Part shown: piece after piece, positions 1-64,000 of the stretch
Position numbering within the stretch: position 1 is the first letter of the stretch
Layout: every line of letters begins with the position of its first letter
DNA from: an uncultured Candidatus Saccharibacteria bacterium
GTDB taxonomy: Bacteria > Patescibacteriota > Saccharimonadia > CAILAD01 > CAZGYV01
DNA length: 64,000 nucleotides
Assembly: GCA_964530725.1 (NCBI GenBank)
Contig: CAZGYV010000001.1
Location: forward strand, 15,829 to 79,828
Direction of reading: 5' to 3'
The notes under the pieces: model-generated
The model's input: only the letters and a program-made list of their open reading frames with translations
Told to the model about the DNA's origin: nothing
The model's database searches: none
Made by a program: the position numbers and the translations under genes

Positions 1-384
1 AACCCAAAAAATAAACACTTTATTGAGCGGCGATGAGCTGCTGTTGGCAAACGTCAAGATCACAAGTGAAATACCGGTAGTCACGAACAGTGACCAGACT
101 ATAAGCGTGCGGTCTCTGTTTTTTAAGCGCGGCCAGATTAATAAATTATAGCTCAATCCGATAAGCGACAAAGCGATGACAGCGATATTGTCAGGCGGAA
201 AAGTACCAAAACCATGCGTCAATACAATATGAATACTAACAATGGCCACCAGCGCTACCTGGGTGATCGAAGATAAATACATCAGCCAGCGATTAAAGCG
301 GCTATCATCGCTGATGCCAGATTGCACTACGCCAGTCGGCAGCGGCGACGACTGGTTGGGTGGTTGAACGTTCTGCATCGTCAT
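1..384 (-). CDS. integral membrane protein, C-terminus cut by window edge
   Basis: The minus-strand frame opens at ATG 384-382 (MTMQNVQPPNQSSPLPTG...) and stays open to position 1. It has three hydrophobic spans (VALVAIVSIHIVL, IAVIALSLIGLSYNLLIW, LIVWSLFVTTGISLVILTF). It is absent from the ORF track because no stop lies in the window. Confidence 0.5.
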   Translation of the reverse strand, partial: MTMQNVQPPNQSSPLPTGVVQSGISDDSRFNRWLMYLSSITQVALVAIVSIHIVLTHGFGTFPPDNIAVIALSLIGLSYNLLIWPRLKNRDRTLIVWSLFVTTGISLVILTFANSSSSPLNKVFIFWV

Positions 385-460
385 AACTAAATTGTAGCAT
401 AAGCAAATTAGCCAGTGTTGCTTTTGAGTTTCGCCATTTGAGCTATAATTATCAACGAGT

Positions 461-1468
461 ATGCAAGCGGCAAATAAAATACCCATTACCGTCTTAACTG
501 GCTTTCTCGGCGCCGGCAAGACAACCGTGTTGAATTACATCCTTGTCAGTGGCCAGGGGCGTAAATTTGGCGCGATCGTCAACGATTTTGGTGATATTGG
601 CATAGATGGCAAGCTGGTGGAGAAAAAAACCGACAAGCAGCTCGAGCTAAGCAATGGCTGCATTTGCTGCAATCTGAACAATATGGACCTCACAGAGGCG
701 ATCGATCAGTTCACTCACCCTGCTTCACCGATGGATGAGATCTTGATAGAAGCTTCGGGCTTGGCCGCGCCCAAGGAGCTGCTGCTCACCTTGCGTGAGG
801 TGTTGAGTGAGCGAGTCGCATTGAGTGCCATCATTTGCGTCTTGGACGGCGAAAATTTCCTATCACTTGATAGTAATGAGGCTAAAATGGCTCGCGACCA
901 GATTAAATACGCTGATTTTGTACTGATCAATAAGTGCGATCTGATTGGTCAGAAAACCCGCCGCGAAATAGAGCAAATTGTCTTGGAGGCCAATCCCAAG
1001 GCGCGCCTGTTTGACATCGAGTACGGACGGGTTGATATTAATATTTTGCTCGGCAGTGGCCTGTCGAGCGCGTCAGATAAGTTACCGGATGGTACCAAGG
1101 CCGATCACGCGGCCCATCTTCACGGGCAATATCAAAGCCTTAGCTTTACTAGTGATAAACCGCTCCACCCGCTGGCCTTTCAGGAGTTTGTTAATAAAAA
1201 AATCCCCCGCCAGATCTATCGTGCCAAGGGCATAGTTGACTTGGGTGGCAAGGGCCACGATCGCAAATATATTTTTCAACTGGTGGGCGCGCGGGCTAAT
1301 CTGTCTTGGGAGGATTGGGCTGGTACAGCGCCAAAGACGGAGCTGGTATTTATTGGCCGAGATTTCGATGAGGATACGCTCAAGCGTGACCTCGAGGCTT
1401 GTGTGGACAGTGATCCGGCGAGTCAGCTTGAGGGCATGACGGTGCGCCTGCCTCGGCGTAATACTTAA
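461..1468 (+). CDS. COG0523/CobW-family G3E GTPase (putative metallochaperone)
   Basis: P-loop GFLGAGKTT, CxCC metal motif (NGCICCNL), EASGLAAP and NKCDL G-motifs, and a C-terminal CobW_C-like region; 335 aa. Confidence 0.85.
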   Translation: MQAANKIPITVLTGFLGAGKTTVLNYILVSGQGRKFGAIVNDFGDIGIDGKLVEKKTDKQLELSNGCICCNLNNMDLTEAIDQFTHPASPMDEILIEASGLAAPKELLLTLREVLSERVALSAIICVLDGENFLSLDSNEAKMARDQIKYADFVLINKCDLIGQKTRREIEQIVLEANPKARLFDIEYGRVDINILLGSGLSSASDKLPDGTKADHAAHLHGQYQSLSFTSDKPLHPLAFQEFVNKKIPRQIYRAKGIVDLGGKGHDRKYIFQLVGARANLSWEDWAGTAPKTELVFIGRDFDEDTLKRDLEACVDSDPASQLEGMTVRLPRRNT

Positions 1469-1474
1469 GTGTTT

Positions 1475-1666
1475 TTAGCCCGAACAAAATAGTCGATTTA
1501 TTATCAACTGCTTTGATCGGTCTTGCTGCTTAGCAGGTAGCCAAGCAGCAAGAGGCGGATTGGTAGGTTGTCGTCCCTTAGCAGATGACTGCCAGTAGAG
1601 CAGCATCACCAGAGCGAGCAAGATGATCACAGCGGTGACTAGGTGGCTGTAAAAGCGTTCCTTCAT
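1475..1666 (-). CDS. small single-pass membrane protein (63 aa), hypothetical
   Basis: Internal ATG (MKERFYSHLVTAVIILLALVMLLYWQ...) is preceded by a strong SD (caAGGAGGtacaggATG). It overlaps the stop of the upstream gene as ATGA and has one clear TM helix. Confidence 0.45.
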   Translation of the reverse strand: MKERFYSHLVTAVIILLALVMLLYWQSSAKGRQPTNPPLAAWLPAKQQDRSKQLIINRLFCSG

Positions 1667-2517
1667 CCTGTACCTCCTTGTCTTGAGAGACAGCTGTAAG
1701 TTCTCACGATTAAGCGAGTGACAGCTTCTAGCGAACAATCAGTGTTGTCAATGTAGATCTGCAGTTTGGGATTCTCATGGCATTTTCTAGCCAAATCTAC
1801 CGCCATGCGGTTGATATCTTCGGCCCGTGAGGAGCTATGACTTTCTGACCAACGGATGTTTTTCCTATTCTTGCGATCTGCCGGTCTGAGCGGCGCGACC
1901 TCTCGGGTGGCATCGAGCATATCGCGCTCGGCTATTTGAGCGACGATGGCCTGAAACGCGCCGTAGTCATCAACATCTTCACCCGATTCCATCATCCTGC
2001 GACGGGCTCGCTCGCGCGGGTCGGTATCGAGAAAGACGGCTAGCTTGAAGTCCCCGCGGTGCTCCCAGTAGCTGGATCTGCCATCGACGATTGCCACTTC
2101 TCCCCTGTCGCCGCATTGGCGCGCGAGGTGTCTGGTGCTTGCAATAACCCATGCACGCACTTCTGGCAAGCTAGAAACTAGCGAAACGTTTTTCTCGACT
2201 TCTCTACTACGAATGAACCGACTAATATCATCACTTTCGTAGTAAACGGTATCATCTCCTGCATCCATATGGACAAAGCGCCCGTACTCAAGAGCATTTT
2301 CGATAATAGCTCGTTGGGCAGCTATACTATGAGGATGATCAGATGAAGTAAGAAGCCTCTGGGTCGCTCTGCCGCCGAGTGCCGCGTAGGTGATGCCGCG
2401 ATAAAGCGCGCCGGTGTTGATGACCCAGCCATTGAGCTGCTCGGCTACCCGGCGAGCTGTCGTACTGCAGCCCGTGCCGGCCGGCCCGTCGATCACGATC
2501 ATGTTGAGCGCTGTCAT
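1663..2517 (-). CDS. cytidylate kinase-like P-loop kinase with C-terminal extension
   Basis: IVIDGPAGTGCSTTARRVAEQL P-loop followed by INTGALYRGITYAAL, then VDGRSS...KLAVFLDTDPRERARRR. This matches the Cmk pattern (IDGPxGxGK, DTGAMYR, GRD, FLTA..eRA.RR). At 284 aa it is longer than typical Cmk. Confidence 0.55.
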   Translation of the reverse strand: MTALNMIVIDGPAGTGCSTTARRVAEQLNGWVINTGALYRGITYAALGGRATQRLLTSSDHPHSIAAQRAIIENALEYGRFVHMDAGDDTVYYESDDISRFIRSREVEKNVSLVSSLPEVRAWVIASTRHLARQCGDRGEVAIVDGRSSYWEHRGDFKLAVFLDTDPRERARRRMMESGEDVDDYGAFQAIVAQIAERDMLDATREVAPLRPADRKNRKNIRWSESHSSSRAEDINRMAVDLARKCHENPKLQIYIDNTDCSLEAVTRLIVRTYSCLSRQGGTG

Positions 2518-2711
2518 TTGTTACCCCAATCTGGAAAAGAACGAAAAACCATCTCCGCTTATAGAGATGGCCTACCTTCCATTATTATATAATTATGTGC
2601 TGATAAGTCAATGGTGAAGTGCCACGTTACGAATCGGCACCTTATCAAGAAGGATCAGCCTCCTACTATCGACTACCAGTGTGGGGTGAAACTAGCGGCA
2701 TAAACGTGCGA

Positions 2712-2752
2712 GCCCCCGGAGAGACCCGCAGTATTGCAGGTGTCACGGGGGC
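2712..2752 (-). terminator. GC-rich hairpin just downstream of the 2757..3116 gene
   Basis: Perfect 7-bp arms GCCCCCG (2712-2718) and CGGGGGC (2746-2752) lie 5 nt after the stop. There is no U-tract. Confidence 0.4.
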
Positions 2753-2756
2753 GTGA

Positions 2757-3116
2757 TTAGCCGACTATGTTGAGGTGGGCTTGGGTGTGTGGGACGCTCT
2801 CGATGGCAACGCCACGCGAGGTGAAGAAATTGTTGAGAGCACGACTGATAGCGGCGTGCAGACGTACCTCGTACAGCTCGCGGCTCTCGGTGAACCAGGC
2901 TAGAATCACCAATTCGATGTCGACTGGCAAACTCTGGCTCTCGAAAATACCGTCGGTCTTGACGGTTCTGCCGGGAAAGAGGTCCTCGCCGAGCTCATCG
3001 TTGAATACCCTGGCGACGATGGCTTCGGCTTCTGAGGCGAATTGCTCGACCGTGAGGTTGAGGTTGGCCAGGGTATCGCGCCCTGCCTGCTTGGTGTAAA
3101 TGACATGGTGCGGCAC
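2757..3116 (-). CDS. hypothetical protein (119 aa), possibly tautomerase-superfamily-like
   Basis: Starts MPHHVIY (Pro at position 2, as in CHMI/4-OT-type tautomerases) and has a beta-alpha-beta feel in PVDIELVILAWFTESRELYEVRLHAAISRAL. The assignment is weak. The gene is high-GC relative to the backbone. Confidence 0.3.
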   Translation of the reverse strand: MPHHVIYTKQAGRDTLANLNLTVEQFASEAEAIVARVFNDELGEDLFPGRTVKTDGIFESQSLPVDIELVILAWFTESRELYEVRLHAAISRALNNFFTSRGVAIESVPHTQAHLNIVG

Positions 3117-3203
3117 AGTTGCCCCTTTCAGAGCGGATCTGGTTGTTAAGATGGTCTTATCGACCCCACAGCCTGCAAATTACTTTGTAAACTCTGAGGT
3201 CGA

Positions 3204-3228
3204 CCGGGGTGCTCTATGCGCACCCCGG
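3204..3228 (-). terminator. GC-rich perfect hairpin downstream of the 3250..3684 gene
   Basis: CCGGGGTGC (3204-3212) pairs with GCACCCCGG (3220-3228): 9 bp perfect, 7-nt loop, no U-tract. Confidence 0.4.
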
Positions 3229-3249
3229 AGCGATCCTTACTGAATGGAG

Positions 3250-3684
3250 CTAGTTCGCGGTCGTCGGCCAGGGGTCTCCCTCGGTAAGGTGTCTGATGAG
3301 CTTGTCATGCCAGTCGTCACGAACCACGTTGATGAACGTGGTGCCGCCTCCGACGCTCTCGTTGAGGGACTCGTTGCTGGTGCAGATCACCATAATGCAA
3401 TCAAGCCAACTGGCTCCGTAGCGAGCACCGCAGACGTGCTTGGTCAGGACGGAAAATGTATTGCCGTCAAGCTGAACCGACAGGAATGCACCGGTGGCCA
3501 AGTCGGCAGTCGTGGGGTAAATGCCGGCGTGGGGCTGGGAGCGCTCCAAGACGGAGATATCCTCGTCGCTAACATCGAGAGCCTGTTGGTAGGCCTGCGC
3601 GTGGCTGACGAATCGCTGCCACATGCTGGCCTCACGGCTGGTGGTTTCGTCGATGATCGAGCGTACCGCATTTCGAAAGCCCAT
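3250..3684 (-). CDS. hypothetical protein (144 aa; maximal ORF extends to 3741)
   Basis: I prefer the internal start MGFRNAVRSIIDE because of the SD (aaaGGAGccctATG); the ATG at 3741 has none. High-GC codon usage. I recognise no family. Confidence 0.4.
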   Translation of the reverse strand: MGFRNAVRSIIDETTSREASMWQRFVSHAQAYQQALDVSDEDISVLERSQPHAGIYPTTADLATGAFLSVQLDGNTFSVLTKHVCGARYGASWLDCIMVICTSNESLNESVGGGTTFINVVRDDWHDKLIRHLTEGDPWPTTAN

Positions 3685-3867
3685 AGGGCTCCTTTCACTT
3701 GAAGGATCGTCATTCACCGCGGATGCGGCAAATGTGTTCATTGCGCGAACCTGTAGATATTAGCACAACTATTGCTTTTTATCAAGGTTTGTGGTGTGAT
3801 TTCGTTTATTCTTCTTAGGACAATTGGCCGGGAGAAAATGCTCGAGGGCGCTGCTTGTTCCGGCATG

Positions 3868-3898
3868 AAAAAACCCGAGACTTAGACTCGGGTTTTTT
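3868..3898. terminator. bidirectional rho-independent terminator
   Basis: AAAAAACCCGAG-acttaga-CTCGGGTTTTTT: a 6-bp GC core flanked by an A-run and a T-run, so it can terminate in both directions. Confidence 0.7.
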
Positions 3899-3899
3899 C

Positions 3900-3922
3900 A
3901 TGGTGAACGTGGTTGAATCGAA
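3900..3922 (-). other. degenerate tRNA 3'-end-like remnant (candidate left attachment site)
   Basis: ATGGTGAACGTGGTTGAATCGAA compared with the tRNA-Glu 3' end ATGGTGATCCCACGGGGAATCGAA (10930-10953). The shared parts are ATGGTGA (ACCA end) and GAATCGAA (T-loop). The stems do not match and there is no cloverleaf. Confidence 0.3.
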
Positions 3923-4081
3923 TTGGAACGATATCCTTATGGAGTTCAGGCGACTCCATCACCTTATCAGGGGATTATCTCTGGCATAATCCATTCGCTA
4001 CGGTGATAGAACTAGTTTATGCTTGACACATAATGCTAATGCTTTTGTTATAGGCTTCTGAACCCTATAATACAGTGTAAT

Positions 4082-7000
4082 ATGTCTACATTACATAAAA
4101 GAGTATGGGGTAAAATCAAAAGCTACTTTGTAAGGGATGAAGCCGAGAAGCAAACACACCCCCTAAAGTCTCTCAGGCCAGCAAAGAATATTGATGGTCA
4201 CTCCGCTTATGTTGACGACATCGCTGAAGCGGTTGCAAATGATGACATTCTGAATATAGCCCTTACTGGCAGCTACGGTTCTGGTAAAAGTAGTATCCTC
4301 AGAGTCTTCAAGGATTCAACAAAGAAGAATAAAGTAGTCCAAATATCGTTCTCAAGCCTAGGGGCGAATATACAGGGTTATATCAATAAGTCTGAAGATG
4401 ATGAACACGAGAAGCTAAACAATCTCACAAACCTAATCCAAAAAGAGATAGTCAAACAGATACTCTTCAAGGAAAAGTACAAGAATATACCGTATTCAAA
4501 GTACAAGAGAGTCTCCAGCCCACGCTTGCCCCTAGTTTTTCTTAACGCATCATTAATATCTATAGTTCTGTTGGCCGTATCATTCGCAAACGGGTGGCTG
4601 GCTCAATTGTTTAAAGTTGCAGCCATTTCGGATTTCTGGTGGCAGGTAGCACTCTGTGCAGACCTATTCATTATCAGTACCTCGCTTATTGCTATCTTCG
4701 TGCTTACGCTATCTGGCAAAATACGGATAGATAAAATTGGTGCATCTTCAATATCATTATCACTCTCGGGAAGTGCAAGTTATTTTGACGAATACTTAGA
4801 TGAGATTATCTACTTCTTTGAAGCTGGACGATACAACGTGGTTATCTTTGAAGATATTGATAGGTTTGAGAGCCTTTATATTTTCGAGACCCTTCGACAG
4901 CTCAACACCATTCTGAATAACTCAGAGCAGATAAAACAACCCGTGACTTTCATCTACGCAATTAAAGACAGTATTTTCGCCAAAGAAGTTGTTGATGCTA
5001 AGAACGACCACAAAGAGCGAAGTGCAAACAGAACCAAGTTCTTTGACCTCATCATTCCTGTAGTTCCTTTCATTACTAATGTGAACTCACAAGACCACAT
5101 ACTTCAGGTTTTTGATAGCGAGTACCGAGACATCATCAGAGAGCCAGCCTCAGTAGTGGCAAAGCATATTACTGATATGCGTCTTGTGGTTAACATCTAT
5201 AACGAGTTTCTAATATTCAAGGATAAAGTTGTACTCCCCGACTCAGGCTTATCTCTGGATAAGTTATTTGCAGTTGTTGCTTACAAAAACTGGAATCTGG
5301 ATGAGTTTGAAAAAGTTAAAGATGGTGATAGTTCAATCGATAAGGTTATTGCTGCACACAGCAAATATGTTGACGATAGAATACGTACCATTAACTCTGA
5401 GATACGAAGCAAAGAAAGTGCCCTAAAGACTATCAATGCCATTGCTGAACGGTCACAGAGCTTAGGTAAGGTTCTTACCGACTATATAGCCGATGTATTG
5501 CGACAGGTGCAAGGTTCTGCTCAGTCCTATAGCCTTAACAGCACTTCTTATGACTTAGAAGATTTCACAACCGAAGATTTTTGGAGCGATATCATCAAAG
5601 GGGGTGAGACCAGTACTCTTATTGTCACCTATCGAGCATCAACTGGCTACACACAAAACCTTACACTGACGGCAGCCGACATCAGTAGTATTTGTAGCGA
5701 CAGCCTTGATAAAACCCAGTGGGATACAAAAGCAGCAGAAGCTATTGAAGACGAAATAGGAGTACTACGAGCCGAAGCTAATAAACTCCCATACCAAAGT
5801 ATCAAGGAACTCATTCAGGAATCACCAGAGTTTCTCGCTAAATTAAAGGAGCTCGATGGCGGTAAGGTTGTTGCTGACGAGGTAGGATGGCAACTCATTA
5901 AGGCTGGCTATATCGATACCGAATTCGTACACTACACCTCGCTATACTACAGCACCAGCATGAGCCTCAAAGCTCGTAGCTTCTTGCTAAATAATGTCCG
6001 ACTGAACAAACAGTCTTTGCATCACAAGTTTGAAAACGATGATGACATACAAGCACTTCTAGAAAAAATGGGCAGTACCTATCTTAATGATAAGAGCATG
6101 TACAACATCTCAATAGTTGATTACTTGCTCAGGAAGGATGACTCAAGAGTAGATAAGATAATAGCTAACTTGGCAGGCGGTGACGCTGACGACCTTCAAT
6201 TTATCAATGCATATGTGAAGGAGGGTTCTGAAGTAACCAAGTTTATCCAACAGCTTGCTGCACGATGGGATGGAATCTTTACGTATATTACAGGTGATAA
6301 CGAAATGGATGATAAAAAGAAGGGTCGTTTCATTAGCCTTGCATTAACTGCTGGTTCTGAGAGTATCAAGTATAAAACCAATCCATCCGTTAAAGGTTTT
6401 ATTGAGGCCAATAAAACAAACGTCCAGATACTTACAAACGATAACCAAGATAGCTCAGCCGTTGATGATGCTTGCCGATTGCTCATGCAGTTTGGAATTG
6501 AATTCGATACTCTTGATAATCTGAACGAGCAAGCAAAGGAAGCCGTAAAAGATTATGGTCTCTATACGGTCAATGAGCAGAACATGACATCTATCCTTGG
6601 AAGTCCAAGAGTGCCTTTGGATACAATCAAACGCACAAATGAATATGTCTACTCTCACTTGCTAGGGCATCTTGGTGAGTACGCAGACCTATTCCAGAAT
6701 CGAGCAGGCTCAGAATATGCACTTGCAGGCGAAGACGGATTTGAAGCAGTAATTGATGAGGTGTCAAAGATTTCGATGGATGACTTAGGATTAATTCTGG
6801 CTAATGCTGACCTGTCGAACTGTATCGTTCAAGATATTAATAAACTTGGTTCAGACACATGGCCTCTACTGGTTGAGAATGTCATTCTGTCCAACACTCT
6901 AAGTAACGTTCTGACATACTTTGAGCTGTCACATGCCGATGACAAGACAGTAATCAATGACCTGCTGGCTACATACCTTACTGAGGCTGAAACGGTTGTA

Positions 7001-7753
7001 CTTGATAAAGACTTTGCGGAGTATACTGCAGAAAATGTAAAGACCTTTGTTTTGGCCGTAGTAAATAGTTCAAAAATCGATGTGGAGACCACGGTTAATA
7101 TTGTCCATGATTGCTACACCGAAGACTACATTGACATATCAGATATTAAACCCCAAAACGGTAGCCTCTACGGTGCGTTGCTATCAAAGGACTGCATCGA
7201 AGATACGCAGGCGAACTTCGAGGCAATTAGAAACCTTTCTTGGGAAACGAAAAGCTCATACATAGCAAACTCCAAGAAGTTCTTAGAGTACATTGCAGCC
7301 CTCGCTCTCACTACGGACGAGCTAAACTCTATTGCTGAAGACGGCTCAATTCCTGATGCCGTTAACGAGTATATAGTCGATAACATCGTTGCTTATTCTG
7401 CTGAGTTATCTATCATGTCAGCTGCACACTTTGCCGAGTTTGCATTACGTAAGTCGAAGGTACTCAGTGCTGATTCACTTAAGGTTATTCTTGACGGAGC
7501 GGATAAGGAAACTAGCATTAAGCTCATAGGTCTAGCTTTAAATAATCTCGACTTTTCAAATATGCTCACACTCATGCCAGTTGTTGGTGGAGAGTATAAG
7601 AAGCTATCCGAGAAAAACAAACGACCATTATTTGAGAATACCGACTACAACTTAAACCTCATTGCCCGACTTAAAGAACTGGGCTTGGTGAGTAGTTATG
7701 AATTAAAAGATAATGAAACAAAAATAAAAGTAGTTATGAAGTCACGATGGTAG
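4082..7753 (+). CDS. KAP-family-like P-loop NTPase with transmembrane insert (1223 aa; YobI-like)
   Basis: Walker A LTGSYGSGKSS and Walker B-like VVIFEDIDRF are separated by two long hydrophobic helices (LVFLNASLISIVLLAVSFANGWLAQLF and WWQVALCADLFIISTSLIAIFVLTL). About 900 aa of unassigned, largely helical-looking sequence follows. Confidence 0.7.
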   Translation: MSTLHKRVWGKIKSYFVRDEAEKQTHPLKSLRPAKNIDGHSAYVDDIAEAVANDDILNIALTGSYGSGKSSILRVFKDSTKKNKVVQISFSSLGANIQGYINKSEDDEHEKLNNLTNLIQKEIVKQILFKEKYKNIPYSKYKRVSSPRLPLVFLNASLISIVLLAVSFANGWLAQLFKVAAISDFWWQVALCADLFIISTSLIAIFVLTLSGKIRIDKIGASSISLSLSGSASYFDEYLDEIIYFFEAGRYNVVIFEDIDRFESLYIFETLRQLNTILNNSEQIKQPVTFIYAIKDSIFAKEVVDAKNDHKERSANRTKFFDLIIPVVPFITNVNSQDHILQVFDSEYRDIIREPASVVAKHITDMRLVVNIYNEFLIFKDKVVLPDSGLSLDKLFAVVAYKNWNLDEFEKVKDGDSSIDKVIAAHSKYVDDRIRTINSEIRSKESALKTINAIAERSQSLGKVLTDYIADVLRQVQGSAQSYSLNSTSYDLEDFTTEDFWSDIIKGGETSTLIVTYRASTGYTQNLTLTAADISSICSDSLDKTQWDTKAAEAIEDEIGVLRAEANKLPYQSIKELIQESPEFLAKLKELDGGKVVADEVGWQLIKAGYIDTEFVHYTSLYYSTSMSLKARSFLLNNVRLNKQSLHHKFENDDDIQALLEKMGSTYLNDKSMYNISIVDYLLRKDDSRVDKIIANLAGGDADDLQFINAYVKEGSEVTKFIQQLAARWDGIFTYITGDNEMDDKKKGRFISLALTAGSESIKYKTNPSVKGFIEANKTNVQILTNDNQDSSAVDDACRLLMQFGIEFDTLDNLNEQAKEAVKDYGLYTVNEQNMTSILGSPRVPLDTIKRTNEYVYSHLLGHLGEYADLFQNRAGSEYALAGEDGFEAVIDEVSKISMDDLGLILANADLSNCIVQDINKLGSDTWPLLVENVILSNTLSNVLTYFELSHADDKTVINDLLATYLTEAETVVLDKDFAEYTAENVKTFVLAVVNSSKIDVETTVNIVHDCYTEDYIDISDIKPQNGSLYGALLSKDCIEDTQANFEAIRNLSWETKSSYIANSKKFLEYIAALALTTDELNSIAEDGSIPDAVNEYIVDNIVAYSAELSIMSAAHFAEFALRKSKVLSADSLKVILDGADKETSIKLIGLALNNLDFSNMLTLMPVVGGEYKKLSEKNKRPLFENTDYNLNLIARLKELGLVSSYELKDNETKIKVVMKSRW

Positions 7754-7919
7754 ACGTGGGGTGCGGTAGGGCTCGCCAAGCGTAGCGGCACAAGTCCTGT
7801 TTAGCGGGATACTACTTTATAGCATAAGCATGCCATAAGCAAAAAACGAAAACTCCATACCTCTGCATCTGTAAATTGGCGGATTTCTAGTAGTTTTTGG
7901 CTATGACTAACTATACGTA

Positions 7920-8414
7920 TTAGTAGCTTTTAGGAATAGCCTTACAAACTTCATCAAGAAGCTCATCAGGACTCATGTTGAGGTTTTGGTTTAAGTCTTT
8001 AAACTCCATAGTTATCATCACATAGACCATAGTCTGGAAGTTATTTGGGTGTTCTAGCTTCTCTGCAACTTGGGTTGTATATGCAGTTAGTCGTAATAGT
8101 TCGTCTGGCTTTTTGAATCCAGTTCTTGCAGAGACTGTCATAAGTCGCAACTCTTCCTTACTGGCATTAGGATTCTGGCGTTTATGCATGTCATACATCT
8201 TCTTTTGCGTCTTGGCTATTGAAACAGGACTACCTGCTTTTTTGAATAGTCCACCAATCCACTTGAAGATAGCAACAACCCAAAAGAACAGACCAAACCA
8301 TACAAGGATACCCGCAAACATTGAGGGTAGTAAATGGAATATACTAGGCAGCATTAAAGCTAACCCGATAAGGAACAGTTGATAAGGCTTAATACTTTTT
8401 CTTTGCTTCGACAT
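7920..8414 (-). CDS. hypothetical two-TM membrane protein (164 aa)
   Basis: Start MSKQRKSIKPYQ is preceded by an SD (ttAAGGAGaaaaacATG). Hydrophobic hairpin LFLIGLALMLPSIFHLL / FAGILVWFGLFFWVVAIF, followed by a soluble C-terminal domain. The 196-aa track ORF has an unsupported N-terminal extension. Confidence 0.55.
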   Translation of the reverse strand: MSKQRKSIKPYQLFLIGLALMLPSIFHLLPSMFAGILVWFGLFFWVVAIFKWIGGLFKKAGSPVSIAKTQKKMYDMHKRQNPNASKEELRLMTVSARTGFKKPDELLRLTAYTTQVAEKLEHPNNFQTMVYVMITMEFKDLNQNLNMSPDELLDEVCKAIPKSY

Positions 8415-8575
8415 GTTTTTCTCCTTAAAAATAAAAACGACACCACGCTTGGTGTCTAAACCAGTAACAGAGTTTTTAAGCCCGATTACTTCGCATGGTG
8501 CCGTTTTCAAGGCTTAAAACCACGCAAAATTACTTGCGGTACTCTATAACTGGTTTAGACTATTTCATTATATAA
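8415..8575 (-). promoter_or_regulatory. structured 5' leader: long closing stem, two internal hairpins, then a terminator-like hairpin abutting the SD
   Basis: Arms 8454-8473 and 8541-8560 pair 18/20. Inner stems are 8474-8482/8511-8519 (9 bp) and 8523-8527/8534-8538 (5 bp). Hairpin GACACCA-cgct-TGGTGTC (8439-8456) is followed on the minus strand by GTTTTTATTTTT and then AAGGAG-ATG. Confidence 0.45.
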
Positions 8576-8856
8576 CAAAAACACCCCCATGTTGCTCAAA
8601 TCACCCCTGAGCCCAAACGATATTTTGCGTTTAAAATCAAAAGTTGATGTTATGCCCATCTCGTAGATAAAAGTGCGTGTTTTGACGGTTTATTTACAGT
8701 ATGTTGGTCGATTATTTTGCTTCCAAAATTAAAAGATGAGCATAAGTCCACCTCACAAATATGAGCGAAAAAAATGAAGCAAGTTCAGCGGTATTTCCGA
8801 CCACTATGGAGTTTTTGGTTATCCACAGACACTTGTCAAAATAAACATAAAAGGTA

Positions 8857-8885
8857 TTGACTTTTTGGGCAAAGTTTGATATAAT
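8857..8885 (+). promoter_or_regulatory. near-consensus sigma70-type promoter
   Basis: TTGACT (8857-8862), a 17-nt spacer, then TATAAT (8880-8885). Confidence 0.6.
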
Positions 8886-8891
8886 ACCAAC

Positions 8892-9128
8892 AGTTAATGA
8901 CGTGGTACACATGTTAAATCTCTTAGCTAAATCATACACAGAACCGACACGGCGTGGTGTTTAGCTAGTTATTTGATAGTCCTATAGTCACTACTCTTGT
9001 TGGAAGCAATAAAGAGAGAGCATCAGAGTTTCGCCTTCGTGAAAATATGCCCATTCTCCTACGTTGTCCTACTAAATAATTAGTAAGATAACAGGCTGAT
9101 TTAGTACGCCCTCGGACGGGTGTTTTTT
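8892..9128 (+). ncRNA. candidate ~235-nt non-coding transcript (or leader of the recombinase operon)
   Basis: Runs from the consensus promoter at 8857-8885 to a weak terminator: CGCCC-tcggac-GGGTG plus TTTTTT (9107-9128). Only 6-17-codon ORFs lie inside. It contains several hairpins, e.g. CTACTAAataaTTAGTAAG. Confidence 0.35.
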
Positions 9129-9154
9129 ATATCTGCCAAAGAATAAGGGTTAAC

Positions 9155-9376
9155 ATGCCACGACAAAGAACATGGAGCGGTCAGATGCTCACAATATCAG
9201 ATAAACCTATCATTACCACAGGAGAAGCTCGCAAGATACTAGGCAAGGGTTACGAAGAGCTTTCAGATGAACACCTAATGGGAGTAATTGTTTCACTTTC
9301 TAAGATAGCAGACTATTTCCTGACTAGGATTAGTGTTCCAGAAAACTATAAGGTATGTGGTAAAATGGGGATATGA
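9155..9376 (+). CDS. small protein (73 aa), possible HTH/recombination directionality factor
   Basis: ATGA-coupled to the recombinase start. The segment ITTGEARKILGKGYEELSD looks like a helix-turn-helix. I recognise no family. Confidence 0.4.
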   Translation: MPRQRTWSGQMLTISDKPIITTGEARKILGKGYEELSDEHLMGVIVSLSKIADYFLTRISVPENYKVCGKMGI

Positions 9377-10971
9377 ATACGATGGATAAAAAAGAGCCAA
9401 TCAAAGTTTATGGTTATAAGCGTGTGTCTACTGAGGAGCAAGTTGATGGGATGTCTTTACATACTCAAGAGCTTGCAATTCAAGCCTACGCAGAGCAGCA
9501 CAATCTTGAGGTGGTGCATATCTTTCATGACGATGGAATATCCGCCAAAACAGCCAAGCGCCCGCAACTTCAAGAGATGCTCGCAAAACTCACAGCCAAA
9601 GATAACGAGGTGCGTGGTGTAGTTGTTTACAATCTCAGTCGTATCTCTCGTGATTTAGAGTCATACAGTCGTGATATAGGCTATCATCTTTCGGCAAAAG
9701 GCGTTCGTCTGTACTCTACAGTTGAAAACATTGACGATACACCAGAGGGTCGTTTGATGCGTAATATTGCACTCTCTATCCACCAGTACGATAACGATAC
9801 AAAAAGTCGAACAGTTAAAGACAATATGAAACAAGTTGCTCTTGAGGGTTGGTGGCAAGGCAATATCCCCTACGGATATAGCCGTGTTAAAGTACCGATT
9901 GGCATTAAGGACAAAGACGGTAAAACTAAGGAGCGTCTCACTCTCGAACCTGATAGCAATAACGACTTGAGCGACAAGATGCGTATGATGCTAGAGCGGT
10001 TCAGTGAGGGTGATTTGAAACAGTCCGAGCTTACTGATTATGCTGAGAGTATCGGCCTATACAGCCCAAAGGGTGAACGTTTTGCACCTCAGTCAATGAA
10101 TAACATTCTAAGAAATATTACCTATGCGGGCTTTGTGTGTAATAAGATGACAGACTTTGAACCTGTAAAGGCTAAACACGTAGGTCTTATCTCGCTTGAG
10201 ACATATTTACGTAATCAGGCTGTTCTTGATGGTCGTAAGCCTGATGAGGCGATGCCTCGCTTTACTGCTAGCTACCCTCTCAAGCACTCTCTGTTATGTA
10301 TTAACTGTCATAAACCCTTAACAGGTAGTGCACCTACTGGAGGTTCTGGTAAGAGCTCACCTCGCTATCACTGCACAAGATGTACGGGTACTGGCTCAAA
10401 AGGTCTTGATAGAACGAATGAGCTATTTGAAGCATTCTTAAACGATGTTACGCCTACAGATAAGATGATTAAGCTCTTTGATGTGATTGTACGCCGTATC
10501 GCCAAAGACAAGCTCTCAAACGTGAATAAGGCTATCAGCGATGTTAGAGACGATATGACCAAGATAGACACTGATATGCAGAAAGCACTTCAGTCTATGC
10601 TCGATGGCGATATCAGTAAGCAAGAGAAAGAAGACTACCAGTCGTCATTACGTATTAAGCGACTCAACCTAGAGGACGAACTTAATAAGCTACGAGACAT
10701 ACAGAGCCTCAATGAGTCTACTATTACCTATGTTTGTAACTTTATGGACGCTCCTGCTCGTATGTGGCAAGATGCAGACGCAGAGACAAAAGTCATCTTC
10801 CAACAGATGGTTACAGAGAACGGTATTGTATTCGACCTCAAGAACGAAAAGTTTGGAACGGACGGTTTGAGTATGTTTTACAGATTGAAAGACAACAAAA
10901 AAGACCCATCAAAGGCTGATGAGTCCCTTATGGTGATCCCACGGGGAATCGAACCCCGGTTACCAGGATGA
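9373..10971 (+). CDS. large serine recombinase (532 aa)
   Basis: Resolvase-type N-terminal domain (VYGYKRVSTEEQ with catalytic Ser; GISAKT..RPQLQEML; VVVYNLSRISRD). Recombinase domain (WQGNIPYGY). Zn-ribbon CINCH...YHCTRC. Coiled-coil C-terminal region. The last 41 nt overlap tRNA-Glu in antisense. Confidence 0.9.
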   Translation: MNTMDKKEPIKVYGYKRVSTEEQVDGMSLHTQELAIQAYAEQHNLEVVHIFHDDGISAKTAKRPQLQEMLAKLTAKDNEVRGVVVYNLSRISRDLESYSRDIGYHLSAKGVRLYSTVENIDDTPEGRLMRNIALSIHQYDNDTKSRTVKDNMKQVALEGWWQGNIPYGYSRVKVPIGIKDKDGKTKERLTLEPDSNNDLSDKMRMMLERFSEGDLKQSELTDYAESIGLYSPKGERFAPQSMNNILRNITYAGFVCNKMTDFEPVKAKHVGLISLETYLRNQAVLDGRKPDEAMPRFTASYPLKHSLLCINCHKPLTGSAPTGGSGKSSPRYHCTRCTGTGSKGLDRTNELFEAFLNDVTPTDKMIKLFDVIVRRIAKDKLSNVNKAISDVRDDMTKIDTDMQKALQSMLDGDISKQEKEDYQSSLRIKRLNLEDELNKLRDIQSLNESTITYVCNFMDAPARMWQDADAETKVIFQQMVTENGIVFDLKNEKFGTDGLSMFYRLKDNKKDPSKADESLMVIPRGIEPRLPG

Positions 10972-11005
10972 GAACCTGGCGTCCTAACCGCTAGACGATG
11001 GGACC
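10931..11005 (-). tRNA. tRNA-Glu (anticodon CUC), 75 nt with encoded CCA
   Basis: Manual cloverleaf: acceptor GGTCCCA/TGGGATC, D-arm GTCT-AGCGGTTA-GGAC, anticodon arm CCAGG-TTCTCAT-CCTGG, T-arm CGGGG-TTCGATT-CCCCG, discriminator A, then CCA. Confidence 0.9.
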
Positions 11006-11122
11006 ATTGTCATATTATATACATTATACCATATTTACACTACTTTTTCTAGTCCTAGGGTTCAGGCAGTTTAGGTAATAATATCTCATTGTACTTGTGC
11101 TAAAATAGTATTAAAGAAGTAT

Positions 11123-12358
11123 ATGGCAAACAAAAAACAACTCCCAAAAAGTTTTGATATCTCGGTACGGCGTCGATCGGTTAAAACGACTGATAAGAAT
11201 GACTCGAGCCTAGCCGCCAGTCAGGCTGAAGAGTCCGGCAAGGGCTTGTCGACCACGAAAAGTGATGATGACAAGCTACTCTCCTCGCCTGCTAAAAAAC
11301 GCCTATCGAAAAAAGCCAAAATCATCATAGCTGTCGTGGCCGGCGTATTTGTGGTGGTGGCCATCGTGGCGACTATCTACTTTTTAAATAAGAGTAAGCC
11401 CCAGGCAAGTCGCACTCAGACTGGTGTCAAGGTCTCGCAACCACCGGCCAAGCCACCAACCGCACCCAGCCCCTTGACTGGCGTTGAAGTTGATCCAGCC
11501 GCTGCTAAGCAGCCGGTTGTGGCTGTGGTGGTAGAGAATCTCTACCCTAGCGCTCGTCCGCAATCCGGGCTATCCGATGCTGGCGTGGTTTACGAGGCTC
11601 TAGCTGAGGGCGGCATCACCCGCTATCTGGCCTTGTTTCAAGATCACCTGGCAGCTGATATCGGTCCGGTGCGCTCTTTGCGGACTTATTTTGTCGACTG
11701 GGGCTTGGAGCACAACGCGCCAGTGGCTCATGTTGGCGGCAATGCCGACGCGCTTGATCTCATTAAGCCGCTGGGCATGAAAAACCTCGATCAGTTTCAT
11801 AATGGCAGTTATTTCCGGCGCATAAATACCCGTGCCGCGCCGCATAATGTTTATATCAAAAGCGAGCAGATGAAAAAGCTGCTGAATGATCGCGGCTTTG
11901 GCGGACCGCCAGATTTTAAGCCGTGGCCGCGCAAAGACGACACTAAGTCGCAGAGCTTAACCGCCTCGACTATTGAAGTTAATTTCTCCGGTCCGGACTA
12001 TAAAGCCCGCTTCGACTACGATCCGGCCACCAACAGCTACACTCGCTTTATTCGCAATGCGGCTGATATCGATGCTAACACTAAGGCGCCGATTAAAACT
12101 AAGAACATCATCGCGATGTATATGCCGACGCAATTCGGCGTTACTCGAATCGGCGAGTCGACTGTCGTCATGCAGACGGTCGGCAGCGGCAAGGCGGTGA
12201 TTTTCACAGATGGCGTGGCGACCGAAGCTACCTGGAAAAAAACTGACCACAAGGCACGTACTCAATTTTTAGACGCTAACGGCGCCGAGATCAAGCTCAA
12301 TCGAGGCCAAACCTGGGTGTCGGTGGTACCGGTCGGTAAAAGCGTTAGCTATAAATAA
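11123..12358 (+). CDS. DUF3048-family secreted/membrane-anchored protein
   Basis: N-terminal TM anchor (IIIAVVAGVFVVVAIVATIYF). Motifs PVVAVVVENLYPSARPQSGLSDAGVVYEALAEGGITRYLALFQ and GPVRSLRTYFVDW are typical of DUF3048 (YerB-like) proteins. Confidence 0.75.
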   Translation: MANKKQLPKSFDISVRRRSVKTTDKNDSSLAASQAEESGKGLSTTKSDDDKLLSSPAKKRLSKKAKIIIAVVAGVFVVVAIVATIYFLNKSKPQASRTQTGVKVSQPPAKPPTAPSPLTGVEVDPAAAKQPVVAVVVENLYPSARPQSGLSDAGVVYEALAEGGITRYLALFQDHLAADIGPVRSLRTYFVDWGLEHNAPVAHVGGNADALDLIKPLGMKNLDQFHNGSYFRRINTRAAPHNVYIKSEQMKKLLNDRGFGGPPDFKPWPRKDDTKSQSLTASTIEVNFSGPDYKARFDYDPATNSYTRFIRNAADIDANTKAPIKTKNIIAMYMPTQFGVTRIGESTVVMQTVGSGKAVIFTDGVATEATWKKTDHKARTQFLDANGAEIKLNRGQTWVSVVPVGKSVSYK

Positions 12359-12787
12359 TTAATTACTGATATTGACAGTCGTGGTAGTGGAGTTGGTCAC
12401 AGCAGCGTTACCACCATTGCCTGATTGAGCTGACTGACTGGAATTATTGCTGACTGAGACATTGGTCGAGCCGTCTTCGTGCTGAACAGTCGAGCTGTGC
12501 GTCGAGGAGACGGCACCCTCACCTGTTTCGCTCTGCTCACTTTTTTGCTCGATAGTGACTACCGGGTCTTGGCTTGGTTGCTCCATTTGCGGGTTCTCCT
12601 TTGTATCCGGTAGTTTAACGGCGGGCTTGATGGTGGTCTGTGTCGCAACTAGGCTCTGCGTGGCGGCCAGACTCACTCCGCCAAGAATGGCGAGTACAAA
12701 AAATACAGCGCCAATCTTGGTCCATAGTTGATAGGTTGGATTAGAGTGAATCACTATCGAACTCCTCCCCTGAATAATATTGTACAC
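12359..12787 (-). CDS. secreted Asn/Ser/Thr-rich protein with SipW-type-looking signal (start uncertain)
   Basis: Signal anchor WTKIGAVFFVLAILGGVSLAATQSLVATQT. The C-terminus ...SGNGGNAAVTNSTTTTVNISN parallels the C-terminal module of the upstream SipW ORF. Confidence 0.5.
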   Translation of the reverse strand: MYNIIQGRSSIVIHSNPTYQLWTKIGAVFFVLAILGGVSLAATQSLVATQTTIKPAVKLPDTKENPQMEQPSQDPVVTIEQKSEQSETGEGAVSSTHSSTVQHEDGSTNVSVSNNSSQSAQSGNGGNAAVTNSTTTTVNISN

Positions 12788-12820
12788 GATAAAAATTGTC
12801 TGTAAGAAATCTTGGATTGT

Positions 12821-13744
12821 TTACGGCTGAATGTTGACAGTCGTATTGGTGTTGTTCGAATTTGTCGCCTCTCCGCCGCTGCTGGTTTGCTGATTATTGT
12901 TGATAATATTGATATTATTGGTGTTTTCCTCATAAATCGAGCAGTTGTCATTAAATGTAATTTCATTAATCGAGCCCGGGCCGGTATTAGTGATTGTGGC
13001 GCTATTTTCTCCTTGCCCGCAAGGATTGTTACCGCCCTGCGAGTTGACTGATATCGTGTTGCCAATCAGGCTAGCCTGCGAAAAAAGAGCTGCCCAGCCT
13101 ACGCCGCTAGCGGCTATAAAGATGAAAAACACAAAGACGGCGCGTTTTATCAGCCCATCTATACTGGAAGGATGCTTCCTGGGGCTTGCTTGGTCGGACG
13201 GGTGGTTCTGCGGAGGTTTATTGTCGTGATCGTTTTTTTGATTTTTCGGCTCAACCTCGGGGTGCTGAAGTGATCGCCGCAGCAGCCTAATTTCATCAAA
13301 AATTATAAACGCGGCCGGTATAAAGACAAAAATGATTAGTAGCGGCCAACCTCGGGCATAGCTGAACGCTTGGCCGATTTTTGGATAATGCCAAATTACT
13401 TTACCGACAACATTGCCGCCCATGATCTCTTGATCGGCTACTTGATTTGCGTCACCCTTGGTGATGAGAGTTGGCAAGCCATTGCTTTTTATTTCGACGA
13501 CGCGGTGAGTAATGGTTTGTTTCGGATTATTGGGGTTGATATAGGTAACGACATCACCGGATTTTAGTTGCCTAATCGGCTCGCGCTTGATGACTATCAG
13601 CGAGCCTTGCGGGATGGCGGGGTCCATACTGCCGGTTAGTACCGACATGGCTTTGAGGCCGGTTACAGGCAACAGAAAGACCGCGAGTATGGCCCCGCTG
13701 ACAACACAGATCGCAGCGGCTATAATTTTGATAGCTTTGATCAT
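12821..13744 (-). CDS. sipW: signal peptidase I, SipW/archaeal type, fused to an Asn-rich substrate-like C-terminal module
   Basis: LTGSMDPAI (catalytic Ser), ITHRVVEI (His) and TKGDAN, with N- and C-terminal TM helices within aa 1-155. Residues 199-307 form a second signal-anchor plus an ITNTGPGS...NTNTTVNIQP module. Confidence 0.75.
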   Translation of the reverse strand: MIKAIKIIAAAICVVSGAILAVFLLPVTGLKAMSVLTGSMDPAIPQGSLIVIKREPIRQLKSGDVVTYINPNNPKQTITHRVVEIKSNGLPTLITKGDANQVADQEIMGGNVVGKVIWHYPKIGQAFSYARGWPLLIIFVFIPAAFIIFDEIRLLRRSLQHPEVEPKNQKNDHDNKPPQNHPSDQASPRKHPSSIDGLIKRAVFVFFIFIAASGVGWAALFSQASLIGNTISVNSQGGNNPCGQGENSATITNTGPGSINEITFNDNCSIYEENTNNINIINNNQQTSSGGEATNSNNTNTTVNIQP

Positions 13745-13796
13745 GGTTTAAATTCCGCTCATACTTTATAAATTTATTATTAAGGTTTTATTTTAT

Positions 13797-14333
13797 TTAA
13801 GGTTGTGTGCCGGTAAACACGACATCAAAATTGTCAATGGTCGCCTGCGTGCCAGTAACAGCATCAGTGTCCACCTTGATTACGAGCTTGTAATTACTTG
13901 TCACACCAGCGTTGATCGTTTCTACTGCCACATTGCTGTTAATTAGATTGGCTAGTGTTGTGGTAACGACATTGCTGTCGTCTAGCCGGTTGATTTTAAC
14001 GTGAACTTTAGCAAAGTCAGTGAAGTTCGAGTAAGTTGGCACTACTGGTACATGAGCGGTTACGCCAAGATTGACGCCGCCGTTGTTTTTGAGGTCAAAC
14101 AGGAATGGCAGAGTATCATTTCCAGGTACAACATTGGTCCAGCTATTACCTTGGGCAGTCGAACCAAAAGTGCCAGTTGTATTGATCTGCAAGTCGGCCG
14201 AAGCGGTCGACAGCGTGTTGCTCGTCAAAGTAGCAGTTGAGCCTAGGTTCGCGAAGGTCACGCCTACTACCAGCGCCATAGTAGCACCAATAGAAACGAT
14301 TGCTCGCGAGATAGCCGCGCGCTTAGTCACCAT
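13797..14333 (-). CDS. TasA/camelysin-like protein with SipW-dependent-type signal peptide
   Basis: ATG MVTKRAAISRAIVSIGATMALVVGVTFANLGSTATLTSNTLSTASADLQI is preceded by an SD (GGAAGGGGGTGAtatgtATG). The N-terminal pattern (basic-hydrophobic-TFAxL...N.L...DL) is that of SipW-cognate signals, and the gene lies directly upstream of sipW. Confidence 0.6.
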   Translation of the reverse strand: MVTKRAAISRAIVSIGATMALVVGVTFANLGSTATLTSNTLSTASADLQINTTGTFGSTAQGNSWTNVVPGNDTLPFLFDLKNNGGVNLGVTAHVPVVPTYSNFTDFAKVHVKINRLDDSNVVTTTLANLINSNVAVETINAGVTSNYKLVIKVDTDAVTGTQATIDNFDVVFTGTQP

Positions 14334-14506
14334 ACATATCACCCCCTTCCTATATAGATTAGCCTCACAAAAGCTTAAGCTTTATTATACACCTTTCACA
14401 ATAATTACAATGAATTTTTGTACAGACTTATATAAATGCTAAAAAACATACTTTGCGCTATAATTGTAGTTAGAATGATTGTTATGCTATCTCAAGGATC
14501 ACTCCC

Positions 14507-15862
14507 ATTAAAAAGCCAGCACAAACCGGCTCCACTTTAGTCGAAATTGTTATTAGTTTGAGCATCGTGTCGGTGGTTATTTTGGCTGTCTTGTCGGTGA
14601 TGGTGTTTAATATGCAGATCATATCAAGCGGCAAATCAAGAGCTCTGGCGATGGCTTTGGCAAACGAAAAATTGGAAAATCTGCGCAATATGCCCTATGA
14701 CAGCTTGGCTACAGTGCATGGTCCGATCTATCCAGGAGGCTCTATCGTTGACGACGAGGATGTGACTGTTGGCGGTATCGCCATGGTTGTGCACACCGAT
14801 ATAAGTTATAACGACGATCCATTTGATGGCAATTTTGCCGGTACTATCGCCGGTAAGCCGCAGGATTTTTATCCCTATGACTACAAGAAAGTTACCATCA
14901 CGATCTACCTGAAGTCAGGCAATCGCAAACTGGCCAATATTAGTACCGACGTGGCCGGCAAAGTAGCCGAGACAGCCACGAACACCGGCATCATCTTGAT
15001 TAAAGTAATAGACGCCAATGGCAATCCGGTCGATGGCGCTTCCGTTCACCTAACAAACCCTACTCCAAGTCCGGCAGTTAATATCACGACCACGACCGAT
15101 AATCAGGGCCAGGTATTGATTCCCAAGATGCCACCGGACAGTGGCAACGGCTATCATCTGACAGCGACGAAAGCGGGCTTTTCGACTGATCAGACCTATC
15201 CCGTTTCCGTTCAAACACCCTCTCCGACTCAGCCCGATTTTAGTGTTCAGGCTCAACAGGTCGTAACCCAGACGTTGGCTATTGATCAGCTGGCTAATAC
15301 TCTAACAGTTAAAGCTATTGATATCAGTGGTAATCCAATTAGCGGGGCTGCTGTTAATATCCATGGTCAAAAAACTATTAATTCTAGCCCGATAGTCTAT
15401 AAGTATAGTTCGGTGCAGACGACAAATGGCAGCGGCGAGATCAGCCTGACAGCTTTGGAGTGGGATTCTTATGACTTGAGTGTTAGTGGGCACAGTATTC
15501 TCGCCTCCTCCCCTTACAAGCCCTTCGCTCTCAATCCTAGCGCTAGTCTGACTGTTACATTGACACTGGACACCCCGTCGACAAGCCGACCAATTATCGA
15601 AGCGGTCACGCCGAGTAGCGCGGTCTCCGGCAGCCCTAATGTCCAAATTGATATCACCGGACAGAACTTAAATGGTGCAACCTTTTTACTGCGCAAATCG
15701 GGTAGCGCTGATATTGTAGCGGGCAACCTGTCTTCACCCGATTCCAGTACGCTTTCTGGCACTCTTGATCTATCCGGCGCGGCAGTTGGCAACTGGGACA
15801 TTGTGGTGACAAAAAGTGGCCAATCAACCACTCAGTCAGGAGGATTTAATGTCGCTAACTAA
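14507..15862 (+). CDS. prepilin-type minor pilin with CarboxypepD_reg/Ig-like repeats (start codon non-canonical or frameshifted)
   Basis: The in-frame N-terminus (I)KKPAQTG|STLVEIVISLSIVSVVILAV is a class III signal (G-1, E+5). Downstream repeats include IKVIDANGNPVDGASVHL and VKAIDISGNPISGAAVNI. No ATG/GTG/TTG lies upstream in frame; an ATT at 14507 follows an AAGGA SD. Confidence 0.65.
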   Translation: MKKPAQTGSTLVEIVISLSIVSVVILAVLSVMVFNMQIISSGKSRALAMALANEKLENLRNMPYDSLATVHGPIYPGGSIVDDEDVTVGGIAMVVHTDISYNDDPFDGNFAGTIAGKPQDFYPYDYKKVTITIYLKSGNRKLANISTDVAGKVAETATNTGIILIKVIDANGNPVDGASVHLTNPTPSPAVNITTTTDNQGQVLIPKMPPDSGNGYHLTATKAGFSTDQTYPVSVQTPSPTQPDFSVQAQQVVTQTLAIDQLANTLTVKAIDISGNPISGAAVNIHGQKTINSSPIVYKYSSVQTTNGSGEISLTALEWDSYDLSVSGHSILASSPYKPFALNPSASLTVTLTLDTPSTSRPIIEAVTPSSAVSGSPNVQIDITGQNLNGATFLLRKSGSADIVAGNLSSPDSSTLSGTLDLSGAAVGNWDIVVTKSGQSTTQSGGFNVAN

Positions 15863-16454
15863 ATCGATCAACCCTTCCGCCCCGCGCGGATTGTCGCTGA
15901 TTGAGCTACTTATCGCAATGTCGATGGGGTTAGTTATCGGCATCGTGTTGACAAGCTTAATCGTTAATACCAGTCGCTCATATCGGTTCGCGCAGCTGCA
16001 ATCACAAACGGCCACCCAGATATCCACCTACTTGGAGCGCATGAGCCGGGTTTTACGCGGCTCGACTGATGTAGTTAGTGCCAGCTCGACAAGCCTAACT
16101 GTCTACGCATATTTTTCGCCGCGTGATAATGTGCCCGACAAGGTGCGTTATTTCGTGGACACCGATAATGCGCTTAAGGTGGGTGTCATCAAGGCGACGG
16201 GCAGTGCCCCCAACTACACCTATAACAGCTCCGATGAGACCGTGCAAACATTACTTTCTGACCTAAGACACGGCTCAACGCCGGTTTTTACCTACTATGA
16301 TGACAATAATAACCAGCTAACCGGCACCATTACGCCTGCTACAGTTAAGGAGATCGGCATTCGCCTGGAGCTCAACCCTGATCAGAGCATTTTAAAACAG
16401 AATGTAACGGGACAGACTAGGATAAATTTGCGCAATAGAAAGACTAACTTATGA
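15849..16454 (+). CDS. prepilin-type N-terminal cleavage/methylation domain protein (PilW-like minor pilin)
   Basis: SD AGGAGGatttaATG. Leader MSLTKSINPSAPRG|LSLIELLIAMSMGLVIGIVL (G-1, E+5). Confidence 0.75.
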   Translation: MSLTKSINPSAPRGLSLIELLIAMSMGLVIGIVLTSLIVNTSRSYRFAQLQSQTATQISTYLERMSRVLRGSTDVVSASSTSLTVYAYFSPRDNVPDKVRYFVDTDNALKVGVIKATGSAPNYTYNSSDETVQTLLSDLRHGSTPVFTYYDDNNNQLTGTITPATVKEIGIRLELNPDQSILKQNVTGQTRINLRNRKTNL

Positions 16455-17866
16455 AGTATCAATTAGGTCGTCTAAAAAATAACCGCCGTGGCTTCTCGAT
16501 GGTGCAAGTCATTATCACATCGGTATTCTTGATGAGTATCGCGCTTATTATGGCAACTTCAGCGGTGGTGAATTTAAAATATACCAGCTACGTAGAAAAA
16601 TCTTATGATGCCAACTCGGTTGCTGAGGCCGGTATAAATTATTATCTATGGCATTTGGCACACAACATCAGCGATTACTGTGACGGTCAGGCTTGTGGCA
16701 CGCAAGGGCCTGACGGCTACGGGCCGTTCACACATCAATACAAAGACAGTAGCGGTAAAGTAGTTGGTACTTACGAGCTATATATCAAGCCGCCGCCGGC
16801 CTATTCGAGCATGACGACAGTCAAGTCAATCGGTCGGATCAATGGCTTAAACAAATCCCGCGTCTTGCAGGCGCAGCTGGCTGTCCCATCGTTCGCGCAG
16901 TATGCTTTGCTGACCGGTACGGAGATTTGGATTGGCCCAAGCGAGCGAGTTAATGGCCCGCTGCACTCCAATGTCGGCGTCCACTTTGACGGTATCGCCG
17001 ATGGTCCGGTAACGGCTGCTAACGCGACTTACCGGCCAACTGCTCAGTTTGGCGGTGACGGGCAGATGCATAATGGTGTTTGGGGTAATGGCGGACCTCA
17101 GTCATATTGGAGCTTTCCGGTGCCGCCAGTTGACTTTAACGCTGTCACGGCGGACTTGCAAAAAATCAAAACCGACGCCCAGAGCAATGGCGTCTACCTG
17201 CCACCGACCAATCCCGGCAATCCCAGCTCAAAGCTAGGCTATTACCTAGAATTAAAATCAAACAAGTCAATTGATGTTTATCGTGTCACCCAAGAACGTT
17301 GCACTAGCCTATCGAGAACCTTCGTTGCCAACTACGCCAAGCCGGCCAATGGCTTGCTCTACGTTGAGGATAATGTCTGGGTGCAGTCTAAGTCTGGTGA
17401 TAGGTACAACGACCGCCTGACGATTGCGGCTGCCTACCTGCCCAGTAGCGCCGCGCGTGATAAATCGATTACTATCACCGGCGATATTTTATACAGTGCT
17501 AAAGACGGCACGGCCGCAATTGGCTTAATTGCTCAGAAAGACGTCAAGGTGAATAATGTAGCGCCATATAATCTAGAAATCGACGCTGCCCTGCTCGCTC
17601 AAAAAGGCCATACATTTTTTGAAAGCAGCACCCTTTCGGCCAATTGTAGCAATCAAGTCAAGGGTACGATAACTGTGCACGGCGCGATCAGCAGCTATCT
17701 ATTTTGGACCTGGACTTATGTTACGGGTGGCAACAATGTGATCGATGGCTACGCCACGACTCTCTCGACCTATGATAGTTATTTGAAGTTTAACCCGCCG
17801 CCGAGCTTTCCGACCACCGGCACTTTTTCGGTATTAAACTTTAGAGAATTACTAGAAAATCCTTGA
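16451..17866 (+). CDS. PilX-like large minor pilin / pilus tip-associated protein
   Basis: ATGA-coupled to the previous gene. N-terminus MKYQLGRLKNNRRG|FSMVQVIITSVFLMSIALIMA (pseudopilin-like, Q at +5); 471 aa. Confidence 0.6.
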   Translation: MKYQLGRLKNNRRGFSMVQVIITSVFLMSIALIMATSAVVNLKYTSYVEKSYDANSVAEAGINYYLWHLAHNISDYCDGQACGTQGPDGYGPFTHQYKDSSGKVVGTYELYIKPPPAYSSMTTVKSIGRINGLNKSRVLQAQLAVPSFAQYALLTGTEIWIGPSERVNGPLHSNVGVHFDGIADGPVTAANATYRPTAQFGGDGQMHNGVWGNGGPQSYWSFPVPPVDFNAVTADLQKIKTDAQSNGVYLPPTNPGNPSSKLGYYLELKSNKSIDVYRVTQERCTSLSRTFVANYAKPANGLLYVEDNVWVQSKSGDRYNDRLTIAAAYLPSSAARDKSITITGDILYSAKDGTAAIGLIAQKDVKVNNVAPYNLEIDAALLAQKGHTFFESSTLSANCSNQVKGTITVHGAISSYLFWTWTYVTGGNNVIDGYATTLSTYDSYLKFNPPPSFPTTGTFSVLNFRELLENP

Positions 17867-17875
17867 AATATTTGC

Positions 17876-19327
17876 CTATTTAAGCTTGGCGATGACACTG
17901 TTTAGGCGGCTGATTGTCTCATCAGTGCCAAGAACTGCGATTGTCTCAAACAGGCCTGGGGCGGCCGTCTTGCCGGTGATAGCGACTCGTATCGGGTAGA
18001 ATAGCTGGCCGGCTCCTACACCAAGCTCTTCGGCTAGTTGGCGCAAACAAGTCTCGATGGCGGTAGTGGTTTTGCTCTTGCATTCGCTTAGAGTAGCAAC
18101 GGTGCTAGATAATATATTCAACGTCCCTGGTTGGTCGCTTTTAGCGCAAACTAGCTCGATCATCTTTGATTTCACCTTCGGAGCTTTAAAGAAAAACTCC
18201 AATGCGTCGGGGCTTTGAGAAAAAGTTTTGATGCGCTCGCGCTCTAGAGCGGCTGCTCTCTTGATGTAGTCTTGGTTATGACTGGCGACATCAATATTAG
18301 CCTTTTCGAGCTGCTCAATAATTTTTTCCAAATAAGCTTGGTCGCTAATGACCTCGCGAATATAAACGCCATTCATCCAGTTAAGTCGGTCGCGGTCAAA
18401 TACTGCCGGACTTTTTTGAATTCTATCAACTGCGAATTTGCTTATTAGTTGGTCGAGTGAGTATATTTCTTGCTCGCTGCCATCGTTCCAGCCGAGGAGG
18501 GCTAAAAAGTTAATCAAAGCCTCCGGCAAGTAGCCTGCTTGCCGGTAATCCAATACATCGGTGTCGCCGCTGCGTTTAGATAATTTCTTGCCATCACTGC
18601 CATTGATGACCGGCAAATGAATCCACTCCGGTCGCTGCCAACCAAGCAAGTCATAGAGCATCGCGTGTTTGGGTGTGCTGGCGATAAATTCATCGCCGCG
18701 AATAACGTGACTAATCTTCATCTGATGATCATCGACCACGTTAGCAAAGTTGTAAGTCGGGAATCCATCGGCTTTGACAATAATAAAATCGTCAATGATG
18801 TCGTTATTAACCTTGAATTCTCCCCTGACCTCATCGCGCCAAACAGTACTGCCGGGGCCTACTTTGAGCCGGATGGGCAGATTGCCGCCTGATTGCTGAC
18901 TACTTGTCGGCTCCATCGCATGACGATAGACAAATGGCTTGCCAGCTGCAATGGCAGCTTGGCGTTTTTTGTCAAAATCTTCTGACGTAATTCGCGAATA
19001 ATATGCCTGGCCGCTATCCACCAATTGCTCGGCAATCTGCCGGTAGTTACCGAGGCGTTCGGACTGGACATAAGGGCCATGGGCGCCTTTATGGTCGCCA
19101 AGCCAATAGCCCTCGTCTGGCACGAGGCCGAGCCATTGCAGGCTGTGCTGGATTTGTTCAACTCCCGCTTCGACGAATCGTTCCCGATCGGTGTCTTCGA
19201 GGCGTAAAATAAATTCCCCGTCGTGATGACGGGCAAACAAATAGTTAAATAAGGCCGTGCGGGCAGAGCCGACGTGCATCATGCCGGTCGGGCTGGGTGC
19301 GAAACGAACTCGAACCTTTTGCTTCAT
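17876..19327 (-). CDS. gltX: glutamate--tRNA ligase
   Basis: VRFAPSPTGMMHVGSARTALFNYLFA (HIGH region) and KLSKRS (KMSKS); 483 aa. Confidence 0.95.
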   Translation of the reverse strand: MKQKVRVRFAPSPTGMMHVGSARTALFNYLFARHHDGEFILRLEDTDRERFVEAGVEQIQHSLQWLGLVPDEGYWLGDHKGAHGPYVQSERLGNYRQIAEQLVDSGQAYYSRITSEDFDKKRQAAIAAGKPFVYRHAMEPTSSQQSGGNLPIRLKVGPGSTVWRDEVRGEFKVNNDIIDDFIIVKADGFPTYNFANVVDDHQMKISHVIRGDEFIASTPKHAMLYDLLGWQRPEWIHLPVINGSDGKKLSKRSGDTDVLDYRQAGYLPEALINFLALLGWNDGSEQEIYSLDQLISKFAVDRIQKSPAVFDRDRLNWMNGVYIREVISDQAYLEKIIEQLEKANIDVASHNQDYIKRAAALERERIKTFSQSPDALEFFFKAPKVKSKMIELVCAKSDQPGTLNILSSTVATLSECKSKTTTAIETCLRQLAEELGVGAGQLFYPIRVAITGKTAAPGLFETIAVLGTDETISRLNSVIAKLK

Positions 19328-19355
19328 TCAATTATTATAGCCGATAATAGTAATT

Positions 19356-19685
19356 TTACAGAATGCCAGTTGGCTCTATTTCCAGCCAAGTGCCGCCTTC
19401 TTTGCGAAAAAGCAGCACCTTACTGGTCGTCTCAGTTGGGTCGTAAATATTTTCAATTCGCTGGGCGCCGCCACTGCGATGGTAATGGGTTTTTTTGTCG
19501 GCAACCCGTGGCCTAGTAACGCGTTCAAACTTATATTCCGTGCCGCTGCGCTCAAAAACTACGCAAGTCACGGTCTCTTCTAGTTCGTGAGCGTCAGACA
19601 AGGCGTGTTTATCAACTTTGTGTGATAGAATACCGTATTTTTGATCAATGACGTCAAGCAGCTCTTCCCAGGCGCGGTCGCTCAT
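19356..19685 (-). CDS. hypothetical protein (109 aa)
   Basis: Clean ORF that overlaps the upstream gene's stop by 4 nt. I recognise no family. Confidence 0.5.
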   Translation of the reverse strand: MSDRAWEELLDVIDQKYGILSHKVDKHALSDAHELEETVTCVVFERSGTEYKFERVTRPRVADKKTHYHRSGGAQRIENIYDPTETTSKVLLFRKEGGTWLEIEPTGIL

Positions 19686-22225
19686 AAGCTCGTGGCGATC
19701 TTGATTATTTGGTCTTGAGTTAGGCCGTGCTGATTGCCCTCTAAGCGGTACCAGTTGCCATTATTAATCCAGCTAGCTTGATTGTTGCCATACATGTAAA
19801 TTGTAAGCCCTTGGGCCTGCAGAGCTAAATACTTACTGGATTTTGGCGTAACGTAGTTTTCGGCCAGAGCTTGGGAGTCCCAGTCTGTCTTGGTGGTTAC
19901 GACGTCAATTTTACGCTTGTTGTTGTCGCCTTTAAGGCTGTAGCTAACGAGCCCAGGCGAGGTTTTGATATTGCTACCTAGCTGCCAGCCGCTTGGAATA
20001 TAGCCTGGCATACTGGCATTGATACCTGCTTTGCCGGCTGCCACTTTAAACGCCAGATTAGGGTAATTTACTTGCCAGACATAGACGCCGACCAAAACTA
20101 GCCCGACGACGCTGAGCAACGCGCTGCTGGCTGTAAAGCTGTGGCCGATTTTAGCTGGCGACGTTTTGGATTTTTCGGCCGCGCGCTCATGCACTAGCTT
20201 GAGGGCTTCTTCTTCGGTCAGCGGCTTATTTTCGAAATCAACTTCTTCTTTGGGTGGCTCGACTACCGGGTAGTTAATTTGATGGCTTGGCTTGTAGGCC
20301 GCGCCAGGAGTAATGCCATCGGGTGAAGTTGGCAGTACGAATGGTGTTGAAGCCTTGGGCGCGTTGCTTGCCTGGTTCGCCGGAGCTGGTTGTTCGACAG
20401 GCTTAGCTGGAATAATGTCTAGTGATCGCAAACCGCCCGATGGACCTGATACAGGCATTGGCTGTGGACTTGGCTTTGGCTGGGCGGGCTTGAGCGCAAT
20501 TGATTCTTGAGGCTTGCCTGGCTCTGCTTGCGATTGAGGTTTTTGGTTGATAGTGTCAACCGAGCCTGTGCCAGGCTTACTGACTACCTTAGTGGATTCA
20601 AGCTGTTTAAACTCTTCGTCGCTAAATACTGGCTCATCGTCAACATCAAGCGATGCTATTTCACTGCCAATATTCTCATGTGATTCCTTGGCTTGGGTAT
20701 CAGCTGCTGTCGGACTGGGTGCGGTAGCAGCATCGAGCGCGTTGATCTTTGCTGGCTCTAATTCTTTGGTATCCTTAACGCTAGCTTGACTCGGCGAAAC
20801 ATTTTGCGCGCCCGTGATATCGGACTTGGGTTGTACTTGGGATCCAGATTGTGTTGGCGTAGTTTGCTTTGAGCTTACCGGCTTGGCCGTGCTAGTTTCG
20901 ATTATTTTCGCTAAGTCATCAAGAGCTTCCTTGGCACTTTGGGCTGCAGGCAAGCTAACTGGTTTAGTGGTGGCTACAGGCGAAGAAGCTGCAGGCATTG
21001 GCATTGGGTTGTCCGTAGGTTTAGGTGCTGTTTGTGGTCGCGAATCAATCTTAATCGGCTCGGCGGACTGAATGGGGGTGGAGCTAGCTAAGTCACTAAA
21101 GGTAGTCGACGCCGGGCCATTGTTTTTAGTTGGTACTGTTTTTGTTGCCGGGCTAGCTAGTGGTGGCGAGGAGGTTACTTCGGTTTTTGGTGTGTCACTC
21201 GCTTTCGTTTCAATAGCTTGGGCTTGCGGAGCCGTGGTGCGAAATTTATTGACGAGCTCTGATTGAGGGACGGCGGCAGCTTTTTCTAGGCGCTGTTGGC
21301 GGGAGGGCACTGTAATTTGAAAATCTCGCCGCTCCAAATGTTTAGCTTGTTCTGGTGGCTGGCTAATGTTGACTGTGCCGCTGGCTACTGGTTTAGAGTT
21401 CGGTTCGATTGACTTTTTGCCACTGGCAACCTCTTCGACGACTCGTGAGATGCGCTCGCTCGGAATTGGCTTGACTGCTTCTATCACAGCACTTTCTATT
21501 AGAGCACGGTCATCAATGGTGTTAGGGGATTTTTTAGCCGGCTCTTTTGCCACACTTTCCTGGGTATCGCCGGAAACGTCACTTCGTCGCGTTTCAATAT
21601 CTCCTATTGGTGAATGCGGAATTATTGGCACCAAGGGCTTATTATCATCCGGCACTGGCAGGTTACTGGCTAGCTCTCGCGTAGTTTTCTGAGCTAGTTT
21701 CTCGGCGATTTCTTTGACTATGCGATCGTTTTTCTTGTGGCTGGCAATGACAGCTTGATCAATATTTTTAAACGTCTCAAGTTTATCATTGAGGTTGTCA
21801 ATTTTTTGCATGTTACTAGTTTGCGTGGCTTTAGCTGGAGTAGCTATGCCGGACTTTGGCTGGACAATAGGCTTACTTATCGGTGTGACGGGCTTAGGTG
21901 GAATCGGAGCGGCTTGATGATGGACGGGGTTAACCGGCGGCTTTACGGGCGGCGGAGGCGGCGGTACCGTGGCTTTTTGCGGCAACGGAATCTCTACTTT
22001 GGACGGATTGGGTTGAGTAACTAGAGGTATATTGTGTGTCGGCTGTTGCGGCACTTTTGCCACAGGTAAAACTGATGAGACCGGCTTAGCCTCTTCTTTG
22101 ACCTCTGGACTTGGTTTTATACCACCTGGCTGCCAGGGGGTGCCGCAATTAGCACAAAAAACCTTGCCAGCAATTACAATCCTATCTTTTTCTTCGCAGT
22201 CTGGACATTGAACCATATGAAACAC
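19682..22225 (-). CDS. zinc-ribbon / long disordered linker / single-TM / C-terminal globular domain membrane protein
   Basis: N-terminal CPDC...CANC zinc ribbon, then ~650 aa of P/S/T/A/Q-rich low complexity, a TM helix (ALLSVVGLVLVGVYVW), and a ~150-aa C-terminal domain reminiscent of DUF4367-type anti-sigma ectodomains. The start may be the 4th codon (MVQCPDC, 22216). Confidence 0.6.
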   Translation of the reverse strand: MFHMVQCPDCEEKDRIVIAGKVFCANCGTPWQPGGIKPSPEVKEEAKPVSSVLPVAKVPQQPTHNIPLVTQPNPSKVEIPLPQKATVPPPPPPVKPPVNPVHHQAAPIPPKPVTPISKPIVQPKSGIATPAKATQTSNMQKIDNLNDKLETFKNIDQAVIASHKKNDRIVKEIAEKLAQKTTRELASNLPVPDDNKPLVPIIPHSPIGDIETRRSDVSGDTQESVAKEPAKKSPNTIDDRALIESAVIEAVKPIPSERISRVVEEVASGKKSIEPNSKPVASGTVNISQPPEQAKHLERRDFQITVPSRQQRLEKAAAVPQSELVNKFRTTAPQAQAIETKASDTPKTEVTSSPPLASPATKTVPTKNNGPASTTFSDLASSTPIQSAEPIKIDSRPQTAPKPTDNPMPMPAASSPVATTKPVSLPAAQSAKEALDDLAKIIETSTAKPVSSKQTTPTQSGSQVQPKSDITGAQNVSPSQASVKDTKELEPAKINALDAATAPSPTAADTQAKESHENIGSEIASLDVDDEPVFSDEEFKQLESTKVVSKPGTGSVDTINQKPQSQAEPGKPQESIALKPAQPKPSPQPMPVSGPSGGLRSLDIIPAKPVEQPAPANQASNAPKASTPFVLPTSPDGITPGAAYKPSHQINYPVVEPPKEEVDFENKPLTEEEALKLVHERAAEKSKTSPAKIGHSFTASSALLSVVGLVLVGVYVWQVNYPNLAFKVAAGKAGINASMPGYIPSGWQLGSNIKTSPGLVSYSLKGDNNKRKIDVVTTKTDWDSQALAENYVTPKSSKYLALQAQGLTIYMYGNNQASWINNGNWYRLEGNQHGLTQDQIIKIATSL

Positions 22226-22274
22226 GCTTATGTATGCACTTTTATTATAGAAGGAAAAGTTGTAAGCGTAAAGA

Positions 22275-23117
22275 TTATTTTTGCCGCTTGGCTGCTAAAT
22301 AAACCAGCCAAATAAATCGCGGTATAGCAAACATGCGAGTGATTCGTCTAGGCTGGATCATAAACCGCCATAGCCACTCCAATCCACTCCGGCGCATAAA
22401 AACCGGCGCTCTTTTGATACTACCGCCGAGTTGGTCATAATCAAAGCTGCCGCCCTCACCTATCATGATTCGAGCTAGTCCCGCGTCTTTGTGTTGGAAA
22501 ATAAATTTTTCTTGAATCGGGAAACCGCGAGCGACGAAGAGAATATCGAGTTTCGACTCAGCTACTTTCTTGATAATATTTTCTTCTTCGGCCTTATCGA
22601 AAAATCCTGGCCAGACATCAATTAAATTTAACCGCGGAAAAATTTGCCCTAAAGCTTGCGCAACAGCTGGCGTTCGCTCGGGTTTGCCAGTGATGATGCC
22701 AACGCGCCATTTTTTGTCGCTAGCCAGCGCGAGCAGCTTTTTTGTCACGTCCACACCCGCGCCGCGCTCAACGATAATTTGTTCGCGCCATTTTTTATTT
22801 TGTATGTCAATCAAAAGACTCTTAATTAAGCTAAAGATTGTTTTTTTCGTCTTCGGCGCACCATACAAAAAGCTAGCCGCCCACTGCAGTGAGACGCCAT
22901 CCGCTAGGCATAAATCAGCTTGATTGATGATATGCGCTAGGCCATGGTTGTCACTGGCAGCCGTCATGAATTCGACATAGGGCTTAATTACATAGATAGT
23001 TTTTTTATTATTAGACTGCAAGTGGTTTTCAAAATATTCAAAAGTATCGCGGACAGTCATCAGGTCGCACTCGATCCCTAAAATATTGACCTTGTCGTAT
23101 TTATTTTGCTTTGACAT
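22275..23117 (-). CDS. WecG/TagA/CpsF-family glycosyltransferase
   Basis: Family-typical C-terminal GLEWLWRFMIQPRR and NILGIECD N-terminus; 280 aa. Confidence 0.85.
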   Translation of the reverse strand: MSKQNKYDKVNILGIECDLMTVRDTFEYFENHLQSNNKKTIYVIKPYVEFMTAASDNHGLAHIINQADLCLADGVSLQWAASFLYGAPKTKKTIFSLIKSLLIDIQNKKWREQIIVERGAGVDVTKKLLALASDKKWRVGIITGKPERTPAVAQALGQIFPRLNLIDVWPGFFDKAEEENIIKKVAESKLDILFVARGFPIQEKFIFQHKDAGLARIMIGEGGSFDYDQLGGSIKRAPVFMRRSGLEWLWRFMIQPRRITRMFAIPRFIWLVYLAAKRQK

Positions 23118-24237
23118 CTTGGCTCGCTACTCGTTCACAATGTTTTTTCAGCTCTTTAGCAAATATTTTTTGGTCGAATTTTTTCGCTTGTTTGACGAAA
23201 ACTTTTTTATCAAACGCAATGCCCTCAGCTTTTTCAATCGCCCAATTTAGGGCCTCAGCTGTCGCATTGTCAAAAAATACACCGGTTTTCATGTCAATAA
23301 CAGTCTCTCGAACACCACCTTCATTCAAGGCAATTACGGGCGTACCGGCAGCCATCGCTTCGACCGGCGTAATACCGAAATCTTCCACGCCTGGAAAAAT
23401 AAAGCTCTTAGCAAGGCGCAATAACTCAACTTTGCGAGACTGGCTGACACGGCCGACAAAAGATATATTTGGGGCTTTTTTTGCTAACTCGCGTAGCCTT
23501 AGCTCGTCCGGGCCACTGCCGGCGATGACGAGCGGCTTTTTATTGTGAGCAAAAGCTTCGATTGCCAGCTCAATATTTTTGTACTGGCTTAAAACTGACA
23601 ATATTAAGTAAAAATCTTGCTTGATAGTTTTGTATTGGCCATCAAAAAGTTCGGTCGCGACTGGCGGATAGACCACTACCGCTTCGCGCCGGTAGTATTT
23701 TTTTATTCTGCCGGCGATGTACTTGCTATTAGCAATAAATAAATCAACATTCTTCGAGGCCCGATAGTCCCATAGCCGCAGGTCCGACACTAGTTTGCTA
23801 ACAAAATATTTACCAATCGGACCGAGCTTAAAGCGACCGACCGATTGCGTATCAAGATATTTTGGCCAACTGTCCCAAAGCATGCGCGCCGGACTGTGGC
23901 AGTAGCAAACGTGCTTGGTGTTTTTACCGACATTAACGTTCTTAACCCAAGCGGTTGAGCTGGAAATTACCAAATCGTAGCTGCTTAAATCGATTCTATT
24001 GACGGCTCGCTTAATAAACGGCAGTAGTAGTTTAGGCTGTCGCTTCAAAAAGTCAGGTAGGTTTTGCAAGCTACTCGTCCTAACCCGCCGGCCGCCTAAA
24101 AAGTTACCAAATTTCTGATAATCACAAATTAGCGCGTACAGATCTGCTTCGGGGTAAATTTGCGCTAGTTCAAAAAAAACTGCCTCCGCACCGCCTATCT
24201 TGGTATTTAGCCAGTCATGGATGATAGCTACCTTCAT
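23101..24237 (-). CDS. glycosyltransferase family 4 (GT-B)
   Basis: MKVAIIHDWL..GGAE N-terminus and the EDFGITPVEAMAAGTPVIA (E-x7-E) motif. Confidence 0.85.
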   Translation of the reverse strand: MKVAIIHDWLNTKIGGAEAVFFELAQIYPEADLYALICDYQKFGNFLGGRRVRTSSLQNLPDFLKRQPKLLLPFIKRAVNRIDLSSYDLVISSSTAWVKNVNVGKNTKHVCYCHSPARMLWDSWPKYLDTQSVGRFKLGPIGKYFVSKLVSDLRLWDYRASKNVDLFIANSKYIAGRIKKYYRREAVVVYPPVATELFDGQYKTIKQDFYLILSVLSQYKNIELAIEAFAHNKKPLVIAGSGPDELRLRELAKKAPNISFVGRVSQSRKVELLRLAKSFIFPGVEDFGITPVEAMAAGTPVIALNEGGVRETVIDMKTGVFFDNATAEALNWAIEKAEGIAFDKKVFVKQAKKFDQKIFAKELKKHCERVASQDVKAK

Positions 24238-25523
24238 GCCCGCCTGCCATGGTGAATGCCCAAGATCGCAAATAGCACGATCGCTAGCGTACTGTCGCTA
24301 AAACTATGCAAAAACATGTTGGTTGAAGCCAGGCCAACTATACTGGCGAATAAACTAATGCTAGCCAGATTTTGGCTGCTTAGGCCCTCGCGTAGCAACG
24401 AAATCGCATTAAATCCTAAAAAGGCCAGGAACAGTATTAAGCCAACCAGCCCAATCTCGATCGCGATCTGCAAGTACCAGTTCTCGGTAATGAGTGATTT
24501 AGCGGCGTAATAACTCGCCGGACCGGCGGCGCCCAGCCCCTTGCCTAAGGGGTTTTCGACTACTGTGGCGACTCCGCCCTCGAGTGACTTAAGCCTAATC
24601 TGGTCAGAACCTTTGAGCGTGTTATCGCTGCAGCTGCCGTGCAATAAGTAATATTGGACGATGTTATTGGGGTTGCAGAAATTGCGGCTTGTCACAAATA
24701 GCAAGCCTCCAGTCAGGGCTATCACGACAGCAATGATTATTTTTGGCCGCCAAGATTTCTTAACGCCTAAAAATACAGTTACAAGGATGGCCAAGGCCGC
24801 TCCCAGCCAAGCGCTACGTGAATAGGTCAAATACAAACCGGTAATTAAAGTAGCTAAAATCATGGCTTTTTTCGTATCAAATTTATCGACTAATCGCCCC
24901 GTCACCAAAGTTATTGGTAATATCAGATAGGCACCGAGCTGGTTTGGCCCTCCGAGGGAGGAAAAAGCCCGTCTTACCATGGTGGCGGAATCGACATATT
25001 GAGCCGGTATAATGGTGGTTTCGTTGTAGCCAAGTGTCCTTAACATTTCAGGCGTGATCGCGAAGCTTTGTAAAATAGCTAGTAGGGCCACGATTAAGGC
25101 CGGCCAGACCACCAAATTATATACTTTTTGATCATTGAATCTTGAAGCGACGACCTGTGCCACCACGAATATTACTAGTGGCATTAAGTCTGTTTTGATA
25201 CCAAAAATAAAGGCTGTCAGCGAGCCGAACCTTATCAGGCTGACAGCTAGTGCCAGGACAATGATAGCTGCCACTAGGTAATTGACGCGGTCGAGCTTTG
25301 GCCTATTGCCTGGGTGTTTAAAGATGTAGAAGGCGCCCACCGCGGCTATTACTAGAGCCACTATCTCCTTCCAGGCCTGCCAGACAGGACCCATGCGCGA
25401 AAGACTGCCCAGGTAAGTCGTAAAGAAAGCATGAAAAGGCATCAGAGCTATCAAAACGACTAAGCCGCCGTAGATGATTTGTTCGGCGGATATTTTTTTT
25501 GTCATGATTGATCTAATTTTCAT
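24234..25523 (-). CDS. O-antigen ligase/polymerase-like (Wzy_C) polytopic membrane protein
   Basis: About 10 or more TM segments. YLTYSRSAWLGAALAILV matches the Wzy_C/O-antigen-ligase loop signature. Confidence 0.7.
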   Translation of the reverse strand: MKIRSIMTKKISAEQIIYGGLVVLIALMPFHAFFTTYLGSLSRMGPVWQAWKEIVALVIAAVGAFYIFKHPGNRPKLDRVNYLVAAIIVLALAVSLIRFGSLTAFIFGIKTDLMPLVIFVVAQVVASRFNDQKVYNLVVWPALIVALLAILQSFAITPEMLRTLGYNETTIIPAQYVDSATMVRRAFSSLGGPNQLGAYLILPITLVTGRLVDKFDTKKAMILATLITGLYLTYSRSAWLGAALAILVTVFLGVKKSWRPKIIIAVVIALTGGLLFVTSRNFCNPNNIVQYYLLHGSCSDNTLKGSDQIRLKSLEGGVATVVENPLGKGLGAAGPASYYAAKSLITENWYLQIAIEIGLVGLILFLAFLGFNAISLLREGLSSQNLASISLFASIVGLASTNMFLHSFSDSTLAIVLFAILGIHHGRRA

Positions 25524-26533
25524 CGGTTTGAGATAACGCTGCGCATGTATTCGTCTAGGTTTTCCAGGGCGATGCCGGTACCCTTGGCCACGCAGAGCAG
25601 CGGCTCCTCGGCCACATAAGCCGGTACACCAGTCACCTTGGTCATCAGTTTGTCGATGTTGCGCAGCAAGCTACCGCCACCTGTCATCACCATGCCGCGG
25701 TCAATAATGTCGCTTGAGAGCTCAGGCGGAGTCTGCTCTAAGACCACCTTGACGGCCATGATGATCTCATCTAGCCGATCGTTGATCGCCTCGGTCACCT
25801 CGGATGAATCAAGGCTGACTGTCTTGGGAAGACCGGCAATCATATCGCGGCCGCGAATTTGCATTTGCATCGGCTTATCAAGCGGCATGGCCGAGCCAAT
25901 TTTAATTTTAATCTCCTCGGCTGTCTGATCGCCGATTACGAGGCCGTACTTGCGGCGAATATAGTCGCTAATGGCCTGATCTATCTTGTTGCCACCCACC
26001 CGCACGCTATTTTGAGCCACAATCCCGCCCAGCGAGATAATTGCTACTTCGGTCGTGCCGCCACCGATATCAACGATTAAGTTGCCTGCTGGAGCGGCGA
26101 TTGGCACGTTGGCGCCGATCGCGGCGGCCAGTGGCTCGCGAATAATGTGAGCCTTTTTAGCACCAGCGGCCATAGCCGCATCGATGACAGCCCTTCTCTC
26201 GGTGGAGGTGACACCGGCCGGTATGCTGATCATTAACTCCGGCCTACTTAAGCGAAAGCTGCCCGACACTTTGTTAATAAAATGCTTCAACATGGCTTGG
26301 GTGATACGGTAATCAGCAATCACGCCGTCGCGCAGCGGCCGGTTGGCAGTAATAATATCAGGTGTGCGACCGAGCATTTCTTTAGCTTCATTGCCAATCG
26401 CTACAATCCGATTATCATCGACACTAATAGCCACCACGCTCGGCTCATTAGCTACAATCCCTTTTTTCGGCAAGTAAACCAAAATATGAGCGGTTCCTAG
26501 GTCAATTGCGATTTGTTTTTTGAACATCGACAT
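25520..26533 (-). CDS. mreB: MreB/Mbl-family actin-like protein (paralog 1)
   Basis: IAIDLGTAHILVY, NEPSVVA, DIGGGTTEVA and MTGGGSLLRNIDK; 337 aa. ATGA-type overlap with the downstream Wzy-like gene. Confidence 0.9.
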   Translation of the reverse strand: MSMFKKQIAIDLGTAHILVYLPKKGIVANEPSVVAISVDDNRIVAIGNEAKEMLGRTPDIITANRPLRDGVIADYRITQAMLKHFINKVSGSFRLSRPELMISIPAGVTSTERRAVIDAAMAAGAKKAHIIREPLAAAIGANVPIAAPAGNLIVDIGGGTTEVAIISLGGIVAQNSVRVGGNKIDQAISDYIRRKYGLVIGDQTAEEIKIKIGSAMPLDKPMQMQIRGRDMIAGLPKTVSLDSSEVTEAINDRLDEIIMAVKVVLEQTPPELSSDIIDRGMVMTGGGSLLRNIDKLMTKVTGVPAYVAEEPLLCVAKGTGIALENLDEYMRSVISNR

Positions 26534-26570
26534 TACTAAATATTACCAATTTATTGCTGTTTTCTCTATC

Positions 26571-27842
26571 TTAAACTAAGACTGGCGCACTTTCGCGGTA
26601 CATATTAGCGCCCAGTAAGCGCAATCTCTCGTCGAAGTTCTCATAGCCTCGATCGACGTGCTCAACTCGGTCGATGATAGTTTTGCCCTCAGCGATCATG
26701 GCGGCGATCAAAATAGTGGCCCCGGCTCTGATGTCAAAGCTAATTAGCTCAGCACCAAATAATGGCGTCGGGCCAGATATTACGCCAGTATGAGCGTCTT
26801 TGATAGCGACATGCGCCCCCATGCGCTGCAATTCAAACAAGTATTGCAATCTACCCTCGTACAGAGTCTCAAAAATCTCCGAACTGCCGTTGGCTTGAGT
26901 TAGCAAAACAGCTAGTGGTGCCTGTAAGTCACTAGGGAAGTTGGGATAAGGCTGGACTTTAATTTTAACTGGTCGCAACGGCCCCTTTTTGGGCTTGATG
27001 TGGATAGTTTTGCTATCTGGCAGGTTAAAATTAACACCAATTTCAGCAAATTTTGTCAATAAAGCGTCGTGATCATCGGCTATAAAATCGTCAATCACTA
27101 CATCGCCGTCACTAGCCGCGGCGGCAATCGCTAGCGTGCCGGCTTCAAGCTGATCTGGGCAAATTGTCCACTCGCCGCCACGCAGCTTTTTCACGCCTTC
27201 AATCGTCAGAACGTGACTGCCAATACCGGATATTTTAGCGCCGATATGATTGAGAAAATTGCACAAATCTACGATATGAGGCTCGGTTGCCGCCATCCGC
27301 AGTTCGGTTGTGCCGCTGGCGAGTACTGCTGCCATAATAATGTTTTCAGTGGCTGTGACCGAGAGATCGTCCAGTACCACGCGGCTAGCTTTTGGTGCGC
27401 CCAGTAGTGCAACCAAGCCTTCCTTGTGCGTCACTTTTACCCCCAGCGCTTCGAAGGCATGAAAGTGAGTATCAAGCGGACGAGCACCGATAATATCACC
27501 CCCTGGCTCGGCTACTTTTATCTTGTGTAGTCGACCAATTGCCGCTCCCATTATCAAGACTGAAGCTCGCAGCTTGGAGGTTAGCTTGCGGTCGATTGTG
27601 GAGGCTGATACTGAGCGAGCCGTGATGTTCAACATGCCATTCTCATAGGCGATGTCGGCCCCTAGTTCCTTTAATATATCAACCATCACCCAAACATCGG
27701 TGATTTCTGGAACATTTTTTAAGTATACTGGTCGCTCGGATAATAAGCAGGCGGCAATAATCGGCAGAGCCGCATTTTTACTGCCTGCCACCCTAATTCG
27801 TCCCTCGAGCCGAGTTGGCCCCTCGACGATTAATTTAGCCAT
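26571..27842 (-). CDS. murA: UDP-N-acetylglucosamine 1-carboxyvinyltransferase
   Basis: RIRVAGSKNAALPIIAACLL; EPSP-synthase/MurA fold length (423 aa). Confidence 0.95.
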   Translation of the reverse strand: MAKLIVEGPTRLEGRIRVAGSKNAALPIIAACLLSERPVYLKNVPEITDVWVMVDILKELGADIAYENGMLNITARSVSASTIDRKLTSKLRASVLIMGAAIGRLHKIKVAEPGGDIIGARPLDTHFHAFEALGVKVTHKEGLVALLGAPKASRVVLDDLSVTATENIIMAAVLASGTTELRMAATEPHIVDLCNFLNHIGAKISGIGSHVLTIEGVKKLRGGEWTICPDQLEAGTLAIAAAASDGDVVIDDFIADDHDALLTKFAEIGVNFNLPDSKTIHIKPKKGPLRPVKIKVQPYPNFPSDLQAPLAVLLTQANGSSEIFETLYEGRLQYLFELQRMGAHVAIKDAHTGVISGPTPLFGAELISFDIRAGATILIAAMIAEGKTIIDRVEHVDRGYENFDERLRLLGANMYRESAPVLV

Positions 27843-27918
27843 ATTTTCGTATCAATACCTATGTTTATTTAATGTTGTGTTAACAAATATCTTACAAATC
27901 ATTATAATCTAATGAAGT

Positions 27919-29316
27919 ATGATTTCAAAGCAAACAAGGACGGCACTAGTCTATATCGCCAGTATTATCGCGACGGTCTTGGGCACTATAATTTTAGTCG
28001 CTTTAGCTCGTGGCTATAGCTACGATTTTTTTAGCGGCCAAATCAAAGAGACCGGCCTCGTTATTATTAATTCGCAGCCCTCGGGAGCTTCCATCACTCT
28101 CAATGGCGCTTCCACCAAGCATAAGACGCCATTCCGCCTAGTAAATGCCGAGCCAGGCAATTTAACAGTTGGCCTCAAGAGAGATGAATACCGTGATTGG
28201 CAAAGACAGCTCGTAGTCGAAGCGCAGGAGGTTAGCTTTGCCGACCGCGCGCTGTTAATACCTAAAACTATCCTCTATGACAACTTGTACGGCGACTTTC
28301 GCGCGACATCTGTTGTCCAGTCCAATGATAATCGCCGAGTCGCTTTTGTGACTACTTCGCCCACTCTATCGATCTGGGTATCGGACAATGAGAAGCCGCC
28401 GGTAAGGATATACCAGCCGCCGACACCGACCACGCCAGAAGAAACCGTTACCGCTATCAGCGACCTGCAGCTATCGGCCAATAACGGCAATCAATTACTT
28501 TTTAAGACTACGAGTAATGCCAAGACTCACTTTTTTACTACTCCAACCACTGGCAATCAGATAGCTACCGATATAAATGCTAGCTTTGCGATCGGCGGTG
28601 GCACGCTGACGTTCAATCCTGCCAACGATCGAGAGCTCTTCTGGCTGTACGAGGGCAAGTTGCGCAAGCTCAATCTTGACTCAAAGGCAACCGGCAGCGT
28701 AATGGCTGAAAACATCGCCTACATGAAGATCAAAAGTGATCGAATTTTCTACATCTCAGCCCTCACCCCGACCAACTTAAGTCATGAATTGTGGGGTATG
28801 GATCTGAACGGTGTGCGTAAAATTAAAATTTTAAGCTCAGTCGTTGATAGTCCGGAGTATAAACTCGATTTTGCTCGTGTTCAAAGCCAGGATTACTTGA
28901 TGCTGCTAGCCTCGAAAGACAAGACGGCGGTGCTGTACAGTAATATTTACGACAAGCCTGTTAGCTCGGTTCTTAGCAAAGACGCGACCGATTTTACTTT
29001 TTCGCCCAATGGTACGTATCTGGTCATCAATCATGCCCAGACGGTCAAGGCGTACAACTTGGAGCTGACCGATCGCTTTAATCACAAAACTAGCCTCGCT
29101 GGCCTCACCAGCTGGCGTTGGCTTGATGACTATCATTTGCTTGTCATTACCAATGGTCAGCTGCGGATCATGGACTTTGATGGTCAAAATGACCAGCTTA
29201 TTAGCTCACCGGCCGATCAGGTTGCAACAGTACTGCCAAATAACAACGTCGAGTCAATCAACTACCTGGTGGCTGGACAGGTCAAAAAACTCTACCTTAC
29301 GCTTGAGAAAAAATAG
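27919..29316 (+). CDS. PEGA domain-containing membrane-anchored protein
   Basis: N-terminal TM helix, then a PEGA-type domain (LVIINSQPSGASITLNGASTKHKTPFRLVNAEPGNLTVGLKRDEYRDW), then a beta-rich C-terminal region. Confidence 0.65.
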   Translation: MISKQTRTALVYIASIIATVLGTIILVALARGYSYDFFSGQIKETGLVIINSQPSGASITLNGASTKHKTPFRLVNAEPGNLTVGLKRDEYRDWQRQLVVEAQEVSFADRALLIPKTILYDNLYGDFRATSVVQSNDNRRVAFVTTSPTLSIWVSDNEKPPVRIYQPPTPTTPEETVTAISDLQLSANNGNQLLFKTTSNAKTHFFTTPTTGNQIATDINASFAIGGGTLTFNPANDRELFWLYEGKLRKLNLDSKATGSVMAENIAYMKIKSDRIFYISALTPTNLSHELWGMDLNGVRKIKILSSVVDSPEYKLDFARVQSQDYLMLLASKDKTAVLYSNIYDKPVSSVLSKDATDFTFSPNGTYLVINHAQTVKAYNLELTDRFNHKTSLAGLTSWRWLDDYHLLVITNGQLRIMDFDGQNDQLISSPADQVATVLPNNNVESINYLVAGQVKKLYLTLEKK

Positions 29317-30441
29317 CTAGCTAACTTCTGGCAGCCGCGGCCGGCTGTCGTTTTTTGGTGTACTCTGCGGACTGGCCGGGTCATTTGCATCTTCACCCGG
29401 TGTGAAAAAGGCAATAATTTTACCAAAGAATGTTCGAATTTGCTCGCCAAAGCTCGGTACTTGACCGGGCAGACTGACTGATTCTACTGCCTTACTGTCG
29501 GTTAGCTGCGGCTGAACCTTAGCCGAGGGCAGCGGCTCGATCTGTTTGGCCACGACTATCAATCGCTTCCAACTGGTGCCCGGTGGCGTACAGGTGATAA
29601 GAGTTAGGGTTGGTTCGCTGGTCTGATTTAGTACCGATAAATCATTTGGCAGCACTACTTTTGTTTCGGTCACTTCGTAGACATATTTTTTGGAAGAATA
29701 ATTGATCTGCACTTTGTCGCCGACAGCCATTTTATCGAGCAAGGCAAAGACGAACTTGTAGTTACCCGGCTCCCACCAGTCATTGCTAGAGTGCCCGACA
29801 ATCACCACGTTGCCGACTTCTCCAGGGACGGCGGTACCGGCATAGTGCACGACACCGTTTTGAAGGGCTTTTTGAATATTACTCTCCTGCTGGCTTGGCT
29901 CCATGACGAGTGGCGCGCTGGAGTTGATTTTGGGAATTGTGACGATATTTTCGGGGGGCACGATTTCCACAGGTGTTGGCGTAGTGTTAACTTCTTGCGC
30001 TTCGGTCGGTAGGTTGACGCTCTCGCTGACCTGCGGTGGATTGAAGAGGTAGTTAATCTGCGAGATGATCATCGGCGCGTTAAATACCAGCGCGAATACG
30101 ACAAAGCTAGCCAGGCCAATGCTAATAAACTTGAGCCGGCTTTTGGTGAAAATCTTTTTAAGCTTCAGTCTGTCCGCTATTACCCCCAAGCGAGTACTAA
30201 TAGGATGATTTCTTATGTGATATGTCACTCGGTGGCGCATGCGTTCGGGTATCTTACTAGGCTCGGGAACGTCCGCTGATAGTGGCATGGGCTCGGCTTT
30301 TTTTGGTGGTGGCGGCGGTGGCGGAGCTATCTGAGTCCCGCGACCAAACAAAATAGCCTGGGCTTCCAATTCAGCCTTGGTTGGTTTATGCTTGTGAGAA
30401 GCCGATCCGTCGGTCTCGTGACTAGGATGTATTGTAGACAT
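29317..30441 (-). CDS. sortase-family transpeptidase
   Basis: VIVGHSS (His), TLTLITCTP (catalytic Cys, TLxTC) and an N-terminal TM anchor. Start MSTIHPSHE is chosen because the longer track ORF overlaps tRNA-Leu. Confidence 0.8.
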   Translation of the reverse strand: MSTIHPSHETDGSASHKHKPTKAELEAQAILFGRGTQIAPPPPPPPKKAEPMPLSADVPEPSKIPERMRHRVTYHIRNHPISTRLGVIADRLKLKKIFTKSRLKFISIGLASFVVFALVFNAPMIISQINYLFNPPQVSESVNLPTEAQEVNTTPTPVEIVPPENIVTIPKINSSAPLVMEPSQQESNIQKALQNGVVHYAGTAVPGEVGNVVIVGHSSNDWWEPGNYKFVFALLDKMAVGDKVQINYSSKKYVYEVTETKVVLPNDLSVLNQTSEPTLTLITCTPPGTSWKRLIVVAKQIEPLPSAKVQPQLTDSKAVESVSLPGQVPSFGEQIRTFFGKIIAFFTPGEDANDPASPQSTPKNDSRPRLPEVS

Positions 30442-30504
30442 AATTATACTTTTACAACTCTGATATAATCTATTATAATACAGGAGTTTTGTTAGAACTT
30501 CCAA

Positions 30505-30591
30505 GCCAGAGTGGTGGAATTGGTATACACGCACGACTCAAAATCGTGTGGAGGCAACTCCTTGTGGGTTCGAGTCCCACCTCTGGCACCA
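30505..30591 (+). tRNA. tRNA-Leu (anticodon CAA), 87 nt, long variable arm, encoded CCA
   Basis: Acceptor GCCAGAG/CTCTGGC, anticodon arm CACGA-CTCAAAA-TCGTG, variable arm GGAGGCAACTCC, T-arm TGGGTTCGAGTCCCA, then ACCA. Confidence 0.9.
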
Positions 30592-30597
30592 ACCAAA

Positions 30598-30618
30598 GTC
30601 CCACGTTAGTGGGGTTTT
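30598..30618 (+). terminator. rho-independent terminator after tRNA-Leu
   Basis: CCCAC-gtta-GTGGG followed by GTTTTT. Confidence 0.55.
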
Positions 30619-30627
30619 TGAATATGC

Positions 30628-31476
30628 CTATCCTAACTCCGCCAAAGTACTTTTCAAATTGACCAATGTCTCAGGTGTTTGCAAAGATTGCCTAAAAATA
30701 TAGCTAGCGGTCATAGCTTTGGGCAAAAATTGATCAATATCATTATCATATTGGGCCACTAAGCCCGCCAGTAGGCCGATCAAATAGCCACGGCAATGAT
30801 CAATATCTTCCATCTCAAGGCTGGTAACACCGACTTTATCACCATCTTCGCTGACGATAATATTGTTATTGTCATAAATTACAAAACCTGCCCTTAAACT
30901 GGTTCGCAGAGTATTGATGATATCTATAATGTTAAATATGCCCCGATCCGGCTTGATATCAACGCCGATTTTCAAGTGATTAGCAAGCGTGATAAGCCCC
31001 TTCGTGCTTAAACAGAAAATCGCTTGAGTGTCACTAAAAATGGTCGGATTAATTGATACGACCGACAATGCTTCATCACTCACTAAAATTACGGCTTTAG
31101 CGTCAGTCAACATGTACTCTAGCGCCATTTGGGTCGAGGCACTTTCGGCCAGGCCGGGTGCTAAAACAAGCAAATTGCAGTTCGCACCAGCGTCTTGCAA
31201 AGAGCTTACTTTAAGCATTTTATTTTTATCAAGTTCTATATAGGCAGCGACAGGTAGCCCATGGGTAAACTCGGCAATTTGCGCCGGCACGATCAATTCC
31301 GTTGTTGCGCCAAGAGCACCAGCTGCTTGATAGCAATCACTTAGGGTTTTTAGGCCTTTCACACTACCACCCACGATTGTCAGCCGCGGCCGCAACACTG
31401 GATTGATCGGTCGATTAAACAACACGTCCCCGAATAATAATTCGTCTTTTTGTCGTATGATGGCGGGAGTTGACAC
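30628..31476 (-). CDS. hypothetical protein, degenerate YjeF_C/NAD(P)H-hydrate dehydratase-like fold
   Basis: The pattern LTIVGGSVKGLKTLSDCYQAAGALGAT, LLVLAPGLAES and GYLIGLLAGLVAQ parallels the ribokinase-like YjeF C-terminal motifs, but key residues diverge. Confidence 0.35.
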   Translation of the reverse strand: MSTPAIIRQKDELLFGDVLFNRPINPVLRPRLTIVGGSVKGLKTLSDCYQAAGALGATTELIVPAQIAEFTHGLPVAAYIELDKNKMLKVSSLQDAGANCNLLVLAPGLAESASTQMALEYMLTDAKAVILVSDEALSVVSINPTIFSDTQAIFCLSTKGLITLANHLKIGVDIKPDRGIFNIIDIINTLRTSLRAGFVIYDNNNIIVSEDGDKVGVTSLEMEDIDHCRGYLIGLLAGLVAQYDNDIDQFLPKAMTASYIFRQSLQTPETLVNLKSTLAELG

Positions 31477-31488
31477 GAGTTTTAAAAT

Positions 31489-31887
31489 TTAAGATTTAAT
31501 GTAGAGCTGATTTAGCTCAGGCGGTAAAACACGCGCTAGTTTGATTTTGGAGTGAGGGTCTGCCACCGTTTTCACTGCCCTAAAGTAGGCTTTGAGCAAG
31601 TTAGTAACCTCAGTATTATCCGTTAGCTGAAGACTGATTTTAAGCCTTTCAACAATGGTAGCATGGCGGTAGCGCGGCTGGAGACCACCTAAGCGTACGA
31701 AAAACTTTTGCCGGCTGGGTTGCAAGTAGCCAGGAAGTATGGCAAACAAACGCTCCGAGCGCTTGGCTTCAATCGTGGCATCGAGCGCGCTGGTGACGGC
31801 TCGCGTGGCACGCTCGGCATCACTATTGCTTAATAGATTGGCGTGCTGCTTGACAAGTGCTAAAAAATAATCTGGAATAGGCTTCAT
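31489..31887 (-). CDS. hypothetical protein (132 aa), DUF2267-like
   Basis: Helical repeat with ...SDAERATRAVTSALDATI...LPGYL..., resembling DUF2267. Weak. Confidence 0.3.
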   Translation of the reverse strand: MKPIPDYFLALVKQHANLLSNSDAERATRAVTSALDATIEAKRSERLFAILPGYLQPSRQKFFVRLGGLQPRYRHATIVERLKISLQLTDNTEVTNLLKAYFRAVKTVADPHSKIKLARVLPPELNQLYIKS

Positions 31888-31926
31888 AATTGCCTACTCT
31901 ACCATAAAAAGCTGGTTTTTACCAGA

Positions 31927-32181
31927 TTAATCCTTGTCGAAATTCTGCTTGAGAGAACGGACTTTATTTTCAGCCGTCTTCAGATAAGCTTGCAAGTCTT
32001 TGGCGATCTTGACCCCGCGCTCATATTTGGCAATTGCCTGATCAATGTCAACATCGCTACCCTGCAAGTACTGCGCGATTGACTCGAGCTCTACCATCTG
32101 CGCGCCAAAATCAAAATCGGAGCTGTGTTTGGTCGGTGCTTTGTTTGCGATTGCTTCTTTTTTGTGAGCTGGCTCTGGCAC
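31927..32181 (-). CDS. xseB: exodeoxyribonuclease VII small subunit
   Basis: FGAQMVELESIAQYLQGSDVDIDQAIAKYERGVKIAKDLQAYL is typical XseB. I prefer the GTG start at 32181 after AAGAGGAAA. The track ORF starts at 32238. Confidence 0.75.
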   Translation of the reverse strand: MPEPAHKKEAIANKAPTKHSSDFDFGAQMVELESIAQYLQGSDVDIDQAIAKYERGVKIAKDLQAYLKTAENKVRSLKQNFDKD

Positions 32182-33385
32182 TGTTTTCCTCTTTAATCCG
32201 AGCGAGTCGGGCTTTCCCTTGGTGTAATTGTAGCACAACTACGCTATTTGTTTTTATCTGGTTGGCTGAAGTCACCGTCTTGCCGTCTACTGTCGCCAAA
32301 CTATAACCGCGCGCCAATACGGCCTTAGGGTTCAAATCGTCCAAGATTTGCCGCAAAACCTCGACTCTATCAATTTGTCTCTGGAGGTGTTTTTCCATAC
32401 CATAGTGGCTCAACTCAATTATGCGAGTGAGTTTAGATTTGACGTCATGGTAGAGGCCAGCAAAATGATGGTTAATTTGCTCGATTCGCGTTTCCAGTCG
32501 CGCCAACAGCTCCATCACACGCTGATTGGAATTGGCGTGTAAATTGTTGATGGCGATGATTTGCTGGTGCTTATCGGGTACCAGCCGACGGGCAGCATCG
32601 GTCGGTGTGGCAGCCCGCACATCGGCTACCAGCTCGGCTAGGCTAACATCATCTTCATGGCCAATACCAACAACGCAAGCTATCTTGGAGCCATAGACAG
32701 CTCGCACCACGTCCTCATGATTAAAAGCCTGCAGGTCTTCGGCGCTACCGCCGCCGCGTATCAAGACTAAGGCGTCATAGTCATCGCTACTTTGATTGAA
32801 ATAATTGATCGCCCGCACGATTTGCCTTGGCGCCTCTAAGCCTTGGACTTGCACCTGAGCTTGGTCAATAACAAGCCCACCCCAGCGATCATTGATTATA
32901 GTGATAAAGTCATTAAAAGCCGCCGCCTGGCGCGACGTAATAAGGGCTACACGACGCGGATATGGTGGCAGCACTCGTTTACGATCGGGCGCGAACAAAC
33001 CTTCGCGCTCAAATTGGGCTTTCAAAAGGTCAAAAGCTCGCTTGACCGCACCCTCTCCCGATAGCTCGATTTCTTTAACGGTCAGGCTAAATTTACCCCA
33101 CTTGGTCAGATTTGGCGTGGCGACTACCCGCACCAGCATGCCATCTTCAAGAGCCACCTTCAAGTTGTATACCGTCATAAAGCAGCCGATGGTAGACGTT
33201 TCATCCTTCAGGTCAAAAAACACCCATTTACCTTGATTCACTTTAAAGCTGGCAATCTCCCCTTCGATTACGACCGAGGGATAAGCGAACTCCAGCGTCT
33301 GATTGAGGAGCGCATGAAATTGACTGACTGTTAATATTTCATTTTCCACGGTGGCTCTTCTTCGCGGGCTGGTTATTTTCATCAA
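32111..33385 (-). CDS. xseA: exodeoxyribonuclease VII large subunit
   Basis: OB-fold N-terminus (LTVSQFHALLNQTLEFAYPSVVIEGEIASFK..GKWVFFDLKD) and catalytic core (LIRGGGSAEDL, GIGHEDD). Start uncertain (GTG at 33349 is possible). Confidence 0.85.
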   Translation of the reverse strand: MMKITSPRRRATVENEILTVSQFHALLNQTLEFAYPSVVIEGEIASFKVNQGKWVFFDLKDETSTIGCFMTVYNLKVALEDGMLVRVVATPNLTKWGKFSLTVKEIELSGEGAVKRAFDLLKAQFEREGLFAPDRKRVLPPYPRRVALITSRQAAAFNDFITIINDRWGGLVIDQAQVQVQGLEAPRQIVRAINYFNQSSDDYDALVLIRGGGSAEDLQAFNHEDVVRAVYGSKIACVVGIGHEDDVSLAELVADVRAATPTDAARRLVPDKHQQIIAINNLHANSNQRVMELLARLETRIEQINHHFAGLYHDVKSKLTRIIELSHYGMEKHLQRQIDRVEVLRQILDDLNPKAVLARGYSLATVDGKTVTSANQIKTNSVVVLQLHQGKARLARIKEENSARASSQKRSNRKQSTDQTQLRF

Positions 33386-34370
33386 TCATGGTTCTTTTGT
33401 AATAATAAAGCCCGAGCGGCACATAGAGCCACAGGGCGATCAAGCGGTAAACCGTCACCACCGACAAGCTTAGGGCGAATGGCTGGCCCAATGCCACAAA
33501 GGTTGCCACCATTGTCGCCTCATAGACCCCAATGCCGCCAGTGAAAATTGAAGCCAGTGAAAACACTAGCGCTAGAATATAGCCGGCAATCACTAGCCCT
33601 GGATTGACCGCTGTGCCAAAGGCCAGAAAAATAACGTAGATCGAGAAGATTTCAAATATAAAATAAGCTAATATCGACATAATTGGCCCTTTTAAGCGTA
33701 AGTGGTTCTTGCTGATGTAGTCCAGGGCACCGTAAAACTCATCGACAAATTTCTCGACGTTCTTGATCGACAAAGTACTATGTTTAAACCGGGTCATGAT
33801 AGCATTAATCGGCCGGGTCGACCAGACAAGTAGTTTTTTGGTCAAATCACGCGAAAACAACAATACTGCGGCCATGACGCCAATGATTATCACGACAATT
33901 AAAAATATTAAGACAATCTTAAAGCTAATCGCGGCTACTTGATCGGATAAAAAAAGCAGCAAAAAGGCCAAGCCAGCAAAAAATAAAAAGCAGAAGAAGC
34001 TTATTGGATACCAAAATATCTGCGCGATCGTGACAGTGTGGCTATCGAGCTTATCTTCCAGCTCGCGTGACATATACGACACCCCTGATATACCGCCGCT
34101 TGGGAAAACCGTATTAACGAAATTCATCCCCATCACGACCGGAAAAAGTCGTTTGTGTTCGACATCGTGATTAAAAATTTTAAAAAAACTCTGAAAATAT
34201 TTTGTATTTGCCCAATAGCTGAGGTAGCGAACGATTAAAATCGTGCTTAGTATCCAAATATTCATGTTCTGGATTAGATTTTGCAGGTTCGCAAAGTTGT
34301 CGATATTGCGTGCGAATAAAACGCCAATCACCACAATAGCGATAAAAAACAAAAAATGGCGGGCTTTCAT
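33339..34370 (-). CDS. polytopic membrane protein, LPG-synthase-TM/UPF0104 (flippase-like) family
   Basis: About 8 TM helices. The general architecture and the C-terminal GGIGVYEATMV motif are typical of PF03706-like proteins. Confidence 0.45.
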   Translation of the reverse strand: MKARHFLFFIAIVVIGVLFARNIDNFANLQNLIQNMNIWILSTILIVRYLSYWANTKYFQSFFKIFNHDVEHKRLFPVVMGMNFVNTVFPSGGISGVSYMSRELEDKLDSHTVTIAQIFWYPISFFCFLFFAGLAFLLLFLSDQVAAISFKIVLIFLIVVIIIGVMAAVLLFSRDLTKKLLVWSTRPINAIMTRFKHSTLSIKNVEKFVDEFYGALDYISKNHLRLKGPIMSILAYFIFEIFSIYVIFLAFGTAVNPGLVIAGYILALVFSLASIFTGGIGVYEATMVATFVALGQPFALSLSVVTVYRLIALWLYVPLGLYYYKRTMIDENNQPAKKSHRGK

Positions 34371-34443
34371 GGTTATTATTCTATCCCATATCGTCTCGCA
34401 GGACTAATAAATGAATTACCGTTTTTGAGGTATACTTTTAGTT

Positions 34444-35610
34444 ATGAAGATTGCGATTTTAGGACGTGTTGGCGAGCTGTGTCGGGCTGAACTCGAAAGC
34501 TTGTCGAGTTCAGAGTGCGAGCATCTGACTGATAATATCAGCCTGATTGGTGATCGTCAGGAGCTGGATATTGCCTACTTGGGCGGAGTAGTCAAGCTCG
34601 CGCAAGTTATTTATGACGGAGAACAGACTAGCGCCAATGACATACAAGATACCGTGACAAACTTTTTACGCCAAAAAAATCTTACCCATAAAGTTTCTTT
34701 TGGCCTCAGCCTATATGGGGACGTGCGAGCGCTTCAAAAGCAATCCTCGTCCAAACTTGGTATTAATATCAAAAAGCACTTAGTCAAAAATGGCATGTCA
34801 GCTCGTTTCGTGCCGGCCAAAAATCGGCAGTTTTTATCAGCCGCTCAAGTTTTGTTTAACAATCTCGCCGGTCAAGACGACAAAGGCTTTGACTTTGTCT
34901 GCCTGTTATTTAAAAAGCGCCTGATCATCGGCACTACAATGGCAGTACAAGATATCCTAAGCTATAGTAAGCGTGACTACGAGCGCCCTTGCCGCGATAT
35001 GGTCGTCGGCATGCTGCCACCGAAACTCGCGCAAATTTTGATTAATCTCGCTCGCCCCAACCCCGGCCAAGTAGTTTGTGATCCCTTTTGCGGTAGCGGC
35101 GTCGTCTTACAGGAAGCTTTGCTGGCTGGTCACCAGGTATGCGGCAGCGATATTAGCTCCAAAATGATAGATTGTAGTCAAAAAAATCTAACTTGGTTGG
35201 CAGAAAATTATCAAATTAACCAACCTTTTAAATTATCAGTTCAGGATGCAACTCAATTGACTGATTTACCACCGAATTGCGTTATCGTAAGTGAAGGTTA
35301 TCTTGGGGAGCCTCTCGACAAGTTGCCGGCCTCGAAAACTCACCAAGCGCAAATCAATAAGCTAGAAGCTTTGTACTTAAGTTTTCTTGGTAATTTAGCG
35401 AAGCTAGCAAACTCACCTGAGCGGATCGCTATTTGCCTGCCTGTTTGGCAATCGGATGGCAATATTATCACTCTTAATATCATTGACCAAATTGTTAAAA
35501 TGGGGTATACTTTAGAACAGTTTGCTGGTGCCGACAGCAAAAAAATGATCTATTTGCGACCCAAGCAAATTGTCGGCCGCCAGGTATTAGCGCTAAAAAG
35601 AAAGGTCTAG
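34444..35610 (+). CDS. SAM-dependent RNA (guanine-N2) methyltransferase-like protein (UPF0020/Trm11-like)
   Basis: MLPPKLAQILINLA...VCDPFCGSGVVLQEALLAGHQVCGSDIS: motif I DPFCGSG with the preceding substrate-clamp region. Confidence 0.65.
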   Translation: MKIAILGRVGELCRAELESLSSSECEHLTDNISLIGDRQELDIAYLGGVVKLAQVIYDGEQTSANDIQDTVTNFLRQKNLTHKVSFGLSLYGDVRALQKQSSSKLGINIKKHLVKNGMSARFVPAKNRQFLSAAQVLFNNLAGQDDKGFDFVCLLFKKRLIIGTTMAVQDILSYSKRDYERPCRDMVVGMLPPKLAQILINLARPNPGQVVCDPFCGSGVVLQEALLAGHQVCGSDISSKMIDCSQKNLTWLAENYQINQPFKLSVQDATQLTDLPPNCVIVSEGYLGEPLDKLPASKTHQAQINKLEALYLSFLGNLAKLANSPERIAICLPVWQSDGNIITLNIIDQIVKMGYTLEQFAGADSKKMIYLRPKQIVGRQVLALKRKV

Positions 35611-35614
35611 TTAA

Positions 35615-35887
35615 GTGTCAAAGACAAAAGCTGGTGGTTCCACAAAAAACGGCCGCGATTCACAATCCAAACGACTGGGCGTGAAGCTTTTTGGCGGTCA
35701 AATGGTCAAGCCAGGAGACATTATTGTGCGTCAACGCGGCACCAAATTCGAACCCGGTAAGAATACTGGCCTTGGCGTTGACCACACTATCTACGCCCAA
35801 ACTGCCGGTCAAGTAGTTTTCTCGAAAACTCAAAAAACGCTGTTCACCGGATCGGTTAAGCGCAAAACCCTAGTTAGCGTTGAATAA
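35615..35887 (+). CDS. rpmA: 50S ribosomal protein L27
   Basis: [43 protein letters not shown]; GTG start. Confidence 0.95.
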
Positions 35888-35890
35888 TAA

Positions 35891-36304
35891 TTAACTCGGC
35901 TGGTCTTTTGACTCGCCTGCTGTCTGGCCTTGAGTACCTAGTAGACGGCGGATTTTGGTTACAACTTCACCAATCGTAGTCTGCGATTTTACGCAGTATT
36001 CATTCGCGCCTAGAGCCATCGCTTTGGCAACGTCTTTTTCCTGCGACAAGGCTGATAAGACAATAATTTTTATGTGCTTCACCCCGTCAGTGTTGCGCAA
36101 AATATCAAGCGTGTCGTAGCCGGAAATCCGTGGCATCATGATATCAAGTAAAATTAAATCTGGCTTGTGCTCAGCAGTTTTGGCAAGCGCGTCCTCGCCA
36201 TTCGAGCACCAAAACACGTCAAAGCCCTCGGCCTCAAGCCTGGTTTGATAGGCCGAAGCTAGTTCTTGATCATCTTCAACAATTAATATTCTATGCTTTA
36301 CCAC
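35891..36304 (-). CDS. single-domain response regulator (CheY-like receiver)
   Basis: ILIVEDD..., DLILLDIMMPRISG (phospho-acceptor Asp) and IIVLSA...K. There is no output domain. It overlaps the pyrG 3' end by 14 nt. Confidence 0.85.
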   Translation of the reverse strand: MVKHRILIVEDDQELASAYQTRLEAEGFDVFWCSNGEDALAKTAEHKPDLILLDIMMPRISGYDTLDILRNTDGVKHIKIIVLSALSQEKDVAKAMALGANEYCVKSQTTIGEVVTKIRRLLGTQGQTAGESKDQPS

Positions 36305-37946
36305 CTCTTACTCCTTTACGGTTAATGATAGTAGCCTGCTGGGACTTGGCAAAATGTTTGGCAGCGCCGATAAAATCTCTAAAAAGCGGATGCGGACGGT
36401 TGGGTCGCGACAAAAATTCTGGATGGAACTGGCTGGCGATATAAAATGGATGATCTAGTAATTCGACTATTTCAACTAGCTTTTCATCCGGCGAAAGCCC
36501 GCTTAAAACCAAGCCGCATGCCCCAAGTTGCTCTCTATAGCTATTATTGAACTCGAAACGATGCCGATGCCGTTCGATGATTTTGGTCTTACCATAGGCC
36601 AAGAAAGCCCGAGAATTTTTACTTAAAACTGCCGGATAATCACCTAGGCGCATCGTGCCGCCGAGGTCAACATCAACCTGGTCGGCCATTATGTCGATAA
36701 CCGGGTACTTCGTATCAGGATCAAGTTCGGTCGAATGCGCACCCGATAGGCCAGCGACATTGCGGGCAAATTCAATCACTGCGATCTGCATGCCCAAGCA
36801 CAACCCAAGATAAGGTACTTTATTCTCGCGGCTATACTGGGCGGCTACAATCTTGCCTTCCGTACCACGATTACCGAACCCACCAGGAACTACCACGCCG
36901 TCCACGTCAGCCAGCTCGTCAGTTGAAACCTCAAGCTTCTCAGCATTAATCCACTTAATCTCAACCTGCAGGTTATGATACCAGCCGGCCGCTCGAATCG
37001 CTTCGCAAACACTCATATAAGTGTCCTCGTGGCTCAAATATTTGGCAATAACAGCAATCTTAATCGAGTCTTGGCTGTTTTTTATGCGATCAACCAGGCC
37101 GTACCAATCACTCAGCTTAGCCGTTCGCTTAGGCAACTCCAGCGTTTTTACGATATAGTCGCCGATACCACTCTCTTCCATGCGCAACGGCACCTCGTAG
37201 ACTGTCTTGGCTGTCGGCAGAGATACGATCGCTTCATTGTCAACATCGCAATACATGCTTAGTTTTTCAATCGCCGATTTAGACAGCTCATGATCGCTGC
37301 GCACGCACAAGACGTCGGCTTGGATGCCTACTTCGCGCAAATCACGGACGCTGTTTTGAGCTGGCTTTGTCTTCAGCTCCTTGCTCGCGCCCAGGTATGG
37401 TACGAAGACGAGATGGACATACAGAACGTTAGCGGTCCCGACGCGGCGCTTGAACTGTCGGATCGCCTCCATATTGGCCATCGACTCGTAGTCGCCGACC
37501 GTGCCACCGATTTCGACGATGTGAATTTGACTGTTTTTGCCGGCCTCAATAATTTTACGTTGAATTTCGTTGGTGATATGAGGAATTATCTGCACCGTCT
37601 TACCCAGAAACTTACCTTTGCGCTCAGCCGCGAATACACTGGCAAAAACCTCACCGTTCATGGTTGAGCTAGCTTTGGTCAACTCTCTATCGATAAAACG
37701 CTCGTAGTGTCCCAAGTCAAGATCAGTCTCACCGCCGTCTTTGGTCACGAAGACCTCACCGTGTTCTGCCGGGTTAAGCGTGCCGGCATCCGTGTTCAAG
37801 TACGGATCGCATTTTTGCATGCTGACAACAAATCCTCGCGCTCCGAGAATTTTACCGAGTGAAGCTGCCGTTATGCCTTTGCCGAGACCCGACATCACGC
37901 CGCCAGTCACGAAAATATACTTGGTTTTTCCTAGTTCATCCACCAT
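36291..37946 (-). CDS. pyrG: CTP synthase
   Basis: KYIFVTGGVMSGLGKGITAASLG, and a GATase domain with GLCLGMQ and HRHRFEFN. Confidence 0.95.
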   Translation of the reverse strand: MVDELGKTKYIFVTGGVMSGLGKGITAASLGKILGARGFVVSMQKCDPYLNTDAGTLNPAEHGEVFVTKDGGETDLDLGHYERFIDRELTKASSTMNGEVFASVFAAERKGKFLGKTVQIIPHITNEIQRKIIEAGKNSQIHIVEIGGTVGDYESMANMEAIRQFKRRVGTANVLYVHLVFVPYLGASKELKTKPAQNSVRDLREVGIQADVLCVRSDHELSKSAIEKLSMYCDVDNEAIVSLPTAKTVYEVPLRMEESGIGDYIVKTLELPKRTAKLSDWYGLVDRIKNSQDSIKIAVIAKYLSHEDTYMSVCEAIRAAGWYHNLQVEIKWINAEKLEVSTDELADVDGVVVPGGFGNRGTEGKIVAAQYSRENKVPYLGLCLGMQIAVIEFARNVAGLSGAHSTELDPDTKYPVIDIMADQVDVDLGGTMRLGDYPAVLSKNSRAFLAYGKTKIIERHRHRFEFNNSYREQLGACGLVLSGLSPDEKLVEIVELLDHPFYIASQFHPEFLSRPNRPHPLFRDFIGAAKHFAKSQQATIINRKGVRGGKA

Positions 37947-38000
37947 CTACGAAAACCTCTGTTTAAACCATAATAACCCTTATGATTTATAGCAGTCAAA

Positions 38001-39218
38001 TTATATTTTAGATTTGATCACTTCTAGAGCCCGATCGAGCTGCGGGTCACGACCGGCATTGTAGTCTTGGTCCGATTGTTTGACCTCGACATCTGGCTTA
38101 ACACCTTCTTTTGAGATATTAACGCCTTTTGGTGTATACCAGTGCGCGACAGTTATCTTGACAGCCGTACCGCCCGACAAGTCGAAAAGTTGTTGCACGC
38201 TGCCTTTACCAAAAGTCTTCTCACCTACCAATGTAGCCCGATTGTTATCACGCAGAGCGCCAGCCATAATCTCCGACGCCGAAGCACTGCCGCCGTTAAT
38301 TAGCACCACGACGGGTAAATTAGTCATCGAGCCACCTGGAATAGCTCGGTGGACGATACTATTTTCTTTGCGCGAACGTTGCTCAACGACCACGCCGTCA
38401 CTTAAGAATTCACTGGTGACATCAACTGCGCCCTGCAGATAACCACCTGGATTATTGCGTAAATCTACCACCACACCGCGGGCGCCCTGACGCATTAGCT
38501 CTCTCGCCGCCCCATCAACTCGCTCGACCGTGTCGTCGCCAAAGCGGCTGATTTTAATTAAGCCGATATTACCAGTCTTTAGCTCGGATTTCACACTCTC
38601 GACGGTGATCTCATCGCGAGTTATTTTATATTCCTTGGGGTCGCTACTACCTCGAATAATCGTTAGTTTTACCTCGGTGCCTTTTTCGCCGCGAATTTTT
38701 GACACCGCCACGTCGAGCGACATGGCCGAGGTTTCTTCGTCATTGACAGCCACGATAATATCACCGGCCTGAACGCCAGCTTTGGCCGCCGGCGCATTGT
38801 CAATCGGTGCGATCACAGTTAATTTATCGTTTTTAATGCCAACTTCGATACCAACACCCTTGAAGTTGCCCTTAAGATCGCTGGAGAGCTCTTGGGATTG
38901 CTCGGCCGACAAGAAAGCTGTGTAGGGGTCGCCCAATGATGCTACCATGCCCGCGATCGCGCCTTCGACCTGTTTGTCACTACTAATATCACCGTCAAAA
39001 TGCTTGTGCAGCAGCCCGTTGACCTTCCAGTACTCACTCATGTCATGCTTACTTTTAGTTGAATTAGTGCCAAGAGCACCAATGCTAATATTGGGGTTTA
39101 ACTTGCTAAACAAAAATCCCAACGCGAAAGTTACTATTCCAACGACAATAATTTGCGCTAAATGATTATTTTTCGGCCGCCCGTGATTGGGCGTCTGATT
39201 TGTGGCATTATCCTTCAT
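38001..39218 (-). CDS. S41-family C-terminal processing peptidase
   Basis: PDZ (PAAKAGVQAGDIIVAVNDE), VVLINGGSASASEIMAGAL (catalytic Ser) and TFGKGSVQ (Lys). Confidence 0.9.
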   Translation of the reverse strand: MKDNATNQTPNHGRPKNNHLAQIIVVGIVTFALGFLFSKLNPNISIGALGTNSTKSKHDMSEYWKVNGLLHKHFDGDISSDKQVEGAIAGMVASLGDPYTAFLSAEQSQELSSDLKGNFKGVGIEVGIKNDKLTVIAPIDNAPAAKAGVQAGDIIVAVNDEETSAMSLDVAVSKIRGEKGTEVKLTIIRGSSDPKEYKITRDEITVESVKSELKTGNIGLIKISRFGDDTVERVDGAARELMRQGARGVVVDLRNNPGGYLQGAVDVTSEFLSDGVVVEQRSRKENSIVHRAIPGGSMTNLPVVVLINGGSASASEIMAGALRDNNRATLVGEKTFGKGSVQQLFDLSGGTAVKITVAHWYTPKGVNISKEGVKPDVEVKQSDQDYNAGRDPQLDRALEVIKSKI

Positions 39219-39252
39219 AAGTGTAAATAAATGTCAGCAATAAACCTTAAAG

Positions 39253-40362
39253 TTAGTGAATGAAAGTCACAGCCGAGGTTGGCCAATCACTTTCGCTGTA
39301 GTGTCCCGTCATATCGGCGTTATATTCTGATACATGGACAGTGGCACCATTATTTTTAATTGATTCGACAATCATCACGTGGCCATACCGCCCGCCGCCA
39401 TAGACCGCGATCGCGCCAACTTCGGGCGAGCTGTCCACCCGGTAGCCAAAATTGCGCGCCCAATTCGGCCAGGTCTTGGCATCGGCCGGCCCCATTCTAC
39501 CCCAGGCCGGAATAGGCCGACCAATATTGGCCCGCCGCCAAGCCGCGTAGCTGGTACATTCGCGGTAGTAGAAGCCCCACGGGTCAGCTCCGCTATCTTG
39601 CACCAAGTGAGCCCACGGATAGCCGCCGGTACCACCATAGACGTTATTACTTGACCGAGCGGCAATGGCAGCTGCTTGCTGAGCTTTCAGTTTCGCGACA
39701 TCAGCCTTGTCGGATGAGACCAGTTGCTGGTAAGCCGCTTCTTCGCCTTGGGTTTTTGATAGTATACTCTGCTGTTCGTCTCGCTGTCGGTCAATATTAT
39801 CGACCTGGGCTTTTTGCTGAAAAGCTAGGATATCAAGCTTATGCTTTTTCTCATCAAGCTCGCGTTTAAGCTGATCAATTTTGACTAGATTTTCATTAAC
39901 CTTCTGCCTGATAGCAGACAGGTACTCTTGTTTGGAAACATAATCGCTCAAATTATCACTCGAAGCCAATAGCTCGAGCGTGCTGATATTGCCCTGCTTG
40001 TACATGACGACCATGTTTTCTTTGAGGATCTTTTTCTGCTTCTCCAGATCCTCGTTGGCTTTTTTGAGTTGCTCATTAGTCTGGGCTATCTGCAATTTTG
40101 TCACGTTTAGCTCAGCCTGAGCGGAATTAATCTGCCCCTGCAAGACGGCCAACTTATTGTGCAAAGTATTGGCCTCGGCTTGTTTTTGATTGACGGCCGT
40201 CTGATTTTGGTTAATCTTTTCATTAAGAGCGTTGATTTTATCATCGTACTCATCGGCCAAAACCACGCTTGGGACCAAGCCCAATACCAAAACCAAGCAA
40301 CAAATACTTGCTAAAATTTTTGTTTTAAATTGAATTTTAATTAGACCCTCCGGCTTTGTCAT
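39253..40362 (-). CDS. PcsB-like coiled-coil + CHAP-domain peptidoglycan hydrolase
   Basis: Signal/TM, ~200-aa coiled coil (Q/K/E/L heptads), and a C-terminal CHAP domain (YRECTSYAAWR...GHVMIVESI). Lies immediately downstream of ftsX. Confidence 0.85.
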   Translation of the reverse strand: MTKPEGLIKIQFKTKILASICCLVLVLGLVPSVVLADEYDDKINALNEKINQNQTAVNQKQAEANTLHNKLAVLQGQINSAQAELNVTKLQIAQTNEQLKKANEDLEKQKKILKENMVVMYKQGNISTLELLASSDNLSDYVSKQEYLSAIRQKVNENLVKIDQLKRELDEKKHKLDILAFQQKAQVDNIDRQRDEQQSILSKTQGEEAAYQQLVSSDKADVAKLKAQQAAAIAARSSNNVYGGTGGYPWAHLVQDSGADPWGFYYRECTSYAAWRRANIGRPIPAWGRMGPADAKTWPNWARNFGYRVDSSPEVGAIAVYGGGRYGHVMIVESIKNNGATVHVSEYNADMTGHYSESDWPTSAVTFIH

Positions 40363-40393
40363 TAGTACTAATTATAACACACCCAATCAAGTC

Positions 40394-41305
40394 CTAAAGC
40401 TTCAGATAGCGCGAGATCGCCAGCCAACTCGATATCACGCCTATCAATATACCGAGGCCAAATTCCGCCCCGACGACCAGCAGTAAACGTTGTGAAAAAA
40501 AGTTGATTACTTCGGGCGCGTTAAAGTAACTGACAAAGAATGGCCCCATCCAGCGAATAATCGGCAGTGATATCAAGACCGAAATGGTGGCTCCCAGTAC
40601 GCCATAGAGCGATCCCTCGACGATAAATGGCCCGCGGATAAACCAGTTGGTCGCGCCGACTAGCTTCATAATTTCAATCTCTTCGCGGCGGGTAAAAATC
40701 GCCATACGGATAGTATTGAAGATTATCAACAGCGAAATTACCAGGAAGGCTGTCGAGATAATAGTGCCGGCCTTGGCCACGCCATTGCTGATTTTGATGA
40801 TTTTCTCGTAGATTTTCTTGCGCGTGTCACTATCATCGTAGCTGGTAGACTTAATTATCTTCGAGTAGTCAGGTGCTTTGATAATATTGTTTATCTGATC
40901 GAGCTGACCGGCGTCCTTGGTCTTGACCTCGAGTGAGGCGGGTAGCGGATTGCCGATATCGGGCACTTTCTCGGTCAAGCTTTTACTGTCTTTGCTGATC
41001 GACTCGAAGCGCTTGAGAGCATCGGCCTTTGACACGTAGGTGACCGACTTAACATTATCAAGCGCGACTAGCTTAGCTTGCAGCTCCTTAATCTGATCGG
41101 TCGTGGCCTCGTCTTGTAAGAAAATGGCCAAATCGATTTTTTCCTTCACGGCTGTTAGCTGGGTGTGCAAAAACATGGCCGAAAAAGCGAAAAATGTCAC
41201 GATGACGAGCGTCACTACCATGATGGCGGTAGCGGCCGTCGATAACCAGGCATTGCGGAAGAGATTGCGAAAACCAGTCTTGAAAATTCGCCACAACGTT
41301 GTCAT
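40394..41305 (-). CDS. ftsX: cell division permease-like protein FtsX
   Basis: N-terminus RNLFRNAWLSTAATAIMVV, an extracellular domain, then three C-terminal TM helices with EIEIMKLVGATNWFIRGPF. Confidence 0.9.
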   Translation of the reverse strand: MTTLWRIFKTGFRNLFRNAWLSTAATAIMVVTLVIVTFFAFSAMFLHTQLTAVKEKIDLAIFLQDEATTDQIKELQAKLVALDNVKSVTYVSKADALKRFESISKDSKSLTEKVPDIGNPLPASLEVKTKDAGQLDQINNIIKAPDYSKIIKSTSYDDSDTRKKIYEKIIKISNGVAKAGTIISTAFLVISLLIIFNTIRMAIFTRREEIEIMKLVGATNWFIRGPFIVEGSLYGVLGATISVLISLPIIRWMGPFFVSYFNAPEVINFFSQRLLLVVGAEFGLGILIGVISSWLAISRYLKL

Positions 41306-41457
41306 AAAAACACCCCTCTAGAAATAGTCGACCCAAACTGCATCATTTGCGGCAAGTTCAAGGAAAGAACGAGCAGCACAATGAGGCGTACGCAACGGTA
41401 CGATGAACGAGCAGCGCAGTTCTTGACACAGAAATTGCCCAAAGAATTAAGCCCCAT
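41302..41457 (-). CDS. candidate 51-aa Cys-containing small membrane protein between ftsE and ftsX
   Basis: MGLNSLGNFCVKNCAARSSYRCVRLIVLLVLSLNLPQMMQFGSTISRGVFL. Its ATG shares its A with the ftsE TGA (TGATG) and its TGA overlaps the ftsX ATG (ATGA). It is below the ORF-track size cut-off. The paralogous DNA copy at 60793-60890 is not intact in this frame. Confidence 0.35.
   Translation of the reverse strand: MGLNSLGNFCVKNCAARSSYRCVRLIVLLVLSLNLPQMMQFGSTISRGVFL
41355..41450 (-). repeat. copy A of a ~95-nt intergenic element (post-ftsE)
   Basis: About 70% identical, with the same block spacing, to 60793-60890. Shared blocks are GTTCAAGGAA, GAGGCGTA and TTCT(T)GAC(A/G)CAGAA. The internal hairpin is CGTAC-n6-GTACG. 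Confidence 0.6.
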
Positions 41458-42155
41458 CACAGCACGAACCTCCCGACCTTCTCGTCTTTAATAATCCGCC
41501 CACGGTTAATTGTCACGACTCGTTTTTTGAGGGCGTTGACGATTTCTTTGTTGTGCGTCGTCAGCAGGACGGTGGTGCCGAATTTGTTGATCTTAAGCAA
41601 TAACTCAATAATATCCCAAGCGTTTTTGGGATCAAGGTTACCGGTCGGCTCATCAGCGATTAGAATCTTGGGATTGCGCACCAAAGCTCGAGCGATGGCA
41701 GTACGCTGTTTCTCGCCGCCCGATATTTCACCCGGGTAATTGTTGGCTTTTTCTGATAAACCGACCAATTGCAGTATTTTCGGCACTGCTCGCTTAATCT
41801 CAGACGTTTTGACCCCCGATACTTCGAGCGCGAAAGCCACATTTTCATAAACCGTTAGATTGGGCAGCAGCTTAAAATCCTGAAAAACCACCCCAATACG
41901 CCGCCGCAGATGCGGAATATTTGCCTTATCGATAGTGTCATAATCAACGCTGCCGACAATAATTTTACCCGAAGTCGGCACTTCTTCCTTAATAAGTAAA
42001 CGAATCAGCGTCGATTTACCGGCCCCAGAGGCGCCAACAATCGTCACAAACTCTTTTGGGCTGATATGTAAAGATATCCCAGAAAGCGCCACTGTCTTAT
42101 TGGGATACATAACTGTAACACGATCTAATAAAATCACTCTACTATTGTAACGCAA
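41457..42155 (-). CDS. ftsE: cell division ATP-binding protein FtsE
   Basis: GASGAGKSTLIRLL (Walker A), ISGGEKQRTAIARAL (signature), ILIADEPTGNLD (Walker B). Confidence 0.9.
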   Translation of the reverse strand: MRYNSRVILLDRVTVMYPNKTVALSGISLHISPKEFVTIVGASGAGKSTLIRLLIKEEVPTSGKIIVGSVDYDTIDKANIPHLRRRIGVVFQDFKLLPNLTVYENVAFALEVSGVKTSEIKRAVPKILQLVGLSEKANNYPGEISGGEKQRTAIARALVRNPKILIADEPTGNLDPKNAWDIIELLLKINKFGTTVLLTTHNKEIVNALKKRVVTINRGRIIKDEKVGRFVL

Positions 42156-42214
42156 ACTTAGCCGTAATTTAATAGCCGCTTGGTTTTTTTTCGAGCTATT
42201 TCGAGGTTACCAGT

Positions 42215-43297
42215 CTATCTGGCTAGTTCCTTATTCAAATAGGCTTCGATAAACGGCTCGATCGCGCCATTCAAAACAGCGGCAACGTCCGAAGTTTCGC
42301 AGTCAGTGCGATGATCTTTGACCTTGGTGTACGGTTGCATCGTATAGCTGCGAATTTGCCGGCCCCAATCAGCACTCTTTAATTGGCCGCGGATCTGCGA
42401 GATATCAGCCAGGTTTTGCTCACGGGCATAGTCGCTCAGGCGCGAAGCCAAGATCGAGAGCGCTTTTTGCTTGTTTTTGAGCTGGCTGCGCTCGTTTTGA
42501 ATCGAAACTGTTATGCCGGTCGGCAAATGAGTCAGGCGCACGGCCGAATCAGTCGTATTAACGCTTTGGCCGCCATGTCCGCCAGCCCGATAGGTATCGA
42601 CGCGCAAATCCTTGTCGTCGATTGTGATCTCTGTTGGCGGAATCTCCGGCACGATATCGATAAGAGCAAATGAAGTCTGGCGCAAATTATCAGCGTTAAA
42701 AGGTGATAATCGCACTAAGCGGTGAACGCCCTTTTCGCTTTTGAGCTTGCCGTAGGCGAATTGGCCGGCTATCTCAAGAGTGGCGCTTTTTATACCAGCT
42801 TCCTCGCCGTAAGACACATCCACCAGCTCTGCCGATAAGCCGCTTTTTTCGCAGTACTTAACATACATCTCCATTAACATTTGCGCCCAGTCCTGAGCAT
42901 CAGTACCGCCGACACCGGCTGATATTTGCATGATAGCTGGTGATTTGTCATAAGTACCGGACAGCCTTAGATCAACTAGCATCGCCTTCACGTTTGCTTC
43001 TAGCGCTTCGGCTTGCTGCCGAAATTCCTCCTCCTGATCCGCCTCTGATATTTTCGCCAGTTCAAGGGTCGTCACTAGATCGTTTTCAATATCGCGCCAA
43101 GCCGCGACCGATTTCTTAATATCACTCGCTTCACGACTGATTTTTTCAGCTGCTTCACGATCACTCCAGAGACCTGCGGCAGCCATCTTTTCTTCTAGGG
43201 CTACCAACCTGGCCTCGTCGCCGGCGATATTAAGCGATTCGATCGCCCGGCGCACTTCTTCGAGTAATTTATTTAGTTTATCAATAACTGTTTTCAT
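42215..43297 (-). CDS. prfB: peptide chain release factor 2 (single uninterrupted ORF)
   Basis: SPF tripeptide (RLSPFNADN) and GGQ (RAGGHGGQSVNTTDSAVRLTH); 360 aa with no internal frameshift site. Confidence 0.9.
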   Translation of the reverse strand: MKTVIDKLNKLLEEVRRAIESLNIAGDEARLVALEEKMAAAGLWSDREAAEKISREASDIKKSVAAWRDIENDLVTTLELAKISEADQEEEFRQQAEALEANVKAMLVDLRLSGTYDKSPAIMQISAGVGGTDAQDWAQMLMEMYVKYCEKSGLSAELVDVSYGEEAGIKSATLEIAGQFAYGKLKSEKGVHRLVRLSPFNADNLRQTSFALIDIVPEIPPTEITIDDKDLRVDTYRAGGHGGQSVNTTDSAVRLTHLPTGITVSIQNERSQLKNKQKALSILASRLSDYAREQNLADISQIRGQLKSADWGRQIRSYTMQPYTKVKDHRTDCETSDVAAVLNGAIEPFIEAYLNKELAR

Positions 43298-43336
43298 TAG
43301 CTTTAATTATAACTTATTTAAGTGAATAGACGTTTA

Positions 43337-43373
43337 CCAAACAAAAGACCCCGCTTGTATTTTAAGCGAGGTC
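43337..43373 (-). terminator. rho-independent terminator of the surface-protein gene
   Basis: On the minus strand: GACCTCGCTT-aaaatac-AAGCGGGGTC followed by TTTTGTTTGG. Confidence 0.65.
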
Positions 43374-43399
43374 AAATGTTTTTAAGTTTTAAGTTTTAT

Positions 43400-44620
43400 T
43401 TATTTTTTCCAGCTGCGCAGGGCGTCTTTGAGGGCTTTTTTACCTTTCAGGTAAGTGTAGCCAACGTAGCTTAGACCGCTCATGCCCAGTACTCCGGCAC
43501 CGGCACTCTCAATACCAGTTTGTGGTATTTCGCCGCCGCCAGCAATCACTGGTGCGCTTGGCGTTGGGGTGATTACTTCACCAGGTGTTACAGGTGTTGG
43601 GGTTGGTGTAGGTGTAATCGATGGCGTGACTGTTGGAGTTGGAGTCGGGGTAATAGTTGGGGTTGGCGTAGGAGTCACGCTTGGAGTGGTGGTAGGAGTT
43701 GGTGTAGGCGTAACTTTCGGCTTTTTAACCTTGACGATCGCCTTGTCACAACCCTTTTGGTTGTCATTGGCAGTGAAGCAAGCTTCGTTGTCAATGTAGG
43801 TGCCACCTGGTGTGTTACCATCAACGTTGACAGTAATAGTAACGTCTTTGATTTGATTTGGAGCCACATCAGGGTAGTTGAAGTTAATTACCCGAGTGGG
43901 GTCGCCATTGGCGAGCTTCACTTCGGCTGGCAGCGGGTCGGTCATCTTAATACCGGTTAGCGCGCCAGTACCAACGTTGGTCATATAGACAACGTACTTC
44001 AGCTTGTCGCCAGCTTCGACTTCCAAGGCAGTTTCCTTGGTGTCGGCAGCGTAAGCGGTGTTGGCATCTTTACTGAGGTTGATAACACGCTTATAAATCT
44101 GGCCAAAAGGCTTGTTCATCGGCTTGATGGGGTTACCGCAAGACTTGATGATCGCCCAGTGGAAAGTACCACCTTCCATGCTAACAAAAGCTGGCAAGGA
44201 ATTGGAGTTAAACGATACGGCTGGCGGACGCATCCACAGCGAACCGTCTTTGGTCGAGTTCTGCAAGAACTCACGGCCGGAGCTAAAAACTCCAGTACCT
44301 ACTTGAGCACCGTTCACCCAGACAGAGCCGTCTTTGCGAACTTCGCCCTCGACGGTGTTCGGACTCATAATGCCGGCTTCGGTGATACCGCGGCCTTCAT
44401 TGTAATAAATCTGCTTGAGGTTGGCCGATGAATTCGCACCATCGCCACCATTAATTTTACTGATTAATTCTTGCTTATCAGCCGCGCCACATTTCATCAC
44501 AGCATTGCTGTCACAGTCGCGGGCAGCGTCAACTTTAACTAGTGGCAAGACTATCGAAGCCACCAGTAGCAAAGCGCTAACAATACCAATCAATTTGGTA
44601 CTAATTTTGCCTTTCTTCAT
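43400..44620 (-). CDS. sortase-anchored surface protein (PQTG sorting signal) with Thr/Pro linker
   Basis: Signal peptide (LIGIVSALLLVASIVLPLVKVDA), a DUF11-like beta domain, a (TP)n linker, and C-terminal IPQTG plus a hydrophobic stretch plus KGKKALKDALRSWKK. Confidence 0.8.
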   Translation of the reverse strand: MKKGKISTKLIGIVSALLLVASIVLPLVKVDAARDCDSNAVMKCGAADKQELISKINGGDGANSSANLKQIYYNEGRGITEAGIMSPNTVEGEVRKDGSVWVNGAQVGTGVFSSGREFLQNSTKDGSLWMRPPAVSFNSNSLPAFVSMEGGTFHWAIIKSCGNPIKPMNKPFGQIYKRVINLSKDANTAYAADTKETALEVEAGDKLKYVVYMTNVGTGALTGIKMTDPLPAEVKLANGDPTRVINFNYPDVAPNQIKDVTITVNVDGNTPGGTYIDNEACFTANDNQKGCDKAIVKVKKPKVTPTPTPTTTPSVTPTPTPTITPTPTPTVTPSITPTPTPTPVTPGEVITPTPSAPVIAGGGEIPQTGIESAGAGVLGMSGLSYVGYTYLKGKKALKDALRSWKK

Positions 44621-44665
44621 ATATTCTCCTACTCACCCTCGACTTTATTATTTAACGTAACTATT

Positions 44666-44694
44666 ATTCTACAAGACAAAAGCATTTTTGTCAA
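44666..44694 (-). promoter_or_regulatory. sigma70-type promoter of the surface-protein gene
   Basis: On the minus strand: TTGACA (44694-44689), a 17-nt spacer, then TAGAAT (44671-44666). An SD AGGAG lies in front of ATG 44620. Confidence 0.6.
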
Positions 44695-44713
44695 TACTTT
44701 TTTGTTATGTTTA
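44687..44713. repeat. left copy of collinear direct repeat flanking the high-GC block
   Basis: TTTGTCAA (44687-44694) and TTGTTATGTTTA (44702-44713). The same two words occur in the same order at 49428-49435 and 49448-49459. Confidence 0.6.
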
Positions 44714-44791
44714 AGGTTTGAGTTTTTACGTATCCGGTTCTATTAACTACTTTTTAATTAATAGAATTAGAGACGTGAAAATGGTTGGGGT

Positions 44792-44840
44792 GGGGACCCC
44801 CTTCTAGTCGTTTTTTGATAAACGCTAGAAGAGGGTCCCC
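44792..44840 (-). terminator. long GC-rich hairpin ending the high-GC operon
   Basis: GGGGACCCCCTTCTAGTCG / CGCTAGAAGAGGGTCCCC: ~17 bp with one mismatch and one bulge, 12-nt loop, 25 nt after the last stop codon. Confidence 0.55.
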
Positions 44841-44865
44841 TTGAACTTGTCAGAGGTGGTCTTGG

Positions 44866-45780
44866 CTAGTCGCCAAAACCGCCAATGTTTGTCGAGCCGT
44901 CGATGCCACCGGCCCCATCAGGGGCTTGGCCGGTTTGGCCGTGCCCCGCGTCGGGGTTGCCGGTGGCCTTGGTGCCACCGCCGGCGATTGAGCCACCACC
45001 ACCATTGCCACCACTAGGTGGCGGACTGGTTGGCGGAGGACTCGTCGGGGGCGGTGGGTTGTTCGGTGGAGGCGGTTGAGCGATTGGCGGCTGAGCTACC
45101 GTACCGCCGCCGCCAGCGTTGGCTGGAGGTACCGGTGAGGCTGGGCCAGCCTGAGTGGCTGGATTGCCTTGCGGTGCTGATGCAGGGTCTGCCTGCGGCT
45201 CGCCGGCCGGAGCCGAACCAGTTGCCTGACTCTGTGCCGCGTCCGCCGCCGGCTCGCCTACTACTGACGTAGCGGCTTCCGAGCTGACAGCCGATGGCGC
45301 ATCCTGGACAACAGCTGCCGGAGTCTCGGTGGGAGCCGGTGTGACCACCGTATCTCCTCTCAAGCTCCAGTTAACCACCGCACCAGCTACCAGCAGCGCG
45401 ACTGCCAGCAAACTGACACCCACGCGGCGACGGAACTGAGACCAGTCCCGCCGATCAGTCTCGGGCACCGTCTTGGGACGGGCCTTGACTGGTCGCACCA
45501 GCGTCAGGGGCTTGACCTTGGTCGCTGGCTCTGGGATTTCCGGTAGCAGCGAGACAACGTCTACGATCACGACATCCGAAAGGATGTGCGTGGTCGTCGC
45601 TGGCGGGCTAGCTGACTCGATGACAGCCAGCGCCATACTGGTCGTCGGCGAAGCTTCCTCTTCCTTGGTCGAACCGTAGAGCACCGGCAGCGCTGTGCTG
45701 TCGGGCTTGAGGAACGATTGCAGATCGAAGACCTGCGCTTCCGCTTCCTCGAACTTCGTGGCCGTCAGTGTCTCTGCCAC
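44866..45780 (-). CDS. membrane-anchored, Pro/Ala/Gly-rich disordered protein (304 aa), hypothetical
   Basis: GTG start after GGAGGggata, overlapping the upstream TAG (TAGTG). Central TM helix (VGVSLLAVALLVAGAVVNW), a long P/A/G/S/T-rich region, and a C-terminus GGIDGSTNIGGFGD. Confidence 0.55.
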   Translation of the reverse strand: MAETLTATKFEEAEAQVFDLQSFLKPDSTALPVLYGSTKEEEASPTTSMALAVIESASPPATTTHILSDVVIVDVVSLLPEIPEPATKVKPLTLVRPVKARPKTVPETDRRDWSQFRRRVGVSLLAVALLVAGAVVNWSLRGDTVVTPAPTETPAAVVQDAPSAVSSEAATSVVGEPAADAAQSQATGSAPAGEPQADPASAPQGNPATQAGPASPVPPANAGGGGTVAQPPIAQPPPPNNPPPPTSPPPTSPPPSGGNGGGGSIAGGGTKATGNPDAGHGQTGQAPDGAGGIDGSTNIGGFGD

Positions 45781-46082
45781 TATCCCCTCCTTCTCGTTTG
45801 GCGGCAACCAGACTTCTCGGCCCGACGCATGCTGCGCGCGAGTTTGGGATCTCGCATCAACATTCGCCGGGTGTCGGCCATGGCTTCACTCTCCCAGTGC
45901 TCTTGGCGCAACACGTCAAAGTGCTGGGTGATCTTGGCCTGACGTTCCTTGGCGGCCTTGGCGCGCTTGCTCTTTCGACGAGCCTTTTTCAGCCAGCGAG
46001 CGGCGTGAACCGCTACGACATAGCTGAAGATTAGCCCGAGTAATACGGCAGCAATCCAGAATTGAGCCGAGTTTTCACTCAT
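45780..46082 (-). CDS. small TM + highly basic protein (100 aa), hypothetical
   Basis: MSENSAQFWIAAVLLGLIFSYVVAVHAARWLKKARRKSKRAKAAKERQAK... The ATG lies 1 nt after the upstream TGA (TGAGATG). Confidence 0.5.
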   Translation of the reverse strand: MSENSAQFWIAAVLLGLIFSYVVAVHAARWLKKARRKSKRAKAAKERQAKITQHFDVLRQEHWESEAMADTRRMLMRDPKLARSMRRAEKSGCRQTRRRG

Positions 46083-46083
46083 C

Positions 46084-46593
46084 TCAACCCCCAAAGCTGC
46101 CGACGTTGGTCGATGTCCCCATCTGGCCATTGCCAGATGGGCCCTGGCGAGCGCCGCCGTAATTGGCGGTCTCGCCGTGTTGGGCGTCCGAGACGTGCTG
46201 CGAGCCCTTGCTCGAAGCGCCACCCGACGAACTACCACCAGGTCCTTGCTTGGGAGTGGACGACGATTTGCCACCTCCTCCACCTGGGGCCGGTGATTCA
46301 CCACTACCGTCTCCACCACTGCCGCCACCTGGTGGTGGCTCGGCTTCTGGAGGGGGTGCCGGCGGCAGTGTGGTCGGTGACACTGTTGTTGTAGGCGGCG
46401 TGGTCGTTGTTGTCGGAGCTACCGTTGTGGTGGTGGCTTCGGTCGATGACGGCGGTGCCGCGTCGCTTGCCGACATGGGGCGGACTGCCACCATCGCCAG
46501 CACCGTAATCCCAACGATCGCGGTCGTAACGATGAGAGCGATATTACGTACCCTCATCGGGTCAATGAAGCGCAAGGGTTGCAAGCGAGCCAT
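46084..46593 (-). CDS. membrane-anchored Thr/Pro/Gly-rich disordered protein (169 aa), paralog-like to 44866..45780
   Basis: SD GAAAGGG. N-terminal anchor NIALIVTTAIVGITVLAMVAV, then T/P and G/S runs, and a C-terminus GQMGTSTNVGSFGG. Confidence 0.55.
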   Translation of the reverse strand: MARLQPLRFIDPMRVRNIALIVTTAIVGITVLAMVAVRPMSASDAAPPSSTEATTTTVAPTTTTTPPTTTVSPTTLPPAPPPEAEPPPGGGSGGDGSGESPAPGGGGGKSSSTPKQGPGGSSSGGASSKGSQHVSDAQHGETANYGGARQGPSGNGQMGTSTNVGSFGG

Positions 46594-46704
46594 TGCTTGC
46601 CCTTTCTACTAGACAATATGTTGACAAGTTTCACTGCTTTTAAGGGATTTAAAAGCAGATTCAAGCCGTCAAGCAGTATTATACTCCTATCAAAGAATGA
46701 TTGG

Positions 46705-46745
46705 GTGACCCCTCCCATCTCAGGTAGTGAGACGAGAGGGGTCAC
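46705..46745 (-). terminator. perfect GC-rich hairpin inside the high-GC block
   Basis: GTGACCCCTC (46705-46714) pairs with GAGGGGTCAC (46736-46745), with a nested TCTCA/TGAGA stem. Lies 35 nt after the stop of 46780..47400. Confidence 0.5.
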
Positions 46746-46779
46746 AGTTGGACATGGACATGGGACAAGTTAGGTTTGC

Positions 46780-47400
46780 CTAGGCAACCTGGCTGCTGGG
46801 TGGAGCGAGCTGCTCCGTCGGCCGGTCGACCTCCTGGTCAGATGAGTCGGCTACCCAGCGGCGAAGACGGATAACCGTCTTCTGTAGCTGGGCGGCTAAC
46901 GCCAAACCGAGCAGCCCACCGGCCATCACCACCCCGAGGTAGATCCCCCAGGGAACGGCAAAGTCACGTTCAGTGGCAGCCTCGATGCTGTGCTCGAAGC
47001 TTCCAGCCAGCAGCCAGAACCCAAGCCAGGAGAGAACCGCACCGCCAATGATGAACAGTGCCATCAAGGCACCGCCAACACCTTCGCGGCCAATTTCGGC
47101 CTCACCGGTGATGCGGCTGAGTGCGATCTGCTCGATCCAGTTTCGCAACTGCACCAAGTAGTCGCTGACGCCGTGGATCTGTTGGTTGACCCCGGCAAGC
47201 CCCTTGGTGGTGTTCTCGTGCTGCCACATGAAGGCATCCCGGGTGGCCGGATCGGCTACCGCGTCGAACGGACTGGCTTGGGCCTGTGGCTGATTGGTGT
47301 CGTCGGCAGCACTTCCGCCACCTTCAGCACCATTCCAGCCGGTCCTCGCCTGCTCCTGGCCGTCGAGGACAGAGTCAACAAAGTCTGGTGTTATCTGCAT
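46780..47400 (-). CDS. two-TM membrane protein (206 aa), hypothetical
   Basis: Perfect SD (AAGGAGGaaatcATG). TM helices GGALMALFIIGGAVLSWLGFWLLAG and WGIYLGVVMAGGLLGLALAAQL. Confidence 0.55.
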   Translation of the reverse strand: MQITPDFVDSVLDGQEQARTGWNGAEGGGSAADDTNQPQAQASPFDAVADPATRDAFMWQHENTTKGLAGVNQQIHGVSDYLVQLRNWIEQIALSRITGEAEIGREGVGGALMALFIIGGAVLSWLGFWLLAGSFEHSIEAATERDFAVPWGIYLGVVMAGGLLGLALAAQLQKTVIRLRRWVADSSDQEVDRPTEQLAPPSSQVA

Positions 47401-47414
47401 GATTTCCTCCTTAA

Positions 47415-47981
47415 CTACATGCCCAGATCGGCAGCGACCCTTTTGATCGTCACTCGAGCATCCTCAGGCGACAAGCCGACGTTGGCCAAGCAGGCGTAAG
47501 CCAGCCTGACTGCTCGACTGTTGGCCTCATCCTCCGCACCATCGCGAAAACGTCGAATGGCCGCCTTGGCGGCAGACTCCTCGTTTTTCGCTATCTCGCG
47601 CTGCCGCTCGCTAATGTCGAGCAAGCGCTCAAGCTCAGCAATCCGAGCTTGCAGGAGACTCAACTCCTGCTTCATGTCACCGAGCAGACGACTGTCTTGC
47701 TCGAGAAGCTTGCGTTGCTTCTCAACGTGACCCTCCAGCTTTTTGGTGTAGTCGCGCCATTTGGTATCGATGGGCTGACGCTCCTCAAGGGGGTTGTCAG
47801 GCACAGGCTGCGGAGGCTCAGGCGGAGTCACCACCTCAATCTGGTCGGTGATCTCCTCTGACTCCACTGGCACCTCTACCGGCGGAACGTATTCAGCCGA
47901 CTGCTCTTCAGCAGCTCGGGCTTCGGCCTCAGCGGCTGCTTCAGCTGCGATGGCGTCCAACTCGTCCATGTCAAAATTCAT
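47415..47981 (-). CDS. acidic N-terminus + coiled-coil protein (188 aa), hypothetical
   Basis: Start MNFDMDELD after GGGAGcgaaa. Contains an EAAAEAEARAAEE run, a Pro-rich spacer and a heptad-like region KKLEGHVEKQRKLLEQDSRLLGDMKQELSLLQARIAELERLL. Confidence 0.5.
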   Translation of the reverse strand: MNFDMDELDAIAAEAAAEAEARAAEEQSAEYVPPVEVPVESEEITDQIEVVTPPEPPQPVPDNPLEERQPIDTKWRDYTKKLEGHVEKQRKLLEQDSRLLGDMKQELSLLQARIAELERLLDISERQREIAKNEESAAKAAIRRFRDGAEDEANSRAVRLAYACLANVGLSPEDARVTIKRVAADLGM

Positions 47982-48085
47982 TTTCGCTCCCAATGTAAGG
48001 AACTTCTCTTGAAGCTTTTGCCTCAGAGTCAGCCAAGGATTTTGAAAAATCCTCAAGCTGATTACTAACGCAAAATGCTAGGGCA

Positions 48086-48120
48086 AGGGATCGGGCACTC
48101 GATATGAGCACCCGATCCCT
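48086..48120 (-). terminator. perfect GC-rich hairpin after the first gene of the high-GC block
   Basis: AGGGATCGGG (48086-48095) pairs with CCCGATCCCT (48111-48120): 10 bp perfect, 15-nt loop. Confidence 0.5.
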
Positions 48121-48137
48121 CACTTACCCCTCCAACT

Positions 48138-49118
48138 CTACTCGCGCACAGTCTGCCGAATGGCCGTTTTCACCAGTCTGATGGCGGCGGTTGGCGTCAC
48201 TCGCCACTTTTCGACAAACACCGGATAGTGCTCGTCGATGAGACAACGGTAACCATCTTGTCGCTCCTGGGCGTGGCGCTCGGGGTCGTCATGCAGCTTG
48301 TGCAGATCGGCCCAGAGACCCTCAGTCGCGCGGGCAACATCACGACACTCGTCGTGCATTAACGCCCATGACAGCGGCTGCGGGCCAACCTTTCGCTTGC
48401 CACGGCGCTGGCTGCGCTTGGAGTCAGGATTAGGCAAGGTCGCCCGCCCGTCGATCAGAGCATTGAGCCTACCACGATCACGTGGCGGCATAGCCTGACC
48501 GCAGAGTGCGCAGTTTGGCACAGCCAGCCAGAGCATCGAAAGATACTTCTCCAGTCGCTCCTGAGTCCGCCGCGAAATGCGGTAAAACCGAAGCTCCGGA
48601 TTGGTTGCTCGTTGCTCAGGTGTCAGCAGTGCCCGCTCCTGATACCACTCGAATGAAACGCGAATCTCTTCGCGCGGATCGAGCAGATCGCGGTAGGCGA
48701 AGTTTCGCCCCCGCTGCTCGACTTCCTCTGGTATCCAGCCCGGGCCAGCCGTCTGTAGCACACTGATAGCCTCGGATAGCTTATCGACCAGCCTGTGGTC
48801 GACATCGCGTGGCTCGGGCGCTACTTGGAAGCGCCAACGCCACTCAGCCTCACGGCTGGTGAACGTCGGCTGCGGTCGAACGATCTCGGTCGAGGTGCTC
48901 GTCACGACCTTTCCCTCCTGATCATTCGCGATCTCGGCTTGGTTTTCCAGTGCCTGCCGCAGCAACGCTGCCTCGCTTGATATCAGCATCGAGTTGTCAC
49001 GCAGATCGCGCTTGACACCAGCCGACGGAGCGAGCTTGAGCAGCTCCTTCGGCGTAATGCCGAGGTCATCGGCTACCTTGTCGAGTCGCCGACGGACCGC
49101 AACTTGAGGATTACCCAT
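48138..49118 (-). CDS. hypothetical protein (326 aa), possible DNA-binding/regulatory protein
   Basis: SD AAGGAG. The N-terminus VRRRLDKVADDLGITPKELLKLA is HTH-like. Also has a Cys pair (CALCGQ) and a basic patch SKRSQRRGKRK. I recognise no family. Confidence 0.5.
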   Translation of the reverse strand: MGNPQVAVRRRLDKVADDLGITPKELLKLAPSAGVKRDLRDNSMLISSEAALLRQALENQAEIANDQEGKVVTSTSTEIVRPQPTFTSREAEWRWRFQVAPEPRDVDHRLVDKLSEAISVLQTAGPGWIPEEVEQRGRNFAYRDLLDPREEIRVSFEWYQERALLTPEQRATNPELRFYRISRRTQERLEKYLSMLWLAVPNCALCGQAMPPRDRGRLNALIDGRATLPNPDSKRSQRRGKRKVGPQPLSWALMHDECRDVARATEGLWADLHKLHDDPERHAQERQDGYRCLIDEHYPVFVEKWRVTPTAAIRLVKTAIRQTVRE

Positions 49119-49427
49119 TTATTTTCTCCTTATCTGGAGTTGATTCACCTGGGGGCCGGTGACGCCAAAAATTTAACGCCACAACGGGCACCGCAAGATG
49201 CCTCTATTCCATCGGAGAAAATCTGAAGAAAATCGGAAATCCGACTTGATTAAAGGGCAGAATGCTGCCGTCAATTAAGAAATAACAGCACGATTCCACC
49301 CTTCACTCTCGTCAAAATATTCCTGAGTGATATTTGAGTAGTTTTGGAGTATATTAATTTGCTAGCGTTTGTCACTCAATAACTTAGGTGAAAACGCCGA
49401 TGTTTTAATCTACTATATTTATCAATA

Positions 49428-49459
49428 TTTGTCAAGTGTTTCTAGGGTTGTTATGTTTA
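49428..49459. repeat. right copy of collinear direct repeat flanking the high-GC block
   Basis: TTTGTCAA (49428-49435) and TTGTTATGTTTA (49448-49459). On the minus strand the first word reads TTGACAAA (-35-like). Confidence 0.6.
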
Positions 49460-49490
49460 GCTAAATCAGCAGCAGTGCTGCTCGCCAAAA

Positions 49491-50810
49491 CTACAACTCG
49501 CAAGCGGCTCGAAAAGCGTCGCCGCGCTGAGCGTAACCTGTGAACATATCAAAGCTGGCACAGGCTGGTGATAACAGCACCACATCGCCCGCTTGAGCGG
49601 CCTGACGCGACAGACGGACGGCCTGCTTGAGACCATCGGCTTGCTGAAAATGATGATAATTAGCCACCGCCAGGCACTTAGCAATTCTAGCTGCCATCTC
49701 GCCCATTAAAACGACTTGCTTGACATTTGACTTGGCTATGGCCGCGGCTAGCTGGGTGAAATCATGGCCCTTGTCCGAGCCGCCCAAGATTAGTATTTTT
49801 GGCTCATCGAGCGACTCGATCGCCGCGATGGCAGTGGCCGGATTGGTTGAAATTGAATCGTCGATATAGCGCACGCCAGCACTCGTTGCCACGACCTCCA
49901 GACGATGCGGCAGCGGCTTGAAGCTTTTAACGGCTCTGATAATCACCTCCTTGTCGCCGACTATCTCCCAAGTAGCAGCGATCGCAGCAGCCACATTTTG
50001 CAGGTTATGGCGGCCAAGCAAGGGGATGTCACTAACAGCGACAATCGGCTCGGCACCATACCAGATCCAACCCGCCCGCTCACTGACGCCATTTGGCAAA
50101 TAAAGCTGATTACTAAAGGGCAGCCGGCTCTCGGCCCGCGAAAACTGCACGGCGGCCTTACTAATCTCGTTGTCATCACAATAAATGGCTTTGTCAGCCG
50201 GACCTTGGTGGGCGAAAATCTGCTTTTTCGCCGCGACATACTCCTCCATATCGGCATGCGCGTCCATATGATCTTCGACGATCATTAGCATGACGGCGAT
50301 ATGCGGGCTTTTCTGAAGATCTTGGAGCTGAAAACTTGACAGCTCAAAAACCACGTAATCATCCTTCTCGATCTTGGGCAGTACATCGAGAGCTGGCTTG
50401 CCAATATTACCGACTAACCAGACCTTTTTACCAGCCGCTTCCAATATGACGGCAATTAGGCTCGATGTCGTACCCTTGCCTTTGGTACCGGTCACGCCAA
50501 TTATCTGAGCCGGACAATGATCGAAAAATTCTTGCGTCAAAGAGCTTAAGTGAGTCTTGACCTTGAGCATCGTTGGCAAAATATTGGCCGTGCGATAGAC
50601 CCGATCATAGCCCTTAAAATCTAAGCCGGCAAAGCCATTGATCGAGCCAACATTAATCGCTTCGACAGCCTTGGGCAAATGATTGATTGGCGAGCTCGCG
50701 GCGGTTTTGTTGTTTGTGTAGTAAAAAATAGTAACCTGAGACGTGCGAGCGCGAAAGTACTTGACCAGACTCTCACCCTCTATGCCATAGCCAAGAACCG
50801 CTATTTTCAT
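49491..50810 (-). CDS. murD: UDP-N-acetylmuramoylalanine--D-glutamate ligase
   Basis: IGVTGTKGKGTTSSLIA P-loop and Mur-ligase middle and C-terminal domains; 439 aa. Confidence 0.9.
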   Translation of the reverse strand: MKIAVLGYGIEGESLVKYFRARTSQVTIFYYTNNKTAASSPINHLPKAVEAINVGSINGFAGLDFKGYDRVYRTANILPTMLKVKTHLSSLTQEFFDHCPAQIIGVTGTKGKGTTSSLIAVILEAAGKKVWLVGNIGKPALDVLPKIEKDDYVVFELSSFQLQDLQKSPHIAVMLMIVEDHMDAHADMEEYVAAKKQIFAHQGPADKAIYCDDNEISKAAVQFSRAESRLPFSNQLYLPNGVSERAGWIWYGAEPIVAVSDIPLLGRHNLQNVAAAIAATWEIVGDKEVIIRAVKSFKPLPHRLEVVATSAGVRYIDDSISTNPATAIAAIESLDEPKILILGGSDKGHDFTQLAAAIAKSNVKQVVLMGEMAARIAKCLAVANYHHFQQADGLKQAVRLSRQAAQAGDVVLLSPACASFDMFTGYAQRGDAFRAACEL

Positions 50811-53407
50811 CGTCGCTTTTTCTTCTTTGCCTTTTTACTTTTTTTGGCGGCGCGGACTGGCTTAGACGGACCGCGTTGAGTAGTACGAGTGCGAGCATTG
50901 GTCTTGCCGCTTTGTTCAGCCTCGGCCTCGTTAGCCGAAGACGAAGCAATGGCCGTTTTAGCGCCCTTGGTAATGTCTGTCTCGATTGGCGGCGGGGCGG
51001 ACTCGATATTAATCGCGACTTTGAAAATCGTCGAGGCGATCTCGGCGTTAATGCTACGCTCAAGCCGGCGAAACATAGTAAAAGCCTCGGCCTTATACTC
51101 GACTAGCGGGTCACGCTGGCCGTAGCCACGCAGGCCAATACCAGCCCGCAAGTGGTCCATCGCTTCTAGGTGATACAGCCAGGCGCTATCAATCACCTTC
51201 AAGCAAACTAATCGCTCCATGATCCGGACGCCCTCTTCGCCAAACTGCGCTTCTCGATCTTGATAAACCTTGTCAGCTATTCGCATCAGATCGTCCACGA
51301 CGTCGGCGGCGAGCTTTGACTTAGTAGTTTTTGCCCAACCTTCAGGTACAGGAATAATGTTATTAGCCGCTTCGCCAATCTTGTCGATTGCCACGTCGCC
51401 GGTTTTTTCATTCACATTAGCAGTGTAAATAGCACTAAATTCATCTTTGATGAGTCCAGTAATTTCTTGCTTGAGAGTTTTGTTGTCAAGTACGTTACGG
51501 CGCCGAACATAGATAATTTCACGGTGTGAATTCATAACGTCATCGTATTCGACTAAGTGTTTGCGAATATCAAAATTATGACCCTCGACCTTTTTCTGGG
51601 CCGCCTCGAGTGATCGCGTGATCATAGCGTTCTCAATCGGCATATCCTCTGGTAGCTTGAGGGTGTTCATGACAGACGCTATCCGCTCCGAGCCGAATAT
51701 CCGCATCAGATCATCATCTAAGCTAACGAAAAACTGGCTTGAACCCGGGTCACCCTGACGGCCGGCTCGACCGCGCAACTGGTTGTCAATGCGGCGCGAT
51801 TCGTGGCGCTCGGTACCAAGGACGTGCAGGCCACCGAGCTTATCAACACCTTCACCCAATACAATGTCCGTACCACGACCAGCAATATTGGTCGCTAGCG
51901 TAACGGCCCCGCGTTGGCCAGCCGAGGCGATAATATCTGCTTCTTGCTCGTTATTCTTAGCATTCAAAATCTGGTGCGGAATTTTAGCGCTTTTGAGCAT
52001 GCGACTTAAAAGCTCGTTTTTCTCAATGCTGACAGTTCCTATCAGTACTGGCTGACCGATTTGATGACGATGACCAACTTCGCCCACGACAGCTTCGAAT
52101 TTAGCCTGCTCGGTCTTATAGATGCGATCTTTGAGATCGTCACGCACCATCGGCATGTGGGTTGGGATCGAGGTCACCTCAAGCTTATAAATCTTGGAAA
52201 ATTCCTCGGCTTCGGTAGCGGCCGTGCCAGTCATGCCAGCAAGTTTGTCGTATAAGCGGAATAGATTTTGAAAAGTCACTGTCGCTAGGGTCTGGCTTTC
52301 CTGCTGGATCGGTACAGCTTCCTTGGCCTCAATCGCCTGGTGTAAACCCTCGCTATAACGGCGGCCAGGTAGTAAACGGCCGGTAAATTCATCGACGATT
52401 ATGATTTCGCCATCGGGATTAACAACATAGTCGCGGTCGCGCTTAAAAATTGCCTCGGCCTTGAGGGCCGCTTCGATATGATGCACTTCTTCTAGTCGGC
52501 CAGCTTCGTAAACATTATCGACGCCCAGAGCCTTCTCGATCGCCGCGATACCGTCATCGGTCAAGCTGACGGCTTTTTGCTTTTCGTCGAGCGTGTAATC
52601 TGTCTCATGTTTAAGATTTTGGGCGATCTTAGCAAAAGCGTAGTAGCGGTCGGTCGATTTGGCATGTGGCTGGGAAATAATCAACGGCGTCCGCGCTTCA
52701 TCGATCAAAATCGAGTCAACCTCATCGACAATGGCAAAATTCAACGGTCGCTGCGTCACCTGCGCCAGATCCTGCACCATGTTGTCGCGCAAATAATCAA
52801 AACCGTATTCGTTGTTCGTACCATAAGTAATATCAGCCGCGTAAGCCTGCTGACGAGTAACCGGGCGCAGATGCCGCAAGCGCTCGTCGCCATGGCTCTC
52901 ATCAGCATACTCCGGGTCATAAATAAGGCTTTGATCGTGAATGATCACGCCAGTTGATAGACCAAGAAAATGGTATATCTGTGCCATCCAACCAGCATCA
53001 CGGCGAGCTAAGTAATCGTTGACAGTGATCACATGTACACCTTTGCCAGTTAGGGCGTTAAGGTAGACCGGTGCGGTTGCTACCAGCGTTTTTCCCTCAC
53101 CAGTGCGCATTTCGGCAATTTTGCCCTGGTGCAAGACCATGCCGCCGATCAACTGGACATCAAAATGGCGCATGCCAAGCACACGGCGGCTGGCTTCGCG
53201 CGCAACAGCAAAAGCCTCGGGCAAGATGTCATCAAGACTTTTGCCTTTGTCTAGGGCAGCTTTAAAATCATCGGTTTTAGCCGCCAGCAGCTTATCGGAA
53301 AGCTTTTTTAAGTCTCCTTCGTAAGAATTAATTTGCTCGGCGACCACGCGATCTTTTTTAATCTCGCGCGCGTTCGAATCACCAAAAATACTAGTCAAAA
53401 TCGACAT
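50807..53407 (-). CDS. secA: preprotein translocase ATPase SecA
   Basis: MRTGEGKTLVA, VTVNDYLARRD, DEVDSILIDEARTPLIIS and ATNIAGRGTDI; 866 aa with a Lys-rich C-terminal tail. Confidence 0.97.
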   Translation of the reverse strand: MSILTSIFGDSNAREIKKDRVVAEQINSYEGDLKKLSDKLLAAKTDDFKAALDKGKSLDDILPEAFAVAREASRRVLGMRHFDVQLIGGMVLHQGKIAEMRTGEGKTLVATAPVYLNALTGKGVHVITVNDYLARRDAGWMAQIYHFLGLSTGVIIHDQSLIYDPEYADESHGDERLRHLRPVTRQQAYAADITYGTNNEYGFDYLRDNMVQDLAQVTQRPLNFAIVDEVDSILIDEARTPLIISQPHAKSTDRYYAFAKIAQNLKHETDYTLDEKQKAVSLTDDGIAAIEKALGVDNVYEAGRLEEVHHIEAALKAEAIFKRDRDYVVNPDGEIIIVDEFTGRLLPGRRYSEGLHQAIEAKEAVPIQQESQTLATVTFQNLFRLYDKLAGMTGTAATEAEEFSKIYKLEVTSIPTHMPMVRDDLKDRIYKTEQAKFEAVVGEVGHRHQIGQPVLIGTVSIEKNELLSRMLKSAKIPHQILNAKNNEQEADIIASAGQRGAVTLATNIAGRGTDIVLGEGVDKLGGLHVLGTERHESRRIDNQLRGRAGRQGDPGSSQFFVSLDDDLMRIFGSERIASVMNTLKLPEDMPIENAMITRSLEAAQKKVEGHNFDIRKHLVEYDDVMNSHREIIYVRRRNVLDNKTLKQEITGLIKDEFSAIYTANVNEKTGDVAIDKIGEAANNIIPVPEGWAKTTKSKLAADVVDDLMRIADKVYQDREAQFGEEGVRIMERLVCLKVIDSAWLYHLEAMDHLRAGIGLRGYGQRDPLVEYKAEAFTMFRRLERSINAEIASTIFKVAINIESAPPPIETDITKGAKTAIASSSANEAEAEQSGKTNARTRTTQRGPSKPVRAAKKSKKAKKKKRR

Positions 53408-53480
53408 TAAATATCTTCTCTTTCTTTTCTAATTCTGTAAAATTATAGCTCAGATTAGCTCAATCAGTCGAGGATAAGTA

Positions 53481-53849
53481 TTACTCATCATCCGACACCT
53501 GAGTGCGCTTAGCCAGCCACTCCTTAACCCGTGAGCGCTTAACACCGTGCTTATCCTTGTACTTACGGATTTGCAGCTTGAGTTTCTCCTCGACAATATC
53601 AACACCAGCATAGGGGTTGAGCGTAGCCGTATCGGCCACTATATCCGGTCCTGGCACCTCGAGATAGGCTTTGACTTTGTATTTATTGTCTTCTTTGCCG
53701 GAAGGGTCACGAAAAATCTCTACTCGCATCGCTTTGGCCTTATGCTGTCGAGGTAAATAGCGGTCGAGCCGACCGAGTTTACGCTCGACATAGGCTTCTA
53801 GGTCCGCATCAATTTCATATTGGCGGCTGGATAATTGAACTTTTATCAT
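53481..53849 (-). CDS. hpf: ribosome hibernation promoting factor / S30EA family (short form)
   Basis: IDADLEAYVERKLGRLDRYL and the 122-aa size fit HPF/RaiA. Confidence 0.8.
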   Translation of the reverse strand: MIKVQLSSRQYEIDADLEAYVERKLGRLDRYLPRQHKAKAMRVEIFRDPSGKEDNKYKVKAYLEVPGPDIVADTATLNPYAGVDIVEEKLKLQIRKYKDKHGVKRSRVKEWLAKRTQVSDDE

Positions 53850-53859
53850 CTCTTCCTCC

Positions 53860-55086
53860 TTATAGATTATTTGACCCGTAGTATTTTTGCAGCGCTTGCG
53901 GAATTTTTATTTCGCCAGCTTTTGTTTGGTGGTTTTCGAGCAGAGCGATAGTGGTTCGGCTGGATGTGACGGCCGTGCCATTGAGCGTGTGCGCATAGGC
54001 CAGCTTACCATCTTCATCGCGGTAGCGAATGTTGAGGCGCCTTGCCTGATAGTCAGTACAGTCAGAGCAGCTGGTCAGCTCACGATAACTATTGTCGGCT
54101 GGCGACCAATATTCGATATCGTACTTTTCGTAAGCTGGTGCGCTCAAATCTCCAGCCGCGATTCTTACCACTCGATAAGGAATTTCTAATTGTTGGCAGA
54201 TTTCCTCCTCAAGCTGCTTGATTTTAGCAAGCATTTCGGCTGATTGGCTAGGGCCACAAAAAATATACATTTCAAGCTTGTCGAACTGGTGAACCCGGTA
54301 CAGCCCTTTTGAGAACTTGCCGTAAGCCCCGGCTTCCTTGCGATAGCAGGGTGATAGAGCCGCCAGCAGCTTGGGTGCACTCAAATCAATCGTTTCTCCG
54401 GCAAACATGCCAGTTAGGGGGATTTCGGCCGTAGCGATCAAGTGTAAGTTCTCACCCTCAATCTTATATATTTGATCTTCATCGCCGCGTGGCGAGAAAC
54501 CAGTACCCTCGGCGATCTGCTCGGTAACCATATGTGGCACCGACACCATGGTAAACCCAGCCGCCCGCAACATATCCATCGCCAAGCTATTGACCGCCCA
54601 GCTTAGGCGCACCAGCTTGTCTAGGCCGTAGTAAAACTTACTGCCCGCCACTCGAGCACCGGCTTCAAAGTCAAAAAGGCCGAGCTTTTGTGATAAAGTG
54701 ACGTGATCAAGGGGTTCAAAATCGAACTTTGGCTTTTCGCCACTAGTTTTGTCTTGGCGATTATTTTTTTCATCACCATCTGGCGTATTTGAGGCGATTA
54801 AATTCGGTACTTGAGCTAAGAGTTGCTGATAATCCTCTACCGCCCGCTGATAATTCTTGCTAGCCACCTCATAGGCGGCTTTGATTTTTTGCATTTTTTC
54901 AAGCTCTTGAGCAGTCGGCTTGCCATCTAGCTTAAGCTTGGCACGTAAATCTTCTGATTTTTGCTGCAGCTCAATACGTTCTTTGTCGAGGCCGAATAGC
55001 TTGTCTAAGTCTATTTTTAGGCCGCGGCGCTTGATACTATCCTTGACCTCATCTGGATGTTCCCGAATATATCGAATATCTAACAT
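53860..55086 (-). CDS. serS: serine--tRNA ligase
   Basis: MLDIRYIREHPD, an N-terminal coiled-coil arm, and class II motifs (FRKEAG-like YRKEAGAYG; TLNGTAV). Confidence 0.95.
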   Translation of the reverse strand: MLDIRYIREHPDEVKDSIKRRGLKIDLDKLFGLDKERIELQQKSEDLRAKLKLDGKPTAQELEKMQKIKAAYEVASKNYQRAVEDYQQLLAQVPNLIASNTPDGDEKNNRQDKTSGEKPKFDFEPLDHVTLSQKLGLFDFEAGARVAGSKFYYGLDKLVRLSWAVNSLAMDMLRAAGFTMVSVPHMVTEQIAEGTGFSPRGDEDQIYKIEGENLHLIATAEIPLTGMFAGETIDLSAPKLLAALSPCYRKEAGAYGKFSKGLYRVHQFDKLEMYIFCGPSQSAEMLAKIKQLEEEICQQLEIPYRVVRIAAGDLSAPAYEKYDIEYWSPADNSYRELTSCSDCTDYQARRLNIRYRDEDGKLAYAHTLNGTAVTSSRTTIALLENHQTKAGEIKIPQALQKYYGSNNL

Positions 55087-55126
55087 GATTCTATTATACG
55101 CTCATTCTCTACCCATGAGCAAAAGC

Positions 55127-56698
55127 TTATGCTTGGCGCTTAAGCCGATTAATAACGAAATTTTGCTCCAAATTACTCAAAAAATAACCGATTTTGGGCC
55201 CAACCGCCTGACCTAGAAATAGCTGATAGAGCAGCGCGAAAGCTTCAGCTGGCTTAATCTGAGCCTCGATGGCACCGGCATAAACGCTATCGTGAATGGC
55301 TTGAGCAGTGAAGTCGCTCTTGGTAAGCGTAGTGGCCAATTCGTCCAAGAACCGTGCTTGGGTCTTGGACAATTCGATTACTGGACAATCTTTTTGCAGC
55401 TCAAATTTAATATTGTCAGGCGCGTATTTATCGAGCCAATTAGCCACAAAATCTAGCTCGCGCTCGATTACTGGCCAGTCCTTTTCTACTGTCGCCCCAA
55501 AACCACTACGGCGCAGTATCTCACGCAGCTGGTCTTGATTGTCACGAGCGGTTTGAGCAGCGAAGACGAGGTGATTAAACGGCACACCCGAAACGGTCCG
55601 AACCGCCGCGCCACCAAGGTCGCGAGAGAACAGCAGCGCCTCTGCAAATTCCGGCTTAGGGCTAGCATCAACTTGCCCCTCAACCACAGAATATTCTTCC
55701 AGTAAGTTATAGAGTCCACGGTGCAGGTCAAAATCAAGCTGCTTCTCGGGCCGAGACTTGATCACAAAATAGCGCAGTACTTCCGCGGGCATGACCTCCA
55801 AGACCTGGGCGGGCGTATATAGATTACCCTTGCTAGAGCTCATTTTCTTGGTGTCACCTTTGAGATGAATATTGCCATATTGCGCCCCAGGCACGGGAGG
55901 CTCGAAGCCAAAAACCTCACGGGCAATTCGCGCGCCCGTATCATAACTGCCACCAGCCGCACCATGCTCCTGATGCGAAAAGGGCTCCACCATCACACCC
56001 AGAACCTGCCAGCGAACCGGCCACTCTAAGCGCCAATTCATCTTGACACCCCCTTTAGTATAATCAACCTCATTGATAGTACGGGCCGATTTGTCCCAGC
56101 TCGACAACTGACCCTGCTCAAATTGCCCGCCAGCCGTCATCACCTGTAGCGGCGTCCAATCCGCCTCCAGCTGGCGATTGCTAATGCTTTCTAGAATTGT
56201 CCGCACCGAGTCGATTTTCTCTAGAACTTGCTCGATGGCAGACGTCATCTGGCCAGATAAATATAACTCTGAATTACGCACCACTCGGGTTGGCGCAATA
56301 CCCATCTGCCTGGCGTAGTCTTCGAAATTAGCATAAAAATGTTCAGCGTAGCTGACATGGCAATTGCCTTCTGGATCGGGCACTTTAAAAAGTGGCCAGC
56401 CAACGTATTTTTCATACTCTGGCGGTAAAAAATCATAGCGCCGGCGTAGCGGATCGAAGTCATCAATCACATGCACATGTTCGACCGTGCGACCATCTTG
56501 ACGTAGCCGCCAGCAGATCGCCTCAGCTGTCAGAATTTCGCGAAAATGACCAATATGGTAGTGCGCCGAGGGCGAGATACCGGAACTAACAATAATCTTG
56601 CCGTCAGGATGTCGCTTGGCAATATCGGCCGTCGCTATATCGAGCCAAAATTTCGATTGCGTTTTGTCTGCTTGATTCATTTTTTTATTATATACCAT
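55127..56698 (-). CDS. lysK: lysine--tRNA ligase, class I
   Basis: SGISPSAHYHIGHFREI (HIGH-type) and KMSSSKGN (KMSKS-type), with the class I LysRS layout; 523 aa. The start could be 56680. Confidence 0.8.
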   Translation of the reverse strand: MVYNKKMNQADKTQSKFWLDIATADIAKRHPDGKIIVSSGISPSAHYHIGHFREILTAEAICWRLRQDGRTVEHVHVIDDFDPLRRRYDFLPPEYEKYVGWPLFKVPDPEGNCHVSYAEHFYANFEDYARQMGIAPTRVVRNSELYLSGQMTSAIEQVLEKIDSVRTILESISNRQLEADWTPLQVMTAGGQFEQGQLSSWDKSARTINEVDYTKGGVKMNWRLEWPVRWQVLGVMVEPFSHQEHGAAGGSYDTGARIAREVFGFEPPVPGAQYGNIHLKGDTKKMSSSKGNLYTPAQVLEVMPAEVLRYFVIKSRPEKQLDFDLHRGLYNLLEEYSVVEGQVDASPKPEFAEALLFSRDLGGAAVRTVSGVPFNHLVFAAQTARDNQDQLREILRRSGFGATVEKDWPVIERELDFVANWLDKYAPDNIKFELQKDCPVIELSKTQARFLDELATTLTKSDFTAQAIHDSVYAGAIEAQIKPAEAFALLYQLFLGQAVGPKIGYFLSNLEQNFVINRLKRQA

Positions 56699-56757
56699 GA
56701 CAGATCAAAAACCCGGCTTTTTATCACCGGGCTTTTTAAAGTCTCAACTTATATTTT

Positions 56758-57225
56758 CTACTTGATCTTAATGATTTTGTACACTACTGTGCCGGTTGGG
56801 ATTTCAACTTCTATTTGCTCACCAGGCTTCTTACCGAGTAGCGCGCGGCCAATCGGTGATTCGTTGGAGATCTTGCCCGACTCCAAATCGGCTTCAGTTG
56901 ACCCTACAATCTGAAACTGTTGAGTGCCATCCTCCAGCTCGACATGCACAGTCGAGCCGACCGCAACGACGTCGCCAGTACCACTTTCCTCGATGATTTT
57001 AGCGTTTTTTAGGATATTTTCTATCTCGCTAATTCTGCCCTCAATAAAAGCCTGGCGATCTTTAGCATCATCCCAGCTCGCGTTCTCGCTCAAATCACCA
57101 AATTCGCGAGCTTCTTTAAGAGCCTTGGCGACCTCTTTGCGCTTATTCTTGACTAAGTCATCAAGCTCTTCGCGCAACTTATCCGCGCCTTCTGGCGTTA
57201 AATAAAATTCTTTTTTCTTGTTCAT
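56758..57225 (-). CDS. greA: transcription elongation factor GreA
   Basis: YLTPEGADKLREELDDL...GDLSENASWDDAKDRQAFIEGRISEIE. I prefer the third in-frame ATG (GGAGG 9 nt upstream). Confidence 0.9.
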   Translation of the reverse strand: MNKKKEFYLTPEGADKLREELDDLVKNKRKEVAKALKEAREFGDLSENASWDDAKDRQAFIEGRISEIENILKNAKIIEESGTGDVVAVGSTVHVELEDGTQQFQIVGSTEADLESGKISNESPIGRALLGKKPGEQIEVEIPTGTVVYKIIKIK

Positions 57226-57413
57226 TTCACCCATCCTCCCCATCGCTCGCGAGATATATAATCACGACCGATCATTGAAAATTGATTAAAGTAAAAAAGG
57301 CTTTTTTACGGCCCGTACGTACGTTGGAATTGTGTTTAGTCAGTCTTTGAGAATTAAATACAGAATCATTCTCGCACCAACATTATAAGCTGTCAAGTCA
57401 CGCTTCTGATCTG

Positions 57414-59387
57414 CTAATTCGGCCGGCCGCCAAAATACCATTTCAAGCTGTTGCGCACCACCGGAGCCGCGAAATCTGCTCCTTCGCCAGAGTTTTCAAC
57501 CAATACCACCATGACGACTTTCGGGTTATCAGCTGGCGCGTAGGCCGTAAACCAGGCGTGCGGCTTAGTTCGCGGATTCTTACCATCAAAACCCTCCGAG
57601 CTTGTCTCGGCCGTACCAGTCTTACCAGCCACCGATACTGGTACTTCGCCCTTGAATTTGCAGCAAGCCGTACCTTCCTCGATCGCCCCACGCATGCCCT
57701 GCTGGACCACCCGCAAATACTCGGATTTCACAACATCCTTATCGACTATCTCCGGCTTAATCTGACGTATTACCTTGCCATCGGGCGAAACCACCTCTTT
57801 GGCCAAATGCGGCTTGTAGATGGTGCCACCGTTCGCAATCGCACTGGTCGCTATTAACATTTGGAGTGGCGTGGCTCGTAAATCGCCCTGACCAATTGAT
57901 AGGTTATAGGTATCGCCAACGAACCAGCTTTCCTTGGTGCGAGCTTTTTTTGTCTCTGGACTTGGCACCGAGCCAGCTGATTCGTCTGCTATATCGAGGC
58001 CGGTTTTACGGCCAAAGCCAAATTTATGATAATAATTCAAAAGCTTTGTAATGCCTAGGCCGCGAAACTGCTCAAAGCCGCCGCCGACCATGTAGTAAAA
58101 GATATCTGAGCTCCAAGCTATAGCTCGTACCACATTGACAACCCCCAGCCCCTCCGGCTTCCAGCCTTTAAAGGTATAAACAATCGAGGGATTGTACTGG
58201 TTCTTGACTTCCAACTTGCCCCTATCGACTACCGTTGTCGATGGACTAACTACACCTTCCTGCAGCGCCGCCGCCGAGACGATCGGCTTAATCACTGAGC
58301 CGACCGGATAACCGCCAATGGTGGCCTTGTTAAACAATGGCTTATTCGGGTCATTGAGAAGCTTTTGGTAATCTGCTTGGCTAATACCGGCCGCAAAGAG
58401 ATTATTGTCATAGCTTGGATAGTTAACTGCCGCCAGTATCTGGCCATTACTCGGATCCATCGCCACCGCCACGCCGCGGCCAGAGCCAGCCCGATCAACC
58501 TCAGCTTTGAGATATTGAGCGACTTTCTTCTCAAAGCCATTATCAACGCTCAATACCAGACTGTTGCCTGGCTTAGCGTCAGCCGAGGCCAGAGAACGAA
58601 CTTGGCGGCCGCTAGCGTCAACTTCTACCTGCTCGCTACCATCCATGCCTTTAAGGTCCTGCTCGTAAGCCTTCTCGAGGCCATTTTTACCAATATTGTC
58701 AGTCGGCTGATAATCAGGGTGGCGCTTAACCTCTTCGGCCGAAATACGGCCAATGTAGCCAATAAAATGCGATAACAAGCCGCCATCCAGATATTCACGC
58801 GAAGGATTGGTGTCGATCGAAAAGCCGATTACCTGGCGTGATTTTTCATCAAGCGCCAAAGCCTTGTCGCGCTCTACCTTGTCAGTGATTAAAATCGGCT
58901 GCGGGTAATCGAGCCCTTTGCTCTCGGCTATTTTTTTAATCTCGTCCTCGCTGCGATTGATTAACTTGGCAACCACGCCATAGGCCGCAGTCCGCTCTTC
59001 GGCCTTATTTGCCAGCTGACTCGGGACGACTACTAGATCAAAATTTGCCACATTACGAGTCAATAGCTCGTTATTACGATCATAAATCGCTCCGCGCGGC
59101 GCCCTGATCACCTTCTGCCTAATGCGATTGTCATTAGCCAGCAAAGCATTGCGCTGACCATTGACAACTTGGAGGTCAAACAACCGCCCTATTAGCACCA
59201 AGACGACGACACCGATGACAGCGACTAAGTATTTCAGATAACCCCCACCCAGCGGCTCTTCTATCTGGCCGCCTTCGCTGCCGGCCAAAATAGCCGTCGA
59301 CCAATTTTCGCTAGCACGAACCTTCTCCTCCTTCTTAGAGGTTTTATAGCTATAAGCGTCTTCCTTAAAATTGCCAAAAAGACTCAT
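57414..59387 (-). CDS. mrdA: penicillin-binding protein 2 (elongation transpeptidase)
   Basis: SxxK (GSVIKP), SxD/N and KTGTAE motifs, with an N-terminal TM anchor. Lies directly downstream of mreD. Confidence 0.9.
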   Translation of the reverse strand: MSLFGNFKEDAYSYKTSKKEEKVRASENWSTAILAGSEGGQIEEPLGGGYLKYLVAVIGVVVLVLIGRLFDLQVVNGQRNALLANDNRIRQKVIRAPRGAIYDRNNELLTRNVANFDLVVVPSQLANKAEERTAAYGVVAKLINRSEDEIKKIAESKGLDYPQPILITDKVERDKALALDEKSRQVIGFSIDTNPSREYLDGGLLSHFIGYIGRISAEEVKRHPDYQPTDNIGKNGLEKAYEQDLKGMDGSEQVEVDASGRQVRSLASADAKPGNSLVLSVDNGFEKKVAQYLKAEVDRAGSGRGVAVAMDPSNGQILAAVNYPSYDNNLFAAGISQADYQKLLNDPNKPLFNKATIGGYPVGSVIKPIVSAAALQEGVVSPSTTVVDRGKLEVKNQYNPSIVYTFKGWKPEGLGVVNVVRAIAWSSDIFYYMVGGGFEQFRGLGITKLLNYYHKFGFGRKTGLDIADESAGSVPSPETKKARTKESWFVGDTYNLSIGQGDLRATPLQMLIATSAIANGGTIYKPHLAKEVVSPDGKVIRQIKPEIVDKDVVKSEYLRVVQQGMRGAIEEGTACCKFKGEVPVSVAGKTGTAETSSEGFDGKNPRTKPHAWFTAYAPADNPKVVMVVLVENSGEGADFAAPVVRNSLKWYFGGRPN

Positions 59388-59899
59388 TTTAACTTACCCA
59401 GTTTATAGGTGTGGCTAGTCTTATTGCGGCCGGTGATAGTATAGATCACCCCAAAAGCCACAAAGGCCAGTACTACATTATATAACACTTCAATACCCAA
59501 AAACTTAAGCGAGTACAAGTCAAGAGACTGATTAGGAGTCCCAATCAAGCCCAGCGACATCACAATCGAATAAAAAACCGTGCCGAAGCCGATTACAATT
59601 AGCGCATAAGTATTGCGCGCCGGTGATTCGCCGAGGGAAAGAATAATTTTGATAATGATCACCAATAAAACATAAAAAGCCATATTGATACCAAAATCAT
59701 TACCACTGTATAGATCGAGAATGAAGCCGCCGCCAAGAGCTAGCCATACAAGGCTCGAATAATCCCAAAATAAACTGGCTACGACCAAATAAACCAATAA
59801 AAAGTTAGGCGTTACCCTGTTTTGACCGACCAAGCTAAGCGCTGACGCTTGAGCGAACACGGCCGCGAGCATTAAGCCGATTTGCCAGACGCGGCGCAT
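59384..59899 (-). CDS. mreD: rod shape-determining protein MreD
   Basis: 171-aa polytopic membrane protein between mreC and PBP2, with overlapping start and stop codons. Confidence 0.7.
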   Translation of the reverse strand: MRRVWQIGLMLAAVFAQASALSLVGQNRVTPNFLLVYLVVASLFWDYSSLVWLALGGGFILDLYSGNDFGINMAFYVLLVIIIKIILSLGESPARNTYALIVIGFGTVFYSIVMSLGLIGTPNQSLDLYSLKFLGIEVLYNVVLAFVAFGVIYTITGRNKTSHTYKLGKLK

Positions 59900-60693
59900 T
59901 ACTTCTGCCCCAACACCACAAAAACAATCTCAAGCTTGGATGTATTCACGAGCGGGCGTAAATGGGCCGTTTGGAACAAGGCATTGTCACTGCGATCGAC
60001 AGCCTCGACTTGACCGATCAAGATACCGCGCGGAATGATATCCGAGCCGGCCGTAATCACAGTCTCGCCAGGCCTGATCGATTCGCTTTGGGCGATTTTT
60101 TCCATCTCATAACCTTCACCAAGCTGTCCCTTGACAACACCGCTGGCTCTGCCCTCCTGACCAAGCCCTAAAATTCTAAACTCAGGGTCATCAATTAAAA
60201 ATATTTTGGCGCTGTAATCATTCACCTCCTCAACCTCACCGACAAGAACGCCACCAGAGACGGCCGCCATGCCCTTTTTGATATTACTCGAGGCACCCCG
60301 ATCGATCGTTAGATACTTGCGCACATTGTCAGGATTGTAGCCAACCACCCTGGTTGGCACTAGGTCGAGCGACAAGCGAGCGTTGAAGCCGACTTGCTTG
60401 CGCAAAATATCGTTTTCTTTCGATATTTCCTGCATATCTGACAACTGTTTTTTGAGCTCCAGCACCTCAGCTTCGAGCTGCTTATTTTTATTACCAAGAC
60501 TTGTCAGCGAGCCAAACAATCCAACCGTGTCGCTAATATTACGAGCCGAGGCCGTGAAAAACCGACCAACCGGGCTAAAAGCCTGGTCGAATACTATGCG
60601 CAACGGCCACAAAAGCCCAGTGAGTTGCAACACGACGATAATAATACCGACGGACAACACCGTAATAGTAGTAAAGCGAATTTTCCTCTTCAT
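59899..60693 (-). CDS. mreC: rod shape-determining protein MreC
   Basis: N-terminal TM helix, a coiled coil (LEAEVLELKKQLSDMQE) and beta-barrel repeats (GMAAVSGGVLVGEV..., ITAGSDIIPRGILIGQV). Confidence 0.9.
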   Translation of the reverse strand: MKRKIRFTTITVLSVGIIIVVLQLTGLLWPLRIVFDQAFSPVGRFFTASARNISDTVGLFGSLTSLGNKNKQLEAEVLELKKQLSDMQEISKENDILRKQVGFNARLSLDLVPTRVVGYNPDNVRKYLTIDRGASSNIKKGMAAVSGGVLVGEVEEVNDYSAKIFLIDDPEFRILGLGQEGRASGVVKGQLGEGYEMEKIAQSESIRPGETVITAGSDIIPRGILIGQVEAVDRSDNALFQTAHLRPLVNTSKLEIVFVVLGQK

Positions 60694-60792
60694 GCAACCT
60701 TATTTTACCATTTATTGAGATGGGTTTGTGATAGAATTCTGATCTTAGATTCTTTATAAGAAAAATAATACCGAGACGCATTTATAAGAATG

Positions 60793-60890
60793 GAGTTCAA
60801 GGAAGAAATGAGAATCGTAGAGAGGCGTAGTTTGCACTACGTCGAGCGAGACTCGCAATTTCTGACGCAGAAGTACGTCTTAAAAATGTG
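60793..60890 (-). repeat. copy B of the ~95-nt intergenic element (post-mreB)
   Basis: See copy A (41355-41450). The hairpin here is CGTAG-n6-CTACG, a compensatory change relative to copy A. Confidence 0.6.
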
Positions 60891-60895
60891 TCGAT

Positions 60896-61948
60896 CTACC
60901 GCGGTGTTTTTTCATATTGGGTGGAGACCAGCACATCCTTCAAACTATCAATATCCTCCAAGACCAGCCCCGTACCCCGTACCACCGCAGTCAATGGATC
61001 CTCGGCAATATGAATGGGCATCTTGGTTTGTTGATTTAGTAGTTTGTCTAGTCCGCGCAGCAAAGCCCCACCGCCAGCCAAATAAATGCCCTTGTCCATG
61101 ATGTCAGCGATCAGCTCAGGCGGCGTTTCCTCGAGAGTATTTTTAACCGCGTCGACGATCGAGCGCACGCTTTTGGCTAACGCCTGACGTACCTGATCGG
61201 ACGTAATAATGATTTCCTTTGGCAGGCCGGTTACGATGTCACGACCGCGGATCGGTGCCTCGATTTCCTCATCGATCTTACAGGCTGAGCCGACATTGAT
61301 TTTAATAGCTTCTGCCGTACGCTCACCTACCTGAAGATTGAATTTCTCCTTAGCATAGTTGATGATATCCTCGGTCAGTTCATCACCAGCAATGCGAATC
61401 GAGCGACTGGCCACGATCCCGCCCAAGCTAATCACCGCCACTTCACTGGTGCCGCCACCAATATCAACTATCATCGAGCCGGCGGCCTCATGCACCGGCA
61501 GGCGACTGCCGACTGCTGCTGCCATCGGCTCCTCGATCAGGAAAGCTTGGCGCGCGCCGGCGTTAGTAGTAGCGTCTTCGACCGCTCTTTTTTCGACTTC
61601 GGTCACTCCCGAAGGAATACCAATCACGACCCGCGGGCGGGGAAAAAAGGCGAAGCTCTCTTTGTGAACCTTCTCAATAAAATACTTAAGCATTTGCTCG
61701 GTGATTTCAAAATCACTAACAACGCCGTCGACCAAAGGCCTCGAAGCGACAATGTAAGCCGGCGTCTTACCGACCATCGTCTTGGCCTCCTCGCCGATCG
61801 CTAAAATCTGCTTCGTCTTAGTATTGATCGCGACCACACTGGGCTCGTTGATAATTATCCCCTTACCACGAACATAGACCAAGGTGTTTGCCGTACCCAG
61901 GTCTATGCCAATGTCGTGCGAAAATCTTCCTAGAATTTTTTTTAACAT
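60896..61948 (-). CDS. mreB: rod shape-determining protein MreB (paralog 2, canonical mreBCD context)
   Basis: IGIDLGTANTLVYVRGKGIIINEPSVVAI, DIGGGTSEVAVISLGG and LAGGGALLRGLDK. Confidence 0.95.
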   Translation of the reverse strand: MLKKILGRFSHDIGIDLGTANTLVYVRGKGIIINEPSVVAINTKTKQILAIGEEAKTMVGKTPAYIVASRPLVDGVVSDFEITEQMLKYFIEKVHKESFAFFPRPRVVIGIPSGVTEVEKRAVEDATTNAGARQAFLIEEPMAAAVGSRLPVHEAAGSMIVDIGGGTSEVAVISLGGIVASRSIRIAGDELTEDIINYAKEKFNLQVGERTAEAIKINVGSACKIDEEIEAPIRGRDIVTGLPKEIIITSDQVRQALAKSVRSIVDAVKNTLEETPPELIADIMDKGIYLAGGGALLRGLDKLLNQQTKMPIHIAEDPLTAVVRGTGLVLEDIDSLKDVLVSTQYEKTPR

Positions 61949-62011
61949 AGGCCCCGCTATTTACCTAAGTTTAACAATATTATTAGCATTGCCGCAAGAT
62001 TAGATTGGTAC

Positions 62012-62749
62012 TTAACTGTTCAAAAGTACAAAAAAAGCAATGGAATTGTTGAGCGTGTGCAGTATAATTCCTGGCCCAATCGAACGAAACCTAATATACA
62101 TAATCGACAGAATAACACCCAGTATGAATGTATAGATACCAACATTGACTTGCATGTGCATGGCGCCGAATAGCGCGCTGGAGAGAATAACACCAGCGAA
62201 ATTACCCCATTTAGCACTAAAAGGCGGCAACAAAAAACCGCGAAAATAAACTTCTTCAATAAATGGCGCGATCAATACCGATACGATGAAGCTGCCTATC
62301 AAGCCTGCTCCCCTGCGACCAAGCTCGAAACCACTTTTCTGTGTCTCATTAAGGTTAATCTGCGGCAGCAGCACACTCACCAGCAGATAAACTACAAAAA
62401 GTACGGCTACAAAAAGTACAAATAGCGTAAGAATCGTTAAGAGCGCCCGCCAAACATTGAACCGGCGTAAACCAAAATCAGCTAGCTTAAGTTTGTAACG
62501 ACGCTTTACCCCAAAAAGCAAGCCTACTTCGATTGCAATACTCATGACAATCCTCGTCAGAGCCGAGGCGACGCCATCACCTAATATAAACTTCGATACA
62601 GTAGACGGCAAAATCCCCAGCTTAGCCATCCCAATCGTCGAGAGTAAAATCATTAGCGGAATAATCACCGTCAAGGCCACCACTACAAATGCCGCCGAAG
62701 CGGACCAGCTAGTGCCGGCAAACGAGCTTTTTTTCAACCAGCCGATCAT
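62012..62749 (-). CDS. CPBP-family intramembrane glutamic endopeptidase (CAAX protease-like)
   Basis: APFIEEVYFRGFL (EExxxR), FGAMH and HTLNN motifs. Confidence 0.85.
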   Translation of the reverse strand: MIGWLKKSSFAGTSWSASAAFVVVALTVIIPLMILLSTIGMAKLGILPSTVSKFILGDGVASALTRIVMSIAIEVGLLFGVKRRYKLKLADFGLRRFNVWRALLTILTLFVLFVAVLFVVYLLVSVLLPQINLNETQKSGFELGRRGAGLIGSFIVSVLIAPFIEEVYFRGFLLPPFSAKWGNFAGVILSSALFGAMHMQVNVGIYTFILGVILSIMYIRFRSIGPGIILHTLNNSIAFFVLLNS

Positions 62750-63831
62750 CGCAAACGCGTAATATCAGTCACCGATACGATTATCATCAGAAGGATTAGA
62801 GCAGCAAAGCCGGCAATATGAACGAGATTCTCGACCCGCCCACTCACTTTTAAGCCCATCTTGTCCAGTACCACGATTAGCAAACGTCCGCCATCGAGAG
62901 CTGGAATGGGCAAAGCATTGATAATAGCAAGCGATAGTGAAATCGAAGCGACCAGAGCTATCAGGTAGCGCCAACCAAATTTAAACACTTCCCCGAAAAT
63001 TGCCGTAATGCCAATCGGGCCAGTCACGCCCTCACTGACTTTGGCGTGCAAAAACAAATTAGTTATAAGCCCGCCAAAAGCTGCCAAGGTCGCCCAAGTC
63101 ATTTGGCCTATCATCACAGCCGCAGCCAAGGGCGCGGCCCACCAATCGTAGCGGTAAAGCTGCTCGGGCATTGTCGCGACGCCGAATATGCCATTGCCAC
63201 TATCTTGCCCCGGCAGGCGCACAATTACGTCACGCTGGCGCTGATCACTCTCAACCACGAACCGAACTTCAGACCCAGCATGAGACTTTGTGAAATTACG
63301 AAATCCTTCGACCGTCGTGACCGCCTCGCCATTGGCAGACAATATCCAATCACCAGTCTTAAGACCAGCTTGTTGCGCCAAGGAATCTTTACTGACCTGC
63401 AATACCATCAAGTGATTTGGCCCCATGGCGTGTGGCTGGACTGGGCCGAAAGCCGGCATCGAGCCGGTAATAAGCGGCGGCATGCCAGTGGCTACTAGTA
63501 GTGTCACCAGTAAATAAGCGAAAATTAAGTTCATTGTCACGCCGGCTAGAAGAATCTTTGTCTTCACCCAGGCCCGCTGACCACTAAAACTATCCTTTGA
63601 TTTGTCGTCACCGGTTTCACCTTTGATTTTGACAAAACCGCCTAGCGGCAAAGCGTTTACGCTGTACAAAACGCCGTTCTTCTTCTTGCCCCACAGGCGC
63701 GGCGGGAAGCCGACACCAAATTCATCGACTCTCACGCCATTACGCCGAGCAACTACAAAATGACCCCATTCGTGAATCACTACTAAAAAGGTAAAAACTA
63801 AAAGAACCGCCAAAATCGTAAGTATAATCAT
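62746..63831 (-). CDS. rseP: RIP metalloprotease RseP (M50 site-2 protease)
   Basis: VIHEWGHFVVAR (HExxH), an internal PDZ (GLKTGDWILSANGE) and NALPIPALDGG. Confidence 0.9.
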   Translation of the reverse strand: MIILTILAVLLVFTFLVVIHEWGHFVVARRNGVRVDEFGVGFPPRLWGKKKNGVLYSVNALPLGGFVKIKGETGDDKSKDSFSGQRAWVKTKILLAGVTMNLIFAYLLVTLLVATGMPPLITGSMPAFGPVQPHAMGPNHLMVLQVSKDSLAQQAGLKTGDWILSANGEAVTTVEGFRNFTKSHAGSEVRFVVESDQRQRDVIVRLPGQDSGNGIFGVATMPEQLYRYDWWAAPLAAAVMIGQMTWATLAAFGGLITNLFLHAKVSEGVTGPIGITAIFGEVFKFGWRYLIALVASISLSLAIINALPIPALDGGRLLIVVLDKMGLKVSGRVENLVHIAGFAALILLMIIVSVTDITRLR

Positions 63832-63891
63832 GTGTCTATTTTAGCATAAATGCTAAAAATTAATTTTTACCCATGGCGAGCGAATTTGCCC

Positions 63892-64000
63892 TTACGCCCC
63901 GAAACGGCGCTTGCGCTTCTTGTATTCTGCCACCACTCCATCGAGCGTCTTTTCGTCAAATTCAGGCCACGATTTATCGATAAACATCAGCTCGGCATAA
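63892..64000 (-). CDS. uppS: undecaprenyl-diphosphate synthase, C-terminal 35 aa only (N-terminus beyond window)
   Basis: The minus-strand frame reads ...AELMFIDKSWPEFDEKTLDGVVAEYKKRKRRFGA*. This matches the conserved UppS C-terminus (AELyF....WPdF.......A...y..R.RRFG). Confidence 0.7.
   Translation of the reverse strand, partial: YAELMFIDKSWPEFDEKTLDGVVAEYKKRKRRFGA

What the first reader, a model, noticed from the sequence alone, without database searches (positions are those of the whole stretch)
3901..10971. AT-rich ~7-kb integrative island at tRNA-Glu whose only sizeable cargo is a 1223-aa membrane-inserted P-loop NTPase
From about 3.9 kb to the 3' end of tRNA-Glu (10931) the DNA turns visibly AT-rich. 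By eye it is about 35-40% GC against about 50% in flanking housekeeping genes; this was not computed. The segment starts right after a bidirectional terminator (3868-3898). It ends with a large serine recombinase (9373-10971) preceded by an ATGA-coupled 73-aa ORF that could be a directionality factor. In between lie only a KAP-like NTPase (4082-7753), a convergent 164-aa two-TM protein and ~0.7 kb of structured non-coding DNA. Small recombinase-bounded tRNA islands carrying one giant NTPase are the typical habitat of anti-phage or abortive-infection genes. I cannot name a described defence system with this composition (KAP NTPase + small TM protein + candidate ncRNA). Such an island would be notable in a reduced CPR-type genome.
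Basis: partly seen in the sequence, partly recalled or inferred. Interest (0 to 1): 0.8.

Follow-up and report, generated by a model that had tools for sequence, protein, structure and literature searches.

The report
Mobile tRNA-Glu island carrying Tmn defence
A 7-kb mobile DNA island, inserted by a serine recombinase at the end of a tRNA-Glu gene of a Saccharimonadia (CPR) bacterium, carries a homologue of Tmn, an already described single-gene membrane ATPase that defends against phages; the cargo is therefore known, but the way the island integrates is unusual.

Summary
Window 3900-10936 (7,037 bp) has 41.0% GC against 49.4% elsewhere and is a strong tetranucleotide outlier (z = 7.1).

It is bounded by a 7-bp direct repeat, ATGGTGA, at 3900-3906 and 10930-10936. 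The right copy is the complement of the CCA end of tRNA-Glu(CUC).

The 1223-aa protein is a YobI-family P-loop NTPase (Pfam PF20693, 6.9e-101; PADLOC Tmn, 1.2e-63). It has two transmembrane helices between Walker A and Walker B and helical C-terminal arms.

The 164-aa membrane protein and the 740-nt gap are not partners of Tmn. Tmn occurs without them, and the small protein occurs with other cargo.

Related islands (recombinase 81-98% identical) sit at other sites with different cargo, and one relative has an unoccupied tRNA-Glu site.

The unexpected part is the integration module. attP lies inside the 3' end of the recombinase gene. Integration therefore replaces a conserved 29-aa tail, whose displaced coding copy lies at 3900-3989, with a 13-aa tail read from the antisense of the tRNA.

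Anti-phage function and excision are inferred, not shown.

The parts
3864..3902 (.). Palindromic hairpin with an A run and a T run. Interpreted as the original host terminator of tRNA-Glu, displaced 7 kb by the insertion.
   Evidence: The arms are 19 nt long and 95% complementary. All 8 further left ends found in metagenomes, and L007, also have a host-specific hairpin with a T run directly before the core.
3900..3906 (+). attL core ATGGTGA, the left copy of the 7-bp direct repeat.
   Evidence: In 9 other islands the first base of attL is T (host-derived), while attR always has A. The crossover therefore lies within TGGTGA.
3900..3989 (+). Displaced 29-codon native C-terminal tail of the recombinase (MVNVVESNWNDILMEFRRLHHLIRGLSLA*), equal to the P' arm of attP.
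   Evidence: It is 83-88% identical in DNA to the left ends of L007, L009, L010 and L012, and 85% identical to the 3' end of an uninterrupted recombinase gene in L005. Variability by codon position across 13 copies is 0.08/0.03/0.19, against 0.49 after the stop. A homologous tail is contiguous with an 81%-identical recombinase in L008/P0127.
4009..7753 (+). Tmn cassette: upstream region plus the gene 4082-7753 for a 1223-aa YobI-family/Tmn transmembrane P-loop NTPase.
   Evidence: Pfam PF20693, 6.9e-101 over positions 1-362 of 363. PADLOC Tmn, 1.2e-63. Walker A at residues 63-70, TM segments at about 150-172 and 187-212, Walker B at 253-261. AF2 model with mean pLDDT 83. dN/dS 0.07-0.08 against L005 and L006. 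The cassette is 92% and 87% identical in DNA to L005 and L006, whose islands use a different recombinase; homology starts at 4009.
7756..7920 (.). Conserved non-coding backbone segment of about 165 nt that recurs at cassette borders in related islands.
   Evidence: blastn matches to L010 220-385 (82.5%), L005 22715-22886 (81%) and L007 4586-4692; L005 13714-13875 lies within the 92%-identical Tmn-cassette match. It has weak predicted structure and no Rfam hit.
7920..8414 (-). 164-aa protein with two TM segments, function unknown. It is island cargo independent of Tmn.
   Evidence: Two hydrophobic segments and a ribosome-binding site. No Pfam, PADLOC, PHROG or NCBIfam hit. It has 16 homologues; the only source names given are Saccharibacteria/Saccharimonadales. 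The two contexts examined (L021, L023) are other serine-recombinase islands without Tmn.
8415..8600 (-). Structured 5' leader of the minus-strand cargo gene. It includes the hairpin 8454-8473/8541-8560 and a terminator-like hairpin, 8456-8439, just before the ribosome-binding site.
   Evidence: z = -3.8 for 8415-8856. It is 88% identical to L006 15618-15785, where it precedes an unrelated gene.
8857..9128 (+). Strong promoter (TTGACT, 17 nt, TGaTATAAT; 8857-8885), then a conserved leader or small RNA of about 235 nt, ending in an intrinsic terminator (9106-9128) upstream of the 73-aa ORF and the recombinase.
   Evidence: The promoter matches 11 of 12 consensus positions plus the TG motif and is the best in the region. 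The leader is 78-90% identical in L007, L010 and L011. Folding z = -2.7.
9155..9376 (+). 73-aa ORF translationally coupled (ATGA) to the recombinase. Candidate excision or regulatory factor.
   Evidence: It is conserved at 65-90% and in the same position in L007, L009, L010, L011 and L012. It matches no known family.
9373..10971 (+). Large serine recombinase, 532 aa in the integrated state. The last 13 aa (MVIPRGIEPRLPG) are read from the antisense of the tRNA.
   Evidence: Pfam Resolvase 2.7e-27 and Recombinase 1.3e-6. PHROG 95 integrase, 3.9e-69. A 98%-identical copy sits at a non-tRNA site in L007.
10899..10929 (-). Hairpin plus T run inside the recombinase 3' coding end. On the tRNA strand it lies directly downstream of tRNA-Glu, so the element supplies a replacement terminator.
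   Evidence: Terminator scan, 14 pairs. Equivalent hairpins are visible at the same place in L006 and L008.
10930..10936 (+). attR core ATGGTGA. Positions 10931-10936 are the complement of the last six bases (TCACCA) of the tRNA, and 10930 is the first base beyond it.
10931..11005 (-). tRNA-Glu(CUC), the integration target. It is left intact.
   Evidence: ARAGORN. Rfam tRNA, 61.7 bits.

Best explanation
Window 3900-10936 is a 7.0-kb integrative island in a Saccharimonadia chromosome.

Integration. A large serine recombinase (9373-10971) inserted the island by recombining an attP that lies inside the 3' end of its own gene with the CCA end of tRNA-Glu(CUC). The crossover lies within TGGTGA. Integration has four consequences:
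- The tRNA stays intact.
- The host's tRNA terminator (3864-3902) moves to the far end of the island.
- A hairpin with a T run inside the recombinase coding sequence (10899-10929) becomes the new terminator.
- The recombinase's conserved 29-aa C-terminal tail (now at 3900-3989) is replaced by 13 aa read from the antisense of the tRNA. Excision would restore a 548-aa protein.

Backbone. It comprises the left end, a ~165-nt non-coding segment, two divergent structured leaders, the 73-aa ORF and the recombinase. This backbone is shared by islands with quite different cargo.

Cargo. Here the cargo is one cassette encoding a YobI-family/Tmn homologue, plus an unrelated 164-aa membrane protein. By homology with E. 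coli Tmn (PMC13001434), the 1223-aa protein is anchored in the membrane by two helices inserted in its P-loop domain. It would sense a phage protein with its helical cytosolic arms. It would then hydrolyse ATP and drive ion export, arresting the infected cell in a plasmolysis-like state that blocks phage spread.

Shown: composition, the ends, the domain architecture, purifying selection on the gene, and mobility of both the backbone and the cassette. Inferred: present-day excision, the anti-phage role, the trigger, and the downstream physiology.
For: Island and ends:
- The composition is an outlier.
- ATGGTGA lies at both ends.
- The left end is in frame with, and homologous to, the tail of uninterrupted recombinases in L005 and in L008/P0127.
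- The tail evolves like coding sequence, with variability highest at the third codon position and a sharp rise after the stop.

Mobility:
- Five more islands with window-type recombinases (81-98% aa identity) have the same ends and different cargo. L007 sits at a non-tRNA site.
- Eight further left ends in metagenomes each have a different host terminator before the core.
- L001 (69% aa identity in DUF3048, same tRNA-Glu/DUF3048 synteny) has no island.
- Most of the 111 recombinase homologues end in MV plus a tRNA-antisense tail.

Tmn identity:
- PF20693 at 6.9e-101 and PADLOC Tmn at 1.2e-63.
- Walker A, two TM segments, then Walker B.
- Invariant GxxGxGKSS, ED..R, N, KF and R positions across 36 homologues.
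- The AF2 model (pLDDT 83) shows a coiled coil with an alpha/beta domain, then a long array of short helices. All the weak PDB matches are HEAT/ARM solenoids.
- dN/dS is 0.07-0.08.
- The neighbours of the gene differ in the window, L005 and L006, as expected for a stand-alone gene. In L005 it sits next to a type IIG restriction-modification enzyme.
Against: - No circular (attP) junction of this element was found in the JGI metagenome contigs or IMG/VR, so current excision is not demonstrated.
- The closest relative with an unoccupied site is only 69% identical in the flanking protein. Its left flank differs from the window's.
- The PADLOC Tmn profile matches only the N-terminal 55% of the model. 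Identity to named YobI-family proteins is about 30%.
- The Tmn study lists no Patescibacteria or Actinomycetota. Transfer of function from E. coli clades is therefore an extrapolation.
- No phage, trigger or phenotype data exist for this lineage.
- Whether ion export and plasmolysis apply to an ultra-small episymbiont is unknown.
Confidence: 0.72

Rival explanations
1. A three-component defence system: the NTPase, the 164-aa TM protein and a non-coding RNA work together. This is the composition the first reader suggested.
For: The three are adjacent inside one island. The small protein is membrane-inserted like the NTPase. The gap DNA folds better than shuffled sequence.
Against: L005 and L006 carry 95% and 90% identical NTPases without any homologue of the 164-aa protein. 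Homologues of the 164-aa protein (84-93% identical) lie in other islands, with a type IIG restriction-modification enzyme or a PARIS-like AriAB and no NTPase. The non-coding leaders are conserved in L006, L007 and L010 next to unrelated genes. Tmn is reported to have no conserved operon partner (PMC13001434).
Confidence: 0.05
2. A fossil island: an ancient insertion that is now fixed and immobile, with the NTPase domesticated as a lineage-specific membrane protein that has no defence role.
For: No attP junction was found. The recombinase lacks its native tail in the integrated state. No transfer genes lie in the 7 kb.
Against: The recombinase ORF is intact. A 98%-identical copy lies at a different site in another sample, and the left end there is 88% identical in DNA. 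The displaced tail keeps its reading frame and its stop position in 12 of 13 other copies, with coding-type substitutions. The composition has not drifted towards that of the host. The NTPase cassette is shared at 87-92% DNA identity between islands whose recombinases are only about 23% identical.
Confidence: 0.12
3. The YobI-family protein mainly serves the element rather than the cell. It would act in addiction, in exclusion of competing mobile elements, or in conflict with the episymbiont's host bacterium, instead of phage defence.
For: It is carried on a mobile element at a hotspot where elements pile up in tandem (L005, L006). Defence genes on mobile elements often act in conflicts between elements (general knowledge). 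Saccharibacteria live attached to other bacteria.
Against: All experimental data for the family concern phage defence (PMC13001434). Sister islands carry classical anti-phage genes: a type IIG restriction-modification enzyme, a PARIS-like AriAB and an HNH nuclease.
Confidence: 0.1
4. A degraded prophage or phage satellite.
For: It has an integrase next to a tRNA and a small size. The recombinase matches a PHROG integrase family.
Against: No other ORF matches any PHROG family. There are no capsid, packaging, replication or repressor genes. Related islands carry only variable cargo.
Confidence: 0.03

Closest known systems
Tmn (transmembrane NTPase), YobI family; PADLOC system 'tmn'; Wu et al. 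2026 preprint, PMC13001434
   Same: Size (1223 aa; about 1270 aa in clades Ia and Ib). A full-length YobI-type P-loop domain. Walker A and Walker B with two TM helices inserted between them. A coiled-coil 'proximal arm' with an alpha/beta domain, then an alpha-solenoid-like 'distal arm'. A stand-alone gene in variable, mobile, defence-rich contexts.
   Different: About 30% identity to named family members. The PADLOC profile matches only the N-terminal half. The host phylum (Patescibacteria/Saccharimonadia) is not among those reported. The carrier is a chromosomal serine-recombinase island, not an F-type plasmid. Activity, oligomeric state and trigger are untested.
KAP family P-loop NTPases (Aravind et al. 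2004, Genome Biol 5:R30), including PifA of the F plasmid
   Same: Membrane-associated signalling P-loop NTPases linked to defence. There is a weak Pfam KAP_NTPase similarity over residues 43-358.
   Different: The KAP_NTPase score (17.5 bits) is below its gathering cut-off of 20, while the YobI model scores 338.8 bits. It should be filed under YobI, not KAP.
Large-serine-recombinase integrative elements (phiC31, Bxb1 or A118-type prophage integrases; SCCmec Ccr; XisF)
   Same: Resolvase catalytic domain, recombinase domain, Cys4 zinc ribbon and a coiled-coil region. A short core, with no long direct repeats at the ends. Weak NCBIfam similarity to CcrB and XisF.
   Different: The target is the CCA end of tRNA genes. 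tRNA targets are typical of tyrosine integrases and, from my own knowledge, unusual for serine integrases. attP lies inside the recombinase ORF, so integration exchanges the C-terminal tail.
SSV1-type archaeal integrases, whose attP lies within the int gene (fuselloviruses; own knowledge)
   Same: The attachment site lies inside the integrase gene. Integration into a tRNA gene splits the gene, and excision restores it.
   Different: Those are tyrosine recombinases of archaeal viruses, and the split inactivates the gene. Here a serine recombinase loses only its last 29 aa and keeps all recognisable domains.
Recombinase-associated defence islands and defence-carrying integrative elements (for example PMC10201445, PMC10121019; small serine recombinases as defence markers, PMC13552941)
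   Same: A site-specific recombinase with a hotspot for exchangeable defence cargo. Sister islands carry a type IIG restriction-modification enzyme, a PARIS-like AriAB and an HNH nuclease.
   Different: Very compact (4.4-7 kb). Found in CPR hosts. Uses a large rather than a small serine recombinase. Much of the cargo matches no known family.

Membership tests
Tmn / YobI-family transmembrane NTPase | YobI-type P-loop NTPase domain | tested here: met
   Pfam PF20693: E = 6.9e-101, 338.8 bits, cut-off 27, profile positions 1-362 of 363.
Tmn / YobI-family transmembrane NTPase | [quoted passage not shown] | tested here: inconclusive
   Walker A GSYGSGKS (63-70) and Walker B VVIFEDIDR (253-261) are present. 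G63, G66, G68, K69, S70, E257, D258, R261, N279, K319, F320 and R367 are invariant in 36 homologues. The motifs are therefore met.
Tmn / YobI-family transmembrane NTPase | Two transmembrane helices inserted inside the P-loop domain, between Walker A and Walker B | tested here: met
   Hydrophobic segments at about 150-172 and 187-212 (Kyte-Doolittle mean 2.4) lie between residues 70 and 253. The AF2 model has long helices there.
Tmn / YobI-family transmembrane NTPase | Cytosolic arms: a proximal coiled coil with an alpha/beta domain, and a distal alpha-solenoid of ARM/HEAT-like repeats | tested here: met
   AF2 model, mean pLDDT 83 and above 90 over most of the C-terminal 800 residues. In model numbering (add 23 for full-length numbering) it has long helices at 395-452, strands at 456-507, then about 40 short helices. 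The top PDB matches are PP2A PR65, beta-catenin and importins, but none reaches E <= 0.001. The support is qualitative only.
Tmn / YobI-family transmembrane NTPase | Match to the PADLOC Tmn profile | tested here: inconclusive
   PDLC02220: E = 1.2e-63, 213.5 bits, but only model positions 17-720 of 1273. PADLOC's own coverage rule could not be applied. The C-terminal half is reported to be variable.
Tmn / YobI-family transmembrane NTPase | Stand-alone gene without a conserved operon partner | tested here: met
   The neighbours differ in the window, L005 and L006.
Tmn / YobI-family transmembrane NTPase | Anti-phage protection that depends on ATP hydrolysis; decameric assembly; Mg2+ export and plasmolysis | not testable with these tools
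   Known only from E. coli variants (PMC13001434).
KAP family P-loop NTPase | Match to Pfam KAP_NTPase above the gathering score | tested here: not met
   17.5 bits against a cut-off of 20.
Large serine recombinase (integrase) | N-terminal resolvase catalytic domain with the serine nucleophile, a recombinase domain, and a zinc ribbon with a coiled coil | tested here: met
   Resolvase 2.7e-27 (residues 12-159; the RVSTEEQ motif with S19). Recombinase 1.3e-6 (residues 203-288). CxxC...CxxC, read directly in the sequence at about residues 300-335. PHROG 95 integrase, 3.9e-69. Zn_ribbon_recom was not detected by Pfam in this protein.
Site-specific integrative island | Defined att sites, with the same element at different sites and an unoccupied target in relatives | tested here: met
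   The core ATGGTGA lies at both ends. Five further islands with both ends and eight further left ends have different flanks. L001 is unoccupied.
Site-specific integrative island | Demonstrated excision (a circular attP junction or empty-site reads in the same population) | tested here: not met
   The attP pattern gave 0 matches in the metagenome contigs and in the viral contigs. Raw reads of the source sample were not available.

The most novel reading that the evidence does not exclude
The island would represent an undescribed family of compact (4.4-7 kb) large-serine-recombinase elements of Saccharimonadia/CPR with four properties:
- They use the CCA end of tRNA genes as attB.
- They carry attP inside the recombinase ORF. 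Integration then exchanges a conserved, selected 29-aa C-terminal helix for a tRNA-antisense tail. This would be a built-in molecular mark of the integrated versus the excised state, and it could set directionality.
- They bring their own replacement terminator for the tRNA.
- They act as plug-in carriers that shuttle defence cassettes between genomes with very few other defences. The cassettes include Tmn, a type IIG restriction-modification enzyme, a PARIS-like AriAB and many genes of unknown family.
Probability: 0.45. Interest if true: 0.65.

Novelty: new variant of a known kind. Interest (0 to 1): 0.45.

Why it matters
The defence gene itself is not new. It extends Tmn/YobI to Patescibacteria, a phylum outside those listed in the published survey (Pseudomonadota, Bacillota, Bacteroidota and a single archaeal genome). 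CPR cells are tiny and are thought to rely mostly on restriction-modification. A defence based on ATP collapse and plasmolysis in an episymbiont would be worth testing.

The integration module matters more.
- A serine recombinase family that systematically targets tRNA 3' ends offers a natural set of attP/attB pairs. Such pairs could be useful as genome-engineering tools.
- The split-tail arrangement may be a new way to tell the integrated state from the excised state.
- The cargo slot of these islands gives short, well-delimited lists of candidate new defence genes in CPR bacteria. Many of the genes there match no known family.

Tried and rejected
- Long direct repeats at the island ends: none. 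This is as expected for a serine recombinase. The ends were found by comparison with related loci instead.
- My first reading of 3901-3930 as a decayed tRNA 3' fragment was wrong. It is the displaced recombinase tail, the P' arm, which resembles the tRNA arm only through GAATCGAA.
- An exact-sequence look-up of the flanking DUF3048 protein found no strain-level relatives.
- The attP junction pattern found nothing in the metagenome contigs or IMG/VR.
- Rfam (E <= 1) found nothing in the island except the tRNA.
- The ~165-nt backbone segment gave only -8 kcal/mol by RNAalifold, so it is not convincingly a structured RNA. The motif GAAAACTCCATAC is not over-represented within the window.
- The 164-aa and 73-aa proteins matched nothing in Pfam (E up to 10), PADLOC, PHROGs or NCBIfam.
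- Foldseek against the PDB found no significant match and no solved Tmn structure.
- The uninterrupted recombinase-plus-tail in L005 is probably not a free attP. More likely it is a tandem insertion into the attL of a resident island, because a typical island left end and cargo follow it.
- The prophage or satellite reading was rejected because only the integrase matches a phage family.
- Acquisition from actinobacterial hosts is not supported. The named ~30% homologues are a mix of Actinomycetota and Pseudomonadota.

Full report
**1. Observation**

The composition shift is real.
- The segment between the two att cores (3900-10936, 7,037 bp) has 41.0% GC, against 49.4% for the rest of the window.
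- None of 184 non-overlapping 7-kb windows elsewhere falls below 46.1% (z = -3.3).
- Its tetranucleotide profile is the strongest outlier (L1 distance 0.41 against 0.14 +/- 0.04, z = 7.1).
- GC3 is 0.34-0.42 in the island genes and 0.55-0.58 in the flanking cobW, cmk and DUF3048 genes.

All the listed features exist at the stated coordinates. They are the palindromic hairpin 3864-3902, the 1223-aa ORF, the convergent 164-aa ORF, a 740-nt gap, the ATGA-coupled 73-aa ORF, the 532-aa recombinase, and tRNA-Glu(CUC) at 10931-11005 on the minus strand. The organism is a member of the Saccharimonadia (CPR/Patescibacteria): the best genome match to the flanking DUF3048 protein is a Saccharimonadia MAG at 69% identity.

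**2. The large cargo protein is a Tmn/YobI homologue**

- It matches Pfam YobI-ATPase (PF20693) end to end at 6.9e-101. KAP_NTPase is below its threshold (17.5 bits against a cut-off of 20).
- PADLOC's Tmn profile matches at 1.2e-63 over the N-terminal 700 residues.
- Walker A (GSYGSGKS, 63-70) and Walker B (VVIFEDIDR, 253-261) are separated by two strongly hydrophobic segments at about 150-172 and 187-212. TM helices inserted in the P-loop domain are the signature of the family (PMC13001434).
- In an alignment of 36 homologues the Walker residues and further N, KF and R positions are invariant. Their spacing matches the residues that were mutated to loss of function in E. coli Tmn-25. I could not align Tmn-25 itself.
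- An AlphaFold2 model of residues 24-1223 (mean pLDDT 83) has four parts: a Rossmann-like core, two long membrane helices, a coiled coil with an alpha/beta domain, and a long array of short helices. Its PDB matches are weak, with none at E <= 0.001. All of them are HEAT/ARM solenoids such as PP2A PR65, beta-catenin and importins. This agrees with the published proximal-arm and distal-arm description.
- The gene is under strong purifying selection (dN/dS 0.07-0.08 against the 95% and 90% identical copies in L005 and L006).
- Full-length homologues at about 30% identity are named "YobI family P-loop NTPase" in Actinomycetota and Pseudomonadota. There are matches in 463 Escherichia plasmids, which fits the published link to F plasmids.

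Tmn is a characterised single-gene defence. It forms a membrane decamer, senses T2 RIIB through its arms, hydrolyses ATP and exports Mg2+. The result is a plasmolysis-like arrest, and the ATP drop can trigger Gabija and Septu (PMC13001434). The published survey found it in Pseudomonadota, Bacillota, Bacteroidota and one archaeon. It does not mention Patescibacteria.

**3. The small membrane protein and the "ncRNA" are not part of a Tmn system**

The 164-aa protein has no homologue in L005 or L006. Its 16 homologues carry only Saccharibacteria or Saccharimonadales names where a source names them. The two contexts I examined are other serine-recombinase islands without Tmn. One carries a type IIG restriction-modification enzyme (L023). 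The other carries an ATPase-Toprim protein that matches PARIS AriAB at 4.8e-40 (L021).

The 740-nt gap consists of two divergent regulatory leaders that belong to the backbone.
- A minus-strand leader lies before the cargo gene. It has a terminator-like hairpin just ahead of the ribosome-binding site. It is 88% identical in L006, where it precedes an unrelated gene.
- A plus-strand unit has a near-consensus promoter (8857-8885), a leader of about 235 nt and an intrinsic terminator (9106-9128) ahead of the 73-aa ORF and the recombinase. It is 78-90% identical in L007 and L010.

Both fold better than shuffled sequence (z = -3.8 and -2.7). There are too few sequences for a covariation test, and Rfam has no match.

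**4. The island is a site-specific integrative element with unusual att sites**

*Ends.* Comparison with related loci fixed them.
- ATGGTGA occurs at 3900-3906 and at 10930-10936. In the right copy, positions 10931-10936 are the complement of the tRNA's terminal TCACCA.
- Immediately right of the left core, 3900-3989 is an in-frame 29-codon ORF fragment, MVNVVESNWNDILMEFRRLHHLIRGLSLA*. It is 85% identical in DNA to the 3' end of an uninterrupted recombinase gene in L005. It is also homologous to the tail of P0127/L008, a recombinase 81% identical to the window's.
- The window's recombinase instead ends ...SL-MV-IPRGIEPRLPG*, read from the antisense of the tRNA.
- So attP lies inside the recombinase gene, the crossover is in TGGTGA, and integration swaps the tail.

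*The same architecture elsewhere.* Five more islands have window-type recombinases and both ends: L007 (98% aa identity), L009 (86%), and L010/L011 and L012 (81%). Their sizes are 4.4-6.7 kb and their cargo is unrelated. Eight further left ends were pulled from metagenomes. Each is preceded by a different host hairpin terminator.

*Position of the crossover.* In 9 of these other islands the first base of attL is T, from the host, whereas attR always has A. This places the crossover to the right of that base.

*The tail is coding sequence.* Across 13 copies it varies mainly at third codon positions (0.08/0.03/0.19), and variability jumps to 0.49 after the conserved stop. It must therefore be translated in some state, most simply the excised one.

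*Terminators.* The hairpin 3864-3902 is best explained as the host's original tRNA terminator. A hairpin with a T run encoded within the recombinase 3' end (10929-10899, minus strand) replaces it.

*The wider recombinase family.* Of the 111 database homologues of the recombinase, most end in "MV" followed by a tail encoded by the antisense of one tRNA or another. Targeting of tRNA 3' ends is thus a property of the family.

**5. Mobility and the unoccupied site**

- L007 carries a 98%-identical recombinase and an 88%-identical left end, at a non-tRNA pseudo-site next to a type IV secretion cluster.
- L001 keeps the tRNA-Glu/DUF3048 synteny without an island. It has only a 19-nt duplicate of the tRNA end, about 160 bp away.
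- The Tmn cassette (homology from 4009 to 7753 or 7916) is shared at 87-92% DNA identity with islands whose recombinases are only about 23% identical to the window's. The cassette therefore moves between backbones.
- L005 and L006 look like tandem arrays at the same hotspot.
- I found no attP circle junction in the assembled collections. Present-day excision is inferred, not shown.

**6. Comparison with known systems, and novelty**

The cargo is a new, divergent member of a known defence family in a new phylum. Genomic islands with defence genes have been reported in Patescibacteria (PMC12455944).

The integration module is a variant I could not find described. Three full-text searches on serine recombinases, tRNA targets, genomic islands, and Saccharibacteria mobile elements returned nothing relevant. 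The nearest analogy, from my own knowledge, is the split int gene of SSV1-type archaeal tyrosine integrases.

**7. Verdict**

The "integrative defence island" reading is supported. The "undescribed three-part system" reading is not. Interest is moderate: the defence gene is known, while the recombinase's attachment-site arrangement and the cargo slot deserve follow-up.

Noticed in passing
window 9373-10971 and proteins P0121-P0231: Most of the 111 homologues of the recombinase end in 'MV' plus a peptide encoded by the antisense of a tRNA gene. Examples are GIEPRLPG, GVEPALSG, GFEPMTFGSASQRSIQLSYGC and KGVEPLIFWMRTRRPGPLDDGTT. The family therefore integrates at the CCA end of several different tRNAs. 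A minority keep a non-tRNA tail with a conserved W-N motif (DNA motif TGGAAC, 17 nt from the core).
   Followed up: partly
L001 9665-9683 and 9827-9902: The unoccupied relative has a 19-nt duplicate of the tRNA-Glu 3' end (TTGGTGATCCCACGGGGAGT) about 160 bp from the real tRNA. It may be a scar of an earlier integration or excision at this hotspot.
   Followed up: no
window 7756-7920; L010 220-385; L005 13714-13875 and 22715-22886; L007 4586-4692: A conserved non-coding segment of about 165 nt, containing GAAAACTCCATAC, recurs at cassette borders in related islands. Its 3' part also precedes the Tmn cassette in L005 and L006. It might mark cassette exchange points. Predicted structure is weak.
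   Followed up: partly
L007 10494-18444: A type IV secretion/conjugation cluster (TrbL, TraC-like, VirB4/TraG-like ATPases, CHAP, pilin) lies directly next to a 98%-identical copy of the recombinase on a Logan metagenome contig that carries this island family. It could be a conjugative element that helps such islands spread.
   Followed up: no
L009 5055-9556; L010 392-1935; L012 6685-9533: Most cargo genes of the sister islands have no PADLOC hit, and the precomputed annotation lists no Pfam family for any but one small DUF1508 protein. The only PADLOC hit is a marginal PD-T4-6 match in L010 392-1168. They sit in the same slot that holds Tmn, a type IIG restriction-modification enzyme or an HNH nuclease elsewhere, so they are candidate new defence genes of CPR bacteria.
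   Followed up: partly
L021 10735-12771; L023 2123-5311: Islands that carry homologues of the 164-aa membrane protein also carry a fused ATPase-Toprim protein matching PARIS AriAB (4.8e-40) or a MmeI-like type IIG enzyme. The small protein is usually followed there by a gene of 221-229 aa that is absent from the window.
   Followed up: partly
window 461-3863: Between the histidine-kinase gene at the window's left edge and the island lie cobW, cmk and a GC-rich stretch (2.0-3.75 kb, 53-58% GC). That stretch has overlapping ORFs on both strands and no family hits. In L001 the kinase gene lies about 0.6 kb from tRNA-Glu, so this block may be an older insertion or a rearrangement.
   Followed up: no
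window 44000-50000: A second compositional anomaly, this time GC-rich: 54.5-59.1% against about 49%. It was not examined.
   Followed up: no
L006 8067-9747: A frameshifted (split) serine recombinase lies directly upstream of the Tmn cassette. Its C-terminus (…LESERWRTIL…) resembles the native tail motif. This suggests tandem accretion of islands at tRNA-Glu.
   Followed up: no

What the first reader, a model, noticed from the sequence alone, without database searches (positions are those of the whole stretch)
4082..7753. Giant KAP/YobI-like NTPase: transmembrane hairpin inserted between Walker A and Walker B, ~900 aa unassigned C-terminal region, no SD
Walker A LTGSYGSGKSS (nt ~4268-4294) and Walker B-like VVIFEDIDRF (nt ~4838-4867) are ~190 aa apart. 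The intervening sequence holds two long hydrophobic helices: LVFLNASLISIVLLAVSFANGWLAQLF and WWQVALCADLFIISTSLIAIFVLTL. A TM hairpin inserted into the P-loop domain is the defining trait of KAP NTPases (Aravind, Iyer, Leipe and Koonin, 2004). From memory the size and layout resemble proteins labelled YobI-family P-loop NTPase; this is unverified. The remaining ~900 aa have no motif I recognise, so any effector or sensor function is unknown. The ATG at 4082 has no Shine-Dalgarno (acagtgtaatATG), and a TATAAT at 4066-4071 lies only 10 nt upstream. The mRNA may therefore be leaderless, unlike nearly every other gene in the window. An alternative promoter is TTGACA 4023-4028, 17 nt, TGTTAT.
Basis: partly seen in the sequence, partly recalled or inferred. 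Interest (0 to 1): 0.65.

Follow-up and report, generated by a model that had tools for sequence, protein, structure and literature searches.

The report
Tmn-type membrane ATPase phage-defence gene
The giant gene is a new member of the known Tmn/YobI family of membrane-anchored ATPases that defend bacteria against phages; it sits on a small mobile island in a tiny-genome (Saccharimonadia-like) bacterium, so it is largely ordinary.

Summary

The gene belongs to a described family. It matches Pfam YobI-ATPase at E=6.9e-101 over the full profile and the PADLOC Tmn model at E=1.2e-63. All nine NTPase-domain residues whose mutation abolishes defence in E. coli Tmn are conserved.

The "unassigned" C-terminal 800 aa is conserved end to end in more than 500 cluster representatives. 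AF2 (pLDDT 91) folds it as a coiled coil with a small alpha/beta domain, followed by a ~40-helix ARM/HEAT-like solenoid. This is the sensor-arm layout published for Tmn in 2026.

KAP membership proper fails: 17.5 bits against a cut-off of 20.

The claim that this start is unlike nearly every other gene in the window is wrong. 39 of 47 long ORFs lack an SD, and 12 of 45 have a -10 box 4-14 nt upstream of the start.

New context: the gene is cargo on a ~7-kb low-GC island with a large serine recombinase, inserted at the 3' end of tRNA-Glu(CUC) in a Patescibacteria (Saccharimonadia-like) genome.

Verdict: new member of a known kind, of modest interest.

The parts
4082..7753 (+). [quoted passage not shown]
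   Evidence: ORF confirmed. Pfam PF20693 E=6.9e-101. PADLOC Tmn PDLC02220 E=1.2e-63. 2683 homologues at E<1e-5 among the 8000 candidates scored; all 120 listed are 1175-1350 aa.
4208..5338 (+). YobI-type P-loop NTPase domain (residues 43-419), split by the TM hairpin
4268..4294 (+). Walker A GSYGSGKSS (G68, K69)
   Evidence: Motif located. G68 and K69 are invariant in 77 homologues. They correspond to E. coli Tmn G66/K67, whose mutation abolishes defence.
4532..4612 (+). Transmembrane helix 1 (residues 151-177)
   Evidence: Kyte-Doolittle peak 2.41. AF2 helix 149-179, pLDDT above 90. Hydrophobic peak kept in 72 of 77 homologues.
4637..4711 (+). Transmembrane helix 2 (residues 186-210)
   Evidence: Kyte-Doolittle peak 2.39. 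AF2 helix 185-213. 8-residue connecting loop; K/R-rich flanks indicate both ends are cytoplasmic.
4838..4867 (+). Walker B VVIFEDIDRF (D258, R261)
   Evidence: Motif located. Forms strand 251-257 in the AF2 model. D258 and R261 correspond to E. coli D276/R279, which are essential for defence.
5333..5794 (+). Proximal arm: coiled-coil hairpin (residues ~418-475 and 544-571) with an inserted small alpha/beta domain (~479-538)
   Evidence: AF2 model of residues 415-1223, pLDDT 91.1. [quoted passage not shown]
5801..7609 (+). Distal arm: alpha-solenoid of about 40 helices (residues ~574-1176), the presumed trigger sensor
   Evidence: AF2 model. All Foldseek PDB hits are weak ARM/HEAT solenoids such as beta-catenin, importins, PP2A-A and CAND1. 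Conserved end to end in 518 cluster representatives at E<=1e-10.
7628..7738 (+). Small C-terminal strand-helix-hairpin domain (residues ~1183-1219)
   Evidence: AF2 model. Family consensus is ...LGxVSS...IxVNMK.
4023..4071 (+). Promoter block: TTGACA(4023-4028)-17-TGTTAT(4046-4051), plus TATAAT(4066-4071) 10 nt before the ATG
   Evidence: Read. The hexamers are conserved in L001 and L008, and TTGACA also in L007 (the L007 stretch aligned ends before the other two), while the 12 nt between TGTTATA and CTATAATA vary. Neither pair passes the strict consensus scan.
3900..3906 (.). Left copy of the 7-bp core ATGGTGA (predicted attL crossover)
   Evidence: The same heptamer lies at 10930-10936 and at the recombinase/tRNA junction of L007.
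3907..3990 (+). Predicted P' arm. With the core it encodes MVNVVESNWNDILMEFRRLHHLIRGLSLA*, a homologue of the C-terminal tail of the L001 serine recombinase
   Evidence: 85% nucleotide identity to L001 21314-21402. Alignments and translations.
7751..7922 (.). Conserved ~170-nt intergenic element after the Tmn stop codon
   Evidence: 78-81% identical copies follow Tmn and an unrelated ORF in L001. Its motifs also lie upstream of the Tmn promoter in L001 and L007. No significant RNA fold, z=+0.75.
7920..8414 (-). 164-aa membrane protein of unknown function, with an SD (AAGGAGAAAAAC-ATG); island cargo
   Evidence: No Pfam or PADLOC hit. Not conserved next to Tmn in L001, L007 or L008.
9155..9376 (+). 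73-aa ORF overlapping the recombinase start by 4 nt; possibly a directionality factor
   Evidence: No family hit. A strong promoter, TTGACT-17-TATAAT with TG, lies at 8857-8885.
9373..10971 (+). Large serine recombinase (532 aa) whose last 12 codons are antisense to tRNA-Glu
   Evidence: Pfam Resolvase 2.7e-27 plus Recombinase. Junction sequence. Same arrangement in L007.
10930..10936 (.). Right copy of the core ATGGTGA (predicted attR crossover); overlaps the CCA end of the tRNA
10934..11005 (-). tRNA-Glu(CUC), the integration target
   Evidence: Rfam tRNA 61.7 bits, E=7.5e-12. ARAGORN calls it at 10931-11005. The same tRNA lies next to the DUF3048 gene in L002, without an island.
3864..3902 (.). 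Bidirectional terminator hairpin; in the predicted empty site it would directly follow the tRNA-Glu 3' end
   Evidence: Inverted repeat I3, 19-nt arms, 95% complementary. L005 shows this layout, a hairpin directly followed by the tRNA-Glu 3' end.

Best explanation
The gene encodes a Tmn-type (YobI-family) single-protein anti-phage defence.

Shown here:
- The P-loop NTPase domain is split by a two-helix membrane hairpin, so the catalytic domain and the C-terminus are both cytoplasmic.
- Every NTPase-domain residue known to be essential in E. coli Tmn is present.
- The C-terminal 800 aa fold as a coiled-coil 'proximal arm' carrying a small alpha/beta domain, followed by a long ARM/HEAT-like alpha-solenoid 'distal arm'.
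- The gene is cargo on a horizontally acquired ~7-kb island driven by a serine recombinase.

Inferred from the experimentally studied E. coli homologues (Wu et al. 2026 preprint):
- Protomers assemble into a large membrane ring; the E. coli protein forms a decamer.
- The solenoid arm binds a phage protein made early in infection.
- Binding raises ATP turnover.
- The complex exports a cation (Mg2+ in E. coli). The cytoplasm collapses (plasmolysis) and ATP falls, which arrests phage development and limits spread.

The trigger for this particular protein is unknown. It very probably differs from T2 RIIB, because the arms are unalignable in sequence with those of E. coli Tmn.
For: - Family: PF20693 at E=6.9e-101 over the full profile. 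PADLOC Tmn at E=1.2e-63 over residues 19-696.
- Catalytic residues: G68, K69, Y244, D258, R261, N279, K319, F320 and R367 correspond to E. coli Tmn G66, K67, Y262, D276, R279, N297, K325, F326 and R374. All are essential for defence in E. coli, and all are invariant in my 12-sequence alignment.
- TM hairpin.
- Arms: AF2 pLDDT 91.1, coiled coil plus alpha/beta domain plus about 40 solenoid helices. The paper describes 38 helices in 15 ARM/HEAT-like repeats. Foldseek returns only ARM/HEAT solenoids.
- Fixed architecture: 518 cluster representatives match the C-terminal 809 aa at E<=1e-10, nearly all end to end in proteins of about 1200-1290 aa.
- Single-gene system: neighbours differ in all four contexts examined.
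- Defence-island context: a type IIG/MmeI-like restriction-modification gene sits beside the 95% identical copy in L001. An Mrr-like nuclease and a Gabija-like helicase/OLD pair sit beside the 86% identical copy in L008. Gabija is a published synergy partner of Tmn.
- Mobility: GC is 38-44% on the island against 50-57% in the flanks, with a serine recombinase and a tRNA junction.
Against: - No experiment has been done on this protein or on any close relative.
- Overall identity to the tested E. coli plasmid Tmn is only 20%. tblastn aligns residues 19-470 only.
- The PADLOC model covers only 55% of its own length.
- A profile comparison of the C-terminal arms with the E. coli arms gives one weak local match, E=0.004.
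- The proximal-arm residues essential in E. coli (F506, Y541, R544) are not conserved in my alignment, which is unreliable in that region.
- The published mechanism rests on an 11.6 Å map and a preprint. It was worked out in a diderm, and the host here is an ultra-small Patescibacteria-type cell.
- The published census (Pseudomonadota 68%, Bacillota 24%, Bacteroidota 7% of occurrences) does not mention Patescibacteria.
Confidence: 0.75

Rival explanations
1. It is a YobI-family defence protein with the same chassis but a different output from E. coli Tmn. Examples would be export of another ion, or pure ATP depletion, with an unrelated trigger. In that case the plasmolysis/Mg2+ model would not transfer.
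For: The arms are not alignable with those of E. coli Tmn. Identity to E. coli Tmn is 20%. [quoted passage not shown]
Against: The catalytic core, TM hairpin and arm architecture are all conserved. The paper reports arm architecture conserved across all ten clades, with TM-scores 0.81-0.997.
Confidence: 0.15
2. The gene mainly serves the mobile island, for example by excluding competing elements or by post-segregational stabilisation, rather than protecting the cell against phages.
For: A serine recombinase lies within a few kb in four of four contexts. In E. coli the gene is mostly carried on conjugative F-type plasmids.
Against: No antitoxin-like partner is conserved. Tested family members protect against phages. 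Carriage of defence genes on mobile elements is the usual pattern, not evidence for another role.
Confidence: 0.06
3. It is a KAP-family NTPase in the strict sense (PifA/Kidins220 family).
For: There is a weak PF07693 hit at E=0.0026 over residues 43-358. TM segments inside the NTPase domain are the trait stressed by Aravind et al. 2004 (title cited).
Against: The score is 17.5 bits, below the 20-bit gathering cut-off, against 338.8 bits for YobI. The literature separates the two families.
Confidence: 0.03
4. It is a decaying or inactive remnant carried by a degraded island.
For: The island looks mosaic. The left arm matches the tail of a recombinase lineage (L001/L007) that is only 21-23% identical to the recombinase actually present.
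Against: The 3.7-kb ORF is intact. All catalytic residues are kept. Copies at 80-95% identity in other contigs are all full length. The promoter block is conserved.
Confidence: 0.01

Closest known systems
Tmn anti-phage system of E. coli (for example WP_064055658.1 on IncF plasmid pYLPI7a, annotated 'anti-phage transmembrane ATPase'; Tmn-25 of Wu et al. 2026, PMC13001434; first reported by Gao et al. 2020)
   Same: - Similar size: 1223 aa against 1273 aa.
- YobI-type P-loop domain with two TM helices between Walker A and Walker B.
- All nine essential NTPase-domain residues are kept.
- Coiled-coil proximal arm with an alpha/beta domain, then an ARM/HEAT-like solenoid distal arm.
- Single-gene system carried on mobile DNA.
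   Different: - 20% overall identity.
- The C-terminal arms are not alignable by sequence profile.
- The host is a Patescibacteria-type bacterium rather than an enterobacterium.
- The carrier is a chromosomal serine-recombinase island, not an F plasmid.
- The trigger is unknown.
YobI-family P-loop NTPases (Pfam PF20693; namesake B. subtilis YobI, recalled from memory)
   Same: The match covers the full length of the profile and lies far above threshold. NCBI names the homologues accordingly.
   Different: Nothing defining differs. This protein is a regular member.
KAP NTPases (PF07693: Kidins220/ARMS, PifA; EF_KAP of PMC13552941)
   Same: Membrane-associated P-loop NTPases implicated in defence. 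They carry large C-terminal regions without known domains, and they are linked to serine recombinases in RADS.
   Different: Below the Pfam threshold. It is a distinct family. The RADS marker is a small serine recombinase; here the recombinase is large, at 532 aa.
Avs/STAND antiviral ATPases
   Different: There is no separate effector domain. The effector is the membrane assembly itself. The TM hairpin sits inside the NTPase domain.

Membership tests
YobI-family P-loop NTPase (Pfam PF20693) | Profile match above the curated cut-off over the whole domain | tested here: met
   338.8 bits against a cut-off of 27; residues 43-419, profile positions 1-362 of 363.
YobI-family P-loop NTPase (Pfam PF20693) | Two transmembrane helices inserted within the P-loop domain, between Walker A and Walker B | tested here: met
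   Hydropathy peaks at 151-177 and 186-210, and none elsewhere. Kept in 72 of 77 homologues. AF2 helices with pLDDT above 90 lie between strands 84-89 and 251-257.
YobI-family P-loop NTPase (Pfam PF20693) | Intact Walker A (GxxxxGKS) and Walker B (hhhhED) | tested here: met
   GSYGSGKS at residues 63-70 and VVIFED at 253-258; G68, K69, E257 and D258 are invariant in 77 sequences.
Tmn defence system (Gao 2020; PADLOC PDLC02220) | Match to the PADLOC Tmn model | tested here: inconclusive
   E=1.2e-63, but only profile positions 17-720 of 1273 and residues 19-696 are covered. I could not check PADLOC's own coverage thresholds.
Tmn defence system (Gao 2020; PADLOC PDLC02220) | NTPase-domain residues shown by mutagenesis to be essential (G66/K67, Y262, D276/R279, N297, K325/F326, R374 in Tmn-25) | tested here: met
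   All nine are identical: G68, K69, Y244, D258, R261, N279, K319, F320 and R367.
Tmn defence system (Gao 2020; PADLOC PDLC02220) | Proximal-arm residues essential in Tmn-25 (F506, Y541/R544) | tested here: inconclusive
   The aligned residues are S502, L527 and T530. These columns vary across the family and the alignment is unreliable there.
Tmn defence system (Gao 2020; PADLOC PDLC02220) | Cytosolic architecture: coiled-coil proximal arm with an alpha/beta domain, plus a distal ARM/HEAT-like alpha-solenoid | tested here: met
   AF2 pLDDT 91.1 shows this layout. Foldseek hits are solenoids only. It is a prediction, not a solved structure.
Tmn defence system (Gao 2020; PADLOC PDLC02220) | Self-contained single gene with no conserved operon partner | tested here: met
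   Neighbours differ in the window, L001, L007 and L008.
Tmn defence system (Gao 2020; PADLOC PDLC02220) | Protects against phage; ATP-dependent Mg2+ export and plasmolysis; decameric assembly | not testable with these tools
   Requires experiments.
KAP NTPase (Pfam PF07693) | Profile match above the curated cut-off | tested here: not met
   17.5 bits against a cut-off of 20.
Genomic island integrated by a large serine recombinase | Recombinase at one end, deviating composition, target site occupied here and empty in a relative | tested here: met
   - Resolvase and Recombinase domains.
- GC 38-44% against 50-57% in the flanks.
- tRNA-Glu junction.
- L002 has tRNA-Glu next to DUF3048 without an island.
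- L007 is a second occupied site.
- The exact predicted empty-site 30-mer was not found.

The most novel reading that the evidence does not exclude
Two linked readings remain open.

(1) A fully equipped Tmn is active in a Saccharimonadia-type ultra-small epibiont. Few defence systems have been identified in that group and only one phage has been described for it (PMC12366544). There the system would sense a Patescibacteria-phage protein through arms unrelated in sequence to those of E. coli.

(2) The island that carries it belongs to a family of large-serine-recombinase elements targeting the 3' end of tRNA-Glu(CUC). The crossover core (ATGGTGA) lies inside the recombinase gene. Integration would therefore replace the last 27 residues of the enzyme with 12 residues encoded antisense to the tRNA. 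This could act as a built-in switch between the integration-competent and resident forms.
Probability: 0.3. Interest if true: 0.5.

Novelty: new member of a known kind. Interest (0 to 1): 0.3.

Why it matters
For Tmn biology this copy adds little beyond a data point. It shows the family with conserved catalytic residues and arm architecture in Patescibacteria, a phylum not mentioned in the published census. It is carried there on a compact island that moves between genomes.

The result shows that a 1-Mb-class epibiont genome can afford a 3.7-kb single-gene defence. It also offers a divergent arm set for asking how the solenoid determines trigger specificity.

The side observation may be the more original lead. 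Serine recombinases of two lineages only 21-23% identical (window; L007) have 3' ends that run into the same tRNA-Glu, and the tail differs between the L007 recombinase and its 78%-identical relative in L001.

Tried and rejected
- NCBIfam scan: no family.
- Megablast of the locus against E. coli genomes: nothing.
- Exact-sequence look-ups of the Tmn protein and of two flanking proteins: not on record, so the source genome is not in the collection.
- Predicted empty attB 30-mer in genome contigs: 0 hits.
- Degenerate attP-like pattern in viral contigs: 0 hits.
- afdb50 fold library: not available.
- PDB sequence search: no relative.
- Foldseek against PDB with the C-terminal model: only generic solenoids at E>=1e-3.
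- hhalign of the family C-terminus against the E. coli Tmn C-terminus: a single weak local match.
- Idea that window 3900-3990 is a second tRNA: rejected. ARAGORN and Rfam find none. Its substitutions relative to L001 mostly give similar amino acids and keep the reading frame open to the stop, which fits a coding origin.
- Idea that the 170-nt post-Tmn element is a structured RNA: not supported. The fold z-score is +0.75, and the only long-range helix has no covariation.
- Idea that the 164-aa membrane ORF is a Tmn partner: rejected, because it is not conserved beside Tmn in L001, L007 or L008.
- My initial recollection that Tmn came from Millman 2022 was wrong. The paper cites Gao et al. 2020.

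Full report
**1.

The ORF 4082..7753 (+) starts with ATG, encodes 1223 aa and is the longest ORF in the window. An in-frame TAA at 4037-4039 excludes an upstream start.

The 14-residue N-terminal extension called for the 95% identical P0001 comes from an ATG that does not exist in the window. The shared Met is the window's start.

- Walker A (GSYGSGKSS) is at nt 4268-4294.
- Walker B (VVIFEDIDRF) is at nt 4838-4867.

The two quoted hydrophobic stretches are residues 151-177 and 186-210. They are the only places in the protein where a 19-residue Kyte-Doolittle mean reaches 1.6, with peaks at 2.41 and 2.39.

A single peak of that height is not rare in shuffles of this composition (mean maximum 1.97, 99th percentile 2.76). 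Three other results carry the weight:
- Both peaks recur between the Walker motifs in 72 of 77 homologues, although that segment is hardly conserved in sequence.
- The flanks are K/R-rich (6 before TM1, 3 after TM2) and the loop is 8 residues. This indicates a hairpin with both ends in the cytoplasm.
- AF2 builds helices 149-179 and 185-213 at pLDDT above 90, between beta-strands 84-89 and 251-257 of the P-loop fold.

**2. What it is**

- Pfam gives YobI-ATPase (PF20693) at E=6.9e-101, covering profile positions 1-362 of 363.
- KAP_NTPase scores 17.5 bits, below its 20-bit cut-off.
- PADLOC gives Tmn at E=1.2e-63 over residues 19-696.
- NCBIfam has no model.
- A database search returns 2683 homologues at E<1e-5. 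Essentially all are 1200-1290 aa, all carry PF20693, and NCBI names them 'YobI family P-loop NTPase'.
- tblastn against plasmids finds 634 records, 463 of them E. coli. Some are annotated 'anti-phage transmembrane ATPase'.

I retrieved one of these, WP_064055658.1, 1273 aa, on an IncF plasmid. Its numbering coincides with Tmn-25 of Wu et al. (bioRxiv 2026, PMC13001434).

In a 12-sequence alignment, all nine NTPase-domain residues whose mutation abolishes defence in Tmn-25 are identical in the window protein and invariant across the alignment. They are G66, K67, Y262, D276, R279, N297, K325, F326 and R374 in Tmn-25. In the window protein they are G68, K69, Y244, D258, R261, N279, K319, F320 and R367.

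**3. The 'unassigned' C-terminus**

Pfam finds nothing in residues 415-1223, and PDB holds no sequence relative. The region is nevertheless not an orphan:
- 820 cluster representatives (clusters at 50% identity) match it at E<=1e-3.
- 518 match at E<=1e-10 and 309 at E<=1e-30.
- Almost all align end to end at the same position in proteins of about 1200-1290 aa.

AF2 with a 77-sequence alignment gives pLDDT 91.1. The model shows:
- a long coiled-coil hairpin (residues ~418-475 and 544-571) carrying a small alpha/beta domain (~479-538);
- about 40 stacked helices (~574-1176);
- a small strand-helix-hairpin domain (~1183-1219).

Foldseek against PDB returns only weak hits (E>=1e-3). All of them are ARM/HEAT solenoids: beta-catenin, importins, PP2A-A, CAND1 and SF3B1.

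This is the published Tmn layout. The paper describes a proximal arm that is a conserved coiled coil with a variable alpha/beta domain, and a distal arm that is an alpha-solenoid of ARM-like and HEAT-like repeats. It reports 15 repeats (38 helices), conserved in all ten clades.

At the sequence level the arms are not comparable with those of E. coli Tmn. hhalign gives one local match at E=0.004, around the AGYID..F.LYTS motif. The proximal-arm residues essential in Tmn-25 are not conserved in my alignment. Both results fit the paper's statement that variability is concentrated in the C-terminal region and sets specificity.

**4. How it most likely works**

Shown here: the membrane anchoring and topology, the catalytic competence as judged from conserved residues, and the arm architecture.

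Inferred by homology:
- The protein oligomerises into a membrane ring; the E. coli protein is a decamer.
- The distal arm binds a phage protein made early in infection; for Tmn-25 this is T2 RIIB.
- Binding increases ATP turnover.
- Mg2+ is exported selectively, which causes plasmolysis and an ATP drop. [quoted passage not shown]

The trigger for this protein is unknown. The ion specificity may also differ, as the authors themselves allow.

**5. Start signals**

They are conserved upstream of 80-92% identical copies of the gene in L001, L007 and L008, while the 12 nt between TGTTATA and CTATAATA vary. The strict consensus scan does not call either pair.

The inference that the gene is unusual is wrong:
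- 39 of 47 long ORFs in the window have no SD at their first start.
- 12 of 45 have a -10-like hexamer ending 4-14 nt before the start codon, against 5% of random positions.

Leaderless or very short-leader starts are therefore the local norm. Which of the two promoters is used cannot be decided from sequence.

**6. Host and island**

The neighbouring DUF3048 gene is 69% identical to one in a Candidatus Saccharimonadia MAG (L002). Synteny with that MAG continues over window ~11.5-17.7 kb. Further relatives are Patescibacteria MAGs.

GC drops from 50-57% to 36-45% between about 4000 and 11000. That stretch contains:
- Tmn;
- a 164-aa membrane ORF with no family assignment;
- a 73-aa ORF;
- a 532-aa large serine recombinase.

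The recombinase ORF runs 41 nt into a genuine tRNA-Glu(CUC) on the opposite strand (Rfam 61.7 bits).

The heptamer ATGGTGA occurs at the tRNA's CCA end (10930-10936). It occurs again at 3900-3906, directly after a terminator hairpin.

Evidence from related loci:
- L002 has the same tRNA-Glu next to DUF3048 with housekeeping genes on the other side and no island. It carries a 19-nt partial duplicate of the tRNA 3' end 160 nt away.
- L005 shows a terminator hairpin abutting the tRNA 3' end, as predicted for the empty site, and also carries such a duplicate.
- L007 (Tmn 90% identical) is a second occupied site. Its serine recombinase reads into tRNA-Glu(CUC) across ...ATGGTGA|TCCC.

The L007 recombinase is 78% identical to that of L001 over 496 residues, but the two differ after the 'MV' encoded by the core:
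- L007 ends IPRRIELRLPG, which is antisense tRNA sequence.
- L001 ends NLVESYWNDILMEFNRLYHLMKGLSLA.
- Window 3907-3990, just left of Tmn, encodes NVVESNWNDILMEFRRLHHLIRGLSLA*.

The simplest reading is that the crossover core lies inside the recombinase gene, so integration swaps the enzyme's C-terminal tail.

Caveats:
- The window's own recombinase is only 21-23% identical to the L001/L007 lineage, so the island is probably a mosaic.
- Neither the predicted empty site nor an attP-like pattern was found by exact search.

Defence genes accompany the close Tmn copies elsewhere: an MmeI-like restriction-modification gene in L001, and an Mrr-like nuclease plus a Gabija-like pair in L008.

**7. Comparison and novelty**

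The protein is a regular member of the YobI family and, on every feature I could test, of the Tmn defence family. It is not a KAP protein by the Pfam criterion.

What is new is limited to three points:
- a divergent set of arms, 20% identical to the tested E. coli protein;
- a Patescibacteria host. The published census lists only Pseudomonadota, Bacillota, Bacteroidota and one archaeon, and a 2025 study notes that very few defence systems are known in Patescibacteria;
- the carrier island.

I rate it 'new member of a known kind', with interest 0.3.

Noticed in passing
window 3900-3990 and 9373-11005; L007 16460-18164; L001 19784-21403: Large serine recombinases of two lineages only 21-23% identical (window; L007) end across the same heptamer ATGGTGA at the 3' end of tRNA-Glu(CUC); the L001 recombinase (78% identical to L007's) ends across the same heptamer but with no tRNA there. 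The L007 recombinase carries a 12-aa tail encoded antisense to the tRNA. Its 78%-identical relative in L001 carries a 27-aa tail after MV (29 aa with it) instead. A homologue of that 29-aa tail lies at the left end of the window island. This suggests that attP sits inside the recombinase gene, so integration swaps the C-terminus.
   Followed up: partly
window 7751-7922; L001 13715-13874, 22720-22879 and ~9843-9960; L007 ~9838-9958: A conserved ~170-nt non-coding element (GTGGGGTrCGG.AGGG ... AAAACTCCATACCT) follows different cargo ORFs and precedes the Tmn promoter block in related islands, as if it marks cassette boundaries. It has no significant RNA fold (z=+0.75) and no Rfam match.
   Followed up: partly
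whole window, e.g. starts at 461, 17876(-), 27919, 39253(-), 42215(-), 53860(-): Most genes lack a Shine-Dalgarno sequence (39 of 47). 27% have a TATAAT-like box 4-14 nt upstream of the start codon, against 5% background. This points to widespread leaderless or near-leaderless mRNAs in this Patescibacteria-type genome.
   Followed up: partly
L002 9667-9685 and 9828-9902; L005 19501-19520 and 19629-19703: In two related MAGs without an island, a 19-20-nt duplicate of the tRNA-Glu 3' end lies 125-160 nt beyond the tRNA. It looks like a scar of earlier integration and excision at the same hotspot.
   Followed up: no
L008 13969-23663: The 86% identical Tmn copy sits next to an Mrr-like nuclease, a serine recombinase, RadC, a KAP-like NTPase, a T4SS coupling-protein-like ATPase and a Gabija-like pair (UvrD helicase plus OLD/AAA_15). 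Gabija is the published synergy partner of Tmn.
   Followed up: no
window 7920-8414 (-) and 8417-8588; L007 15618-15785: A 164-aa ORF has a hydrophobic, probably membrane-spanning N-terminal third (19-residue hydropathy windows of at least 1.6, peak 2.43 at residue 32) and, unusually for this window, a strong SD (AAGGAG). It has no family. Its upstream region is 88% identical to a stretch in L007 that precedes a different gene, so again the intergenic scaffold is conserved while the cargo is swapped.
   Followed up: no
window 8857-9376: The best sigma-70-type promoter of the region (TTGACT-17-TATAAT with TG) lies about 270 nt upstream of a 73-aa ORF. That ORF overlaps the recombinase start by 4 nt and may be a directionality factor. 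A terminator-like hairpin at 9106-9123 sits inside this leader.
   Followed up: no
window 3244-3741: Two ORFs of 152 and 163 aa overlap almost fully on opposite strands in the high-GC left flank. Neither has a family hit. GC by codon position does not clearly decide which one is coding.
   Followed up: no

Follow-up and report, generated by a model that had tools for sequence, protein, structure and literature searches.

We begin with the minus-strand element at 8560-8427 of the 64-kb window (the whole stretch of DNA that was analysed), which is probably a 5' mRNA leader acting as a transcription attenuator, with read-through when its apical loop is free and termination when that loop is withheld. 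It consists of a closing helix (P1), two inner hairpins (P2 and P3) and an intrinsic terminator, followed by a Shine-Dalgarno (SD) sequence and the ATG at 8414 (Table 1). The terminator hairpin and a long-range helix between the apical loop of P3 and the tail of the leader (the loop-tail or antiterminator helix) use the same nucleotides, so that they cannot coexist; they form a mutually exclusive terminator/antiterminator pair in which the second helix, too, is conserved. By covariation among homologues, both structures are shown to be under selection. The element belongs to a family of about 60 distinct homologous leaders, nearly all of them from Saccharibacteria or other Patescibacteria, which is previously undescribed as far as Rfam and the literature searched can tell.

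Table 1. Features of the leader and its gene in the window
Feature	Position	Strand	Basis or remark
-10 hexamer TATAAT	8567-8572	-	ends 6 nt before G8560; family-wide conservation
Putative transcription start, G of GUCU, first P1 nucleotide	8560	-	fixed -10 spacing only
P1 5' strand GUCUAAACCAGUUAUAGAGU	8541-8560	-	inverted-repeat arm, 20 nt, 90% complementary to 8454-8473
P2 hairpin CGCAA-GUAAUU-UUGCG, 5 bp	8523-8538	-	seen in sequence; limited to the window subfamily
P3 5' strand UUUUAAGCC	8511-8519	-	9-bp stem with 8474-8482, 28-nt loop
Antiterminator 5' strand UGAAAACGGCACCAUGC, in P3 apical loop	8493-8509	-	core CGGCACC 8503-8497; 17 contiguous bp with 8448-8432
P3 3' strand GGCUUAAAA	8474-8482	-	pairs with 8511-8519; covariation
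P1 3' strand ACUCUGUUACUGGUUUAGAC	8454-8473	-	last 3 nt GAC double as start of terminator stem
Intrinsic terminator hairpin GACACCA-AGCG-UGGUGUC	8439-8456	-	terminator scan; covariation
Antiterminator 3' strand GCGUGGUGUCGUUUUUA	8432-8448	-	terminator loop, 3' strand, next G and U-tract
U-tract UUUUUAUUUUU	8427-8437	-	sequence; terminator scan
Shine-Dalgarno AAGGAG	8421-8426	-	sequence; kept in homologous leaders
Regulated gene, 164-aa protein with N-terminal two-TM hairpin	7920-8414	-	no Pfam, PHROG or PADLOC family

The first-pass annotation had drawn the closing helix with 18 of 20 pairs, two hairpins within it, a 7-bp hairpin sharing GAC with it, a T-run and AAGGAG before the ATG. A repeat finder confirms the closing helix where it was drawn (8560-8541 with 8473-8454; 18 Watson-Crick pairs, one G.U and one U.U), the terminator scan calls the 7-bp hairpin followed by GUUUUUAUUUUU, and the SD and start codon are present as claimed. 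With 7 bp (four of them GC), a 4-nt loop and GUUUUUAUUUUU, the hairpin lies within the limits for an intrinsic terminator (GC-rich stem of 5-10 bp, loop of 3-8 nt, U-tract). The 176-nt stretch has a minimum free energy (MFE) of -53.3 kcal/mol, against -35.4 +/- 3.5 for 200 dinucleotide shuffles; since the z-score is -5.07 and none of the 200 shuffles is as good, the fold is not due to chance. Both inner hairpins can be formed as drawn. The unconstrained MFE structure, however, pairs UUUGCGUGGU with ACCAUGCGAA in place of the two, so that the inner structure is ambiguous from the window sequence alone. Comparison speaks for the 9-bp stem, whose inner 7 bp are 100% paired, with four covarying pairs, in 24 leaders of the three subfamilies built like the window copy (slid controls, 12-54%), and weakly for the 5-bp stem, where a single A-U to U-A swap occurs, in loci L075 and L133. 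There is no second copy of the leader within the window.

Of 43 family members, 36 have a TATAAT-like hexamer that ends exactly 6 nt upstream of GTCT, and in four more the distance is 7 nt; this hexamer was absent from the pattern used for the genome scan. From the constant distance between the -10 box and GUCU, P1 appears to begin at +1. A TGn precedes the hexamer in 20 of the 43. The -10 box had been annotated earlier as an extended one, TGtTATATA at 8563-8571; a box is indeed present just upstream of the leader, but the conserved hexamer is TATAAT at 8572-8567, for which the TG of the window is off the canonical spacing. Some 90 nt upstream of the promoter (8585-8672, minus strand) are conserved along with it in loci L001, L002, L009 and L011. 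This stretch opens with ATGGGTATAACATC, where a 34-aa ORF (8555-8659) begins; as a conserved gene this ORF was rejected, because the leader's own -10 box falls within it and neither its frame nor its stop is conserved. Attenuation by a leader peptide was rejected as well: P1 lies at +1 without an SD, and the short AUG frame AUGCGAAGUAAUCGGGCUUAA is missing from other subfamilies.

The homologues were collected in several ways. Close relatives of the 164-aa protein form only 16 clusters, all from Saccharibacteria, and their upstream regions carry the same element in three diverged versions, with compensating substitutions in P1, P3 and the terminator. A search with the few letters that stay constant, GTCTRRA N{85,115} AGACAMC N{5,18} TGTCRYTTT, gave 118 matches from GTDB representative genomes and another 9 from viral contigs. 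P1 complementarity among these matches is bimodal, with 14-19 of 19 pairs in one group and 5-12 of 19, the chance matches, in the other; the 51 matches of the first group reduce to 42 distinct sequences. The family as counted here comprises 44 distinct aligned leaders, 5 with a bulged P1 from Saccharibacteria, and 16 from metagenomes. Because the patterns fix GUCURRA, AGACAMC and UGUC and the matches were filtered on P1 pairing, the conservation of these letters and part of the P1 statistic are biased by selection of the members; many members are closely related, so that the counts run higher than the independent events behind them. Nearly all true members bear the label Saccharibacteria or Saccharimonadales, with a separate subtype in Parcubacteria/Patescibacteria MAGs and one IMG/VR contig. 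Two carry a Proteobacteria label (one on a short, low-coverage contig) and are probably mis-binned.

Common to the family are the -10 box 6 nt before GUCU, a covarying P1 of 15-20 bp, an A-run followed by CGGCACC, and GACACC/GGUGUC with the U-tract. What lies between varies: other subfamilies present the motif on a longer single arm without P2, or have a different hairpin at the P2 position. The aptamer-like junction that had been seen in the window is thus not the conserved core. The impression that it matches no known riboswitch class is borne out by Rfam 15, for which only two tRNAs reach the gathering threshold in the whole window. At E<=10, region 8300-8800 gives sub-threshold chance matches only, among them freshwater-2, which scores 16.7 bits where 49.9 are required and covers the terminator hairpin and SD only; the 17 loci with family members scanned likewise gave tRNA and RNase P matches and none at the leader. 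A literature search, most subscription journals aside, found no cis-regulatory RNA described for Saccharibacteria, Patescibacteria or the CPR.

The key feature, which was absent from the earlier reading, is the long-range antiterminator helix. All members have, in the apical region, A's followed by a motif [CU]G[GA]CA[ACU]C; in nearly every one, 14-20 contiguous bp can form between this motif region and the terminator loop, the terminator's 3' strand, the next nucleotide and the U-tract. The longest loop-tail run has a median of 15, compared with 7 when the interiors are shuffled; in the window the helix joins 8509-8493 with 8448-8432 over 17 bp. Given a plain MAFFT alignment of the 44 leaders, RNAalifold picks this helix unprompted, with 12 consensus pairs of which 7 show compensatory double changes. 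When all 16 pairs are scored over the 44 leaders, 94.8% are paired and 8 pairs show double changes (slid controls, 39-46%), and the covariation score was reached by no shuffle. The loop-tail helix was part of neither the search patterns nor the filter.

This covariation extends to positions that the terminator leaves unpaired, namely its loop and the nucleotide after GUC. The latter and the first base of the motif form C-G in 41 leaders and U-A in 3 (from three subfamilies), with no exception; in the window subfamily, the terminator loop and the bases after the motif change together as GCGU/AUGC, GCGU/ACGC, ACGU/ACGU and GUAU/AUGC. For the other two helices, counts come from the same 44 leaders: the outer 11 bp of P1 are 98% paired, with double changes at 6 pairs, and the terminator stem is 94% paired, a C-G pair being replaced by A-U in 16 with perfect tracking (28/16). 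Because G.U pairs are frequent and strand-specific, at 35/44 for one antiterminator position and 19/44 in P1, the folded molecule is the sense-strand RNA. The many compensatory changes in homologous upstream regions, together with these G.U pairs, uphold the first-pass view of an RNA-level cis-regulatory leader with its own promoter, terminator and SD.

A further scan of metagenomes required the -10 box, the start of P1, the motif and YAGAC, leaving the terminator free. It gave 16 true members with a terminator in 16/16, and no alternative expression platform was seen among them. One match on a human-gut contig (L159, 209-363) fits the -10 box, P1 and motif with 15 of 19 P1 pairs, has a GC-rich interior and no terminator, and is probably due to chance. 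In another locus (L156, 2808-2935), GGUGCC replaces GGUGUC in the 3' strand of the terminator, which turns a G.U pair of the antiterminator into G-C and leaves an A.C mismatch in the terminator; from its sequence, this copy looks shifted towards read-through. A candidate anti-antiterminator pairing, UUGCGUGG with CCAYGYR, can be drawn in the window subfamily and has an analogue, CCGGAU/AUCCGG, in the Parcubacteria-type leaders. As a general element it was rejected and left out of the model, no equivalent being found in the L001-type leaders.

According to the model, transcription would start at or beside G8560. Covariation shows that the RNA forms the long P1, from what would be its extreme 5' end, and the P3 stem, with the A-rich stretch and CGGCACC in an apical loop of about 28 nt. 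Once the polymerase is at 8456-8427, two structures would compete for the 3' segment GGUGUCG. In one state, the GACACCA/UGGUGUC hairpin and the U's would act as terminator, releasing an RNA of about 130 nt and leaving the gene untranscribed. In the other, the 17-bp loop-tail helix, pseudoknotted with P1, would block the hairpin and let the polymerase enter the 164-aa gene. Because the segment of this helix within the terminator loop emerges before the 3' strand, it could serve the apical loop as a toehold. The first three nucleotides of the terminator, GAC, are also the last three of P1, where they pair with the 5'-terminal GUC; every invariant letter has two partners in this scheme, and the dual pairing alone can explain the conservation.

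The energies bear on how the choice would be made. On average, the antiterminator duplex has -24.9 kcal/mol and the terminator hairpin -9.4. For the window, the best nested fold of the terminator state has -49.1 kcal/mol; the antiterminator state adds -28.8 for P1 and P2 to -26.3 for the duplex before pseudoknot penalties, and with these penalties uncounted the two states are estimated to be about the same. Since they are roughly balanced, the decision must be kinetic, we infer; the same follows from an antiterminator far stabler than the hairpin, as the terminator would be rare at equilibrium. The predicted pseudoknot of P1 with the loop-tail helix is an unusual one, in which 17 bp are made from a hairpin loop closed by a 9-bp stem, and its fit is argued on paper.

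The next question is what is placed behind such a leader. A co-directional ORF follows essentially all copies, often with an SD 6-30 nt past the U-tract. The first-pass annotation had tied the leader to the island's small membrane protein; the leader is not specific to it, as many unrelated genes have one in front of them. The products include the 164-aa family, other small TM proteins (DUF4190, DUF6804, a 168-aa family), small Q-rich tail-anchored proteins, secreted proteins with Fib_succ_major/Lcl_C domains and a secreted trypsin-like protease; among the genes behind Parcubacteria-type leaders are two DNA methylases. A strongly hydrophobic segment, read as a signal peptide or TM segment, occurs within the first 90 residues in 28/33 of the products (85%), compared with 26% of other ORFs in the same loci (Fisher p = 8e-11, with homologous genes counted repeatedly and the effective sample therefore smaller). 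These sequences suggest a regulon-type leader that serves cell-envelope genes of Patescibacteria, one copy of which has been adopted by the defence island of the window.

This island, seen in the GC profile, the tRNA scan and the Pfam matches, is a low-GC segment of 7 kb (about 3902-10930) that has inserted at the CCA end of tRNA-Glu(ctc). Within it are a YobI/Tmn-type NTPase (PADLOC Tmn, 1e-63), the leader with the 164-aa protein, a xis-like ORF and a large serine integrase whose last codons overlap the tRNA-Glu gene on the opposite strand. Comparison with near-identical islands places the junctions after ...CACCA, at the tRNA-Glu CCA end (about 10931) and at about 3902. The leader itself was considered as the att site of the island and rejected, since it lies inside the island with the junctions 2.4 kb and more away. 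Related islands keep the leader and membrane-protein module and swap the cargo (MmeI restriction-modification, AriAB/OLD-like ATPase-Toprim, LmuB-like), sometimes along with the integrase.

Several other arrangements were seen in these islands. On the plus strand of the window there is a strong sigma-70-type promoter at 8857-8885 (TTGACT-17-TATAAT with TG, 11/12), and a terminator-like hairpin with a T-run at 9106-9123 stands just before the xis-like ATG at 9155. In the interval 8857-9154 (+), the excision/integration operon may have a leader or attenuator of its own, about 230 nt long (fold z = -2.2). In L011, the gene after the membrane protein (6772-7392) has a precomputed Pfam Phage_P4_cII match; L001 and L002 have genes for 221 and 229 aa without annotation at that position. 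The match may point to a connection with P4-like satellites. Locus L004 (5930-5990 and 10540-10590) and locus L005 carry a truncated leader, CTAGAC and the terminator only, joined to 25 nt copied from the 3' end of tRNA-Met; at the opposite end of the island stands ...GCGTTT-CTA-CCACGC, which is found downstream of the tRNA. GTTCAAnCCTnnnTGnTG..CTA is common to the tRNA-Met 3' end and the P3-3'/P1-3' region of L001-type leaders. A retron, guide RNA or bridge RNA was rejected, there being no reverse transcriptase, IscB/TnpB or IS110 gene nearby and many copies lacking a detectable integrase homologue in their vicinity. An integron attC-like site was rejected too: the resemblance to an R-box is imperfect, and the presence of a promoter, a U-tract and strand-specific G.U pairs suggests an RNA instead.

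We turn our attention to the trigger that would withhold or free the apical loop. A protein or other macromolecule bound to the conserved small apical hairpin C-G/GCAC/C-G is a possible trigger, proposed tentatively, and a trans-acting macromolecule is given a slight preference over a small-molecule ligand. Two or three copies of the leader are present in some genomes. In L044, L056 and L123 (the three copies of CAYNHE01), and in L049 and L124 (CAURNU01), the antiterminator core of about 10 nt is the same within the genome while P1 and the interior differ, an arrangement that fits a shared trans factor or cross-talk between leaders.

A small ligand as the trigger is doubtful. The leader would then be a riboswitch for a metabolite or second messenger, an unlikely reading in which the ligand sits at the P1/P3 junction or the pseudoknot interface and stabilises either the loop-tail helix (an ON switch, as in ZTP) or the P3-loop fold (an OFF switch). 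Such a switch would account for the transcriptional-riboswitch layout, the near iso-energetic states and the several copies per genome, three for example in CAYNHE01. The envelope-protein theme is fairly coherent, as it is for c-di-GMP riboswitches, and minor-groove triples, known from ligand-binding pseudoknots, could form with the A-rich linker past the antiterminator strand. The conservation, however, lends it little support: the invariant letters are in the P1 base, antiterminator and terminator, no invariant unpaired nucleotides were found by plain sequence alignment, and while P1, P3 and the apical loop are general, the inner architecture varies by subfamily, with P2 present or absent and a single long arm or a three-way junction. 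P1, at 15-20 bp, far exceeds ligand-gated P1 helices. Riboswitch classes usually have translational versions as well, whereas a single expression platform was found here (16/16), and the downstream genes are not the transporters or enzymes of one pathway but diverse and mostly without assigned function.

It is also rather improbable, though worth weighing, that there is no signal at all and that the trigger is replaced by a fixed partition or a physical parameter. A constitutive tuner or stabiliser, which we hold to be quite unlikely, would give a fixed split into abundant short RNA and little mRNA for potentially toxic membrane proteins, and P1 with the loop-tail pseudoknot at the extreme 5' end would also shield the mRNA from decay. 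It is in keeping with this that P1 starts at +1, that the products are mostly membrane or secreted proteins, that no sensor element is identifiable, and that copies are present in mobile islands, where autonomous control independent of the host would be useful. Yet two competing structures, kept up with three-way covariation across divergent lineages, cost more than a weak promoter or a leaky terminator would, and the drift of L156 towards the antiterminator suggests that the ratio is under selection rather than fixed.

An RNA in trans as the trigger is improbable. The corresponding reading, in which the terminated RNA of about 130 nt is itself the product and acts on sister leaders (compare P4 CI and toxI-terminator-toxN), has little likelihood, in spite of the leader's own promoter and terminator. 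The identical antiterminator cores of one genome's paralogous leaders would allow GGUGUCG of one RNA to titrate CGGCACC of another, the window copy is in an integrative island, and in L011 a P4 cII-like gene lies two genes downstream. Against this, the co-directional ORF is close behind essentially every copy, a repeat search of the region gave none of the tandem repeats that mark toxI, none of the downstream proteins is a ribonuclease, and pairing in cis accounts for all the covariation.

A DNA-level site (an att- or attC-like recombination site, an operator or a single-strand origin, in which the inverted repeat would work as DNA) is very improbable and largely refuted; the first-pass annotation had named a protein-binding or recombination site as its alternative. 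In favour of such a site, the tRNA-Met 3' fragment of L004/L005 is fused exactly between CTA and GAC of the leader, the P1 base GTCTAGAC is palindromic and the island has a serine integrase. Against it, the island has its att junctions elsewhere, at the CCA end of tRNA-Glu and close to 3902, the strand-specific G.U pairs would be A.C mismatches on the other strand, the -10 box and U-tract are fixed, as is the orientation towards the gene that follows, many copies have no detectable integrase homologue nearby, and binding to duplex DNA would leave covarying 20-bp arms 67-100 nt apart unexplained.

The transcription attenuator would matter for the organisms that carry it. Patescibacteria are episymbionts with tiny genomes, and gene regulation in the CPR appears to be largely unexplored; contact with the host bacterium is likely to run through surface and secreted proteins, and a leader family at envelope genes, with several copies per genome and a clear terminator/antiterminator layout, would give a first handle on the regulation of this interface. 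The leader is also a conserved backbone part of small defence islands that integrate at tRNA genes, and it may bear on the control of their cargo. More speculatively, and against the odds, it could represent a sensor class of a new kind, either a riboswitch or an RNA to which a dedicated signalling factor binds, and switch on a cell-envelope regulon across Saccharibacteria and other Patescibacteria. If so, the sensor might answer a host-derived or second-messenger signal, the regulon would consist of adhesin-like secreted and small membrane proteins, and mobile defence islands would have captured the sensor leader to control their own membrane protein.

It remains to compare the family with known systems. 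The type III toxin-antitoxin arrangement (toxI-terminator-toxN) has the same order of promoter, structured RNA, terminator and protein gene; the tandem RNA repeats of that class (about 34-36 nt) have no counterpart here, there being no direct repeats in the region, the downstream protein of the window has no family match, and the family's products are membrane or secreted proteins, not endoribonucleases. In the immunity system of P4 (CI RNA, seqA/seqC), complementarity within a leader likewise controls premature termination in a mobile element, with an abundant short terminated RNA; there, however, a processed 69-nt RNA acts in trans and the segments are in another order, whereas here pairing in cis is enough and most copies are not known to lie in satellites. 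The T-box shares the long structured leader, the choice between terminator and antiterminator and the many copies per genome. Unlike it, the present family, at about 130 nt, is much shorter and has no specifier loop, T-box sequence or tRNA-binding bulge; no Rfam T-box match was found in the window or the 17 loci, and the downstream genes are not aminoacyl-tRNA related.

The PyrR-pyr and TRAP-trp leaders of Bacillus also set an intrinsic terminator against a mutually exclusive, stabler antiterminator, with several copies per genome, and the small conserved hairpin could, by analogy, be held by a factor so as to favour termination. What differs is that the antiterminator of this family takes the terminator loop, 3' strand and U-tract, and not the 5' strand, as its partner and is pseudoknotted with a 20-bp P1 from +1, and that there is no sequence similarity and no known binding protein or motif. 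ZTP (pfl) and other pseudoknot ON switches share with the family a pseudoknot between a distal loop and a 3' segment that competes with an intrinsic terminator. In ZTP, the 3' strand of the pseudoknot overlaps the 5' half of the terminator and the pocket nucleotides are invariant; in the present family the overlap is with the terminator loop and 3' half, the helix has 14-20 bp, no conserved pocket is evident and there is no Rfam match. Judged by its layout, then, the leader family is a member of none of these classes and works like the classical attenuators and the pseudoknot ON-riboswitches, and what is unusual in its mechanism is a loop-to-tail pseudoknot antiterminator that would invade the terminator through its loop and 3' half.
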